This document shows positions 1 through 64,000 of a stretch of DNA of 64,000 bases, one piece after another. Position 1 is the stretch's first letter. Each line of letters starts with the position of its first letter. Both the position numbers and the translations under genes were made by a program. The stretch is from a virus, in the IMG/VR virus record IMGVR_UViG_3300045988_168118; one strand, 5' to 3'. The notes below the pieces were generated by a model. The model saw nothing but the letters and a program-made list of their open reading frames with translations, was not told the DNA's origin and did no database searches.

Positions 1-590
1 AAAGTATCTTTTGATAAGACTTTAACATTATTTCCATTAAATAAAGAAATTGGTTCTCTTTTTCTAATTTTCATAGATAGTTGAATAATTTCAGAATCTT
101 CCGCCTGCCGCATAATTTCATCTAAGAATATATGCGGATGGTCTAATAAATGATTATCTTCATCTTTGTTAATTGGTGGGAGCTGAAACGGATCTCCTAA
201 GCAAATAATATGACATTTATGAGATGCGAGTAATTCCATCAATGATTTAGGTGCCATGGAAATTTCATCAACTACTACAACTGAATATGGAATATCTTTT
301 TTTGGTTTTCTAAAGAAACCGCCTTCTGGCTTTGGGAAATGGTCATATAAAAGTTTATGTAAAGTGCAAACGTTATGATTTCCTTTTTTCTTTAAAACCT
401 CTGCGGCTTTCCCAGTAAAAGCAGTATAACACACTTTATTTATATCAATATTTAAAGCTTCAATTATAAATTTTACTAAGCTACTTTTGCCTACTCCCGC
501 GTAACCTCCAATGACAGTGTATTTTTCCTTATTCTTATATCTTTCTATTGCAATATGTAATCCTTCCTCTTGTTTCTTTGTTAAAATCAT
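1..590 (-). CDS. SF1 Dda/RecD-like DNA helicase, N-terminal part (gene continues beyond window start)
   Basis: ATG at 590 on the minus strand. The translation MILTKKQEEGLHIAIERYKNKEKYTVIGGYAGVGKSSL... carries a Walker A GxxGxGKS and a DEIS Walker B (VVVDEISM), matching the AAA_30 RecD/Dda family. An RBS and a TTGATT-N17-TATAAG promoter lie upstream (about 605-650). Confidence 0.75.
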   Translation of the reverse strand, partial: MILTKKQEEGLHIAIERYKNKEKYTVIGGYAGVGKSSLVKFIIEALNIDINKVCYTAFTGKAAEVLKKKGNHNVCTLHKLLYDHFPKPEGGFFRKPKKDIPYSVVVVDEISMAPKSLMELLASHKCHIICLGDPFQLPPINKDEDNHLLDHPHIFLDEIMRQAEDSEIIQLSMKIRKREPISLFNGNNVKVLSKDT

Positions 591-714
591 ATTTTACCTT
601 TCCTTATCTTATCTTATAACATTTTTTTAAAGAAAAATCAAAAAAATAATTTTTGGTCTAAAAAAATCCAAAACCACTTTCAGTTCTCAGAGTCGGGCGT
701 AGACCGCCCGGTAG

Positions 715-2514
715 TTAAAAGTAATATTGACTAGAATCAACAATTTCATAATCTTCAATAAAAATTTGAGGATTTACATATCCTTGCCATTCATTCTTAT
801 TACATTTACCTACCAAATCAATAGCTACATATCCATCCTCTGAAGATAATTTTTCGTATTCCTCTTGAGAAGAATTGAATTTAATTAAAGAAATATTATT
901 TGGTAAAGTTATTTTTAAAGTGGGTTTTTTATCTGGTGACATTAAAGTTATCATGTCTTTTGTAATTATTAAACCTTTAACCGCAACTAAAGGTTCTTCC
1001 ATATCTTTTCCCCAAAGATAATCTAATGAAGCTATATCAAGAATATTTTCTACTTTAACTTGATTTCCTTCGTAAATATAATCTACTAAATAAATTGGTT
1101 CAGACGACATGAATTTAAGAACTTCATCTGTATAATCTAAAAACAAAAGTATAGATTCACCCCAAACTTCTTCATCATAGTCTTTTTGACCTAGATATAG
1201 ACTCAAACCAAAGGCGTTTGGATGTCCTTCCGCGAATTCTACCCCTGGTGCGGATTCACACAATTTTTTAAAATTAGCAACTCCGCCTTTCTCATATCCT
1301 CTCGCAGAACCTTGATAAAAAATCTTATTTTCATCTTCAACTTGAGTTAAAATGCAACAAGGTCTTTGATACTTTGACATAAATTTATTCGCAATTAATC
1401 CAGCTATATTAGAATTGATCTCCCCTGGTTTAAGTAAAAACAATAGCACTTTGTGATCTAATAAATGTTTCTTTTCAATTTTATCTTCTAAGAGTGTCAT
1501 TCCTACATCTTGAGCTTTTGTCTGTCGATTTTTAACATTGATTGCAGTTCTAATTGCTTGAAGCACTAATGGCTCTTCTTCTCCTTCTTTATGTCCCCTT
1601 TTTGTAGAAGGTATTTTTTTTGAAGCTTCAAATTTAAGCATTGATTTAAAAACAATATGTTTTTCTTCTAAAGTACCGCTTCTAGCAATAGCATTAACAA
1701 AAGGTGCAATGTAAAACGCAGCTCCCATAGGAGTGATATTTTTTCCTAATGAATAACTATTTCTATCTGCTATATATACGATAAAAGGGTTCTGGATATT
1801 TTCATTTTTAAATCCCTTTGTAATTAAATGCCTAGTCTCAAAAGAAGTCATACTCATCATATCTGCCATTAGACCTAATGCAACTAAATCTACATAATCT
1901 TCGGCATAATTAGTTTTCATAATTAAATCTATATATCTGCAAAATTGCCATACTATACCAACACCAGATAGCTGTTTATTTGGATAGTCACTTAATTGAT
2001 TATTTATAACAATAGCATTTTCACTTATATGATCAGCTTTATGATGGTCTAGAACTAAAACATCTATCCCTTTCTCGTTTAACATTTTATGTTCTTCAAA
2101 ATTGTTACTTGAAGAATCTGGGCAAATGACTAAAGAATAGTCTTTTTCAAGAATTATATCTTTACAATCCTTTAATCCATGCTGTTTCCCGCTATGAACT
2201 AACCACTCTACTTTTGAAAGAGTATATCGCGGAAAATGGTCATATAAAAAGTTAATTAAAACAGCACTGCTAGTAAAACCATCACAGTCAGAATCTACTA
2301 TGATTAAAGTTTTTGTATTATTATAAATTGCTTTTAAAAGTACAGCAACGCCTTCTTTTAATACCTTTTCTCCTAACTCTAAAGGCGAATAAATGTCATT
2401 ATCAGTAGTATTCAAATAATGTTTAATATCTTCATGTTTGATTCCACGATTTGTTAAAATTTGCTCTATCGCGGAATATTTTAAATTAACAGGTTTAATT
2501 AACTGGTATTTCAT
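715..2514 (-). CDS. DHH-family phosphoesterase / RecJ-like ssDNA exonuclease
   Basis: The 599-aa ORF has the motifs IIVDSDCDGFTSSAV, VLDHHKAD and GVGIV, which are the DHH/DHHA1 signatures of RecJ-like nucleases. Confidence 0.7.
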   Translation of the reverse strand: MKYQLIKPVNLKYSAIEQILTNRGIKHEDIKHYLNTTDNDIYSPLELGEKVLKEGVAVLLKAIYNNTKTLIIVDSDCDGFTSSAVLINFLYDHFPRYTLSKVEWLVHSGKQHGLKDCKDIILEKDYSLVICPDSSSNNFEEHKMLNEKGIDVLVLDHHKADHISENAIVINNQLSDYPNKQLSGVGIVWQFCRYIDLIMKTNYAEDYVDLVALGLMADMMSMTSFETRHLITKGFKNENIQNPFIVYIADRNSYSLGKNITPMGAAFYIAPFVNAIARSGTLEEKHIVFKSMLKFEASKKIPSTKRGHKEGEEEPLVLQAIRTAINVKNRQTKAQDVGMTLLEDKIEKKHLLDHKVLLFLLKPGEINSNIAGLIANKFMSKYQRPCCILTQVEDENKIFYQGSARGYEKGGVANFKKLCESAPGVEFAEGHPNAFGLSLYLGQKDYDEEVWGESILLFLDYTDEVLKFMSSEPIYLVDYIYEGNQVKVENILDIASLDYLWGKDMEEPLVAVKGLIITKDMITLMSPDKKPTLKITLPNNISLIKFNSSQEEYEKLSSEDGYVAIDLVGKCNKNEWQGYVNPQIFIEDYEIVDSSQYYF

Positions 2515-2741
2515 TTAATTTCCTCCAAAGTAATATTTTTTTCACATTGAGGACATTTAATTTCTTCCAAAGTAATATTTTTTTTACATTGAGGACAATT
2601 AATATATTTTTCATAATAAACTGGCATGATGCCCAAACAGTTTGATTTTGTTGTTACATCTTCTTTTTCATAACTAAATAAACATCCACATTCCTTACAT
2701 TCTTGAATTTTTCTTGTTCCTTTTCTTATTATTTTAATCAT
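2511..2741 (-). CDS. small Cys-rich zinc-ribbon protein with an internal tandem duplication
   Basis: The 76-aa ORF has CxxC...CPQC pairs, and the peptide KNITLEEIK is duplicated by a 39-bp tandem repeat in the DNA. Confidence 0.45.
   Translation of the reverse strand: MIKIIRKGTRKIQECKECGCLFSYEKEDVTTKSNCLGIMPVYYEKYINCPQCKKNITLEEIKCPQCEKNITLEEIK
2521..2600. repeat. tandem direct repeat, about 39 bp x2 (ttcctccaaagtaatatttttttcacattgaggaca...)
   Basis: Two near-identical adjacent copies are visible in the sequence, and they lie inside the small Cys-rich ORF. Confidence 0.7.
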
Positions 2742-3002
2742 AATACTCTCCTTATAAATAATAAACTAAAATTTCAACATCTATATTTTTAAAATACATT
2801 AAATAATATTTCTTTTACTTTATTCCATTTTAATTTATCTAATTCACATCTAATTTTCGGCATTGCTATTTTTTTTAATATTATTTTCTCTAATAATAAT
2901 TTCCATCCAAGACAAAGAACTCTCTAATGACTCATAAGATGGCTTACTATAGTATCTTTCTTTAATAAACTATATAAAAGTACCCAAATCTATCGGACAT
3001 CG

Positions 3003-4139
3003 CTATAACATAATTCTATTTTTAAATAATTTTAAAAAAGTTTCCTTTCCTTTGTCGACTGGACTATCTTTATAATCTAATAAGTCTTTTTTATCAAACA
3101 AATAGCTAATTTGAACATATGCACCATATTTTGTATGAATATCATAAAGTTTTTTTGTCCATCTCTCCCATTCTTTATCCCCGATCTCTTTAAATTGTTT
3201 ATCAAAAGCAATAATTATTTCTTCGACTCCTAAAGATAACAATAGCTTGACTTGGTAGGTAATTAAAGAGCTGCCGCAAACTGCGACACTAATATCATTT
3301 TCTTCGCCAAAAAAACTTGCGTATAGAAGAGATGATTTTTCTCCTTCATAAACAATAACTTTTTTAATTATTTTTATATTATTTTTACTATTGTTAAGAT
3401 TATATAAGTTAAAGCCTAGAGGGTGGTTATACATAACTCCATTTAGAATAGCTGGTCGATATTTTCCAAAATTTTCTTCTTCTTTAATTAAAGTTCTTTC
3501 TCTTATTCCAACTAATTGATTATTTATATCATAATGCGGAATTACTATACCTTGGTTTTTAGGATCATAGGCGATGCCCCTATGATCCATTACCTCCTTT
3601 TTTATTCCCTCTTGTTCCCAAGTTATTATTCGCGGACGAGGTAAATACTGTAAAATTTTATTATCAAAAATTCTTAATTCTACTCTTTGCTCTTGTTCAT
3701 CTTTGTTTATTTGCTCATAATTATTAAGAACTTCCCAATCTTTTAATTTCTCTTGAATCTTTTGAAAATCAAATGTTTTTGGTGAATATCCATAATATAT
3801 TGCAACAAATTCAACAGCATCAAAAAGTTCCCATTCTCGATAACAAGTCTTTCCTTCTTTACTATAGTAAACTTTTAAGTCCTTGTTGTTGTTTTTTATT
3901 TTTTTTACAAGTTCATATATATCAAAACTAATCCCACAATCAGTATAACATCTAAAAAGTTTAGTATTGTCATAATAGTATAATTTATAAGAGCCTTCTC
4001 CAGCATGATTATGACATATTGTTTTAGAAATAAAAAAACCATTTTCCATTTTTGGCTCTCCGCCTAATTCCGCCACTAATTCAAATACCTGCTCTATTGA
4101 AAGATTTATTTTTAATTCATCTTTATCATACTTATACAT
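3003..4139 (-). CDS. DNA primase (DnaG-type CHC2 zinc finger plus TOPRIM)
   Basis: The N-terminus has CHNHAGEGSYKLYYYDNTKLFRCYTDCG, a CHC2 zinc-binding motif. VIVYEGEKSSLLYASFFG is a TOPRIM glutamate motif. The gene sits next to helicase genes. Confidence 0.75.
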   Translation of the reverse strand: MYKYDKDELKINLSIEQVFELVAELGGEPKMENGFFISKTICHNHAGEGSYKLYYYDNTKLFRCYTDCGISFDIYELVKKIKNNNKDLKVYYSKEGKTCYREWELFDAVEFVAIYYGYSPKTFDFQKIQEKLKDWEVLNNYEQINKDEQEQRVELRIFDNKILQYLPRPRIITWEQEGIKKEVMDHRGIAYDPKNQGIVIPHYDINNQLVGIRERTLIKEEENFGKYRPAILNGVMYNHPLGFNLYNLNNSKNNIKIIKKVIVYEGEKSSLLYASFFGEENDISVAVCGSSLITYQVKLLLSLGVEEIIIAFDKQFKEIGDKEWERWTKKLYDIHTKYGAYVQISYLFDKKDLLDYKDSPVDKGKETFLKLFKNRIML

Positions 4140-4467
4140 ATTTGTTGTCCTTTAAAAACTTATACAAATTTTTTATACTATTAATTAAACCTTTATTTTG
4201 ATATTTTTTAATATCATGTGACATAGTATCTATTTGAATAAATGCGACATCCGCATTAGTTCCATAGTCACACCAATATGGAATATCTGAATATAGAATT
4301 TTACATTCTTCATCTAATTTTTTAATTAATAAATTACATATTTCTGCATCTCTTTTAAATTTATAATATTCATTCTCATCTACTAATATCATCTGTCCCA
4401 TATTTTTATCCCTGACAATGACCCTGATTCTCTCCAGGATTATTTTTATAATATAAATCTTCATCAA
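4132..4467 (-). CDS. hypothetical protein
   Basis: A 111-aa ORF whose start overlaps the stop of the primase gene; no recognisable motif. Confidence 0.4.
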   Translation of the reverse strand: MMKIYIIKIILERIRVIVRDKNMGQMILVDENEYYKFKRDAEICNLLIKKLDEECKILYSDIPYWCDYGTNADVAFIQIDTMSHDIKKYQNKGLINSIKNLYKFLKDNKYV

Positions 4468-4621
4468 TTACATTATAATCACATTTAAAATTTAATGTAC
4501 CATAAATACCTTTACTTTCAACGGCAGATAAATCTTCTATATATTTTTTTACTTTTTCTTCATATCCACATTTACCTTGATTTTTACAATATTTACATTG
4601 CTCTTTCCAATAAATCCACAT
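4406..4621 (-). CDS. hypothetical Cys-rich small protein
   Basis: A 71-aa ORF with CKYCKNQGKCGY and a terminal HCQG, which look like a zinc-binding arrangement. Confidence 0.35.
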   Translation of the reverse strand: MWIYWKEQCKYCKNQGKCGYEEKVKKYIEDLSAVESKGIYGTLNFKCDYNVIDEDLYYKNNPGENQGHCQG

Positions 4622-4834
4622 ATTATACTCCTTTATCTCTTTCTGTATATAGTATTCTTATTAAAGAAATATGATTATTTTGACACCATTGATTTTTTAC
4701 CATGTCATTTTGGTGTTGTTTTTCTCACTATAATATTTTGTATTGATATCATAAGGCTGTCTACCGTCAAATTCAATTAATAAAATAATTTTATTATCAT
4801 TATCTCTAGTAAGTAAAATCAAATCTTTTATTTT

Positions 4835-5070
4835 TTAATTCCACTGGTTTATACTCTTTAATATATTTTCAATATTTTTTCTCCTATGGAATAATTAATA
4901 CACCCACAAGAAGTTGTATGCCCTGTTCGTAAGGAAGTTCCATCAACTGTTCTAAGATTTCCACATTCACATTGACAATCATAATAAATATTTTTACTTT
5001 TTTAGGACTTCTCTTTAAGACCAGCTAATTTTCCAAATTTTTTACCTGTTAAATCTACAAACTTACCCAT
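4835..5070 (-). pseudogene. frameshifted small zinc-ribbon protein gene (LTGKKFGKL...CQCECGN...SCGC family)
   Basis: The ATG at 5070 gives MGKFVDLTGKKFGKLAGLKEKS and then a stop. Frame +1 continues as ...YYDCQCECGNLRTVDGTSLRTGHTTSCGCINYS. The frameshift sits at an A6 run (cctaaaaaagt). The gene is absent from the ORF track because it is broken. Confidence 0.5.
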
Positions 5071-5145
5071 AATTTATTACTACTCTTCTTTTTAAGATAT
5101 AAAATTTTAAAAGATAAAAATATAAGGATATGTTCTCGATTTGCT

Positions 5146-5653
5146 TTAAAATGCAGATTCTTTATTATTAGATTTAACTTTTATTTTTAAATCTTCTATT
5201 GGAATTAACTCGTAATTATAATTTGTTGCGAACATTGGTTCAATTTTACAAACACTTCTATTCGCCTTACACCACAATAAAATTCCTTTATATCTACCCC
5301 TACGATTTTTATAAATAGATATTTTAATTTGAGGAGTCTCAAATCCGCCTTGAGCTAAAACATTTTCTAAAGCCGTACGATCATCATTATCAACTTCAAG
5401 CATAATCATACCACAATCAATTTTATCAGCAATAGACTTAGCTCCTCTTAAAAGATTTTGGTCATATTGCTGAGCTGTTATATAACTACTATTTAACTGA
5501 GTTGCTGTCATAATAAAAATACCATACTGGTTACACATATCTTTTAAACGGATTGAAATCATAAAAAGGATATTATCCTCTCTCAATCCTCTCACTCCAG
5601 TTTTAGACGAAACTTCACTTAGAATTTTCATGCTTGTATGTATGTAATCGAAG
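5146..5653 (-). CDS. dnaB: replicative DnaB-like helicase, exon 2 (C-terminal part)
   Basis: ISIRLKDMCNQYGIFIMTATQLN corresponds to the DnaB H3/H4 motifs (...SRSLK..AKEL.VPV.ALSQLNR). KISIYKNRRGRYKGIL matches IIAKQRNGPTG. Reading in frame upstream of the annotated Met gives CFDYIHTSM, a DYLQLM-like motif. The exon start at 5653 is inferred by analogy with the GyrB intron. Confidence 0.7.
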
Positions 5654-6668
5654 CACGTAAGTCCTCTCTTTCAAGAGGCGTTGACTATCTCTTACTACGA
5701 CAAAAGTCATAGGAAACCATTTCGAACTACGTACCAATAGTAGTCCTACTCCTCCGATCCGAGGATAGTCGATACAGGTTCTTTAGACATTTTTCCAAGT
5801 TCTTCTTTTAATCAAATCTGCAACAGTTGCTTTTGAGATTCCATATTGTTTTGCTATTTTATCATAGCTTTTCCCTGTTTTTTCTCTTTCTTCCCTAATT
5901 GCTTTTACAATTTCAACAGTAAGTTTGGTTTTTCTTCCCGTACCATCATTTGTTTTAAAAACTTCTGGCATTACAGTAGCATACCTTTTTCCAGTCCAGA
6001 TATTTAAAAAAGATTGCCATTCTATTCTTCCTTCGTATTTTTCTTTAAATATTTTAGTTGGACTTTTTTGTTCTTTATAAGCAATTCGCAAAGAGATAAC
6101 TTCTTCTTTCGTAAGAGCTGCATGAGACCATCTCATTTTTTCTTTAGTCTCTTCCTTATGCGGTCTCGCACAATTCTTTCCACCTTCTAAAACATTATAG
6201 CCATTAGGAACTTTTGAGTTAAATTTTAAAATATAATATTGTTCTAGCTTATTAAGTAAGTCAAAATCATTGTCATAAATTTCAGCTAATACTTCATAAG
6301 TAAAATTTTCATAACCATATTTTCTAAAAGCTCTATGAATTAATGATTTATAATCTTTATCAGAAGGATTGAAAGCAGAACTTCGATGCTGATTTTTTCT
6401 TTGCTCTGGGTTAATTGTTTGTCCTATATATTTTTTATTATTGATTTGATTAGTATAACAGTAAACTATTGCCATTTTTAACTCCTTCCACACAATTTTC
6501 TATTTGTGTATGAAAGTAGTCAAAATAAATTTGATTATTTCTGTCCAAAGTTTCCCACGGGATTCCCATATATTTCTACTTAGGGTTCCCCGTTAGCTAT
6601 CTTAAACGATAACCCCAGTGGTAAGCTGGAAAAGTTTTACACAGTCCTTTAAACCCACAAAAGGGTTG
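5654..6668 (-). mobile_element. group-I-like intron in dnaB carrying a GIY-YIG homing endonuclease
   Basis: A GC-richer, non-coding, structured sequence flanks a free-standing HEG. Both ends are homologous to the GyrB intron (shared tagctaacgggg..cctaagt, cccgtgggaa, gtagtaagagatagtca, tcgatacagg). The inferred 5' exon ends in U and the intron ends in G. Boundaries are approximate. Confidence 0.6.
5783..6493 (-). CDS. GIY-YIG homing endonuclease (intron-encoded)
   Basis: IVYCYTNQINNKKYIGQTINPEQRKNQH is a GIY-YIG motif with the conserved R and H. The C-terminus has an HTH/NUMOD-like KIAKQYGISKATV. Confidence 0.8.
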   Translation of the reverse strand: MWKELKMAIVYCYTNQINNKKYIGQTINPEQRKNQHRSSAFNPSDKDYKSLIHRAFRKYGYENFTYEVLAEIYDNDFDLLNKLEQYYILKFNSKVPNGYNVLEGGKNCARPHKEETKEKMRWSHAALTKEEVISLRIAYKEQKSPTKIFKEKYEGRIEWQSFLNIWTGKRYATVMPEVFKTNDGTGRKTKLTVEIVKAIREEREKTGKSYDKIAKQYGISKATVADLIKRRTWKNV

Positions 6669-7699
6669 AACACATATTTAACATCATATTCTCTAACTCC
6701 ACGTTTAATAGTATTCTCAATATCTTTTAGAGAAAAATCTGGTAATTGTTCTATATATAATGGACATCTCTTTAAAAGATTTGCCGCGTAAATAACACGC
6801 TCCCATTCTCCAGCATAATATTCTCCAGAAATAATATGCTCTTCATCTACATCAGATAAAAAAGCAATTATCATAGTCTGAATTTCATCTTTCTCTTGTT
6901 CTGTTGAAATAAAGATTGTTGGTTCTTTAGTTCCATTTGAAATCCATTTTTCTTCTTTAGAATCATAAATTTCATCGCAGGCAATAGAGCATGCGTCTGC
7001 GATCATCGCTCTTGTTTTTCCTACTCCAGTTGCGGCTGATCGCAAATAAAATTTCTTTAATCTAGCCCCTCTAGTTACAGTATTTATCAAGGGTCCGAAT
7101 AAAGGATATCCTGCTTCAGGGGTCTCTCTTAAGCGTTCGAGCAGTTCTAATGCCCCATTGCCTGCTAGTTCCGCACCATTAGAAGCATCATCTACATACT
7201 TTAATCTTATATCAGTAATTTTTTTGTCAATGATCTCTGCGATATCTTCAATAGATGAGTTGTCTAACCAATCTTCTTGAGCTTGTTTCTTTTTAACATC
7301 CATGATGTTATCTATATCATATAGCCATGATAAGTCCATTCCTATACTTTGATACATTCTTAGCAGAGTCATCTTTTTCATTCTATTATAATAGAAATCA
7401 AAAGCCGCTAATTGTACTGATTTACTTAATTTTTGAAGATATTCTTGTCCCTTATTAGCCTTATAAACTGCATAGCTTTTTGGTCTTTGCTCTAAATAAT
7501 CTTCTATCGCATTGATAGAAATTTCTTTAGCACCTAATTCATGTAAATTATATATAGACCCAAAAAGAATTTTATGAAATTCTTCTGTAAAATCTTCTTC
7601 ATTAAAAAAGTATTTTCCATCTTCATCTAGTAAATTAGGGTTTAAATAAATTCCCCCAATAACTTGAATAATAGATGGGATATCTACATATTTTCCCAC
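6669..7699 (-). CDS. dnaB: replicative DnaB-like helicase, exon 1 (N-terminal domain plus Walker A)
   Basis: GYPLFGPLINTVTRGARLKKFYLRSAATGVGKT is the DnaB Walker A (YPTGF..LD..T.G...G.L.ilaarPgmGKT). The ORF track extends to 6602 only by reading through into the intron. Confidence 0.7.
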
Positions 7700-7700
7700 T

Positions 7701-8216
7701 TCATTCTTCCTCCTTACTGTCTAAATTAAATAGCCTTTTCATCTTTCGAATCGCGGAAGGAGGGGTAATTTCTATATATTTTATTTTAGGTTTGTATTCT
7801 TCAATATTCTTATTTTCATTTGATAATTTCGCTAAATACAAGCTATAATAATATTGTAAAGCATCCTTGTATATAAAAGGGATAATACCAATCCCGCCGT
7901 TCGCTTTTTCTATTGAATTTCCTTTAATTTCATAAAACCAAATCAAAGATTTTAACATTCCACTATAAGTATAATTATACATAGCTTTGTAATCTTTAAT
8001 TTGTTTTTTAATTCTAGCGTTAATATAAGGTTCATCAAACAATTTCATAATATATTGCTCTAATTTTTCTAAGTCTTGTTCTTCCTGACTTTTTTCCTTT
8101 TGATTCTTTTCCGCACATTCTTTATGTGCATATCTTCTTGCAGAAATTTGAGTTGTTTCTATTTTATCTCTATCAAAACGTTTTTTACAATAAATACACG
8201 TTACAAAATGGCTCAT
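7701..8216 (-). CDS. zinc-ribbon protein (C-x2-C...RFDRD...RRYAH-x-EC N-terminal module)
   Basis: The N-terminus CIYCKKRFDRDKIETTQISARRYAHKEC is shared with the N-terminus of the AAA_5 ATPase at 33369..34574. The gene is immediately upstream of dnaB, so a helicase-loader-like role is possible but unproven. Confidence 0.4.
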   Translation of the reverse strand: MSHFVTCIYCKKRFDRDKIETTQISARRYAHKECAEKNQKEKSQEEQDLEKLEQYIMKLFDEPYINARIKKQIKDYKAMYNYTYSGMLKSLIWFYEIKGNSIEKANGGIGIIPFIYKDALQYYYSLYLAKLSNENKNIEEYKPKIKYIEITPPSAIRKMKRLFNLDSKEEE

Positions 8217-8284
8217 TTAAAACTCCTTATTTCTTTCTACAAATATTATAACATATTTTTTAATAAATATCAAAAAAGTGTGGA

Positions 8285-9223
8285 CTAATCCACACTTTTT
8301 ATTAATTCTTTTAAATCAGTGACAATCAAATCTAAAGCCTCAACTTGATCTCTTGAACATTGACTAACTTTCATACCTTTTCCCAAATATCTATCTGTAA
8401 TTTGAACGATTCTAGGCTGCCAATATTCTTTAAATTCCTCATTAGATTTTTGCATGATTAAATCATTTACAATAGTATTGAAACTATTCAATAATTCATC
8501 AAAATCTAATTCTGCTCTTGTGTCTTTATATAAGTTTGATCTTTCGTCTGTAAAATACTCACTTCCATCTTCTTCCATTTGTTTATCAATAGCCATGCCA
8601 ATAGCATCAACTAAGCTTTGATAATTAAAATCAATGTAATCTGGAGTATATTTAAAACGAGAGCCTGCAATATATCTTGGCGTTCCACGCATAAATAACT
8701 TAGTTGAAGTTTTACCTTCTTCATCTTGAACACTACGAGAATAGCCTATAATATCGCACATTCGAGATACAATCGCTCTAGGTTTATTTCCTAAGGTAGG
8801 AACGATCTGATTATACTCTTGACCTTGCTCATCTTTAAAAGTTTTATCTACTGAGTGACTAATTAAAACTAAACCGTAATCCATTTGAATAATAGAACGT
8901 AAACATTCATCATATTCTTTAGCGACTTGAGTATACCCCTTCCCGAATGGGATATCACTAACAGAATCTACTCCGAATCCGCCATCTGGTCTTTTCGCAT
9001 TAGCACAAATATACTTCTCGCATAAATCATATGCGATGTCTGCCGTGTCTATAATAACTGTTTCGAACTGTTCTTTTACTTTTTCATCTTTTAATTGTCT
9101 CAGTACTTTTCTAAATTCCGCCCAGGTGTTAATTGGCTGAGCCATTGCTCCAGGAATCGCATTGTATCCTTTTTCAAAAGCCAGTAACAGGTGGCGGGGA
9201 AACTTGGTTGCGATCGTCGTTTT
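8285..9223 (-). CDS. Sak4-like AAA_24 RecA-fold ATPase, exon 2
   Basis: The exon starts with KTTIATKFPRHLLLAFEKG, which completes the Walker A begun in exon 1. TVIIDTADIAYDL is a Walker B-like motif and LVLISHS is also present, matching the phage AAA_24/Sak4 family. Confidence 0.65.
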   Translation of the reverse strand, partial: KTTIATKFPRHLLLAFEKGYNAIPGAMAQPINTWAEFRKVLRQLKDEKVKEQFETVIIDTADIAYDLCEKYICANAKRPDGGFGVDSVSDIPFGKGYTQVAKEYDECLRSIIQMDYGLVLISHSVDKTFKDEQGQEYNQIVPTLGNKPRAIVSRMCDIIGYSRSVQDEEGKTSTKLFMRGTPRYIAGSRFKYTPDYIDFNYQSLVDAIGMAIDKQMEEDGSEYFTDERSNLYKDTRAELDFDELLNSFNTIVNDLIMQKSNEEFKEYWQPRIVQITDRYLGKGMKVSQCSRDQVEALDLIVTDLKELIKSVD

Positions 9224-10216
9224 CATATATTATATAATATAATACATCAGACTATATCTTCAAATATTTATAAAGGAATATCAGAAAAAACAAAACCTTT
9301 TAATTTACGAATACCTTTTAAATATCGGCAAATAGATGAAGGTGCAACTCCAAAAGCTTTAGCACACTCTTTTTGTGAATTATAAGAGTCAATAAAATTA
9401 CCATTATTATCATATACATAAACTATTTTCTTGTTTGAATTACTCCAACAGTTGATCTTATCTTTTTTATACGATTTAAACTGATATTGTTTATAATGCT
9501 GCTGTTGTTCTGTTATACATCTCCATATACTAGTGTAATCCAAATTAAGCTTTTGTGCAGCTTCATAACCATTTACAAAAGACTGAATGTAATTGCCACT
9601 TAAATCATATTGATGACATTCTTTCATTTCATGTTGTTGTAAATTACTAGTGTAACTATGACGCATATTCTCTAATGCTGTTGACCACTCTAAATTATCT
9701 ATATTATTATTTAATTTATTTCCATCTATATGATTAACTTGCAATTCATCCATCTCTTCACAAGGTTTAAATGCTTTCATAACCAATCTATGAACTGAGT
9801 AATTCTTATCTATTCGATAACGTAAATGCACCATACGATAACCATTATTAGTAACTGATCCTCCTAATAAGGTTTTAGTTGAATCATTACGCACATTACC
9901 ATAATTAGATACACTATAAAAAGTTTCTTGACCGTTAATTAAAATTTTTTTCCAAATTTCTTGTTTTTCCATAATTATTCCTCCTAAATACCTACGGGTA
10001 TTTCGATTATAAAATCTACGGTTATAAAACCTAGTCGTTGAACCTTTGTCTCCGTGAGACACTTGGCTGCGGATTGGAACTACAATAAACGTTTTACTAT
10101 ACCAAGCACATTACTACTTGCCATTATAATATCGCTATTATAACTTAGTCTTTATTGATTATATTCTATCCCCGCAATTTCCCCATATTATCGTGGCAAA
10201 AATTCTCTCTCTATTC
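9224..10216 (-). mobile_element. group-I-like intron interrupting the Walker A (P-loop) codons of the Sak4-like gene; carries an HNH endonuclease
   Basis: Exon 1 ends ...YGEPKSG (ggt, a 3' U) and exon 2 begins KTT... at 9223, together giving GEPKSGKTT. The intron ends ...atatatG (an omega-G). It is structured and GC-richer than the surroundings. Confidence 0.65.
9268..9972 (-). CDS. HNH homing endonuclease (intron-encoded)
   Basis: HRLVMKAF...ELQVNHIDGNKLNNNIDNLEW is an HNH motif. The likely start is MEKQEIW at 9972, with an AGGAGG RBS upstream. The ORF-track start at 10062 is read-through of the intron RNA. Confidence 0.75.
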   Translation of the reverse strand: MEKQEIWKKILINGQETFYSVSNYGNVRNDSTKTLLGGSVTNNGYRMVHLRYRIDKNYSVHRLVMKAFKPCEEMDELQVNHIDGNKLNNNIDNLEWSTALENMRHSYTSNLQQHEMKECHQYDLSGNYIQSFVNGYEAAQKLNLDYTSIWRCITEQQQHYKQYQFKSYKKDKINCWSNSNKKIVYVYDNNGNFIDSYNSQKECAKAFGVAPSSICRYLKGIRKLKGFVFSDIPL

Positions 10217-10309
10217 ACCACTCTTAGGCTCTCCATAGAAGAATACACTGTATCCTCTTAAATCTCTTGATACTTGATGCGGTTTAATGTTAAGTAAATC
10301 AATTCCCAT
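10217..10309 (-). CDS. Sak4-like ATPase, exon 1 (31 aa, ends inside the P-loop)
   Basis: The ATG at 10309 is preceded by the RBS aggaaag. The translation is MGIDLLNIKPHQVSRDLRGYSVFFYGEPKSG, followed by an in-frame stop in the intron. Confidence 0.6.
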
Positions 10310-10400
10310 AATTATCTTTCCTCTAACTTTCTTTATTTAATTTATTATTTATTATTCGCCATTATTAAGTTAAATAAATTGGGAGCTAAGCTCCCAATCA

Positions 10401-11351
10401 TTAAAAATTAAAACCGCCATTGCTTACTGAAACAGTTGAAGTTTTAGGAGAAGAAAAATTACCATTAGCAGCTTTCTGAGCCAAATATTCCTCTCTTCTC
10501 TTCTTAACCTCGGCAAGATGAACCTCTCTATTCTGCATAGCCTGAGTAACTTCTTCCGCGGTTAAAACATTTTCATCTCCAAAATCATATGGCACAAGAG
10601 ATACTCCAATAATCTCCCATTCTTTTGATTTCTTCTCATAGCTTTTTACTGCTACTTCTCCGCCAAAAGCTGATTCTTCTCTCTGCTCTACTACAATAGT
10701 TCTGCAATTAATTCTTCCCCATACTTTTGTAAATAAAGGTTCTGAAGAAGAAAAATCTAAATTTTCAAAGTACTTAATACCTTCTGGATTTTTTAATACA
10801 AACTCCACTGGTAAAATATCATTTTTGAAATTAAAAATTGCCCCTCTGATTGTTAAGTAATCATTTAAAATACCTTTTTCCTCATTTGCTTCCACTCTAT
10901 TCATGGAAGTCATAAGCATATCTGTTGTAAAGGTATTTCTTTCATTTTCTTTACATAAATTACTAACAATAGTAACAAATCCACCCTCATTCACTTTCTG
11001 TGATACTAAAGTGTCTTCATTAACATAGAAATCATTTAAAGCAAGAGCAGTATCAATTTTTACTTTTGTTGCTTCATCTTTTCCATCTGTAATCCATGCT
11101 TTTCCTTCATCAATAATTTTCTTCAAAGCTGTATAAGTAGCGTTTTTCTTACCAGCTTTTGTTGTTTTTGTCACGTATGTAAAGTGTACTTCTACAATAT
11201 TCATACCCTCTTCATCTACAGCTACACTTAATGTACCTGAAATGAATTCTTTTCCATAATTACTTGACTGCTGATTTTGAACTGTTTTAATTGTCAATTC
11301 ATGTTCGTATACTCTACCCTCGATATGCTCTGTATTAATTGCTTTACGCAT
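10401..11351 (-). CDS. putative ssDNA-binding protein (SSB-like; partner of the Sak4-like ATPase)
   Basis: The 316-aa protein has a Gly/Asn/Phe-rich C-terminal tail (...ANGNFSSPKTSTVSVSNGGFNF). The call rests mainly on its position next to the Sak4-like gene, and the annotation is tentative. Confidence 0.35.
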   Translation of the reverse strand: MRKAINTEHIEGRVYEHELTIKTVQNQQSSNYGKEFISGTLSVAVDEEGMNIVEVHFTYVTKTTKAGKKNATYTALKKIIDEGKAWITDGKDEATKVKIDTALALNDFYVNEDTLVSQKVNEGGFVTIVSNLCKENERNTFTTDMLMTSMNRVEANEEKGILNDYLTIRGAIFNFKNDILPVEFVLKNPEGIKYFENLDFSSSEPLFTKVWGRINCRTIVVEQREESAFGGEVAVKSYEKKSKEWEIIGVSLVPYDFGDENVLTAEEVTQAMQNREVHLAEVKKRREEYLAQKAANGNFSSPKTSTVSVSNGGFNF

Positions 11352-11409
11352 ATTTTTGTTCTCCTACTCTTTATTTATTTATTTATTTATTCAAAATCTT
11401 TATATAACT

Positions 11410-11438
11410 ATTATATCAAAAATTTTAAACTTTGTCAA
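11410..11438 (-). promoter_or_regulatory. sigma70-type promoter TTGACA-N17-TATAAT upstream of 10401..11351
   Basis: The minus strand reads gaTTGACAaagtttaaaatttttgaTATAATag, a perfect consensus with 17-nt spacing. Confidence 0.6.
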
Positions 11439-11444
11439 TCTATA

Positions 11445-11822
11445 CTAATCTATCTGTTTATTTCTTCCTTCATCAGTTAAACTATAAGTTACTGGATCTT
11501 TACCAACTTTTTCAACAAAACCATTTGCAATAATTTTTCTCATTGAACCAGAAACTGAACGAGATGACATAAAAAGTCCCTCTCCAATTTCTTTTGAAGT
11601 AAAAAGATTATTATATTTATCTTCATTAGATTGCATATATTTTAAAATCTTTGAGCCATTCTCTGTCATTTCACTATTGCTAGAGTTTTTCTTATCGTTT
11701 AAAAACTGGCTCCAAAAATTTTTAATATCTTCCCAATCTTTACCGCATTGTCTCATATATATATCTTCTCTTTCAAAAATCTCTGATTGAATAAAATTTA
11801 TAAATTTTTCTTTTTTTGTCAT
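11445..11822 (-). CDS. hypothetical winged-helix-like protein (C-terminal ...SLTDEGR motif)
   Basis: A 125-aa ORF. Its C-terminus ANGFVEKVGKDPVTYSLTDEGR resembles the ...FIRLTDEGR ending of 13658..13933. Confidence 0.45.
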   Translation of the reverse strand: MTKKEKFINFIQSEIFEREDIYMRQCGKDWEDIKNFWSQFLNDKKNSSNSEMTENGSKILKYMQSNEDKYNNLFTSKEIGEGLFMSSRSVSGSMRKIIANGFVEKVGKDPVTYSLTDEGRNKQID

Positions 11823-11904
11823 AATTTTATATAACCTTTCTTTCTCTTTTATTATTATACAATAATTATAACATTTATTTTAATAAAATTCAAATAAGTA
11901 TATT

Positions 11905-12585
11905 TTATTTAAGAGGTTTTCTTCCGCAACTTCTCTCGCCTTCATTGCAATAGCCAAGATACTCACATTTAGGACAAAAATAATTTGTAACTAAATATTC
12001 CCATTCTTCAGAATATTGTTTTAAAGCTTTAATTAAATCATTAAATAATTCACGATACTCCCAATAGGCACAAGTACACATTCTTTGATGGGACATATCT
12101 ATTAAAGTTCTTAAGTTAATTTTACAAGAAACAACAGTAGTCATTCCAAGCGGAAGTCCATTCGCAGTGTCCTCATGTGGGATATTATAAACTTGCTCTA
12201 AAGTTAATAGTGTTTCATTTATAATAGCCATTAATTCATCCCACAATAAACTAGCACCTTTTTCTTTTTTAATACTATGCGGGGTAATGTATTTAAAATT
12301 ATTTTTTGCGTAGTCTATATATCTAGTGGAAGCCTGAACCCTTGTAGGCATCCCGCCAATATGCGTATACAATTCTCTAATGACTCTTGCAGAATATCCA
12401 TCTAAAGTTAAATACACATCGGGAAATTCCCAAGTTCTTCCATGCCCACTTTTTAAGTTATGAATACCTCTTTTGTAATTTTTCTCTTTATTATCTATAG
12501 GAGCGTTATAACAAACTCCGGACATTTCTCCAATTAATGTAATTGGATCTTTAGTAGTTCTTTCGTTAATAATAATTTGTCCCAT
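11905..12585 (-). CDS. thyX: flavin-dependent thymidylate synthase ThyX-like
   Basis: The 226-aa size fits. RVQASTRY is an RHR-x-S-like motif and ...HQRMCTCAYWEYRELF is a ThyX C-terminal signature. The nucleotide-metabolism context supports the call. Confidence 0.6.
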   Translation of the reverse strand: MGQIIINERTTKDPITLIGEMSGVCYNAPIDNKEKNYKRGIHNLKSGHGRTWEFPDVYLTLDGYSARVIRELYTHIGGMPTRVQASTRYIDYAKNNFKYITPHSIKKEKGASLLWDELMAIINETLLTLEQVYNIPHEDTANGLPLGMTTVVSCKINLRTLIDMSHQRMCTCAYWEYRELFNDLIKALKQYSEEWEYLVTNYFCPKCEYLGYCNEGERSCGRKPLK

Positions 12586-12606
12586 TTATTCTCCTTTAAT
12601 CTCATT

Positions 12607-13419
12607 TTATTTATTTCCAGAAGTGCTATTATAACCATAAATATCACTTTGATACATTTGAATCCAAAATTTTTCTTTTTCGTTCAATTCTGTTCTTGAA
12701 CATTCTTCCATCAGTTCAAAAGAAAAGTTCCAGACTCCATCTTGCTGCATTGCTTTATATAATTTGTTTGTTGCGGAAGCATCTATTCCCAATCCGCATT
12801 TAACGTGCTGCTTAAATCTATCTTGAATATTAACACTCTGTCCAATATAACATTGTTTAGTTAATAAATTTGTAATTTTATAAATGCCGCATTTAGCTGC
12901 TGTTCCTAATATTCTATTACACATTTCAGTTGTCTGTTTTTGAAAATAAGTTGACCAAATAATTTTGTTTAAAACAACAGGTTGATGAAAAGAAACTTTT
13001 ATTTTATTTAATGCCATTATATCTGATAATTCATTATCTGTAATAGTTAATTTATAAAAGTTAATCGCTTCTTCTTTTTCTCTTTCGCGGAGTTGAGCCT
13101 GTACGCCAGCACTCAGTGATTCTTTTATTTTATGTAAAGATTCATCAATTTCCTTTTTCTCTTTATCAGTCTTAGCTTTATATAAGTCATATTTTAATTC
13201 TATATCTTCATACGCTTTTTCTAATTCTAAAACATATTGTTCTTTTGCATATTTAATTTTATCTTTATAACTGTTGTACTCTTTTAGTTGACTTTCTTTA
13301 AAATCACTTAATTGGTCTAATATATCATTTTTCTTTTGACAAAAAGTTTTAAAAGCATCAGATTGCTGCTCTGTAAGCAAAGATAATTCTCTCTGCTTGC
13401 CTTTAATCTGCATTATCAA
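12607..13419 (-). CDS. coiled-coil protein with C-terminal GIY-YIG nuclease domain
   Basis: CGIYKITNLLTKQCYIGQSVNIQDRFKQH...YGYNSTSGNK is a GIY-YIG motif. A long coiled coil lies N-terminal to it. Confidence 0.6.
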   Translation of the reverse strand: MIMQIKGKQRELSLLTEQQSDAFKTFCQKKNDILDQLSDFKESQLKEYNSYKDKIKYAKEQYVLELEKAYEDIELKYDLYKAKTDKEKKEIDESLHKIKESLSAGVQAQLREREKEEAINFYKLTITDNELSDIMALNKIKVSFHQPVVLNKIIWSTYFQKQTTEMCNRILGTAAKCGIYKITNLLTKQCYIGQSVNIQDRFKQHVKCGLGIDASATNKLYKAMQQDGVWNFSFELMEECSRTELNEKEKFWIQMYQSDIYGYNSTSGNK

Positions 13420-13657
13420 ATTGCGTTTCTGGAAAACTAAAGAATTTAATTCTCTTAATAAGGCTTCTTTTTCTTCCTCTTCCTTTTTATTATTATATAT
13501 AATAGTATTTTTTGATTTTATTGTTAAATATATCCCATAAAATAAAAAAATAATACTAATAAATAAAAAGAATATTATATAAACAATATTGGTATCCTCC
13601 TTAAATAAAAAGAATGGGTTAAACTAATAATTAGCTTAACCCTTTTAAAATTTATGA

Positions 13658-13933
13658 TTACTCAGCCTGTTCTGTTACATCTGGATCGAAAGCACGACCT
13701 TCGTCGGTCAAGCGAATAAATTTAACTGCTTTATGAGTGCCATCTTCAAGCTCAATCTCTGACGGAACTCTTTCCATTAGACCTTTTCTCTGGAAAGCAG
13801 AAGTTACGATACCATTTACGCTTCTTACTTCAAGACCAGTTGCTTCTGCGATATCTGCCGCTGTTACATTCTGTCCATCTACACTCTTTACATAATCAAA
13901 TACTTTTCTTGAATTTTCTTTTAATGCTGCCAT
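13658..13933 (-). CDS. small winged-helix DNA-binding-like protein (GC-shifted codon usage)
   Basis: A 91-aa ORF visibly more GC-rich than its surroundings. AADIAEATGLEVRSVNGIV is HTH-like, and a consensus TTGACA-N17-TGGTATAAT promoter lies upstream. Confidence 0.5.
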   Translation of the reverse strand: MAALKENSRKVFDYVKSVDGQNVTAADIAEATGLEVRSVNGIVTSAFQRKGLMERVPSEIELEDGTHKAVKFIRLTDEGRAFDPDVTEQAE

Positions 13934-14033
13934 TTTCTTTCTCCTTTAATTTAAACATAATATATTTTATTTTGTTTTGTTATACTAGATGATTTCATCT
14001 TATATTTTATATAAATATTATACCAAAAATTTT

Positions 14034-14216
14034 TTAATTTGTCAATAATTTATTTTTGGTTATATAATCATCTATCATTAACATATCTTCTAAAGATAAC
14101 GTTTTCGATATTTCTTGAATTTCCTTCATATTTTCTTGAACATTTTTACCCTTAGAAAGTTCTTGTTCCATCTTCACTATTTTAAATGCTAAATCTTTTA
14201 TTTCTTTATTTTTCAT
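14034..14216 (-). CDS. hypothetical small protein
   Basis: A 60-aa ORF with its own TTGATT-N17-TGGTATAAT promoter at about 14215-14250. Confidence 0.4.
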   Translation of the reverse strand: MKNKEIKDLAFKIVKMEQELSKGKNVQENMKEIQEISKTLSLEDMLMIDDYITKNKLLTN

Positions 14217-14247
14217 ATTTATATTATACCAAAAATTTTTTAAAAAA

Positions 14248-15357
14248 TCAAAAAATGCTACTTACTGTACAGTCTTTTGCATCTTTATCTTCTCTTAAAC
14301 CTTTCCAAAAGCCATGTCTAATTGTTTTTTCGTTAGAATCTAGTTCCATACATTGTATCTTTACTACATGATTAAGATAATTTTCTGGATTCTTAGACAT
14401 ATCTTCTTTTAATTCATCAGAAATTCCAGAATGAATAGTACCTATATCAATAATAGTTCCCTTATCATCATATGCCCCTATTTTTATTCTGGCATTATGC
14501 CAATTATAATAATAAGGTTTTGTCACTGGAATTATTTCTTTTCCCATCTTAAGAAGTTCTTTATAAGTCCCTTGCATCCTAATACCATTCTTATTAATGC
14601 AAAAACCCCAAGAGTCTAATTCTTTTCCATAGTATTCTTTTGTAGGCTCCTCGAATCCTATAATAATAGCATCTATAAAATCTACCTTTTTCGCTTTTAA
14701 ATTGCTGTCTGGGCGTTTTCCAGGCTGATATATCCCATTTTTCTTTTTTAAAACCATTCCCTCTTCACCTGCGGATAAGGCATTTCCAACTCTTTCATAT
14801 AAATTATTTTCCCACACCTCTGCAAGCTCAAGAAAATTATATTTTTTCAAATTATATTTTTTCCAGACTTCTTTTAATATATTATATCTAACTAAACTGC
14901 CAGTATTTAATAAGTTATAGCCATTATATATTAAAATATCATGGATATAATAATGAATCAATCCATATGAACCATTTTGTCTTTCTATTGCTTTACCAGC
15001 CAAACTTCCCATAATGGGGGTAACATTTTTAGAACTTCCTCCTGGATAATAAATTTCTCCAATTAAAACAGTCTTGTCTGGCAAACACTCTAAAGCATTA
15101 ACTATATGAGGGACATTATCATGCTTCTCTGTTAGAAGTCCAGTCTTCTTACTTACTGTCCGCCCAAATAAATAACAATTTTCATTTTTAACAAACTGAT
15201 AAAAAGCTCCATCTTTTTTAAGCTGACCAAAATATTCTCCACTTGAACAAGCTCTCTTTAATTGTTCTTTTGTAGAAGAATGAATTAGCATAGGCTCAAT
15301 CATCAATTCTCCTGCCCCTGGATATAAAGATTCAATTTTTTCCTTACTAAAAACCAA
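14248..15357 (-). CDS. ATP-dependent DNA ligase
   Basis: GQLKKDGAFYQF is the adenylation motif I (K-x-DG). The 369-aa size fits a phage ATP-dependent ligase. Confidence 0.7.
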   Translation of the reverse strand: MVFSKEKIESLYPGAGELMIEPMLIHSSTKEQLKRACSSGEYFGQLKKDGAFYQFVKNENCYLFGRTVSKKTGLLTEKHDNVPHIVNALECLPDKTVLIGEIYYPGGSSKNVTPIMGSLAGKAIERQNGSYGLIHYYIHDILIYNGYNLLNTGSLVRYNILKEVWKKYNLKKYNFLELAEVWENNLYERVGNALSAGEEGMVLKKKNGIYQPGKRPDSNLKAKKVDFIDAIIIGFEEPTKEYYGKELDSWGFCINKNGIRMQGTYKELLKMGKEIIPVTKPYYYNWHNARIKIGAYDDKGTIIDIGTIHSGISDELKEDMSKNPENYLNHVVKIQCMELDSNEKTIRHGFWKGLREDKDAKDCTVSSIF

Positions 15358-15390
15358 TATAAACCTCCTTTATTCTTCTATTGTTAAGTT

Positions 15391-17739
15391 TTATAACTTA
15401 ACAATAGAAGAGATCAAACTATTTTTTAACATAATATTTCCTATGCTTGTGCGGCTCAACTTAGGAATATCTTTTGTAGATATACATATTGATTTTGGCT
15501 TTCCTACAATTAACAAATTATCTGAATCATCGACCATACCTCCGCCAACAATCACTCCAGAAGTATCCGTAGTTTTATAAATGATAACTCCCTTTCCCGC
15601 TCTTTGCTGAAGCGGCAATTCCTCTAAAGATATCTTCTTTCCTAGACCTCTTGTTGTAACAATAGCTAAACAATCATCCTTCTTATTAATTGGTAATCCC
15701 GCAACAACTTCATCATTCTCATCTAACTTAATAGCTTTAACACCCGCAGTAACTCGTCCAATAGGGTTGATTTCATCTGTAGGAAAATGGATAGCCATAC
15801 CATTCTTTGTTATAACTATCATTTCTTCTTTTTCTATGAAAGTTACGTTAGCTAGAGAGTCGTTATTTTTTAAATTTATCGCAGCAATACCTGTACTTCT
15901 TTTTACTTTTGTATATTCCTCTAAAGAAGTTTTCTTAATTAAACCTTGCTTAGTTATGAAAATAACATATTTTGCTTTTGTCTTTCTGTGCAAAGAAGTA
16001 ATAGCAATAACTTTTTCATCTTTTTCTATATTTATTAAAGTATTGATATTTATTCCTTTTGATAAATTAGTTCCAGTTGGCACGTTATCTACTAAAAATC
16101 TATACATTTTACCTTTAGATGTAAAAATCATAAGAGTATCAATAGTATTTGTAGATATAACATCTAATGTGGCGTCATTTTCGCTTTTGACTCCTTTTCC
16201 ATTTTTCTTTTGAACTTTAAAAGATTTCAAAGGAATTCTTTTAATATCCCCATTTTGGGTCATAATAACGACTACATCCTCTGGAACAACTTCCGCAACT
16301 TCTTTTTCTTCTGGTTTAATGTCAAGGTGAATTAACTCAGTTCTTCTATTATCACCATATTTTTTTACTAATGATTCTAACTTAGTTTTAATATCAGATA
16401 ATTGTAAATCCCTACTTGAAATATGTAATTTCAATTCTGCAATTTTAATTAGCAAGTCTTTTTTCTCATTCTCAAGTGTTATTTTTTCCAAACGAGCTAA
16501 ACTAGATAATCTCATTGCCAAAATGGATTTAGCTTGAATTTCAGACAGCTTATAAATTTCAATCAGTTTATTTTTCGCGGCTTCTGAATTTTCTGACTTT
16601 TTAATTAAAAAAATTACATTATCAATATCTTCCAAAGCTATCAAAAGACCTTCTATAATATGCAATCTATCTTTTGCTTTCTTTAAATCAAAGGTTAATT
16701 CTTTTTTTAAACATTCAATATTGTGTTCTATATATATCTTACAGCAGTCAGATAAATTTAACTCAGTTGGTACTTTATCAACTAATGCGACTTGATTATA
16801 TGATATGCTTGTTTGAAGGTTTGTTTTAGAATAAAGCTTTTTTGCTATTGAATCTAAGTTCGAATCTTTTTTACACTCGATTACAAGTCTAATTCCTTTT
16901 TTGTTTGTTTCATCGCGGATTTCAGAAATTCCTTCTATCTCTTTTGAATCACAAACATCACCTATTTCAGTCAGTAATCCTTCAATAGTAGTTCCATAAG
17001 GAATTTCATAAAAGACAATGTTATTTTTTTCAATTTTATATTTTCCGCGGACTTTAACAGAACCATGTCCAGTTTTCATAATCTGCGGAATATCTTTACT
17101 ATTTATTATAATTCCACCTGTTGGAAAATCTGGTCCTGGCAAAGAAGGTTCTTTCCCTTCCATATAATCATAGATAGCTTGTGCAACTTCTTTAAGATTG
17201 TGCGGAAGCCAGTTACAGGCGATGGCAACTCCAATTCCAGTATTTGGGTTACACAGTAAGTTTGGAAAAATGGCTGGTAAAGTTACTGGTTCATCCAGAG
17301 TTTCATCATAATTTTGAATAAAATCAACATTTTTCTTTTTTAATCCAGATAATAAGCCATCTTCCGCAATTTTACTTAATCTTGCTTCTGTATAACGAGA
17401 TGCAGCAGGTCCATCCCCTGCAATATTTCCGTTGTTACCATGCCAGTCAATAAGAGGGTATCGCAATACCCAGTTTTGAGAGAGACGGACTAGAGCACCG
17501 TAGATTGAGCTGTCCCCATGCGGATGATACTTGCCCATAACATCTCCTACTATTCTAGCACTTTTAATATGAGGTTTATTAAAACTACGCCCTTCTTCAT
17601 AAGAAGACCAGAGAATACGCTTTGCTACAGGCTTCAACCCTGACTTGGCATCGGGGATCGCTCTATCTGTGTTTACCGCGACTGCGTATTCTATAAAGTT
17701 CTTCTTCAGTTCATTTGTTACATCATTTATACTATGCAT
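15391..17739 (-). CDS. type IIA topoisomerase subunit A (GyrA/ParC, T4 gp52-like)
   Basis: PDAKSGLKPVAKRIL...KSARIVGDVMGKYHPHGDSSIYGALVRLSQNWVLRYPLIDWHGNNGNIAGDGPAASRYTEARL aligns with the GyrA catalytic core, including the active-site Tyr region. Confidence 0.85.
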   Translation of the reverse strand: MHSINDVTNELKKNFIEYAVAVNTDRAIPDAKSGLKPVAKRILWSSYEEGRSFNKPHIKSARIVGDVMGKYHPHGDSSIYGALVRLSQNWVLRYPLIDWHGNNGNIAGDGPAASRYTEARLSKIAEDGLLSGLKKKNVDFIQNYDETLDEPVTLPAIFPNLLCNPNTGIGVAIACNWLPHNLKEVAQAIYDYMEGKEPSLPGPDFPTGGIIINSKDIPQIMKTGHGSVKVRGKYKIEKNNIVFYEIPYGTTIEGLLTEIGDVCDSKEIEGISEIRDETNKKGIRLVIECKKDSNLDSIAKKLYSKTNLQTSISYNQVALVDKVPTELNLSDCCKIYIEHNIECLKKELTFDLKKAKDRLHIIEGLLIALEDIDNVIFLIKKSENSEAAKNKLIEIYKLSEIQAKSILAMRLSSLARLEKITLENEKKDLLIKIAELKLHISSRDLQLSDIKTKLESLVKKYGDNRRTELIHLDIKPEEKEVAEVVPEDVVVIMTQNGDIKRIPLKSFKVQKKNGKGVKSENDATLDVISTNTIDTLMIFTSKGKMYRFLVDNVPTGTNLSKGININTLINIEKDEKVIAITSLHRKTKAKYVIFITKQGLIKKTSLEEYTKVKRSTGIAAINLKNNDSLANVTFIEKEEMIVITKNGMAIHFPTDEINPIGRVTAGVKAIKLDENDEVVAGLPINKKDDCLAIVTTRGLGKKISLEELPLQQRAGKGVIIYKTTDTSGVIVGGGMVDDSDNLLIVGKPKSICISTKDIPKLSRTSIGNIMLKNSLISSIVKL

Positions 17740-17961
17740 TGAATCTCGCTCCTGTATCTTTGTTTAAAATCATTATATTTAATAATTTGATTCTTATAAT
17801 ACTATTATAACATATTTTTTTATTATTTCCAAGTTTAATTAACTTTTTAAAGAGAAAGCATAATTCTATACATAAATTATCTTTTATCTATTTGTTAATA
17901 ATAAAATAAGAAAGATGCTTTTACATAAGTATCTTTCTTATTCGTATTCATAATCATTAGA

Positions 17962-18357
17962 TTACTCTGCATTGTAAGTAGCTTCTTGGCTATGACTTTT
18001 AATATAAGCTTTTCTTGCAGTAACTCCCGCACCCATTAGCTGATTAAATAGAATATCTGTTGCGGAAACATCTTCAACTGTAATCTGTCTGATAATTCTT
18101 TTCTCAGGATCTGTTAGAGTTTCTTCTGTCTCGTCTACTGACATTTCACCTAATCCCTTCATACGCCCAACCAAATACTTCTTTCCTGTATTGGCTTTTT
18201 TAAATACCTCTAATTCTTCATCATTTTTTAAGTATTTATATTCTTTTCCAATAGTAATTTTATATAAAGGTGGAACTCCCGCGTAAACATATCCATCCTT
18301 TATAAGTTCTGGACAAAAGTTCCATATAAAAGTATAAAAAAGATTTTTAATGTGTGC
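17962..18357 (-). CDS. type IIA topoisomerase subunit B (GyrB-like), exon 2 (C-terminal)
   Basis: AHIKNLFYTFIWNFCPELIKDGYVYAGVPPLY...MKGLGEMSVDETEETLTDPEKRI matches the GyrB TOPRIM end and C-terminus (YKGLGEM...TTMDP). Confidence 0.8.
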   Translation of the reverse strand, partial: AHIKNLFYTFIWNFCPELIKDGYVYAGVPPLYKITIGKEYKYLKNDEELEVFKKANTGKKYLVGRMKGLGEMSVDETEETLTDPEKRIIRQITVEDVSATDILFNQLMGAGVTARKAYIKSHSQEATYNAE

Positions 18358-19339
18358 CATACTCTCTTATATTTCTATAAGTACTGACTATCTCTTACTA
18401 CCAATATTTTGTAGAATACCCATTTCGAATTGCGTATCAATAGCAATCCTACGTAGCCGATCCGCTACTAGTCGATACAGGATTAAACGTTTTTCCATGT
18501 TATGTAATTTACTACTCTTTTAATTGTTCCTCTCGTACAAACACCAAGAAACTTATCATATATTTCACTAATGTTCAAATTTTCTTGTTCTGCTAATCTT
18601 CTAATTTCTTTAACATCCTCTTTAGTTAATTTAGCTTTTTTATTTCCTTTTCGTTTTACTTCCGAAGATATATCTCTTATCATTGATGTATCAACATTTT
18701 TCCAAGTATTTCCTCGATAAGCTTTACAAAAAGCATCATAACTAATTTCAGTAGAATATATTTTATATACTTCCGCAGGAGGAATATTTTGAAGAAAAAT
18801 CATTTCTCTAATATTTAAAACTTTTTCTTCATTTAATCTCGCTTTATTGTTTCTGCTTCCTATTGAATATTCCTCTCCAGGAGTATCCCCAGCATCTAAT
18901 ATATTATACCCAAAATTTCTATCTTTAGAATTATAAAAATCAATCCAACATTGCTCTCTTTCTAATATTTCTTGATTAGTTAAAGAATCACATATTTCAA
19001 CAATTTCAAAATTAAAATTTTCAAATCCGTATTTTCTAATTGCAGAAATTATAGGTCGTTGTTTATTTTTTTTAACTTCATCTCTATAATTTCTTAATCT
19101 CCTTGCAACATCTACAGATTTACCTATATAAATTTTATTATTTTGAAGATTAGTCCATTTGTAAATTGCTTTCATGTTTTACGTCCTTCCCACGGGACTA
19201 CCATATCTTCTGACTTAGGCTCCCCCGTTAGCTATTCTTCTTTTATAACATATATGAATTCCAAATGGAACTCATTTTATTATATTGTCCAAATAACCCC
19301 TGTGATGAGCAGGAAAAGGTATAACAGGCACTGTTACAT
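18358..19339 (-). mobile_element. group-I-like intron in the gyrB-like gene carrying a GIY-YIG homing endonuclease
   Basis: Exon 1 ends ...SDADVDG (ggt). The intron ends ...agtatG. Exon 2 resumes AHI..., which restores the conserved DADVDGAHI. The intron is homologous to the dnaB intron. Confidence 0.7.
18483..19175 (-). CDS. GIY-YIG homing endonuclease (intron-encoded)
   Basis: AIYKWTNLQNNKIYIGKSVDVARRLRNY is a GIY-YIG motif. The C-terminal HTH module is similar to that of the 5783..6493 protein. Confidence 0.8.
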   Translation of the reverse strand: MKAIYKWTNLQNNKIYIGKSVDVARRLRNYRDEVKKNKQRPIISAIRKYGFENFNFEIVEICDSLTNQEILEREQCWIDFYNSKDRNFGYNILDAGDTPGEEYSIGSRNNKARLNEEKVLNIREMIFLQNIPPAEVYKIYSTEISYDAFCKAYRGNTWKNVDTSMIRDISSEVKRKGNKKAKLTKEDVKEIRRLAEQENLNISEIYDKFLGVCTRGTIKRVVNYITWKNV

Positions 19340-20851
19340 ACCATCGACGTCCGCGTCTGACATTATAATTATTTTACCATATCTTAAATCTTCTTTATCG
19401 TAAGTTACTTTCATAGTTTTAGGATCAATTTTAAGTCCAAAAGCATCAATCATAGTCATAATTTCAGCATTTTTCTGAATTTGAGTTAGTGTAGCTTTTT
19501 GACAATTTAAAATTTTTCCTCTCACAGGCATAACCGCTTGGAATTCATTATTTCGTGCAGTTTTCAGATTACCTGAAGCACTATCACCCTCAGTCACGTA
19601 TATTTCGCACTTCATTCTATCCTTTGAATAACAATCCGCGAGTTTAGAATCAAATTTTAAAACTTTTTCTTTTTTCTTCTTTTCTTTTTCTCTTGCAAGT
19701 TCTCTTGCCTTTTTTGCGGCTTCACTTGCCTTTTTCGCGGCGATTGCTTTATCAAAAATTACTTTAATCTCTTTTTCATTTGACAAAAGCCACTCTTGAA
19801 TATTTTCCGCAATAATACCAGTAAAAGGCGTCATATCAAGCTTTACAATCCTAGATTTAGTCTGAGCGTCATAGGATACTCCTGGAGCTGTAATATTAAA
19901 AGCTACCATTAGTCCCTCTTGTATGGCAGATCCTTCTAAGTTATCATCTTTAGTTTTCAACCACTTTTTCTCTCTAAAGAATTTATTAAATTCTCTAGTA
20001 ATTAAAGACTTAATCTGTGTAATATGCGGTCCTGCATCTGTTTCTCCTGTATTAACATAAGAAATCATATTAGTTGAATAATTTTTTGTATATGTCAATA
20101 CTAAATCAATTTTATTTTTACCATTACTATGTTTAATGCATAGTCTATTGTTAATAATTTCAGTATCTTTAACTTTATCTGAAACTAAGTCATCAAGACC
20201 ATTTTTTGAAACATATTCAATAGCATCTTTTCCATTATGGGTTAAGTTAATTGTCAATCCTGGACATAAACAAACTAATACATGAAATAATTCTTTTATT
20301 CTTTTCTCATCTATTTCCGCGTGATTAAAAAATTGTTTATCTGGTTTCCAGGAAACAATAGTTCCAGTATGATGATCTCTCTGCAATCCTGTCTCTCTTG
20401 ATTTAAAAATTCCATCTTCAAAATAGATAGATTCAAAATGACCATCTCTAAAAGTTTTAACATTTAGATTACTTGAAAGAAAATTTGTTAATTTACTTCC
20501 AATTCCATTTAAACCTAAAGCTGTGCCTTCATACACACCATCTTCTGAAAACTTACCAGAAGTATTTAAAACATCAAAAGAAGCTTGCAAAACGCTTTCC
20601 CCATCTTCTCTCATAATATTCACTGGAAAGCCTTGAGCAAAATCTTCTACTGTACAAGAGCCATCATCTTTATAATCTACATTTATTATGTTTCCATTTC
20701 CCGCTTGAAACTCATCAATAGCATTAGATACAATCTCAATCAATAGCTGGGTTGAATACTCCGTGGACCCACAATAAACCCCAGGTCTAAGTCGTGTAAA
20801 CTCCCGCGGGCTTAATGATTCTATTGACTTCTCATTATATAAATTGCCCAT
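19340..20851 (-). CDS. type IIA topoisomerase subunit B (GyrB-like), exon 1 (GHKL ATPase plus transducer plus start of TOPRIM)
   Basis: LEIVSNAIDEFQAGNG is the GHKL N-box. The exon ends ...KIIIMSDADVDG. Confidence 0.8.
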
Positions 20852-20918
20852 ATTTTCTCCTTATCATCTTTAATATCCATATTAAATACATTTTTTCTTT
20901 TTTTCTTTTCCTTAATAT

Positions 20919-20947
20919 ATTATAATATATTTTTTAAAATAAATCAA
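20919..20947 (-). promoter_or_regulatory. sigma70-type promoter TTGATT-N17-TATAAT upstream of the gyrB-like gene
   Basis: The minus strand reads gaTTGATTtattttaaaaaatatatTATAATatatt. Confidence 0.55.
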
Positions 20948-21448
20948 CTATAATAATCTTTCAACAGGATCATAATAATAATTTTTTAACAGATTAGAAA
21001 ATTTTTTAATGTTATTAGTAGCAAGAGCATCAGCAAGTTCATTTTTAATATTATTGCTATGACCTATACATTTACGGACTTGACAATTAAAAAAATCTAT
21101 GTTAATATAATTATATAATTCCTTTATTAAATCAATATTTTCAATTTTTTTCTTTTTACTATTTTTCCAACTATTCCTTGCCCATGTATGAATCCAATCG
21201 TTGCATATGTTTACACAATACGCGGAATCAGAATAAATAATACAAATTTTATTTTTATATTTGGTTTGGGATAATTTAAAAGCTGTTAAAATAGCTTTTA
21301 GTTCTTCTCTGTTGTTAGTTGTAATATTAGAATTTTGTTTTTTAATTACTTGAATAATTTTGTTTTCATTAAAACAAATTACTCCAAATCCTCCAGGACC
21401 TGGATTCTTTCTACAACTTCCATCAGTATAAATCTCAATTTTTTCCAT
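20948..21448 (-). CDS. rnhA: ribonuclease H (RNase HI)
   Basis: The N-terminus MEKIEIYTDGSCRKNPGPGGFGV is the RNase HI signature. Confidence 0.8.
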   Translation of the reverse strand: MEKIEIYTDGSCRKNPGPGGFGVICFNENKIIQVIKKQNSNITTNNREELKAILTAFKLSQTKYKNKICIIYSDSAYCVNICNDWIHTWARNSWKNSKKKKIENIDLIKELYNYINIDFFNCQVRKCIGHSNNIKNELADALATNNIKKFSNLLKNYYYDPVERLL

Positions 21449-21451
21449 TTT

Positions 21452-21997
21452 TTACTCCTTTTGTTTATTACACCTTTCATAGAGTTGAAGAGATCTTTCT
21501 TTTCTTAGACAATCATTAGAATTTTCAAAAGCCATAGTAGCTAACATTAAGTCAACAAAAGAAAGAGTATCTGGGTGCATAACAATATTTTCTTTTCTTT
21601 TCATCCACCATGAATATTCATTATTATAACTAAAATTCTCTTTCATATAGGCTTTTCCAGCACCAATATAATCGCAAACTAATTCTAATGCGTATTTATA
21701 TGGCATTTTAATTGGTTTACCTCCGCAATCCGCATTATCAATCCAATATTCATAATGATGCAGATTTCTGCCTTTATGGTGCAACCATGCTTTTGAATAT
21801 CCGTTTTCTTTTTTACATTTATTTATTGGACTATCTGTTCCAGTATAATATTTAACTGATTCAAAAAATTCTGTAGGAGAAAATTTTGACATATCATGCT
21901 TAATTCCTTGCCAAAACAATCCAGCTTTTTGACAATTTAAAAATACATAACATTTATGAGTTAATATAGTTTTAAAATGTGACATCATTTTATTCAT
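21452..21997 (-). CDS. hypothetical protein (His-rich WLHHKGRNLHHYEYW motif)
   Basis: A 181-aa ORF; no confident family assignment was possible by eye. Confidence 0.4.
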   Translation of the reverse strand: MNKMMSHFKTILTHKCYVFLNCQKAGLFWQGIKHDMSKFSPTEFFESVKYYTGTDSPINKCKKENGYSKAWLHHKGRNLHHYEYWIDNADCGGKPIKMPYKYALELVCDYIGAGKAYMKENFSYNNEYSWWMKRKENIVMHPDTLSFVDLMLATMAFENSNDCLRKERSLQLYERCNKQKE

Positions 21998-22102
21998 TAT
22001 TATTTTCCTCTCCTTGAGCTATATTGTTTATTATTATAATAATATTATAATATATTTTTTGAAGAAACTCAAGTGCTTTAACAAAAAAAGAGCAAAAAAA
22101 TA

Positions 22103-22130
22103 AAGATAAGCTAACGCTTATCTTTATTTT
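22103..22130 (-). terminator. rho-independent terminator after the endolysin gene
   Basis: The hairpin aaagataagc-gttag-cttatcttt is followed by a T-run on the minus strand. Confidence 0.55.
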
Positions 22131-22139
22131 AAAAATTTT

Positions 22140-23429
22140 TTAAAGTTTTTTAGTGTAGCTTAAATAAATCCAACCTGCTCCACTTAATAGTTTACCCCAT
22201 TTTCCGCTTGTCTCAACAACAGTATAAGTACCTTTTTTAATTTCTCCTAATTCCTTACGATTTTTTCCTTTTGAGTCAAAGTACTTCATAGTTCCTGTGA
22301 TTTGAACAGCAAAAGGTGCTTTTGGATAAGTAGAGTTAGATGTAGTGTGTTTTGGCGTTGAAGATGAAGTAGTAGATTTTTTTAATTTTTTTGTAACTTT
22401 TTCCGCGAGTTCTCCCATTCTTGAATACATCCAATCTCCTGGACAACTCTTATTAGCAAACCAGCGGTGAACGGTTAAAAGCATCTCATTTGAAGCAGGA
22501 GTGTAATTTAATGCTTTTTCCTTGTTACTAATCCATAATAGTTTATTTTTACCATTTCTCCTACAAATATCAACGCATAACTCTACTAGCTTATTGTAAA
22601 CTGTGCTATTAAAAGTATATGGTTGACTGCTATCACAAGCACATTCAATAGTTACTGCTCTTTGGTCATTTGCATTACTAGAACTACACCATGAGCGATT
22701 TTTTTCCTCTACAATTAAAGCTACCCCGCCTTCAGTACCGATTCCATAATTACATGAAGCTTGTACACCAGGGTTAGTGAAACATCCTGCGATTCCGCTT
22801 GCGGATAATTGACCAACAACGCAGTGAGGAGTAATTCTATCAATAGTATGAGTTCTTGCTCCTGAATGATTAGGACTTAATTTAGTATAAGTTACTAAAG
22901 AACTATTTGTATATCCCATATTAATGTCTCCTTTTATATCGTATTTAGTTAAATTCCATTTCTCAATAAGATTACATATTTTTTGTACATAAGAATTATC
23001 AGTAGCATATCCACCATTTTTAATAATTTGTATCGCGGTTTTGTAGTTTTGTTCTTCTACAAGTCCGGGGTACCGTAATTTAGAACCATTTTTAGCTTGA
23101 GACAGATATAAAGAATGATCTTCTACACTTTTGTCTATGGATGGATATTTTCTAAAGTCCGCAGTGATTGTTGTTATTATTCCAGGTTTGTATTCTTCTT
23201 TTGTCCTTTTAGTGTATTTAGATTTACCATCCCAAGCACTTTTCCAAGTATTGCCAGATAATGTAGTTTTCATTCCAAATAAATTATTTGCGTTTATTGC
23301 TAAGTCAGTTGTTCCATAGCCAGATTCTAAGCAAGCTTGTGCAATAGTGATAGAAGCTAAGATTCCGCTCTGTTGATAATCTAGAGTAGCTTTTGAGCCA
23401 ATATACTCAATAAATTCTTTTTCTGTCAT
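22140..23429 (-). CDS. multidomain endolysin: N-acetylglucosaminidase plus Amidase_2 (MurNAc-L-Ala amidase) plus SH3b
   Basis: GILASITIAQACLESGYGTTDLAINANNLFGMK is a glucosaminidase motif. HSGARTHTIDRITPHCVV...SCNYGIG is PGRP/Amidase_2-like. The C-terminus GTYTVVETSGKWGKLLSGAGWIYLSY is SH3-like. Confidence 0.75.
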   Translation of the reverse strand: MTEKEFIEYIGSKATLDYQQSGILASITIAQACLESGYGTTDLAINANNLFGMKTTLSGNTWKSAWDGKSKYTKRTKEEYKPGIITTITADFRKYPSIDKSVEDHSLYLSQAKNGSKLRYPGLVEEQNYKTAIQIIKNGGYATDNSYVQKICNLIEKWNLTKYDIKGDINMGYTNSSLVTYTKLSPNHSGARTHTIDRITPHCVVGQLSASGIAGCFTNPGVQASCNYGIGTEGGVALIVEEKNRSWCSSSNANDQRAVTIECACDSSQPYTFNSTVYNKLVELCVDICRRNGKNKLLWISNKEKALNYTPASNEMLLTVHRWFANKSCPGDWMYSRMGELAEKVTKKLKKSTTSSSTPKHTTSNSTYPKAPFAVQITGTMKYFDSKGKNRKELGEIKKGTYTVVETSGKWGKLLSGAGWIYLSYTKKL

Positions 23430-23455
23430 ATCTCTTTATCTCTCCTTTATAATTA

Positions 23456-23492
23456 AAAAGAAAGCTCTCATATGAGAGAGCTTTCTTTTTAA
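23456..23492. terminator. bidirectional hairpin terminator (aaagaaagctctc-atatga-gagagctttcttt)
   Basis: A perfect 13-bp stem is flanked by A/T runs, and it lies right after the PhoH-like stop codon. Confidence 0.55.
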
Positions 23493-23500
23493 TTTATTTA

Positions 23501-24757
23501 TTACATTAACTGAGCTAATTGAGCTATTCTGCTACGATGAATATTTTTTAAAGTGACTTCACCATAAATAGGTTCTCCTTTGAAAATCTCTGATACTCTT
23601 CTCATTCCATTATTATTTCCTGCATATAAAGAAGAATCGACTTGAGTTTCGCTGTCTCCATCTAAAATACAAATTGAATCTTCTCCAATTCTTTGTAATG
23701 CAAGTCTCATTAGTTCTATATCCATATTCTGTGCTTCAGAAATATAAATACCCGCTTTCATATTAGTAGTGTCATAACCTCTAATATCTGACATTGGAAG
23801 CAAAACAATTTTTCCTTCCTCTATCATTTTTTCAGCGGCGATTTTGTCTCCCAATTTACTAGATAGTAGATTTCCTATCTGAGAGTCCAGAAGCTTTTCA
23901 TCTTTACTTCCAGGATAAAAACCAAGCTTTGCCGAACCCGCAGTTGCCACTGTGTTACAGAAAATAATAATCTTTTCAATTTCATGTTTTTCTAGTTTAT
24001 CAAAGAGGAAACCAAAAGATAGGTAGCTTTTACCAGTTCCCGCGGAACCTCTTATCATGGTAATTTTGTTGCTGTTCAAACTATCCATAGCCAACTGCTG
24101 ATATGCGTCTTTTGGCTTTATTTTTCCGAACATATTGCTATTGAAAGTTGTAAAAGGAACTTCTATAAATCTATCCTGAGCTCTTTTATATTTGCTAATA
24201 ATTTCATCTTTATTTTTGAGAATAAGATACTGGTTAATTAAAAACTCATTTAAAAACTCTGAAGAATTATAAATTTTATTATAGGCATCTGCTAGTTCTT
24301 CATCTGAATTACAGCAAATTTCTCTAAATCCGCAGTAGTCATTTTGCTTTTGGTCTAAGTATTCTACTTGTAAGCCAACCGATTTTGCGAGTTGTTTACA
24401 GCATAAATCTTCAGTAACAAAAATTAAATTTTTGTCTTTTTGCTTTAATGCGGTTAAGATAATTCTACTATCATTATTGTCAGATAAAACTAAATATTTT
24501 TTTAATTCAGAATCCCATTTAGTTTTATAATTGATAACACAATAACTATTATCATATTTGTTTAAAAGTTGAATCAATCTTCTAGCTCTAAATTTGATTT
24601 CAGAATCTTTAGATGCAGATATTTTTATGTTTTCTAATTCTTTAAGAGTAATATTGCTAATATAAAAATAGTTATTAAACGCATGATGTAATTCATTTAA
24701 TAACGCACAAGTATCATAAAAATACATATTATTCTCCTTCTTCATCATCTTCTTCAT
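23501..24757 (-). CDS. phoH: PIN-domain plus PhoH-like ATPase (YlaK/PhoH2-like)
   Basis: The N-terminus MYFYDTCALLNELHH is PIN-like. IRGSAGTGKSYLSFG is a Walker A, and the surrounding sequence matches the PhoH core. Confidence 0.75.
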   Translation of the reverse strand: MKKMMKKENNMYFYDTCALLNELHHAFNNYFYISNITLKELENIKISASKDSEIKFRARRLIQLLNKYDNSYCVINYKTKWDSELKKYLVLSDNNDSRIILTALKQKDKNLIFVTEDLCCKQLAKSVGLQVEYLDQKQNDYCGFREICCNSDEELADAYNKIYNSSEFLNEFLINQYLILKNKDEIISKYKRAQDRFIEVPFTTFNSNMFGKIKPKDAYQQLAMDSLNSNKITMIRGSAGTGKSYLSFGFLFDKLEKHEIEKIIIFCNTVATAGSAKLGFYPGSKDEKLLDSQIGNLLSSKLGDKIAAEKMIEEGKIVLLPMSDIRGYDTTNMKAGIYISEAQNMDIELMRLALQRIGEDSICILDGDSETQVDSSLYAGNNNGMRRVSEIFKGEPIYGEVTLKNIHRSRIAQLAQLM

Positions 24758-24956
24758 TTAAGATATTCGGTATTTGAAAACCAATTACAGAATCATTCTT
24801 TTGATCTGATGATTGTATATTTTGTTGCAACTGATAAGTCCAATAAGTAATAATTGTACATAGGTATTGATTAAATTGACTTATTAGTGTAATGATTTCA
24901 TTTATAACTGGGAGTAAAAATGAAATAAAGAGAACTCCTTTTAAAAAATTTTTCAT
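24729..24956 (-). CDS. small membrane protein
   Basis: A 75-aa ORF with one hydrophobic helix and an acidic tail. Confidence 0.35.
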   Translation of the reverse strand: MKNFLKGVLFISFLLPVINEIITLISQFNQYLCTIITYWTYQLQQNIQSSDQKNDSVIGFQIPNILNEEDDEEGE

Positions 24957-25032
24957 AAGTTGTTTTTCCCTTTTGATAATACTTTTATTGTCCTAAATAA
25001 TATTAAAATTTTAATAAAGAAATTGATATTTT

Positions 25033-25533
25033 CTACCCATTTTTCTTTTTCTTTTTAATTTTATCTACTTTTTTTAGAAGATCTTCTCTTTCATTAATGA
25101 TATTGGATAAATTATTTTCTAAAAGGTTAATTGCAACTAAGATACTTTTTCTTTTGCTTTCAAGAATATAAATTTGTTTTCTCATAGCTTTAGCTTCATA
25201 AGATTTTTCATTAAAAGCTTTTGACTGAGAAATATTAGAATAGCAATCTTTCAAAGCTTTTATTTTATTTTTTGTATCTTTAAGTATTTGCTTTTGACAT
25301 CTGATTCTAGCTTTTATTAAGGCACATTCGCACCCAAAATAACGAGAAGCTTCTTTTTTATCTTCTTCTTTTAACTGAGATTGACCATAAAACTTTCCAT
25401 ATTTAGTGGTTATAATGACAGTTGAAAGTCCTATGTCTTTATTGTAATTAGAATATATAAGCTTTTCCTTCATATTATTTCTCCTTAAAAATATTATTTT
25501 TATTATTATAACATAAAATATTAAAAAAAGCAA
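25033..25533 (-). CDS. hypothetical coiled-coil protein
   Basis: A 166-aa Lys-rich ORF. Confidence 0.4.
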   Translation of the reverse strand: MLFLIFYVIIIKIIFLRRNNMKEKLIYSNYNKDIGLSTVIITTKYGKFYGQSQLKEEDKKEASRYFGCECALIKARIRCQKQILKDTKNKIKALKDCYSNISQSKAFNEKSYEAKAMRKQIYILESKRKSILVAINLLENNLSNIINEREDLLKKVDKIKKKKKNG

Positions 25534-25542
25534 GTTGAATAA

Positions 25543-25809
25543 TCAACTTGCTTTTTTATCAGCTTTTTTAAAGCTAACGGCTGATTTAAAAAATGAACTT
25601 ATAACTCCCATAGTTCCACAAAATAAAGGTATCATTGCAGGTGAAATATTAATTCCTAACAAAGCTAATCCTTGACAAAATACTGCCCCAAAAGTAATCT
25701 TAATTAACCAGCCTACAAAAAATGCAAGCACAAAGTTAATTAAAGGTGAAAAAACGACTAATAAAATTGCTAAAGCTACAACGCCTAAACAGCCAACTGC
25801 ATCTTCCAT
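25543..25809 (-). CDS. small two-TM membrane protein (holin-like topology)
   Basis: An 88-aa ORF with two hydrophobic segments and a charged C-terminus. A terminator hairpin overlaps its stop codon at 25528-25557. Confidence 0.4.
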   Translation of the reverse strand: MEDAVGCLGVVALAILLVVFSPLINFVLAFFVGWLIKITFGAVFCQGLALLGINISPAMIPLFCGTMGVISSFFKSAVSFKKADKKAS

Positions 25810-25980
25810 ATTACTCTCCTTAAAATGTTATTTTTTATATATATTAAAAATCGAATTAAATAATTAACTTGTTTTTATTAGTTTTTAAGAAATAACTATT
25901 TAGAAATAAACCAGCATATTATAATATAAAAAATTAAAAGTAGTAAAACACCTGCATAAATAATCATATCTTCCATATTA

Positions 25981-26514
25981 TTATCCTTTCTTCATCTTAA
26001 TTTCTTTAACAATAGTTTCTAATAATACAGGCGTACAATTATGTGAATCAACGCCAACATGATACATATAAGGTCTATCTTCAAAGAAATTATCCTTCTG
26101 GTGAGTATGTCCGTATAAATTGATTACTCTAAGATCATCTCCATTCGCGGTTATCGTTGGATAATGGGTTAAGATAAACATATGTTTTTTATATTTTAAT
26201 CTGTATCCCATTTGAATATCTTCAAAAAAGTGATTAGTTTTAAATGCTTTTAAGCGGGCTTCGGTATCATGGTTTCCATAAGCCAGATATTTCTTACCTT
26301 TGAGTCTGTTGATTAGTCTTAAATTAGCCTGAAGATCAGAGCCCATCGCCACGTCTCCTAAGAGATAAACAATATCATCATCAGACACAGTATCATTCCA
26401 ATTTTTAACAATAGCTTCATTCATTTCATTTACATTAGAAAAACCACGCTTTTTCCAGATAAAATCTTTATTATGATTAAAATGTAAATCACTTGTAATA
26501 AAAATATTAGACAT
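25981..26514 (-). CDS. calcineurin-like metallophosphoesterase (candidate end-healing phosphatase)
   Basis: IFITSDLHFNH...LGDVAMGS...GNHDT...GHTH are the metallophosphoesterase motifs. The gene sits immediately downstream of the Pnk-like kinase. Confidence 0.7.
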   Translation of the reverse strand: MSNIFITSDLHFNHNKDFIWKKRGFSNVNEMNEAIVKNWNDTVSDDDIVYLLGDVAMGSDLQANLRLINRLKGKKYLAYGNHDTEARLKAFKTNHFFEDIQMGYRLKYKKHMFILTHYPTITANGDDLRVINLYGHTHQKDNFFEDRPYMYHVGVDSHNCTPVLLETIVKEIKMKKG

Positions 26515-26523
26515 TTTCTTCTC

Positions 26524-27015
26524 CTATTCTGCTTTAATTTTAAGATAAAGTTTTCCATTTGCATCAACAATGTAAATTTTTTCAATTCCTTCTTCAAAAG
26601 AAGGTTTTTCTAAATTAAAATACATATTTTTAATTACTTCTGGCGGAACATAAGAACGAGTACCTTTTCTATTTTCATTTCTTTTTAGACACTCTTCAAG
26701 AGATGTTTTCATCCAGATTACATTTATATGCGGATTTCCGCAAATATTTCTTAAAAGTTTATTTCTTGAAGTTCTATTCAAATGAGTAGCATCTGCAAAG
26801 ACATTTTTTTCTTCTAATAAATACTGATTGATTTGATGTATAAAGAGCTTAAATACTTCTTTTTCTTTTGAGAAGTATTCTTCGCCTTCTTTAACTAACG
26901 AAAATCTAATATCGTCTCTTGAAACATACTTATCAAAATATGGATTGATATGATTCTTTACCCAGGTACTTTTTCCTGAACCTGGACATCCTGACAAAAT
27001 ATATAAGTTAGCCAT
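26524..27015 (-). CDS. polynucleotide 5'-kinase (T4 Pnk kinase-domain-like)
   Basis: MANLYILSGCPGSGKSTWVKNH, SRDDIRFS and NENRKGTRSYVPPEVIKNMY align with the T4 Pnk motifs GCPGSGKSTWA, NRDD.RQ and NSKRGTKAVP. Confidence 0.75.
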   Translation of the reverse strand: MANLYILSGCPGSGKSTWVKNHINPYFDKYVSRDDIRFSLVKEGEEYFSKEKEVFKLFIHQINQYLLEEKNVFADATHLNRTSRNKLLRNICGNPHINVIWMKTSLEECLKRNENRKGTRSYVPPEVIKNMYFNLEKPSFEEGIEKIYIVDANGKLYLKIKAE

Positions 27016-27031
27016 AATATACCTCCTTTAG

Positions 27032-27388
27032 TTAGATTCTATGACCACAATTATAATCTCTTTTAGAGTTCCAACATTTGCCGCTTTTATTATATTTGCA
27101 ATCTTGTTTAGTACAGCTTGTTAAATCAGCTATTGGAAGCTTTTTCCCATCTACAAATCTACCAAGTTCAAACTCTTCAAGAAAGTCCTCATATCTATAA
27201 GAACCAAAAGGTCTAATTTCAGCATGATTTATTTGTTTTCCACAATATAAGCAGAATAAATTTTTTAAATGTCCAGCTTCTCTCTGTTGCCCTATACGTC
27301 TAGCGATAGGAATACCCCTTTTTCCACACTCTACACAATAAAAGTCACTTTTTGTAATTTCTTTATTTCTTGACATAATTATTACCAA
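27032..27388 (-). CDS. zinc-ribbon protein
   Basis: Carries the pairs CVECGK...CLYCGK. Confidence 0.4.
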   Translation of the reverse strand: MVIIMSRNKEITKSDFYCVECGKRGIPIARRIGQQREAGHLKNLFCLYCGKQINHAEIRPFGSYRYEDFLEEFELGRFVDGKKLPIADLTSCTKQDCKYNKSGKCWNSKRDYNCGHRI

Positions 27389-27489
27389 CTCTCTTTCTTT
27401 TTATATATTTATTATATCATATTTTTATAAAAATATAAAGATAGATCTTTTATTTAATCTATCTTTATATTGTTTTATAATGATAAAGT

Positions 27490-27717
27490 TTATTTAAACG
27501 TAAACCTTGTCAAAAATACTTTAAAATCCGCGGCAGTTGAAGGGAAAAAGACTTCTATTCCAGAAAACACATCAATAGACATCATTCCCATGATAGATTT
27601 TCCATCAATTACATATCTTCCCTTATGAACATCTACTTCGCCATCGACTTTCATAGCTTCATTAACAAATTCTCTAATTTCATCAATGTCAATTAACTTA
27701 ATTTTTACGCTTTCCAT
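27490..27717 (-). CDS. hypothetical small protein
   Basis: A 75-aa ORF followed by a terminator-like hairpin at about 27441-27470. Confidence 0.35.
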   Translation of the reverse strand: MESVKIKLIDIDEIREFVNEAMKVDGEVDVHKGRYVIDGKSIMGMMSIDVFSGIEVFFPSTAADFKVFLTRFTFK

Positions 27718-27833
27718 ATTTATTCCCTTCCTTTTTATTTTATTTATCTTATTATTTTAAAGTTTCGCCACAATGTTTCCTATACTTTATAAAATATAAA
27801 GTATAGGAATATTGAAAAATTTATTTAATACTC

Positions 27834-29078
27834 TTAAGAGTGATAGCGAAGCAAGAATTCATTGCTTACAGCTTTAAAGCTATTGGCTCCGTCATAAGAA
27901 CGAAATACAAGACCTTCCCTCATTCCGCCATCAATAGCAGATTTTCCAGTTGCAATTTTCAACAGCTCATCTACAGTATCTGGTAAAATAAAATGCTCGC
28001 TCACAATAGGAACACAAGGAATATTGTATTTTGTTAAAATATCAGTCATTTCTCTTGGATTGAATCTTTTTGTAAGACCTCCCTTAAAACCAATAATAAG
28101 ATTAAAAGCCATAAAGTCATGGTTATCCATGTCATAATCTCTCTTTTGAATATCTTTACCATAAGTCTCTCCCTGCACAGTTACAAAGGAGATGGTCTTA
28201 TACTTTTCATTGAAATCTTCAAATAATTTTTCAAGTACTTTTTCCATATTGTATCTTTTGGACATGGCAAGATATACGTTAGTATCATAATAGCAAGCCT
28301 TGCTTGGATCATCAAAAGATACGTTACGAGAGCAGACACGATAATCTTTTTTCCAGGCTTCCTTTTTCAAGGTAAAAGTGGTAGAAGTTCCATCAATTTT
28401 TTCTGTTGCAAATAATTCATCTTTGTTAGCGAGAATCCAAGACATATTCTGAATTCTTTCCTCATCAGTCTTTTTAACCCAAGCTGGGAAACCGCCTTTC
28501 TTATCTTTAGCTTTTCCAAAGATGAAAAACATTACTTTTTTGCCCCAGTTTCTATTCATCATCCAGCGTGCCCAAGGCTTAGAAAACAGTTCTGGTTTAC
28601 GCTGAGCCATTTTTTTATACTTATCTGCGGAAGCTGCTTTTCGCTTATTATCATCTGCATCAGAATATTTTACACCTAGTTCAGCTGTCAAAAAATGTCC
28701 TTCTGGATAAGAAGCTCCTTTTTTTGGATTAAAGATACAATAAACTCCTTCTTCATTCGTATAAGTATCCCAATCAAAATCTTTTGGATGCATAAGCAAA
28801 CCTTGAGATACGAAGTTACCTTTTCCGCCAAAAGTATACTTCTGTGTTTTTACCTTATAATGTTTTTTCTCTAAAAAAGCAAAGACTTCAGTTTCTGGAA
28901 CTTTAGAATCAATCTCAAAATAAATTGCGAGATCACCAGGTTTAAAAGTTCCTTTTCTGGTCATAATACGCCATCCGCCCACAACCGCGGCTTCACAATT
29001 ATCAGAACCTGTAATTGGCTCAATTTTATCAATAGTTACAACATAGCAAAGTTCTCTTTGTCCATTTTTATTTAACAT
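27834..29078 (-). CDS. RNA ligase-like nucleotidyltransferase (N-terminal OB-like domain plus KxDG adenylyltransferase)
   Basis: ATEKIDGTSTTF is motif I around residue 229. The long N-terminal domain resembles Rnl5 (Dra/Ngr-type) RNA ligases. The gene lies in the same block as the Pnk-like kinase and phosphoesterase. Confidence 0.55.
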   Translation of the reverse strand: MLNKNGQRELCYVVTIDKIEPITGSDNCEAAVVGGWRIMTRKGTFKPGDLAIYFEIDSKVPETEVFAFLEKKHYKVKTQKYTFGGKGNFVSQGLLMHPKDFDWDTYTNEEGVYCIFNPKKGASYPEGHFLTAELGVKYSDADDNKRKAASADKYKKMAQRKPELFSKPWARWMMNRNWGKKVMFFIFGKAKDKKGGFPAWVKKTDEERIQNMSWILANKDELFATEKIDGTSTTFTLKKEAWKKDYRVCSRNVSFDDPSKACYYDTNVYLAMSKRYNMEKVLEKLFEDFNEKYKTISFVTVQGETYGKDIQKRDYDMDNHDFMAFNLIIGFKGGLTKRFNPREMTDILTKYNIPCVPIVSEHFILPDTVDELLKIATGKSAIDGGMREGLVFRSYDGANSFKAVSNEFLLRYHS

Positions 29079-29093
29079 ATATATTTCTCCTTT

Positions 29094-29363
29094 TTATTTA
29101 ATTATTTTAAAAGATATTCCCATCAGCAGGAAAGGTAATCCTATTAGGATTTTTTCTTTTGTTGAAAGGTTGGTTAGTAAAGACATAAATGAAATCATAC
29201 TTAAAAAAGAAAAAATACTGCGATTAACGTCTACCGTTACTATTATTCTACTATTGTTATTATTTTCTTCTTCTTTCTTTTTTCTAATTCTTTTCTGTTT
29301 AGAATTAGGAGTATTACTCCTTGTTTCAATATATGTTTTATTATCCCTTGTGTAAGTTTTCAT
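29094..29363 (-). CDS. hypothetical basic protein
   Basis: An 89-aa ORF. Confidence 0.35.
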   Translation of the reverse strand: MKTYTRDNKTYIETRSNTPNSKQKRIRKKKEEENNNNSRIIVTVDVNRSIFSFLSMISFMSLLTNLSTKEKILIGLPFLLMGISFKIIK

Positions 29364-29450
29364 TTCCTTCCTTCTTTCTTTCCTTTTGATATAATAATTA
29401 TATCATATTTTTTTTAAAAAATAAAATAAGTTTTTTTAACTTACTTTATT

Positions 29451-47145: not shown

Positions 47146-47489
47146 AGTATTTTCCTTTTCATTTTATAATTTTTGGCTTTCCACAATAACATAAGCCATA
47201 AAAGTTATTGTGAGTCAAGTTTGACGCTCAAACTTATTTTCCTCTTAAAAAGCATATAACGACTAATCTTTATTGAATCTTTCTCGTAGATTCGAAGTGA
47301 GGTTCGTTAATACACCATCTCTTCTTGAACGACATAACGCCAGTCTGTTATGCAAGACCTATGCATTTCTCCTCCACACTAAGTGTGTTCGTAAACCTCA
47401 TAGCAGCTTACTAGGTGACTGATGGGATTTGAACCCATATAATTTAGAGTCACAATCTAATGCATTACCTTATCTGCCACAGCCACAGT

Positions 47490-47560
47490 AGCGGAAACAG
47501 GAGTCGAACCTGATGTCTTTAGGTTATGAGCCTACCGAGTAAACCGTTTCTCTCTTCCGC
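47490..47560 (-). tRNA. tRNA with CAU anticodon (Met or Ile2-type), irregular stems
   Basis: Acceptor gcggaag/(t)ttccgc, loop ctCATaa, T-arm caggttcgactcctg. The T-stem and acceptor each carry one mismatch in the hand fold. Confidence 0.5.
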
Positions 47561-47562
47561 AA

Positions 47563-47636
47563 ACGGGATGACAGGATTCGAACCTGCGATTTCTGGAACC
47601 CAAATCCAGCGTCTTACCAAACTAGACCACATCCCG
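47563..47636 (-). tRNA. tRNA-Pro (UGG)
   Basis: Acceptor cgggatg/catcccg, anticodon stem ctgga/tccag, loop ttTGGgt, T-arm gcaggttcgaatcctgt. Confidence 0.75.
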
Positions 47637-47833
47637 CGAACAAGACAAAATAACTTAGCTTCTTTAATCCCCAATTAAATGCTTATAAATTGCTGTTTTT
47701 GTCTTTATCTTTATTATATATTTATTATATCATAAATTTTTTAAAATTTCAATTAAGATTTTTACTATCTGGTTTATATAAAACATTTGTTGAAAGTGTC
47801 TTAATTTTGTTATTTAATTCTTCAATAGAACCA

Positions 47834-48034
47834 TTAACTCCTTCCCGTCTTTACTAGTTTCTTCCACTCTTTTGATGCATTTAGCATATAATATGAAGAA
47901 CTCTCCACAACAAAAACTTTACTTCCTGGAGAAAAAGTAGTCGGTATACTTACTACATCAGACTCAAGATCACAAATTATCTCAACTAAATTGTAAATAT
48001 ACTTATTGTTATTTCTTATTACACAATATCCCAT
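47834..48034 (-). CDS. hypothetical small protein
   Basis: A 66-aa ORF downstream of a promoter-family copy at about 47700-47760. Confidence 0.35.
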   Translation of the reverse strand: MGYCVIRNNNKYIYNLVEIICDLESDVVSIPTTFSPGSKVFVVESSSYYMLNASKEWKKLVKTGRS

Positions 48035-48133
48035 CTAAAGTTCTCCTTTCAATTTTCATTTATAATTCTTAAAAAACCTAAAAATAAGATTATAAACTTT
48101 AAACCAAAAGAGAAAGGAAAAAGTAATAAGAAA

Positions 48134-48511
48134 CTAAAAATCTATTACATTGTCAAAATAATGACCATCAAGAGGAATTCCATCTACTGAAACATCGTTT
48201 ACAATTATATCGTCCCAGCTTTCTGTTACATCCGCTTCACATGTGCGGAAACCATGCTCTTGATAATCCATATCTTCAATTTTTTTTAAATCAGAAGGTT
48301 TCCAATTTTTAGAATGATTATATCCATGCCGCCTTTTATTATTAGTTTTTGCTGAGCAGAGTGGACAAGAGCAATGAATCTTACCTTTTGAGTAAGCTCC
48401 ATCTACTTGATACCAGTCATACCCATAACAATGTTCACTAATATTCTTTTTTCTTTTGATATGTTTAATTCTTTGCTTGCGGTAATAGGCTCTATTTCTT
48501 CTACTAGGCAT
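48134..48511 (-). CDS. hypothetical protein (basic N-terminus, Cys/His cluster)
   Basis: A 125-aa ORF with HCYGYDWY...CSCPLCS. Confidence 0.45.
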   Translation of the reverse strand: MPSRRNRAYYRKQRIKHIKRKKNISEHCYGYDWYQVDGAYSKGKIHCSCPLCSAKTNNKRRHGYNHSKNWKPSDLKKIEDMDYQEHGFRTCEADVTESWDDIIVNDVSVDGIPLDGHYFDNVIDF

Positions 48512-48737
48512 TTAACATATACTCCATAAATTTAGTCACATCAGATTTCTCATAACAAACTAATTCCATTTCAGGAATCTTTCCATCAGAAAAAACTTTT
48601 GCCAAAGCTACATATTGTGTTAATGTAGACTTTAAGTTAAGTCTGTCACCCTGCCCTGTTACTAACTCTACTTTACCTTCACAAGAGTTAACTACTTTGA
48701 AAAACTTATCAATATCGGTTACATTATGTATTTTCAT
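48504..48737 (-). CDS. hypothetical small protein
   Basis: A 77-aa ORF overlapping the start of the downstream gene. Confidence 0.45.
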   Translation of the reverse strand: MKIHNVTDIDKFFKVVNSCEGKVELVTGQGDRLNLKSTLTQYVALAKVFSDGKIPEMELVCYEKSDVTKFMEYMLNA

Positions 48738-48794
48738 TCTTTATATTTCTCCTTCCCATTTTTTTTTACTTTTGAGATATTTAACTATCTCGAA

Positions 48795-48879
48795 CGCCGC
48801 AGGTAGGATTCGAACCTACAGCCCCTCTCGGAGCAGCTGTTTTCAAGACAGAGCCTCCTCCCCACTAAGGTACTGCGGC
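48795..48879 (-). tRNA. tRNA-Ser (UGA), class II
   Basis: Acceptor gccgcag/ctgcggc, loop ctTGAaa, long variable arm, T-arm gtaggttcgaatcctac. Confidence 0.7.
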
Positions 48880-49026
48880 ATATACAAGGCTTACTTTTGG
48901 TTACTTAGTTTTAAGAGCAAATAAACTAAAACTCTCTCTCAAGTTTTATATAAAATATAAAACTATCTATTCTATTCTCTATTATCGTATGATTGCTGTG
49001 TGATAAGTAAGCCTTTATTTATTTAA

Positions 49027-49371
49027 TTATTTAAAATCTGAAAGCACTTCAGCGAGTTCATCTTCTGCTCTCTGCTCCAAAATTTCTGCATCGTTAATAT
49101 AAGCAGTCATTTCTTCAAGATATTCTGACGCTTTATTATATCTTTCGATTGCTTCTTCAAATTTACCAGAAGCTCTCTTAACCCTTTTCTTTGCAATTTT
49201 TGCATTGCATCTTACTGCGGCAAGAGCTTTTCCTTTCTCCAGATCAAATGTATCCTCTGGGTTGCATTTTGCTTTCCCTTTAACAATTTTTCCCGCGTAT
49301 GTGGTAACCGCCACAACAAGATTTTTTGAAGTATAAAACTTATAATTATACATATTCAGGTCTGTAAACAT
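49027..49371 (-). CDS. hypothetical coiled-coil protein (start revised to MFTDLNMYNYKF...)
   Basis: The ORF-track start at 49488 would overlap tRNA-Ser(GCU) and a promoter copy. The ATG at 49371 has the RBS aaaggag, and a TTTGAAA-N17-TATAAT promoter lies upstream. Confidence 0.5.
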   Translation of the reverse strand: MFTDLNMYNYKFYTSKNLVVAVTTYAGKIVKGKAKCNPEDTFDLEKGKALAAVRCNAKIAKKRVKRASGKFEEAIERYNKASEYLEEMTAYINDAEILEQRAEDELAEVLSDFK

Positions 49372-49432
49372 ATTATCAATCTCCTTTTCTTTTGATATAA
49401 TAATTATATCATAATTTTTTATTATTTTCAAA

Positions 49433-49520
49433 CGTGCGGTAGAGGATTCGAACCTCTGAACCGGTTTCCCCGGTTCGTGGATTAGCAATCCACTGCAATC
49501 AGCCTCTCTGCCAACCGCAC
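49433..49520 (-). tRNA. tRNA-Ser (GCU), class II
   Basis: Acceptor gtgcggt/accgcac, anticodon stem gtgga/tccac, loop ttGCTaa, long variable arm gaaccggggaaaccggttc, T-arm agaggttcgaatcctct. Confidence 0.8.
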
Positions 49521-49523
49521 AGA

Positions 49524-49596
49524 TGGGAAGAGTAGGTAATGATCCTACATCTTAGGATTTTCAGTCCTACGCTTTTACCATATAAGCCATCTTCCC
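49524..49596 (-). tRNA. tRNA-Phe (GAA)
   Basis: Acceptor gggaaga/tcttccc, anticodon stem tagga/tccta, loop ctGAAaa. The T-loop is atypical (gtagg-atcatta-cctac). Confidence 0.65.
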
Positions 49597-49903
49597 CTGT
49601 GACCGTTTTATATGCTTCCTATACGAGAAAAACAGTCTAAAAACTCCATTTACTAGTTTTACTTTTTACTTTTTTACTTTTGGGATAAAGCAATAAAGCA
49701 AACAAACCACATGTCATCTAAAAATTCCATCTTTTAATTTTAAAACTTAAGCTTAAGTGTTTTCAACTTTACTGAAGCCTAGATGCAAGTTGCTTACAAA
49801 GGATTCCAAACCTTCTCTTGACTTCTTGATAAAGTGAAAAATAACATCTAAAATAAATAATTTAATTACCTATGACTCTTTAGTCTAATTTTATATCATA
49901 GGA

Positions 49904-49976
49904 TACGGGAAGTGGGACTCGAACCCACAAAATTGAGTTCCTAAGACTCACGCGTATGCCATTCCGCCATTCCCGC
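49904..49976 (-). tRNA. class-I-shaped tRNA with UAG anticodon (Leu-derived D-arm, short 5-nt variable loop), atypical
   Basis: The fold is gcgggaa-tggcggaatggcatacgcg-tgagt-ctTAGga-actca-atttt-gtgggttcgagtcccac-ttcccgt-a. Its D-arm is identical to that of tRNA-Leu(CAA) at 50123..50200. Confidence 0.5.
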
Positions 49977-50122
49977 TTAGTGTAGGTAACCTTCGCAGAA
50001 ACCTACTGACTTGCCGATAACTTACATAGTCTCGTATATCTCTTACGCTGAACTATCCTCTCTCCGCAAATACTACCGTAAGGTAAACACCCTGTTGAGA
50101 TATTTATAACGAAGGTTTTAAT

Positions 50123-50200
50123 GCTCCTATTGGGACTCGAACCCAAATGATTTCTCCGTAGCTTTTGAGACTACTGCGTATGCCATTCCGCCATAAGAGC
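50123..50200 (-). tRNA. tRNA-Leu (CAA), class II
   Basis: Acceptor gctctta/taggagc (with G-U), loop ctCAAaa, long variable arm, T-arm tgggttcgagtccca. Confidence 0.7.
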
Positions 50201-50204
50201 TTAA

Positions 50205-50289
50205 TGAAGGTAGTGGGATTCGAACCCACAGTGTTTCTAATGTAGCGGATTTTAAGTCCGCTCTGTCTCGCCAGTTGCAGCATACCTCC
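50205..50289 (-). tRNA. tRNA-Leu (UAA), class II
   Basis: Acceptor ggaggta/taccttc, anticodon stem gcgga/tccgc, loop ctTAAaa, long variable arm, T-arm gtgggttcgaatcccac. Confidence 0.7.
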
Positions 50290-50376
50290 AAATGAAGAGT
50301 GTTAAACTCTTCAGTTTGTTAATTTATTATAAGGGAATTAACACCCTAAAGGAAGGAAAACAGTTTCATGAACAGT

Positions 50377-50458
50377 GGGCGTGATGAGATTCGAACTCAC
50401 ATGACTCTAAGTCAGCGGATTTTAAGTCCGCCACGTATACCTTTCCGTCACACACCCA
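50377..50458 (-). tRNA. tRNA-Leu (UAA), second copy, class II
   Basis: Acceptor gggtgtg/cacgccc, the same anticodon arm gcgga-ctTAAaa-tccgc, T-arm gtgagttcgaatctcat. Confidence 0.65.
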
Positions 50459-50701
50459 AAATGAATAGATTCAAAGGCTCTTTACTCCAAGAGGATAAAA
50501 CCTTATATTAAGCATTGACATTAAAGGCTTTGCTAATAGAAAGTTATATCTATCCAACTTTCAAAGACAAAAGATTTAATTTATCAGTCTGCAAAATTAT
50601 TTAATTATTTGATACTTTAATTACAATGGACGTCCGCAGTACTTTTTAACAGGCACTTCTGCCTCCACGATTTAACCGAATCGCTCGGACAAGAAAATTC
50701 A

Positions 50702-50728
50702 CTTGCATTGCATTGCATTGCATTGCAT
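50702..50728. repeat. (TTGCA)n pentanucleotide microsatellite, about 5 units
   Basis: The sequence cttgcattgcattgcattgcattgcat is read directly and lies in an intergenic spacer of the tRNA island. Confidence 0.85.
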
Positions 50729-50793
50729 ATCTATTGTCTGCCCATATGCTTTTGACTATCGTAGGTTTTTAAAAAGTAAGCCTATAAACTTGA

Positions 50794-50867
50794 TGCTTAA
50801 GAATGGACTTGAACCACCGACCTCATGCTTATCAGACATGTGCTCTAACCAACTGAGCTACTTAAGC
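50794..50867 (-). tRNA. tRNA-Ile (GAU)
   Basis: Acceptor gcttaag/cttaagc, D-arm tagctcagttggttagagc, loop ctGATaa, T-arm ggtggttcaagtccatt. Confidence 0.8.
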
Positions 50868-51339
50868 TTATATTTCTTTTTTCTTTTCTTTTCTTTTGAT
50901 ATATTTATTATATCATAATTTTTTATTTTTTTCAAATTATTTTTAGAGCCTATGCTATATGCTTACACCACCGCCACCTAAATAGTCGCTACCTTGCTCA
51001 GAAAGAGGAATTTAATATTTTGTTTTTACAGAAAGGCACAAAATAAACCTATGTAATTTTTACAATACATTTTAAAGAAAGAGATGTGCAACACTGGTTT
51101 CTTGCACTCGCGGCGTTTGGTATCCGCGTTTCATATGACGTCACCCAGCTTTTACCACGCTTCTATTTTTTAGCTATATTAGCAAAAGATAAGAGAAGCA
51201 CTAACGAATCTTACTTTCACCCACATTCGGGAACGGTTTCCTTATTCAAACCACTAAAGTCACTTCATCTCCGCATGAAGAACGTTTGTTCTTATTTACT
51301 AATAACTTCCTAGGTTTATCTGTAAATAAAAGACAAAAT

Positions 51340-51413
51340 TGCGGCGGGTGGGATTCGAACCCACGACCTCTTGGTTATGAGCCAAGCGAGCTTCCAGGCT
51401 GCTCTACCCCGCG
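51340..51413 (-). tRNA. initiator-like tRNA-Met (CAU)
   Basis: The 5' part cgcggggtagagcagcctggaagctcg is near-identical to E. coli tRNA-fMet (cgcggggtggagcagcctggtagctcg). Loop ctCATaa. T-arm gtgggttcgaatcccac. The acceptor 3' strand pairs imperfectly in the hand fold. Confidence 0.6.
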
Positions 51414-51416
51414 ATA

Positions 51417-51644
51417 TTAAAATCTTCCGAGAAAATTTCCCAATTCATCAAAATCAAAACCTACTGGTTCTCTTTCATAACCATTCGCAATTATAAAAGA
51501 AACTCTGGAAGCGGGTAAGGAAGAATACTGTTTTTTTAATTCAGTAAAATCCTCATCAAGAAAATCTTCTACAATAAAAGGACTATTGTGACAAGCAGAT
51601 TGAATCAATTTGATTCCACCAAGTAATTTTTCTTTGTCAGTCAT
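51417..51644 (-). CDS. hypothetical small protein
   Basis: A 75-aa ORF lying between tRNA-Glu and the initiator-like tRNA. Confidence 0.4.
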   Translation of the reverse strand: MTDKEKLLGGIKLIQSACHNSPFIVEDFLDEDFTELKKQYSSLPASRVSFIIANGYEREPVGFDFDELGNFLGRF

Positions 51645-51746
51645 AAAAAATTTTCTCCTTTTTTACAAGACAGTTTATTTTAGATTTATAAGAATTAAAA
51701 GTTCTTTCCTTGAAATAATATAATTGTTTGCTGTTTCTGTCTTAAA

Positions 51747-51819
51747 TGACCCCGGCGGGACTTGAACCCAGCATTACGACCTTGAAAGGGTCGTATCCTA
51801 ACCCTTAGACCACGGAGCC
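51747..51819 (-). tRNA. tRNA-Glu (UUC)
   Basis: Acceptor ggctccg/cggggtc (two G-U pairs), D-arm gtctaagggttagga, anticodon stem cgacc/ggtcg, loop ctTTCaa, T-arm ctgggttcaagtcccgc. Confidence 0.65.
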
Positions 51820-52074
51820 GCATATTTGTACTGGGATTCAAACCCAGGTTCTCAGAATTAGTCTTAGACTGCTTAACTATAAAGCTAAAAAACTTATTAC
51901 TCTTCTTCTATTGGCTCCTCGTTCATAATGAATTCCCAATATTTGGACTCATCATAAAATTCTTCACACTGTGTACCTAAGTCAAAATCATCAAACATAA
52001 ATATCATTTCCTTTCTTCTTTTGATATATTTATTATATCATATATTTTTTAAAAAATCAATTAAGATTTTTTAA

Positions 52075-52148
52075 TCACTCTTAACAGACTCGAACTGTTA
52101 TCTTTACCTTGAGAGGGTAATATCCTATTCCTTTTAGACGAAAGAGTG
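52075..52148 (-). tRNA. tRNA-like with CUC anticodon (Glu-GAG reader?), irregular D-arm
   Basis: Acceptor cactctt/aagagtg, anticodon stem ttacc/ggtaa, loop ctCTCaa, T-arm aacagttcgagtctgtt. The D-region is longer than usual. Confidence 0.45.
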
Positions 52149-52376
52149 TTATAATATGTACGATCAGCTTTAACGCACTTGATGCTTATTAAGTTGGTAT
52201 TATAAGCATCTTTCACATAAATGGTATTACCAACGATCATTTATATAAAGTTTTCCCTTTGATCTAATGATTAGCTTGACATTCAAGTCTACCGCATCCT
52301 CGCGGACTAACTTCATTAGCTTTTAACCAGGTCTATCACAGTTAAGGAGTTTTATGTGTGTTCCTTCGCCACAGCG

Positions 52377-52460
52377 TGGGAGTGGAGGGAATCGAACCCA
52401 CTCGATGCAAATGCCACCTGATTTACAGTCAGGTCGGACTCCTTAGCCGTTTACACTCCC
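52377..52460 (-). tRNA. tRNA-Tyr (GUA), class II
   Basis: Acceptor gggagtg/cactccc, anticodon stem cctga/tcagg, loop ctGTAaa, long variable arm. Confidence 0.65.
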
Positions 52461-52467
52461 TCATTTT

Positions 52468-52818
52468 CTAAACAAAATCAACTTTATCAAACATTGGTGC
52501 ATAACTTTTAACATGATTATGAGTTAAAACGCCCATCAAAACTTCATTTTCATTTTCTTCTACGATAAAGATACGAGCCGTATCTGTCGTAACTGCTTGT
52601 CTACCTCTTGGAGCAGTTAATAGTTTAGCACATCTTTCAACTCTTTGCATGTCAGTAGTATTAACTTCCATTCTTCCTCTAGAACTAACTACTACAAAGA
52701 CAGGCATATTATTTTTAATCTTTGGTCTTACATCAAGAATCCTACCGCACCAGTTGATATCATATTCTTCGTGCACATCTGTTACTACTAAATGAGTTTT
52801 TACTAATACTTCCGCCAT
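52468..52818 (-). CDS. hypothetical protein
   Basis: A 116-aa ORF. Confidence 0.45.
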   Translation of the reverse strand: MAEVLVKTHLVVTDVHEEYDINWCGRILDVRPKIKNNMPVFVVVSSRGRMEVNTTDMQRVERCAKLLTAPRGRQAVTTDTARIFIVEENENEVLMGVLTHNHVKSYAPMFDKVDFV

Positions 52819-52822
52819 CTTG

Positions 52823-53014
52823 TCACTCCTTAAAAGAATTAAAGAACTTTATAATATCTTTATTTACCTTTCTAGTTTCAGTATTCTCACTCCTTGGGGC
52901 GGATTTAGAAACATGAGATGGATGTTGCTCTTTCCAACAGGAAAGAAAATGTTTTGTAAGATTTTCTTCTTTTTCAAATCCTTTTTTACAAGTAGGACAA
53001 ATATACATATTCAA
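52823..53014 (-). CDS. small C2H2/zinc-ribbon-like protein
   Basis: Carries CPTCKKGF...HFLSCWKEQH. Confidence 0.4.
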   Translation of the reverse strand: MNMYICPTCKKGFEKEENLTKHFLSCWKEQHPSHVSKSAPRSENTETRKVNKDIIKFFNSFKE

Positions 53015-53367
53015 TCTCCTTTATCAGCCTTTTCATTAACCGTTCCTGTAGAAATAGTGTGCTTAAAAAGACAGGATAAAATAGCTAGATACTGAAATAT
53101 TCTTTCTTAGCAGGAAAGTGCCCTATATGAGCAGTATAATTGCTGTATGTATCTATTTTTCCACTTCATTAAAAGATGACGCTTTTAATGAAATTAGCTT
53201 TCGATACCATCTCTGTCAAGTCCTTAGCTTACAAGGACGGCGAAGTGTAAGCCCTTCATCCCGTACTCATACTTCCCATTGATTTACAAGGCTGATAGTA
53301 CGAAACAACCTTGGAAGAATTTCATAGGTCATCTATGACTGAGGTTCTTCAATTTCTCAGATTTGAG

Positions 53368-53439
53368 CTGGGGTAGCTGGATTTGAACCAGCGTATTTCG
53401 GAGTCAAAGTCCGATGCCTTACCGCTTGGCGATACCCCA
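53368..53439 (-). tRNA. tRNA-Gln (UUG), U1-A72
   Basis: Acceptor tggggta/tacccca, anticodon stem tcgga/tccga, loop ctTTGac, T-arm gctggttcaaatccagc. Confidence 0.7.
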
Positions 53440-53447
53440 TTATAAAC

Positions 53448-53484
53448 TGCCCCGGTGGGAATTGAACCCACAACACGCTGGTTA
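53448..53484 (-). tRNA. tRNA-Asn (GUU) 3' exon/half (..taa-ccagc-gtgtt-gtgggttcaattcccac-cggggca-g)
   Basis: It pairs with the 5' half at 54222..54255: acceptor tgccctg/cggggca and anticodon stem gctgg/ccagc. Together they give a tRNA closely resembling E. coli tRNA-Asn (tagttcagtcggtagaacg versus tagtccaatggtagaacg), with anticodon loop ctGTTaa. Confidence 0.6.
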
Positions 53485-54221
53485 ATCAGAAGTTGAGATT
53501 TGAACTCAAATATTTTCCCATTGCTCATCAGTGTATTTATCAATCTCAGATTTTTTTCGAGGGAGATTTTCTTTATCGCACCATTTTCTAATTGTATTAT
53601 CACTACAATTATATTTTTCTGCAATTTTAGTAAAAGGTAACTCTCGAATTAATTTTTTTAATTCTTCTCTATCAGGTCTTTCAATAATTCGTCTTTTTAA
53701 TTGAGCACATGATGGACATAAACCAGTTTTAGAAAAACGACTAATTTTTATTCCGCAATTAGAACATTTTCGTTCTTCTTTTTTATTTTCTTGTATCAAT
53801 TCATTCGCATAATTATCATTATAAACTTGATATTTCCATAAATCAATTCCTTCATACAAATTAGTTGTATGAATTTCTCTATGACAATTTGAACAGACTA
53901 AAAGACATTTTTTTTTACTTCTTCTAAATCTTCTTCAATATTATGACAATTTCCACTGGATAATTGATACTTTTTATCTTCTGGATTTATATATATGATG
54001 AAACTCTAAAGCTCCAACACATTTATTATATCCACATAAGCTACAACAAGAACCTAATACTTTTACTAAGTTTTCCTTTCTTCTCTTTCTAAAATCTGTA
54101 ACAGCTTTAATATTATTACTCATAATTTTTCTCCTTTTCTATTTTATAAATATAAAGAATTAACATTATGAGTTAATCACTGTTGACCATAGTTCAAATG
54201 CATTACTTATGCTACTCCCGC
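53485..54221 (-). mobile_element. 737-bp insertion/intron in the anticodon loop of tRNA-Asn carrying a frameshifted HNH endonuclease gene
   Basis: The insertion lies between the loop nucleotides ctgt|taa. Its 3' end is ...ctgaT, which is not a canonical omega-G. The junction is repeat-ambiguous, and the data do not distinguish an intron from a simple disruption. Confidence 0.5.
53506..54123 (-). pseudogene. HNH endonuclease (HNH plus zinc ribbon plus HTH) disrupted by a frameshift in an A9 homopolymer
   Basis: The ATG at 54123 gives MSNNIKAVTDFRKRRKENLVKVLGSCCSLCGYNKCVGALEFHHIYINPEDKK...NCHNIEEDLEEVKK and then a stop. Frame +1 continues CLLVCSNCHREIHTTNLYEGIDLWKYQ... into ORF 53506..53859. 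The shift is at the T9 run (plus strand 53908-53916). Confidence 0.6.
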
Positions 54222-54255
54222 ACAGCCAGCCGTTCTACCATTGGACTACAGGGCA
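54222..54255 (-). tRNA. tRNA-Asn (GUU) 5' exon/half (tgccctg-ta-gtccaatggtagaacg-gctgg-ctgt)
   Basis: See the 3' half at 53448..53484 for the pairing. Confidence 0.6.
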
Positions 54256-55009
54256 TTAAAACGTTGATTTACAAGATGCTCTTATTATAAAAACTCCTTT
54301 TATCTATACAGAAATTCATTGCTGTAATGCATCTTTAATACTTTGTTTTCATGTATTTATTATATCATATATTTTTTAAAAAATCAATTAAGATTTTTTG
54401 CCTAGCGTTTCAGGTACTTTTTAGCCCTAACTTATTTGAATAAGGTCTGACATTCACGCATGCTCCTCTAGTACCATGGGGCTTAGGTCTCGATCAAGTA
54501 ATTGTACTCTTTTCATAGCCTGGATTCTTGAAAGATGGTTTAGTTCGTTTTATACCGCCTACTCCTTACGGCGGTTTGGCTGTCTCTCAAAGTCCATTTA
54601 ACCGTTTCATAACACCCATCAGATTTAATCTGGATTAAGTGACTGCGGCACCATAGTCCCGTGGGGCTGGAATCGAACCACCCTAATAGTTATATACTTT
54701 AGCTCGTACTTATTAAATTACTTATAGTATTTTTTCTAGCTCATTATTACTACTTTCATAAAACAGTGACTTACTACTCCTCAAACCTTGTCTCAGCGAT
54801 TACCCAATTTTTCTTAATAAAATTTAGCTAGTTAAATAAAATTAAAATCAAATCGCACACGGGTTATAAATATTTAATTATTTTGTTATAATGCAGTTTC
54901 TTTTCAATTAACCACTACTCAGACTTACAATTATAACAAGGTTATTAACCTAATGGATAGCACCGTTTAAAGCTCCTGAACTGCTTACCATCATATTGTA
55001 ACTTGTTCA

Positions 55010-55089
55010 TAGGCGAGGCGAGATTCGAACCCGCACGCACGAGGCACCAGTTCCTAAGACTGGCGTGGCTACCATTACACCACTCACCC
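55010..55089 (-). tRNA. tRNA-Leu (UAG), class II
   Basis: Acceptor gggtgag/ctcgcct (two G-U pairs), anticodon stem ccagt/actgg, loop ctTAGga, long variable arm tgcctcgtgcgt, T-arm gcgggttcgaatctcgc. Confidence 0.65.
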
Positions 55090-55132
55090 TTAAAATATTC
55101 TAAGTGAAACTCGAACCCACAGCAGCTTAAAT

Positions 55133-55155
55133 ATTGTGTTGTGTTGTATTGTGTT
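55133..55155. repeat. (TGTTG/TGTGT)-type short tandem repeat
   Basis: The sequence attgtgttgtgttgtattgtgtt is read directly. Confidence 0.6.
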
Positions 55156-55219
55156 TACCAATTTCATCACTAGAGCTTATTTAGCCACGTGAGAAAAATT
55201 TGCACGTGTTAGTAGAATA

Positions 55220-55292
55220 TGTGCGATTTGAACGCCGCCTCAAGTTCCCAAAACTCGTGTGCTACCATTACACCACATACTCTTTATTGTAG
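55220..55292 (-). tRNA. degenerate tRNA-Pro(UGG)-like copy with weak T-stem
   Basis: Acceptor agagtat/atattct pairs fully. D-arm gtggtgtaatggtagcacac. Anticodon stem cgagt/acttg, loop ttTGGga. The T-stem has only 3 bp (gcg/cgc). Confidence 0.35.
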
Positions 55293-55501
55293 TAGACTAT
55301 TGCGAACTTGCCGTCTACCATGGCGACTCATTTAATTTCTCCTTTTCGGATATGTCACAGTGACATAACTGTGAATTGTGGGTGCGATCTTGCCTAGGTT
55401 CAAGCCTTTACCCCGGCGGAGCCAGTACAGGTACCTTTTCCGCTGTGCCCTACACTCTATTGCTGTGTATGCCGTTCACCGCATTTAATAAAGGATTTGC
55501 G

Positions 55502-55573
55502 AGCCGGTAGAGGGATTCGAACCCCGGTTTACTGATTATAAATCAATCGCATTGCCAACTATGCTATACCGGC
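55502..55573 (-). tRNA. tRNA with UAU anticodon (Ile-AUA decoder type)
   Basis: Acceptor gccggta/taccggc is perfect. D-stem gcat/atgc. Anticodon stem attga/tcagt, loop ttTATaa. T-arm cggggttcgaatccctc. Confidence 0.55.
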
Positions 55574-56441
55574 ATTTAAAAAGCGAGTTTCCTCGCCTTA
55601 ATAATTTTTTATTAGGCTGAGATTATTGACCTATTATAATTAGCTTTGCTTACCGTTGGAAGTAAGTAATCACACGAACGATTAATCCGTAGCTAATAGC
55701 GACACCAGTTTCAGTGGCTCCTGGCAAACTCTTACTACATAGTATTATAAATTTCCTTTCAGCACATTCTTCCTTGCGGGATTCAAAGATTGCAGTCTCT
55801 TAGAGTTGCACCTAATTGTACTTTTTCATATCTCACCTTGCGAGTTCAATATGTGTCCATATTACAGAACAATAAGTCGCTTTTCTCTATGTAGTCATGT
55901 ACACTTTTGCTGTATAAGTAAATGTTTTATTTTCATATAATATATTAGAAAACCAAATCAGACTCTTCCTGATTAAATATCCAATGCAATCATGTACATA
56001 TATTATGGATTACGAGGTACACATTTGAGCATCTATACCTTTTGAGTACAGCCCACTCATCGCAACCCTGCTCGTCTTGCTATCGACTTACTTTAAGCTA
56101 TTCCAACTATCTTTCGATTTAAGTCAGAAATGACTAATTAAATACAGCACTTGCTCTTGCGGAACTTGCACCATAAAACAACCTTACTATCCACTCATTT
56201 CTGAGTTTATTTTATAGCACCTTTCCCATGATGCCCGACCAACCATTGTCCTCAGCGGATGCCCCAAAACTTTAGGTTGGAACGTTAGTAAGTATTGGCT
56301 TTCTATTACTCCTCTTTAGAAGGAGGCATTTTCATGCTTTATACGTGTCACCACGCTTATTTAACGACCTGAAGCCAGCCGATTAGTTTTTCAAACGTGT
56401 TCGCCGAAGTTAGTGCGTTGTTGGATAACTAATAATCCGAG

Positions 56442-64000: not shown

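What the first reader, a model, noticed from the sequence alone, without database searches (positions are those of the whole stretch)
25981..29078. Split RNA healing-and-sealing set: T4-Pnk-like kinase, metallophosphoesterase and Rnl-type RNA ligase
26524..27015 matches the T4 Pnk kinase domain motif by motif (GCPGSGKSTW, RDD.R, NxxRGT..VP). Immediately downstream is a calcineurin-type phosphoesterase, a candidate 2',3'-cyclic or 3'-phosphatase. Two genes upstream is a KxDG nucleotidyltransferase with an N-terminal OB-like extension, as in Rnl5 RNA ligases. These are the three activities of C. thermocellum Pnkp/Hen1-type and T4 Pnkp/Rnl1 tRNA-repair systems, which counter host anticodon nucleases such as PrrC and RloC. 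This fits with the phage investing in a large tRNA set.
Basis: partly seen in the sequence, partly recalled or inferred. Interest (0 to 1): 0.6.

Follow-up and report, generated by a model that had tools for sequence, protein, structure and literature searches.

The report
Phage RNA end-healing and sealing genes
An uncultured gut or rumen phage carries, side by side, an RNA ligase, a polynucleotide kinase, a metal-dependent phosphoesterase and a small zinc-ribbon protein that together look like a kit for mending cut RNA; the theme is known from phage T4, but this combination of parts has not been described.

Summary
On the minus strand, 27834-29078 encodes an Rnl5-type RNA ligase. It has an N-terminal OB domain plus a nucleotidyltransferase domain, and every mapped active-site residue of the Naegleria enzyme NgrRnl is present. 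26524-27015 encodes a stand-alone polynucleotide-kinase-type P-loop kinase with the T4 and Clostridium catalytic residues. 25981-26514 encodes a binuclear metallophosphoesterase (MPE177) with all metal-binding motifs.

The linkage is not a one-off. In 58 of 79 non-self relatives found through the ligase, kinase and MPE177 lie on the ligase strand, in the same order in 57. The median kinase-to-phosphoesterase gap is 2 nt.

It sits directly upstream of the kinase in 16 of 16 kinase-anchored loci.

Some relatives replace kinase plus phosphoesterase with a kinase-HD fusion next to the same ligase type. This swap supports a heal-and-seal role.

Caveats:
- The phosphoesterase belongs to the uncharacterised aq_1665 clade, not the lambda/Clostridium Pnkp clade, and is common in phages that lack the kinase.
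- Characterised Rnl5 enzymes seal nicks in duplexes.
- No activity or target, tRNA or otherwise, was tested.

Phage suites of tRNAs, ligases, kinases and phosphoesterases are already described. I rate this a new variant of a known kind, of moderate interest.

The parts
27834..29078 (-). Rnl5-type ATP-dependent RNA ligase (414 aa): N-terminal OB domain plus nucleotidyltransferase domain, with a longer inter-domain linker than NgrRnl
   Evidence: PF09414 1e-19 and PF21189 5e-18. PHROG 968 'RNA ligase' 2e-58 over the full length. NgrRnl 5COT 2e-25. NgrRnl residues Arg4, Asp53, Thr145, Asp146, Arg149, Lys170, Asp172, Arg190, Glu227, Glu312 and Lys326 (PMC7261155) map to R8, D57, T204, D205, R208, K227, D229, R251, E304, E388 and K402. 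All are at least 90% conserved in 72 relatives.
27032..27376 (-). Zinc-ribbon protein (114 aa from the ATG at 27376; the mechanical ORF starts at TTG 27388). CxxC...CxxC ribbon plus a Cys-rich C-terminal tail. A constant upstream neighbour of the kinase.
26524..27015 (-). Stand-alone polynucleotide 5'-kinase-type P-loop kinase (163 aa)
   Evidence: AAA_33 2e-17; PHROG 505 2e-25. T4 Pnk, CthPnkp kinase and Pnkp1 among the PDB matches. 32-38% identity to pseT products of T4-like phages. K15/S16 form the P-loop. R33, D34, R37 and T77 correspond to T4 Arg34, Asp35, Arg38 and Thr86 (PMC3902929). R116 and R120 are invariant.
25981..26514 (-). Binuclear metallophosphoesterase of the aq_1665 clade (MPE177, 177 aa); candidate 3'-end-healing enzyme
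29451..30254 (-). Second metallophosphoesterase (MPE267, 267 aa) upstream of the ligase on the same strand; a possible accessory or alternative 3'-end enzyme
   Evidence: Metallophos 7e-13; PHROG 1649 2e-21. Present within 6 kb upstream of the ligase in 27/79 loci. Abuts the ligase in L072.
27411..27439 (-). Promoter-like site (TTTATA-17-TATAAT with extended TG) just upstream of the zinc-ribbon gene. It would make zinc-ribbon, kinase and phosphoesterase one transcription unit (inferred).
   Evidence: the scan found no more sites than shuffled sequence, so this is weak. Gene gaps of 16 nt (zinc-ribbon to kinase) and 9 nt (kinase to phosphoesterase), each with a Shine-Dalgarno-like sequence.
27433..27470 (-). 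15-bp AT-rich hairpin followed by a U-rich tract, after the HPr-like ORF; a possible terminator separating the upstream genes from the zinc-ribbon/kinase/phosphoesterase unit
   Evidence: Minimum free energy -18.7 kcal/mol, z -6.3 against shuffles.
27777..27809 (-). 15-bp perfect hairpin directly after the ligase gene, with no U-tract
   Evidence: Minimum free energy -17.4 kcal/mol, z -5.9.

Best explanation
The region encodes a multi-gene RNA end-healing and end-sealing pathway of a large, low-GC, tRNA-rich phage. The host is probably a Bacillota species of an animal gut or rumen.

Inferred mechanism:
1. A host or competitor ribonuclease cuts an RNA and leaves 2',3'-cyclic-phosphate (or 3'-phosphate) and 5'-OH ends.
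2. The stand-alone kinase phosphorylates the 5'-OH.
3. The adjacent metallophosphoesterase opens and removes the 2',3'-cyclic or 3'-phosphate, yielding a 3'-OH.
4. The Rnl5 ligase, via a lysyl-AMP intermediate at K227, joins 3'-OH to 5'-phosphate where the two ends are held together in a base-paired context.
5. The zinc-ribbon protein packed in front of the kinase is proposed to be an RNA-binding or assembly subunit.

Shown here: the domain identities, intact catalytic residues, and conserved linkage. Inferred: the substrates, the order of steps, the role of the zinc-ribbon protein, and the biological purpose. That purpose would be counter-defence against RNA-cutting host systems, complementing the phage's own 31-32 tRNA genes.
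For: **Domains and catalytic residues.** All three enzymes have intact active sites.

**Ligase-anchored search, IMG/VR.**
- Of 79 non-self loci with 43-63% ligase identity, 59 carry the kinase and 61 carry MPE177.
- Other neighbours are much rarer: the large vault-protein-like gene in 12 and PhoH in 11.
- The 59 trio-bearing loci (including the near-identical L001) form 40 ligase clusters at 90% identity and 16 at 70%.
- The ligase-to-kinase distance ranges from 36 to 4057 nt, while the kinase-to-phosphoesterase gap has a median of 2 nt.

**Kinase-anchored search.** Zinc-ribbon upstream in 16/16 loci, MPE177 downstream in 15/16, ligase within 8 kb in 12/16.

**Module swaps.**
- L075 has a 312-aa kinase-HD fusion just upstream of an Rnl5 ligase. 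It is 32% identical over its full length to Bacillus phage Nate gp173 (AAA_33 + HD), which abuts an Rnl1-type ligase.
- In L073 the MPE177 homologue overlaps the ligase start, and the kinase is followed by a second phosphoesterase of the same type.
- L130 has ligase, kinase and phosphoesterase directly abutting.

**A separate DNA ligase.** An ATP-dependent DNA ligase (14248-15357, PF01068 4e-15) sits in the replication module, so Rnl414 is not needed for DNA replication.

**Precedents.** T4 Pnkp plus Rnl1 and C. thermocellum Pnkp heal and seal cut tRNA (PMC1920235). Phage suites of tRNAs, ligases, kinases and phosphoesterases have been catalogued (PMC7824862).
Against: - No biochemical evidence exists for any of these proteins.
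- MPE177's nearest structure, aq_1665, has no known function. It lacks the GDxxDR arginine of the lambda/Pnkp phosphatases.
- Its family occurs in 1,525 cultured phage records. In 47 of 82 MPE-anchored genome loci no kinase lies within 4 kb. The family is therefore not dedicated to this pathway.
- Characterised Rnl5 enzymes need a nicked duplex, and DraRnl has been tied to DNA repair after irradiation (PMC5397189).
- Cultured phages with Rnl5 ligases (Pakpunavirus, pf16, Mic1) have no kinase or MPE177 nearby.
- 14 of 80 ligase loci show none of the tested partner genes, and some kinase loci (L084-L086) lack the ligase within 8 kb.
- Part of the synteny may simply reflect shared ancestry within one phage clade.
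- The kinase profile scores PSTK about as well as it scores polynucleotide kinases.
Confidence: 0.6

Rival explanations
1. The same enzymes repair nucleic-acid breaks in phage DNA rather than RNA. The kinase and phosphoesterase clean 5'-OH/3'-phosphate DNA ends or ribonucleotide-containing nicks. The Rnl5 ligase seals nicks whose 3' side is RNA, as proposed for Deinococcus DraRnl.
For: Rnl5 enzymes seal duplex nicks with an RNA 3'-OH strand and a DNA or RNA 5'-phosphate strand, and loss of DraRnl sensitises Deinococcus to radiation (PMC5397189, PMC4408790). T4 and C. thermocellum kinases act on DNA as well as RNA (PMC1920235). RNase H, gyrase and a DNA ligase lie 5-13 kb away.
Against: The cluster lies outside the replication module, which has its own DNA ligase. 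Its neighbours are RNA-oriented: PIN-PhoH2-like helicase, a tRNA array and a DUF2828 'RNA-binding protein'. The kinase-HD plus Rnl1 arrangement in Bacillus phage Nate parallels known RNA-repair pairs.
Confidence: 0.15
2. The genes are neighbours through shared descent of a collinear genome region and do not act in one pathway. MPE177 has the same unknown job it has in the many phages that lack the kinase, for example hydrolysing a nucleotide or signalling molecule.
For: The PHROG 547 family is found in 1,525 cultured phage records, and no kinase or ligase is annotated beside it in Enterococcus phage 53. 47/82 MPE-anchored loci lack a kinase. All trio loci come from related gut or rumen phages.
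Against: The kinase-to-phosphoesterase gap stays at about 2 nt while the rest of the region is reshuffled. The pairing is rebuilt with a paralogous phosphoesterase in L073 and replaced by a kinase-HD fusion in L075. Other large neighbours are retained five times less often.
Confidence: 0.15
3. The kinase is not a polynucleotide kinase but a tRNA-dependent or small-molecule kinase of the PSTK/KTI12/gluconokinase group, so the set is not a healing pair.
For: PSTK is the top single-sequence PDB match (1e-7) and nearly ties in the profile search (6e-15). KTI12 scores 1e-8. NCBIfam selen_PSTK scores 1e-13, far below its cutoff.
Against: 12 of 15 profile matches in the PDB are polynucleotide kinases, with CthPnkp first. 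The acceptor-site residues R33, D34, R37 and T77 match T4 Arg34, Asp35, Arg38 and Thr86. The protein lacks the C-terminal tRNA-binding domain that makes PSTK about 250 aa long. PHROG 505 is the best phage family.
Confidence: 0.05

Closest known systems
Bacteriophage T4 Pnkp + Rnl1 tRNA restriction-repair pathway
   Same: A phage-encoded kinase, 3'-end phosphoesterase and ATP-dependent RNA ligase. The kinase domain is 32-38% identical to pseT kinases of T4-like phages and shares their catalytic residues.
   Different: In T4 the kinase is fused to a HAD/DxDxT phosphatase. Here it stands alone next to a binuclear metallophosphoesterase. The ligase here is Rnl5 (N-terminal OB domain, nick-sealing type), not Rnl1 with its C-terminal tRNA-specificity domain. 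An extra zinc-ribbon gene is present.
Bacterial Pnkp-Hen1 system (Clostridium thermocellum Pnkp; Capnocytophaga Pnkp1)
   Same: Kinase followed by a metallophosphoesterase, in the same order as the Pnkp domains. The CthPnkp kinase is the best profile match in the PDB (2e-15).
Rnl5 nick-sealing RNA ligases (Deinococcus DraRnl, Naegleria NgrRnl)
   Same: The domain order and all mapped active-site residues match. The protein ends shortly after motif V, as in NgrRnl.
   Different: The linker between the OB and nucleotidyltransferase domains is roughly 60 residues longer. It contains conserved basic and aromatic residues typical of the phage PHA02142/PHROG 968 subgroup. The score is below the NCBIfam TIGR02306 equivalog cutoff (83 vs 151 bits). 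Here the ligase is linked to end-healing genes, a context not reported for DraRnl or NgrRnl in the papers read.
Kinase-HD fusion plus RNA ligase of phages (Bacillus phage Nate gp172/gp173; a kinase/3'-phosphatase of phage RM378 is cited in PMC2190708)
   Same: A kinase of the same family (34% identity) lies next to an RNA ligase. One relative of this window's phage, L075, uses exactly this fusion beside an Rnl5 ligase.
   Different: The phosphoesterase module is an HD domain fused to the kinase, and the ligase in Nate is Rnl1-type.
RNA-repair suites catalogued in jumbo phages (Iyer et al. 2021, PMC7824862)
   Same: tRNA arrays together with ATP-grasp RNA ligases, polynucleotide kinases, phosphoesterases, Pol-beta nucleotidyltransferases and TROVE-like proteins. 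That paper notes calcineurin-like phosphatases in 'a small number' of phages.
   Different: The paper names Rnl1 and Rnl2 as the main ligase families and HAD as the main phosphatase. The Rnl5 / stand-alone kinase / aq_1665-type phosphoesterase / zinc-ribbon arrangement is not described in the passages read.

Membership tests
Rnl5 RNA ligase family (DraRnl/NgrRnl) | N-terminal OB domain preceding the nucleotidyltransferase domain | tested here: met
   PF21189 PHA02142 OB-fold 5e-18 at residues 13-77. Residues 6-81 align to NgrRnl 3-79.
Rnl5 RNA ligase family (DraRnl/NgrRnl) | Nucleotidyltransferase motifs with the lysine nucleophile and the metal- and ATP-binding residues | tested here: met
   K227, D229, R251, E304, E388 and K402, plus R208, T204 and D205, align to NgrRnl K170, D172, R190, E227, E312, K326, R149, T145 and D146. 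They are conserved in 72 relatives.
Rnl5 RNA ligase family (DraRnl/NgrRnl) | No C-terminal domain after motif V | tested here: met
   The alignment reaches residue 412 of 414 and NgrRnl chain position 337 of 340.
Rnl5 RNA ligase family (DraRnl/NgrRnl) | Score above the curated equivalog threshold (NCBIfam TIGR02306) | tested here: not met
   83.4 bits against a cutoff of 151. The Pfam domain thresholds are passed. The shortfall coincides with the long inter-domain linker.
Rnl5 RNA ligase family (DraRnl/NgrRnl) | Mn-dependent sealing of duplex nicks with an RNA 3'-OH strand | not testable with these tools
   Needs enzyme assays.
Polynucleotide 5'-kinase (T4 Pnk / bacterial Pnkp kinase clade) | P-loop GxxGxGK[ST] | tested here: met
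   GCPGSGKST at residues 9-17. P11, G12, G14, K15 and T17 are invariant.
Polynucleotide 5'-kinase (T4 Pnk / bacterial Pnkp kinase clade) | General-base Asp with its partner Arg, and the Thr that anchors the first phosphodiester (T4 Asp35, Arg38, Thr86) | tested here: met
   D34, R37 and T77 align to them and are invariant in 27 homologues.
Polynucleotide 5'-kinase (T4 Pnk / bacterial Pnkp kinase clade) | Lid arginines contacting the gamma phosphate | tested here: met
   R116 and R120 are invariant and lie in the NRKGTR segment that aligns to the T4 KRGTK segment.
Polynucleotide 5'-kinase (T4 Pnk / bacterial Pnkp kinase clade) | Clear separation from PSTK/KTI12-type kinases | tested here: inconclusive
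   Profile scores: CthPnkp 2.4e-15, PSTK 5.5e-15. The PSTK C-terminal domain is absent.
T4 Pnkp (bifunctional kinase-phosphatase) | Kinase fused to a DxDxT (HAD) 3'-phosphatase domain | tested here: not met
   The protein is 163 aa with the kinase domain only. T4 matches stop at T4 residue 144.
Bacterial Pnkp / lambda-phosphatase-type 2',3'-phosphoesterase | Binuclear metal-binding motifs DxH, GD, GNH[DE], H, GHxH | tested here: met
   D9xH11, G53-D54, G80-N81-H82-D83, H117 and G135-H136-x-H138 are invariant or nearly so.
Bacterial Pnkp / lambda-phosphatase-type 2',3'-phosphoesterase | GDxxDR motif with the phosphate-binding arginine | tested here: not met
   The sequence is GDVAMG at residues 53-58.
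Bacterial Pnkp / lambda-phosphatase-type 2',3'-phosphoesterase | Closest structural relatives are lambda phosphatase or the Pnkp phosphatase | tested here: not met
Bacterial Pnkp / lambda-phosphatase-type 2',3'-phosphoesterase | Hydrolysis of 2',3'-cyclic phosphate and 3'-phosphate RNA ends | not testable with these tools
   Needs enzyme assays.
Pnkp-Hen1 RNA repair system | Hen1 2'-O-methyltransferase partner | tested here: not met
   No methyltransferase family was found among the 40 window ORFs scanned against Pfam. Small ORFs were not all scanned.
T4-type tRNA repair (Rnl1-based) | Rnl1-type ligase (PF09511) with a C-terminal tRNA-specificity domain | tested here: not met
   Only PF09414 and PF21189 match; there is no PF09511 hit.

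The most novel reading that the evidence does not exclude
A four-gene phage RNA-repair module in which an Rnl5 nick-sealing ligase is the sealing enzyme. The 3'-end healing enzyme would be an aq_1665-type metallophosphoesterase, giving that structurally solved but functionally blank family its first assigned role. A bL33-like zinc-ribbon protein would serve as the substrate-recognition or assembly subunit. If so, this clade of gut and rumen phages would supply the missing physiological context for Rnl5 ligases.
Probability: 0.3. Interest if true: 0.6.

Novelty: new variant of a known kind. Interest (0 to 1): 0.42.

Why it matters
The papers read here describe the physiological roles of Rnl5 ligases as uncharted. 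A conserved genomic partnership with end-healing enzymes in dozens of diverged phages gives a concrete, testable context for them.

It also suggests a substrate class for the aq_1665 metallophosphoesterase clade, which is found in well over a thousand cultured phage genomes under the bare label 'phosphoesterase'.

It flags a small zinc-ribbon protein as a candidate new component of RNA repair.

In practical terms, it points to a second counter-measure, alongside a large tRNA set, that gut and rumen phages of Bacillota may use against RNA-cutting defences.

Tried and rejected
- **Near-identical cultured phage.** None found; megablast of 25500-30500 against INPHARED gave no match.
- **Linkage in cultured phages with Rnl5 ligases.** Pakpunavirus PseuPha1, pf16 and Mic1 have no kinase or MPE177 within 4 kb.
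- **Rosetta-stone fusions.** The 120 best homologues of MPE177 and of the kinase are all single-domain proteins, so these lists gave no fusion evidence. Fusions appeared only as kinase-HD.
- **Zinc-ribbon protein as a true bL33 or any Pfam family.** No significant hit; Ribosomal_L33 matched 1 of 28 members at E 0.05. Only the fold resembles bL33.
- **Defence-system models (PADLOC).** No hits for cluster proteins.
- **Literature on aq_1665/1XM7.** Nothing on function.
- **Rfam.** Only tRNAs in the window.
- **5-hmdU DNA kinase reading of the kinase.** Rejected: 16 bits over 28 residues, below the cutoff.
- **Ligase as DNA ligase or capping enzyme.** Rejected: no such family matched, and a separate DNA ligase exists.
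- **Promoter and terminator scans.** Counts were not above shuffled expectation, so the operon structure rests on gene spacing and two hairpins only.


Full report
**What is there**

The window is a low-GC (about 30%) phage-like sequence with nearly all genes on the minus strand. It carries 31 tRNA genes by ARAGORN between 43.3 and 59.0 kb, and 32 by Rfam.

The finding's coordinates coincide exactly with three open reading frames on the minus strand:
- a 414-aa protein at 27834-29078;
- a 163-aa protein at 26524-27015;
- a 177-aa protein at 25981-26514.

Two further ORFs lie between the first and second. One is a 75-aa HPr-like protein (27490-27717). The other is a 118-aa zinc-ribbon protein (27032-27388), whose real start is probably the ATG at 27376, judging from homologue alignments.

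**The ligase**

The 414-aa protein matches Pfam RNA_ligase (1e-19) and the PHA02142 OB-fold domain (5e-18). It matches PHROG 968 'RNA ligase' over its full length (2e-58) and the Naegleria gruberi RNA ligase structure in both domains (2e-25).

[quoted passage not shown] Eleven of them map onto R8, D57, T204, D205, R208, K227, D229, R251, E304, E388 and K402. All eleven are at least 90% conserved across 72 relatives.

The protein ends 12 residues after motif V, as Rnl5 enzymes do. It differs from NgrRnl by a longer linker between the domains. That linker is conserved in the phage subgroup. The protein falls below the NCBIfam equivalog cutoff (83 vs 151 bits).

No DNA-ligase or capping-enzyme family matched. 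A separate ATP-dependent DNA ligase sits in the replication module at 14248-15357.

**The kinase**

The 163-aa protein matches AAA_33 (2e-17) and PHROG 505 'polynucleotide kinase' (2e-25). It is 32-38% identical to the kinase halves of pseT proteins of T4-like phages.

A profile of 27 homologues finds the following in the PDB:

| Match | E-value |
|---|---|
| C. thermocellum Pnkp kinase | 2e-15 |
| PSTK | 6e-15 |
| Capnocytophaga Pnkp1 | 4e-14 |
| T4 Pnk | 2e-11 |
| Mammalian PNKP | 4e-8 |

The P-loop (K15, S16), the general-base Asp and its Arg (D34, R37), and R33 and T77 correspond to T4 Arg34, Asp35, Arg38 and Thr86, as described in PMC3902929. R116 and R120 in the lid are invariant.

The near tie with PSTK means sequence alone cannot exclude a tRNA-dependent kinase. 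However, the protein lacks PSTK's C-terminal domain.

**The phosphoesterase**

The 177-aa protein matches Metallophos_2 just above threshold (27.8 bits against 27) and PHROG 547 strongly (1e-46). In 32 homologues the five metal-binding motifs of binuclear metallophosphoesterases are invariant.

Motif II reads GDVAMG, lacking the Asp-Arg of GDxxDR. A literature search on aq_1665 returned nothing on function.

**Is the grouping meaningful?**

*Ligase-anchored search.* A search of IMG/VR returned 80 loci. One is 97% identical and probably the same phage; the rest have 43-63% ligase identity.
- Of the 79 non-self loci, 59 carry a kinase homologue and 61 an MPE177 homologue within 6 kb.
- All of these are on the ligase strand, and all but one are in the same order.
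- The zinc-ribbon gene is detected in 43 loci and the second phosphoesterase MPE267 in 27.
- The other large neighbours are retained far less often: the vault-protein-like gene in 12 and PhoH in 11.
- The 59 trio-bearing loci (including the near-identical L001) form 40 clusters at 90% ligase identity and 16 at 70%.
- The ligase-to-kinase distance ranges from 36 to 4057 nt, with varied inserts. One insert is a complete NAD-salvage cassette, in an NCBI metagenome contig.
- By contrast, the kinase-to-phosphoesterase gap has a median of 2 nt.

*Kinase-anchored search.* Among 16 non-self loci, the zinc-ribbon gene is immediately upstream in all 16. MPE177 is immediately downstream in 15, and the ligase lies within 8 kb in 12. 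The tightest unit is therefore zinc-ribbon, kinase and phosphoesterase, with the ligase usually just upstream.

*In the window itself.* These three genes are separated by 16 and 9 nt, each with a Shine-Dalgarno-like sequence. A strong hairpin and a promoter-like site precede them. The promoter scan as a whole was no richer than shuffled sequence.

**Module swapping**

Three variants argue for function rather than mere ancestry.
- In L075 the kinase plus phosphoesterase pair is absent. Instead, a 312-aa kinase-HD fusion lies just upstream of the Rnl5 ligase. It is 32% identical end to end to gp173 of Bacillus phage Nate (AAA_33 + HD), whose gene abuts an Rnl1-type ligase.
- In L073 the MPE177 homologue overlaps the ligase start, and the kinase is followed, with a 4-nt overlap, by another phosphoesterase of the same type.
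- In L130 the ligase, kinase and phosphoesterase directly abut.

Kinase plus some phosphoesterase plus some ATP-dependent RNA ligase is thus rebuilt with different parts. The same logic underlies T4 Pnkp/Rnl1 and bacterial Pnkp (PMC1920235, PMC2190708).

**Limits**

- The MPE177 family is much broader than the module. It occurs in 1,525 cultured phage records. In Enterococcus phage 53 no kinase or ligase is annotated beside it.
- In an MPE-anchored search of species-representative genomes, only 27-30 of 82 loci have the kinase directly upstream. These tend to be the closer relatives. 47 loci have none within 4 kb.
- Cultured phages with Rnl5 ligases show no such neighbours.
- Characterised Rnl5 enzymes seal nicks in duplexes with an RNA 3'-OH strand. 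DraRnl has been linked to recovery from DNA damage, and the authors state that it remains open whether such ligases repair DNA, RNA or both (PMC5397189).
- The window holds three metallophosphoesterases (25981-26514, 29451-30254, 38593-39318). The third is of the NinI/lambda type. Assigning the 3'-healing role to MPE177 rests on gene order alone.
- Nothing here identifies the RNA target or any host nuclease.

**Most likely mechanism**

I judge a split heal-and-seal pathway for RNA ends the best explanation (confidence about 0.6):
1. the kinase phosphorylates 5'-OH ends;
2. MPE177, possibly with MPE267, removes 2',3'-cyclic or 3'-phosphates;
3. the Rnl5 ligase joins the ends in a base-paired context;

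That tRNA is the target, and that host anticodon nucleases are the cause, is a reasonable analogy. The tRNA array and nearby RNA-oriented genes support it, but I would put it below 0.4.

Rivals are DNA-nick or DNA-end repair (0.15), co-location without joint function (0.15), and a non-polynucleotide kinase (0.05).

**Comparison with what is known, and novelty**

A comparative study of jumbo phages has already described phage suites combining tRNAs, RNA ligases, polynucleotide kinases, phosphoesterases, Pol-beta nucleotidyltransferases and TROVE-like proteins. It notes that calcineurin-like or HD phosphatases replace HAD in a small number of phages (PMC7824862). The theme is therefore not new.

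The following are not described in the passages I read:
- the use of an Rnl5-type ligase;
- the stand-alone kinase packed with an aq_1665-type phosphoesterase;
- the constant zinc-ribbon partner.

I rate the finding a new variant of a known kind, with moderate interest (0.42). Its main value is a testable physiological context for Rnl5 ligases and for a very common but uncharacterised phage phosphoesterase family.

**Source and host**

The closest contig is IMGVR_UViG_3300045988_178161 (68 kb). Relatives are 90-180 kb contigs from rumen and animal or human gut metagenomes. Many are binned into MAGs labelled Bacilli, Lachnospiraceae, Oscillospiraceae, Ruminococcus and similar.

The lysin at 22140-23429 matched relatives whose lysins carry glucosaminidase and amidase domains. 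A Bacillota host is likely but not shown.

Noticed in passing
window 30756-33242 (-): An 828-aa protein matches eukaryotic major vault protein: Pfam MVP_shoulder 1e-22 and Vault_3 6e-10; PDB rat/human MVP 3e-17 over residues 455-754. It is conserved at 50-61% identity next to the repair genes in many related loci. Phage MVP homologues from human gut were reported in a 2023 preprint (10.1101/2023.11.10.566534), which in the passages searched mentions neither RNA ligases nor tRNAs.
   Followed up: partly
window 41743-43224 (-): A 493-aa protein with DUF2828 + DUF7788 domains (PHROG 850 'RNA-binding protein', 6e-122) lies directly next to the tRNA array. It may be a TROVE/vWA-like protein of the kind listed among phage RNA-repair components. 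It has no PDB sequence match.
   Followed up: partly
window 33369-37102 (-): A run of genes encodes a MoxR-like AAA_5 ATPase (33369-34574), DUF7192 (34582-35421) and an SPFH/Band-7 + flotillin protein (35633-37102). It lies between the vault-protein-like gene and a Pol-beta nucleotidyltransferase.
   Followed up: no
window 38593-39318 (-) and 37529-38575 (-): A third metallophosphoesterase of the NinI/lambda-phosphatase type (PHROG 246, 6e-32) lies next to a 348-aa Pol-beta-type nucleotidyltransferase with a C-terminal HTH. Either could also belong to RNA-end processing.
   Followed up: no
window 27490-27717 (-): An HPr-like 75-aa protein (PTS-HPr 6e-6) keeps the Ser46-region motif (GKSIMGMMS). 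It has no histidine at the position expected for the phosphorylated His15. It is present after the ligase in only 7 of 79 relatives.
   Followed up: partly
window 23501-24757 (-): A PIN + PhoH protein (PhoH 5e-30, PIN_4 4e-9; NCBIfam 'RNA 5'-3' helicase PhoH2' 6e-31, below cutoff) lies a few genes downstream of the phosphoesterase. It recurs there in many relatives.
   Followed up: partly
window 17962-20851 (-): Gyrase B appears split. The N-terminal and Toprim parts are at 19334-20851, and the GyrB C-terminal domain is at 17962-18360. A GIY-YIG endonuclease gene (18483-19175) lies between them. Several other GIY-YIG/HNH homing-endonuclease genes are scattered through the window (5783-6493, 9268-10062, 12607-13419, 44876-45550).
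   Followed up: no
window 43502-43558 (-): Rfam reports a 57-nt tRNA match (41 bits) that ARAGORN did not call. It may be a truncated or unusual tRNA.
   Followed up: no
window 46042-46473 (-): A SocA/Panacea antitoxin-domain protein (3e-18) is encoded inside the tRNA array.
   Followed up: no
L104 4278-7363 (NCBI GCA_002120585.1, NFYZ01002423.1): In one relative, a four-gene NAD-salvage cassette is inserted between the ligase and the kinase: isochorismatase-type nicotinamidase, NAPRTase, a CTP_transf_like adenylyltransferase and NAD synthase. An HD_4 protein replaces MPE267 upstream of the ligase.
   Followed up: no
window 25909-25989 (-): A 26-codon hydrophobic ORF (MEDMIIYAGVLLLLIFYIIICWFISK) begins within the stop-codon region of the phosphoesterase gene.
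   Followed up: no
window 21452-21997 (-); also L021 10263-10727, L075 3696-4223, L104 13580-14146: A DUF5662 protein (1e-35) recurs near the ligase region in several relatives. Its function is unknown.
   Followed up: no

Follow-up and report, generated by a model that had tools for sequence, protein, structure and literature searches.

A conserved Ile-type tRNA(UAU) and an apparent recent anticodon shift of tRNA-Thr(UGU) in the tRNA array of an AT-rich phage

Lysidine-independent tRNA-Ile2(UAU) has been described in Mycoplasma mobile and other bacteria that lack tilS (Taniguchi et al., 2013, PMC3575796). The tRNA-Ile(UAU) of M. mobile works without modification of U34 and requires an IleRS adapted to U34 as well as a ribosome that bars the reading of AUG, and some Firmicutes possess both tilS and a TAT gene (PMC3575796). 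In E. coli, charging of UAU tRNAs by IleRS is poor, and a tRNA of this type misreads AUG on the ribosome (PMC3575796). The IleRS site that reads U34 is occupied by Trp (W905 in E. coli) or Arg, and Arg or Lys there would predict efficient charging of UAU tRNAs (PMC3575796). A UAU tRNA encoded by a phage is therefore not automatically beneficial. Alloacceptor shifts, in which a tRNA body acquires the anticodon of another isotype, have been described for mitochondrial and eukaryotic nuclear genomes and, among bacteria, for a few Enterobacteriaceae (Rogers & Griffiths-Jones, 2014, PMC3923123; Sahyoun et al., 2015, PMC4783518), and such changes can switch tRNA identity (PMC3923123). The rescue by a tRNA-Arg to tRNA-Thr(UGU) change (Saks, 1998) is given here as cited in the remolding papers.

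In this study, we analysed 64,000 nt of viral DNA (IMG/VR record IMGVR_UViG_3300045988_168118), referred to as the window, which harbors two tRNA genes with a UAU anticodon, here named tA and tB. Our overall reading, to which we assign a probability of about 0.72, is that tB is an Ile-type AUA reader fixed in this phage group, and that tA arose by a recent shift of a tRNA-Thr anticodon to UAU. The window has a GC content of ~30%, and ATA makes up 285 of the 1,119 Ile codons (25%; 21.4 per 1000) in 46 long ORFs with 13,335 codons, so that the AT-rich phage with frequent AUA of the preliminary description was recovered. Genes for replication and repair (a split type II topoisomerase, a RecJ-like exonuclease, a DnaB-like helicase, ThyX, DNA ligase and RNase H), a CHAP-amidase endolysin, an RNA-repair-type gene set and five genes for homing endonucleases recognised by Pfam (four of the GIY-YIG and one of the HNH family) are present; neither TilS nor an aminoacyl-tRNA synthetase was found among the annotated ORFs of the window. 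No named close relative was identified: by megablast, 54.5-60 kb had no counterpart among 50,697 phage records, and all tblastn matches of the topoisomerase were below 41% identity, mostly to unverified or bacterial-like contigs. Related metagenomic contigs of 134-198 kb do exist, and the relatives of this phage are about 196 kb. The closest is L136 (98-99% identical), and the DNA of L001 is ~95% identical to the window. The endolysin is nearest to endolysins of Ruminococcus, Faecalibacterium and Acutalibacteraceae phages, and from this similarity alone we guess that the host is probably a member of the gut Clostridia.

The tRNA array of the window comprises 31 genes between 43.3 and 59.0 kb, every one on the minus strand (ARAGORN). 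Five of them are considered here:

55502..55573, minus strand: tA, UAU anticodon on a tRNA-Thr body (ARAGORN, RF00005, synteny)
58960..59037, minus strand: tB, predicted tRNA-Ile(UAU) (ARAGORN, RF00005)
50794..50867, minus strand: tRNA-Ile(GAU), reader of AUU and AUC (ARAGORN; RF00005, 72 bits)
51340..51412, minus strand: CAU tRNA with an initiator-like body and a CGCGGGG... acceptor, first pair mismatched; not of Ile2 type
47489..47561, minus strand: second CAU tRNA (elongator Met or Ile2) with an atypical D arm (RF00005, 43.1 bits; cloverleaf)

ARAGORN called tRNA-Ile(tat) at 55501..55573 (tA) and 58959..59038 (tB), and RF00005 matched both genes on the same strand over model positions 1-71, with 61.4 bits for tA and 61.1 bits for tB (gathering score 29; E ~1e-10 over the whole 64-kb window). 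The presence of two UAU tRNAs, as announced in the preliminary description, was thus borne out by both methods. The cloverleaves claimed for them were also recovered, both by ARAGORN, with a complete cloverleaf in each case, and by minimum-free-energy folding, with cloverleaf-like structures at z = -2.5 (tA) and -2.7 (tB). The anticodon register had been named beforehand as the point at which the claim could fail; the covariance-model alignment kept UAU at positions 34-36 in both genes with no shift, in the loops UUUAUAA (tA) and CUUAUAA (tB). Both tRNAs therefore possess U34, A35, U36, A37 and A38 in standard register. C34, the substrate of TilS, is absent from both, and T is encoded at position 34.

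UAU anticodons in genomes had been called rare. They are indeed uncommon, but not exceptional, as many bacterial and archaeal loci and phage examples are on record. One scan of 185,579 species genomes gave at least 120 tRNAs with an Ile-type D arm and a CUUAUAA loop, and the bearers among the matches listed include CPR bacteria, Ignavibacteria, DPANN archaea, Lachnospiraceae and others. In one E. coli genome, an ileX-like gene has TAT where CAT is usual. A search for a published frequency of TAT anticodons in phages, including a 2026 preprint on phage tRNAs, yielded nothing usable.

tB has the acceptor stem GCGGGAU/AUUCCGC with discriminator A73, a D stem with U12-A23, and an anticodon stem composed of G27.U43, U28-A42, C29-G41, G30-C40 and C31-G39; its D loop has 11 nt and its variable loop 7 nt. 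In E. coli, the Ile identity elements outside the anticodon are A73, U12-A23, C29-G41 and C4-G69. Three of these four are found in tB, in which G4-C69 replaces C4-G69. The D arm of tB (AGCUCAGU..GGUUAGAGC) is the same as that of the window's own tRNA-Ile(GAU), in agreement with the Ile-type D arm of the preliminary description. However, Thr, Lys and Met tRNAs often have this arm too, and alone it does not fix Ile identity. Among annotated phage genes, the best match of tB is a tRNA-Ile(gat) of a Streptomyces phage (82% over 62 nt, E = 7e-7), followed by a tRNA-Ile with TAT of the Ruminococcus gnavus phage phiRgPS_6 (E = 2e-6); an Ile2-like CAT gene of a Vibrio phage is a further near neighbour. 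Jumbo-phage tRNA-Lys genes are almost as close (E = 8e-6), so that the assignment of the body is not unique. Once the anticodon is masked, Ile(GAU) (0.76) and Ile(UAU) (0.73-0.75) come out on top among tRNAs other than the orthologues; the many Ile(UAU) loci in this comparison had been fetched by a pattern that has 18 nt in common with tB, and Lys and Thr tRNAs come close. Matches of tB in annotated E. coli genomes were near chance (E = 0.05-0.6) and were left out of the assignment; one of them is a prophage tRNA-Thr(UGU) whose anticodon arm equals that of tB except at position 35 (E = 0.05).

The gene is well conserved. L001, L002 and 10 metagenome contigs drawn from several assemblies all retain TAT, and the orthologues in L138 and L142 show compensatory changes in the acceptor stem. 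When relatives of tB were scanned with the anticodon left free, all had TAT, the sole exception being an unrelated tRNA with a similar arm and CTA. The leader of ~215 nt 5' of tB is kept in relatives as well. Judged by its sequence, tB is a bona fide Ile-type tRNA and a fixed member of the tRNA set of this phage group.

The best reading of tB is that it serves as the AUA reader of the phage group, and as position 34 is encoded as U and not C, lysidine would not be required. The host IleRS would charge tB via A35, U36, (t6)A37, A38, A73, U12-A23 and C29-G41, and the charged tRNA would then read AUA. Thus, tB would sidestep TilS, and its charging would hinge on whether the host IleRS accepts U34, which the conservation of tB suggests it does. 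The two CAU tRNAs of the array are of interest in this respect. The gene at 51340..51412 is 78% identical to what we take to be the E. coli tRNA-fMet sequence. The gene at 47489..47561 could be a lysidine-type Ile2, although its body is not Ile2-like in the alignment, and no CAU tRNA with an Ile2-like body was found in the window array. The proposal that the phage bypasses the TilS-dependent step by tRNAs of its own therefore fits tB, with its Ile body and conserved UAU, with no Ile2-like CAU tRNA in the window and no TilS among its annotated ORFs, and is not supported for tA, which is Thr-derived.

tA possesses the acceptor pairs G1-C72 and C2-G71, discriminator U73, the anticodon arm AUUGA-UUUAUAA-UCAGU, a T stem with one non-canonical pair (C49.C65) and a variable loop of 4 nt. 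None of the four E. coli Ile elements outside the anticodon is present; U73, A12-U23, U29-A41 and G4-C69 are found instead. With the anticodon masked, the nearest neighbours of tA are all Thr tRNAs, with identities of 0.93, 0.87 and 0.86 to Thr(UGU) genes, whereas identity to any of 142 Ile tRNAs is at most 0.62; Thr ranks first and Ile 15th of 21 ARAGORN isotype classes. The window and L001 agree in the order of their genes, Ile(tat)-Trp-Tyr-Asp-Ala-Gln-X-Pro-Leu(tag)-Gln-Tyr-Glu, where X is tA in the window and Thr(tgt) in L001. This L001 orthologue matches annotated tRNA-Thr in 5,419 of 5,426 E. coli genomes. tA differs from it at six positions (26, 28, 32, 35, 45 and 47), with 100% identity outside 26-47, and the acceptor, D and T arms as well as ~50 nt of flanking DNA are the same. 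The outgroup genes in L005 (same Thr-Pro synteny), L009 and L003 (split) all have TGT, C28, C32 and G45, from which it follows that the window lineage is derived. Like those of L005 and L009, the more distant Thr(tgt) genes of L007 and L008 have the acceptor stem, the T arm and U73 in common with tA.

Four changes thus occurred in the window lineage (C28->U, C32->U, G35->A and G45->A), all of them transitions and none breaking a helix. C28-G42 became U28.G42, which is still paired but leaves a weaker anticodon stem, and A35 replaced the G35 of tRNA-Thr(UGU). The RF00005 score of tA, set against 63.0 bits for the L001 Thr orthologue, indicates that tRNA-likeness was kept. Searched as the D arm plus TTATAA, the Thr-type gene with TAT had no match in metagenome_contigs, the exact anticodon arm of tA had none in viral_contigs, and a search for a donor tRNA from which this arm might have come by recombination found none. 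As its Thr copy became tA, the window array is left without any tRNA-Thr. Since tA is a Thr gene with G35->A found in this genome only, we interpret it as a recent alloacceptor anticodon shift of tRNA-Thr(UGU) and not as a second dedicated Ile tRNA.

The preliminary description had seen two dedicated AUA decoders. Of this claim, the part on tB is supported, and the part on tA does not fit a Thr body with TAT in a single genome. A version of it nevertheless has to be weighed, namely that both tRNAs are functional, Ile-accepting AUA decoders kept to raise TilS-independent AUA capacity. The two cloverleaves are intact and carry UAU, A37 and A38, the conservation of tB speaks for tolerance of U34 by the host IleRS, the anticodon is the dominant IleRS determinant and its exchange can switch identity (PMC3923123), the derived changes in tA cost it neither a helix nor much of its model score, and ATA is a common codon in the phage. 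However, tA offers IleRS no Ile element outside the anticodon loop, its TAT form was found in this genome alone, and the closest relative L136 does without the whole Ala-Gln-GOLLD-tA segment, which shows that tA is dispensable. Furthermore, its anticodon stem became weaker rather than stronger. Given the missing Ile elements and the weakened stem, tA is expected to accept Ile and to decode poorly, and we regard two functional decoders as unlikely.

A second alternative for tA is an inactivated or neutral leftover of the Thr gene, poorly charged by ThrRS and IleRS alike. This agrees with the divergence of the array. Between the window and L001, orthologous tRNAs show 0-10 differences per pair and an overall divergence of 5.4%, the same as flanking DNA, so that the six differences of tA are no outlier. 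The content of the array also varies among close relatives, with L137 as well as L136 lacking the module. In addition, tA has lost G35 and lacks the Ile elements. On the other hand, only one of 69 anticodon positions in 23 orthologous pairs changed, namely that of tA, where ~3.7 changes would be expected at the neutral rate; some constraint therefore acts on anticodons. The intact cloverleaf and model score of tA do not favor decay either. Taken together, a mere leftover is possible without being probable.

The clustering of the tA differences was considered separately. As a statistical outlier, the cluster of six is not convincing, as other pairs differ at up to 10 positions. Over all window/L001 pairs, change is fastest at position 26 (26%), in the anticodon stem (8.9%) and in the variable loop (8.7%). 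The clustering in tA mostly follows this general pattern of the array; special to tA are the anticodon change itself and C32->U.

The anticodon loop of the Thr gene is also a site of insertion in relatives. In L003, the Thr gene is interrupted directly 3' of U36 by a PD-(D/E)XK endonuclease ORF (PF11645, E = 7e-30). The insertion has 463 nt and consists of a 438-nt ORF with flanks of just 12 and 13 nt, which leaves no room for a ribozyme beside the ORF; a self-splicing group I intron was therefore ruled out. In L002, an HNH-like ORF and a different tRNA-Thr replace the 5' half of the Thr gene, and an orphan 3' half remains from position 36/37. L136 harbors a related endonuclease in the anticodon loop of tRNA-Pro. 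Potentially, the changes in the anticodon arm of tA are a by-product of conflict with homing endonucleases, either as escape of the target site or as scars of repair. The break points in L003 and L002, the tRNA-Pro insertion in L136 and the five endonuclease genes of the window are in line with such a conflict, as is the position of the differences: all six lie within 11 nt of the insertion site and none in the other ~100 positions. However, the regions concerned change fastest throughout the array, so that most of the clustering is general. Moreover, no scar or duplication is visible at tA, and no recognition sequence of the endonucleases is known. We consider this origin of the changes quite improbable.

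G35 is a major identity determinant of ThrRS. Its exchange for A would remove this determinant, and threonylation of tA should collapse, while A35-U36-A37-A38 would create the anticodon signature that is read by IleRS. One could argue that ThrRS still recognises the intact acceptor stem of tA and charges it, since the Thr-family G1-C72, C2-G71 and U73 are retained, and that tA inserts Thr at AUA as a missense or recoding tRNA. Besides the loss of G35, codon use speaks against this. At 27 ATA codons of the topoisomerase gene, the aligned residues in five homologues are I (38%), L (16%), V (9%) and T (9%), the same profile as at ATT and ATC codons, with Thr at background level; recoding of AUA to Thr was therefore ruled out. 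With 21 AUA per 1000 codons, misincorporation would also be costly. A ThrRS-charged recoding tRNA is accordingly very improbable, and insertion of Thr at AUA by tA is at best as improbable.

For tA as a recent anticodon shift, two outcomes are thus to be considered in the first place. At nearly even odds, tA may be isoleucylated, probably inefficiently, and act as a weak, redundant AUA reader. That it is effectively inert is also quite conceivable, at odds somewhat short of even, and a small remainder is left for other outcomes. A bolder proposal is that tA represents an early natural identity switch from Thr to Ile in a virus, charged by IleRS and reading AUA, which was perhaps started or favored by pressure from homing endonucleases; we hold this to be rather unlikely.

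The surroundings of the two genes contain further elements:

59253..59281, minus strand: strong promoter-like site, TTGATT-17-TATAAT with TG, ~215 nt upstream of tB
56603..56631, minus strand: strong promoter-like site at the head of the tA unit
55614..56068, minus strand: GOLLD-like RNA (RF02032), ~40 nt upstream of tA (100.2 bits, E = 4.9e-26)
55578..55597, minus strand: hairpin GGCGAG-GAAA-CUCGC followed by U5, ending 4 nt before tA (read from the sequence)

The unit is ordered as promoter-like site, tRNA-Gln, GOLLD-like RNA, hairpin with U run, tA, tRNA-Pro and tRNA-Leu. GOLLD RNAs occur in or beside phage tRNA islands (PMC12286853). The GOLLD-like RNA aligned to the full model (1-416) at a score below the gathering score of 150, and its L001 orthologue reached 104.2 bits. 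The hairpin, which is also found upstream of the Thr tRNA in L001, L002 and L003, looks like a terminator or processing signal; the terminator scan did not flag it.

tA and tB do not overturn current understanding; their worth is in careful annotation and in a system amenable to experiment. tB is a well-conserved addition to the few tRNA-Ile(UAU) genes known from viruses, and predicts that the IleRS and ribosome of the host handle a U34 that is either unmodified or modified in a different way, with no reading of AUG as Ile. tA illustrates that an isotype derived from the anticodon alone can mislabel phage tRNAs, which here hides the loss of the only tRNA-Thr of the array. It also offers a clean, synteny-rooted natural case in which to ask whether one anticodon transition suffices for a move from ThrRS to IleRS in vivo, in a setting that combines a GOLLD-like RNA, genes for RNA repair and endonucleases whose insertion target is the anticodon loop. 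If the identity switch is true, phage arrays would gain decoding capacity by anticodon mutation besides gene acquisition.

Compared with known systems, tB resembles the tRNA-Ile2(UAU) of M. mobile and other tilS-less bacteria in having UAU on an Ile-type body together with A37 and A38 (Taniguchi et al., 2013). Lactiplantibacillus plantarum, with its redundant CAU and UAU tRNA-Ile genes, has the same kind of UAU gene, as far as it is described where cited (Tomikawa, 2018, cited in PMC10688831). In contrast to both, tB is phage-encoded and depends on a host IleRS and ribosome that are perhaps not adapted to U34, and it has an enlarged D loop and variable loop. Among phages, the CUUAUAA loop of tB is shared by phiRgPS_6 (MT980839.1, 36393-36466; 82% identity over 61 nt) and by the TAT tRNA of cyanophage S-CREM1, whose host has no tRNA of that anticodon (PMC9964418). 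These belong to other phage lineages, homology is confined to the tRNA, and tB differs by its insertions in the D and variable loops. The lysidine-dependent tRNA-Ile2(CAU) genes (E. coli ileX/ileY and the Vibrio phage 'tRNA-Met' with CAT) agree with tB in the D arm and over a large part of the anticodon stem, but T at position 34 means that neither tB nor tA is a substrate of TilS. tB is thus a further case of the known class of lysidine-independent tRNA-Ile(UAU). tA resembles the Bacillus subtilis suppressor of a tilS deletion, in which one anticodon mutation, G34->U in tRNA-Ile1, likewise creates a UAU tRNA, there able to take over AUA decoding (PMC3919564). However, the suppressor has an Ile body and arose under laboratory selection, whereas in tA position 35 of a Thr body changed. 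With alloacceptor shifts and tRNA remolding (Rogers & Griffiths-Jones, 2014; Sahyoun et al., 2015), tA shares the anticodon of a new isotype on the ancestral body; unlike the documented cases, it sits in a phage array, and the sole Thr copy was converted without prior duplication. tA thus adds an example from a phage array to the known process of alloacceptor anticodon shifts.

In related phage contigs, tRNA anticodon loops are the exact sites of endonuclease open reading frames (ORFs):

L003, 3092-3554: PD-(D/E)XK ORF (PF11645), directly 3' of U36 in tRNA-Thr
L136 (the closest relative of the window), about 5600-6400: ORF related to the L003 PD-(D/E)XK ORF, inside tRNA-Pro
L002, 6968-7730: HNH-like ORF, adjoining the orphan 3' half of a Thr gene

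A C-terminal domain is common to these three endonuclease ORFs and recurs in one ORF of the window (about 53506-54117). A ribozyme in the L003 tRNA-Thr insertion was ruled out, because the non-coding flanks of the ORF comprise just 12 and 13 nt. The window itself harbors five homing-endonuclease genes (5783-6493, 9268-10062, 12607-13419, 18483-19175 and 44876-45550): four are of the GIY-YIG type, and the fifth is an HNH gene with NUMOD domains. The GyrB-like subunit is encoded in two pieces (19334-20851 and 17962-18360), with one of these five genes between them.

Two tRNA-like elements that lack a normal anticodon arm were observed:

Window, 43502-43558 (minus strand): 57-nt tRNA-like element (RF00005, 41.4 bits)
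L136, about 5070-5140: tRNA-like sequence with only a mini anticodon arm (4 bp, 5-nt loop)

In the 57-nt element, which was not called by ARAGORN, the acceptor, D and T arms are present and the anticodon arm is absent. The mini-arm sequence of L136 occupies the place of the window's module of tRNA-Ala, tRNA-Gln, GOLLD-like RNA and tA (the UAU tRNA with a tRNA-Thr body). Orthologous tRNAs of the window and the related contig L001 were compared as well. The tRNA-Trp(cca) of L001 (10674-10750) is 6 nt longer than the window copy (58051-58121), the extra bases being inserted either into the variable region or on the 3' side of the anticodon stem. In several other orthologous pairs, e.g. Gln at 53367 and Ser-tga, the differences are mainly paired changes in the anticodon stem.

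The GOLLD-like RNA of the window lies between tRNA-Gln and tA:

Window, 55614-56068 (minus strand): GOLLD-like RNA (RF02032; 100.2 bits, under the gathering cut-off of 150; E = 4.9e-26)

It is also kept in L001 (12899-13354, 104.2 bits with RF02032), and by BLAST this region exists in L002, L003 and L005 too. With about 370 nt added upstream, the full GOLLD-like element would span about 825 nt. Five strong, near-identical promoter-like sites (TTGATT-17-TATAAT, four of the five with an extended TG) are found on the minus strand at 59281-59253, 58043-58015, 57632-57604, 57302-57274 and 56631-56603. Each precedes a short unit in which tRNAs are combined with non-coding stretches 150-400 nt long and richer in GC. 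These stretches, e.g. 57110-57270, 57310-57600 and 59040-59250, are kept in relatives and matched no Rfam family.

The regions 26524-43224 and 57657-57980 carry an RNA-repair or RNA-conflict gene set, and further genes and one weak RNA match lie elsewhere in the window:

26524-27015: AAA_33 kinase
27834-29078: RNA ligase
Within the set: three metallophosphoesterases
30756-33242: major-vault-protein-like protein (MVP shoulder and Vault_3)
33369-34574: AAA_5 ATPase
35633-37102: SPFH/flotillin protein
41743-43224: DUF2828/DUF7788/VWA protein
57657-57980: cREC_REC cyclic-phosphate receiver domain

Outside the set:

23501-24757: PIN-PhoH fusion
46042-46473: SocA/Panacea antitoxin-domain ORF within the tRNA array
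46674-46785 (minus strand): weak match to YrlA, Y RNA-like (RF02553; 37 bits, under the gathering cut-off of 69; E = 2.6e-5)
62267-62707: NADAR-domain ORF

The weak YrlA match adjoins tRNA-Lys, and the DUF2828/VWA protein is encoded about 3.5 kb away.

On an unrelated viral contig (L149, 309-385), a tRNA shares the end of the D-arm and the anticodon stem with the window's tRNA-Ile(UAU), and its anticodon is CTA. This amber suppressor, labelled 'Pyl' by ARAGORN, is a second case of an Ile-like arm with a different anticodon. On the chromosome of E. coli Z0117EC0133, an ileX/ileY-like tRNA-Ile gene has TAT rather than CAT as its anticodon (loop CTTATAA):

L151, 295-370 (NZ_CP098183.1, 3550561-3550636): ileX/ileY-like TAT gene

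This C34->T variant is a natural one, found in E. coli, whose own IleRS is reported to be poor at charging UAU tRNAs (PMC3575796).
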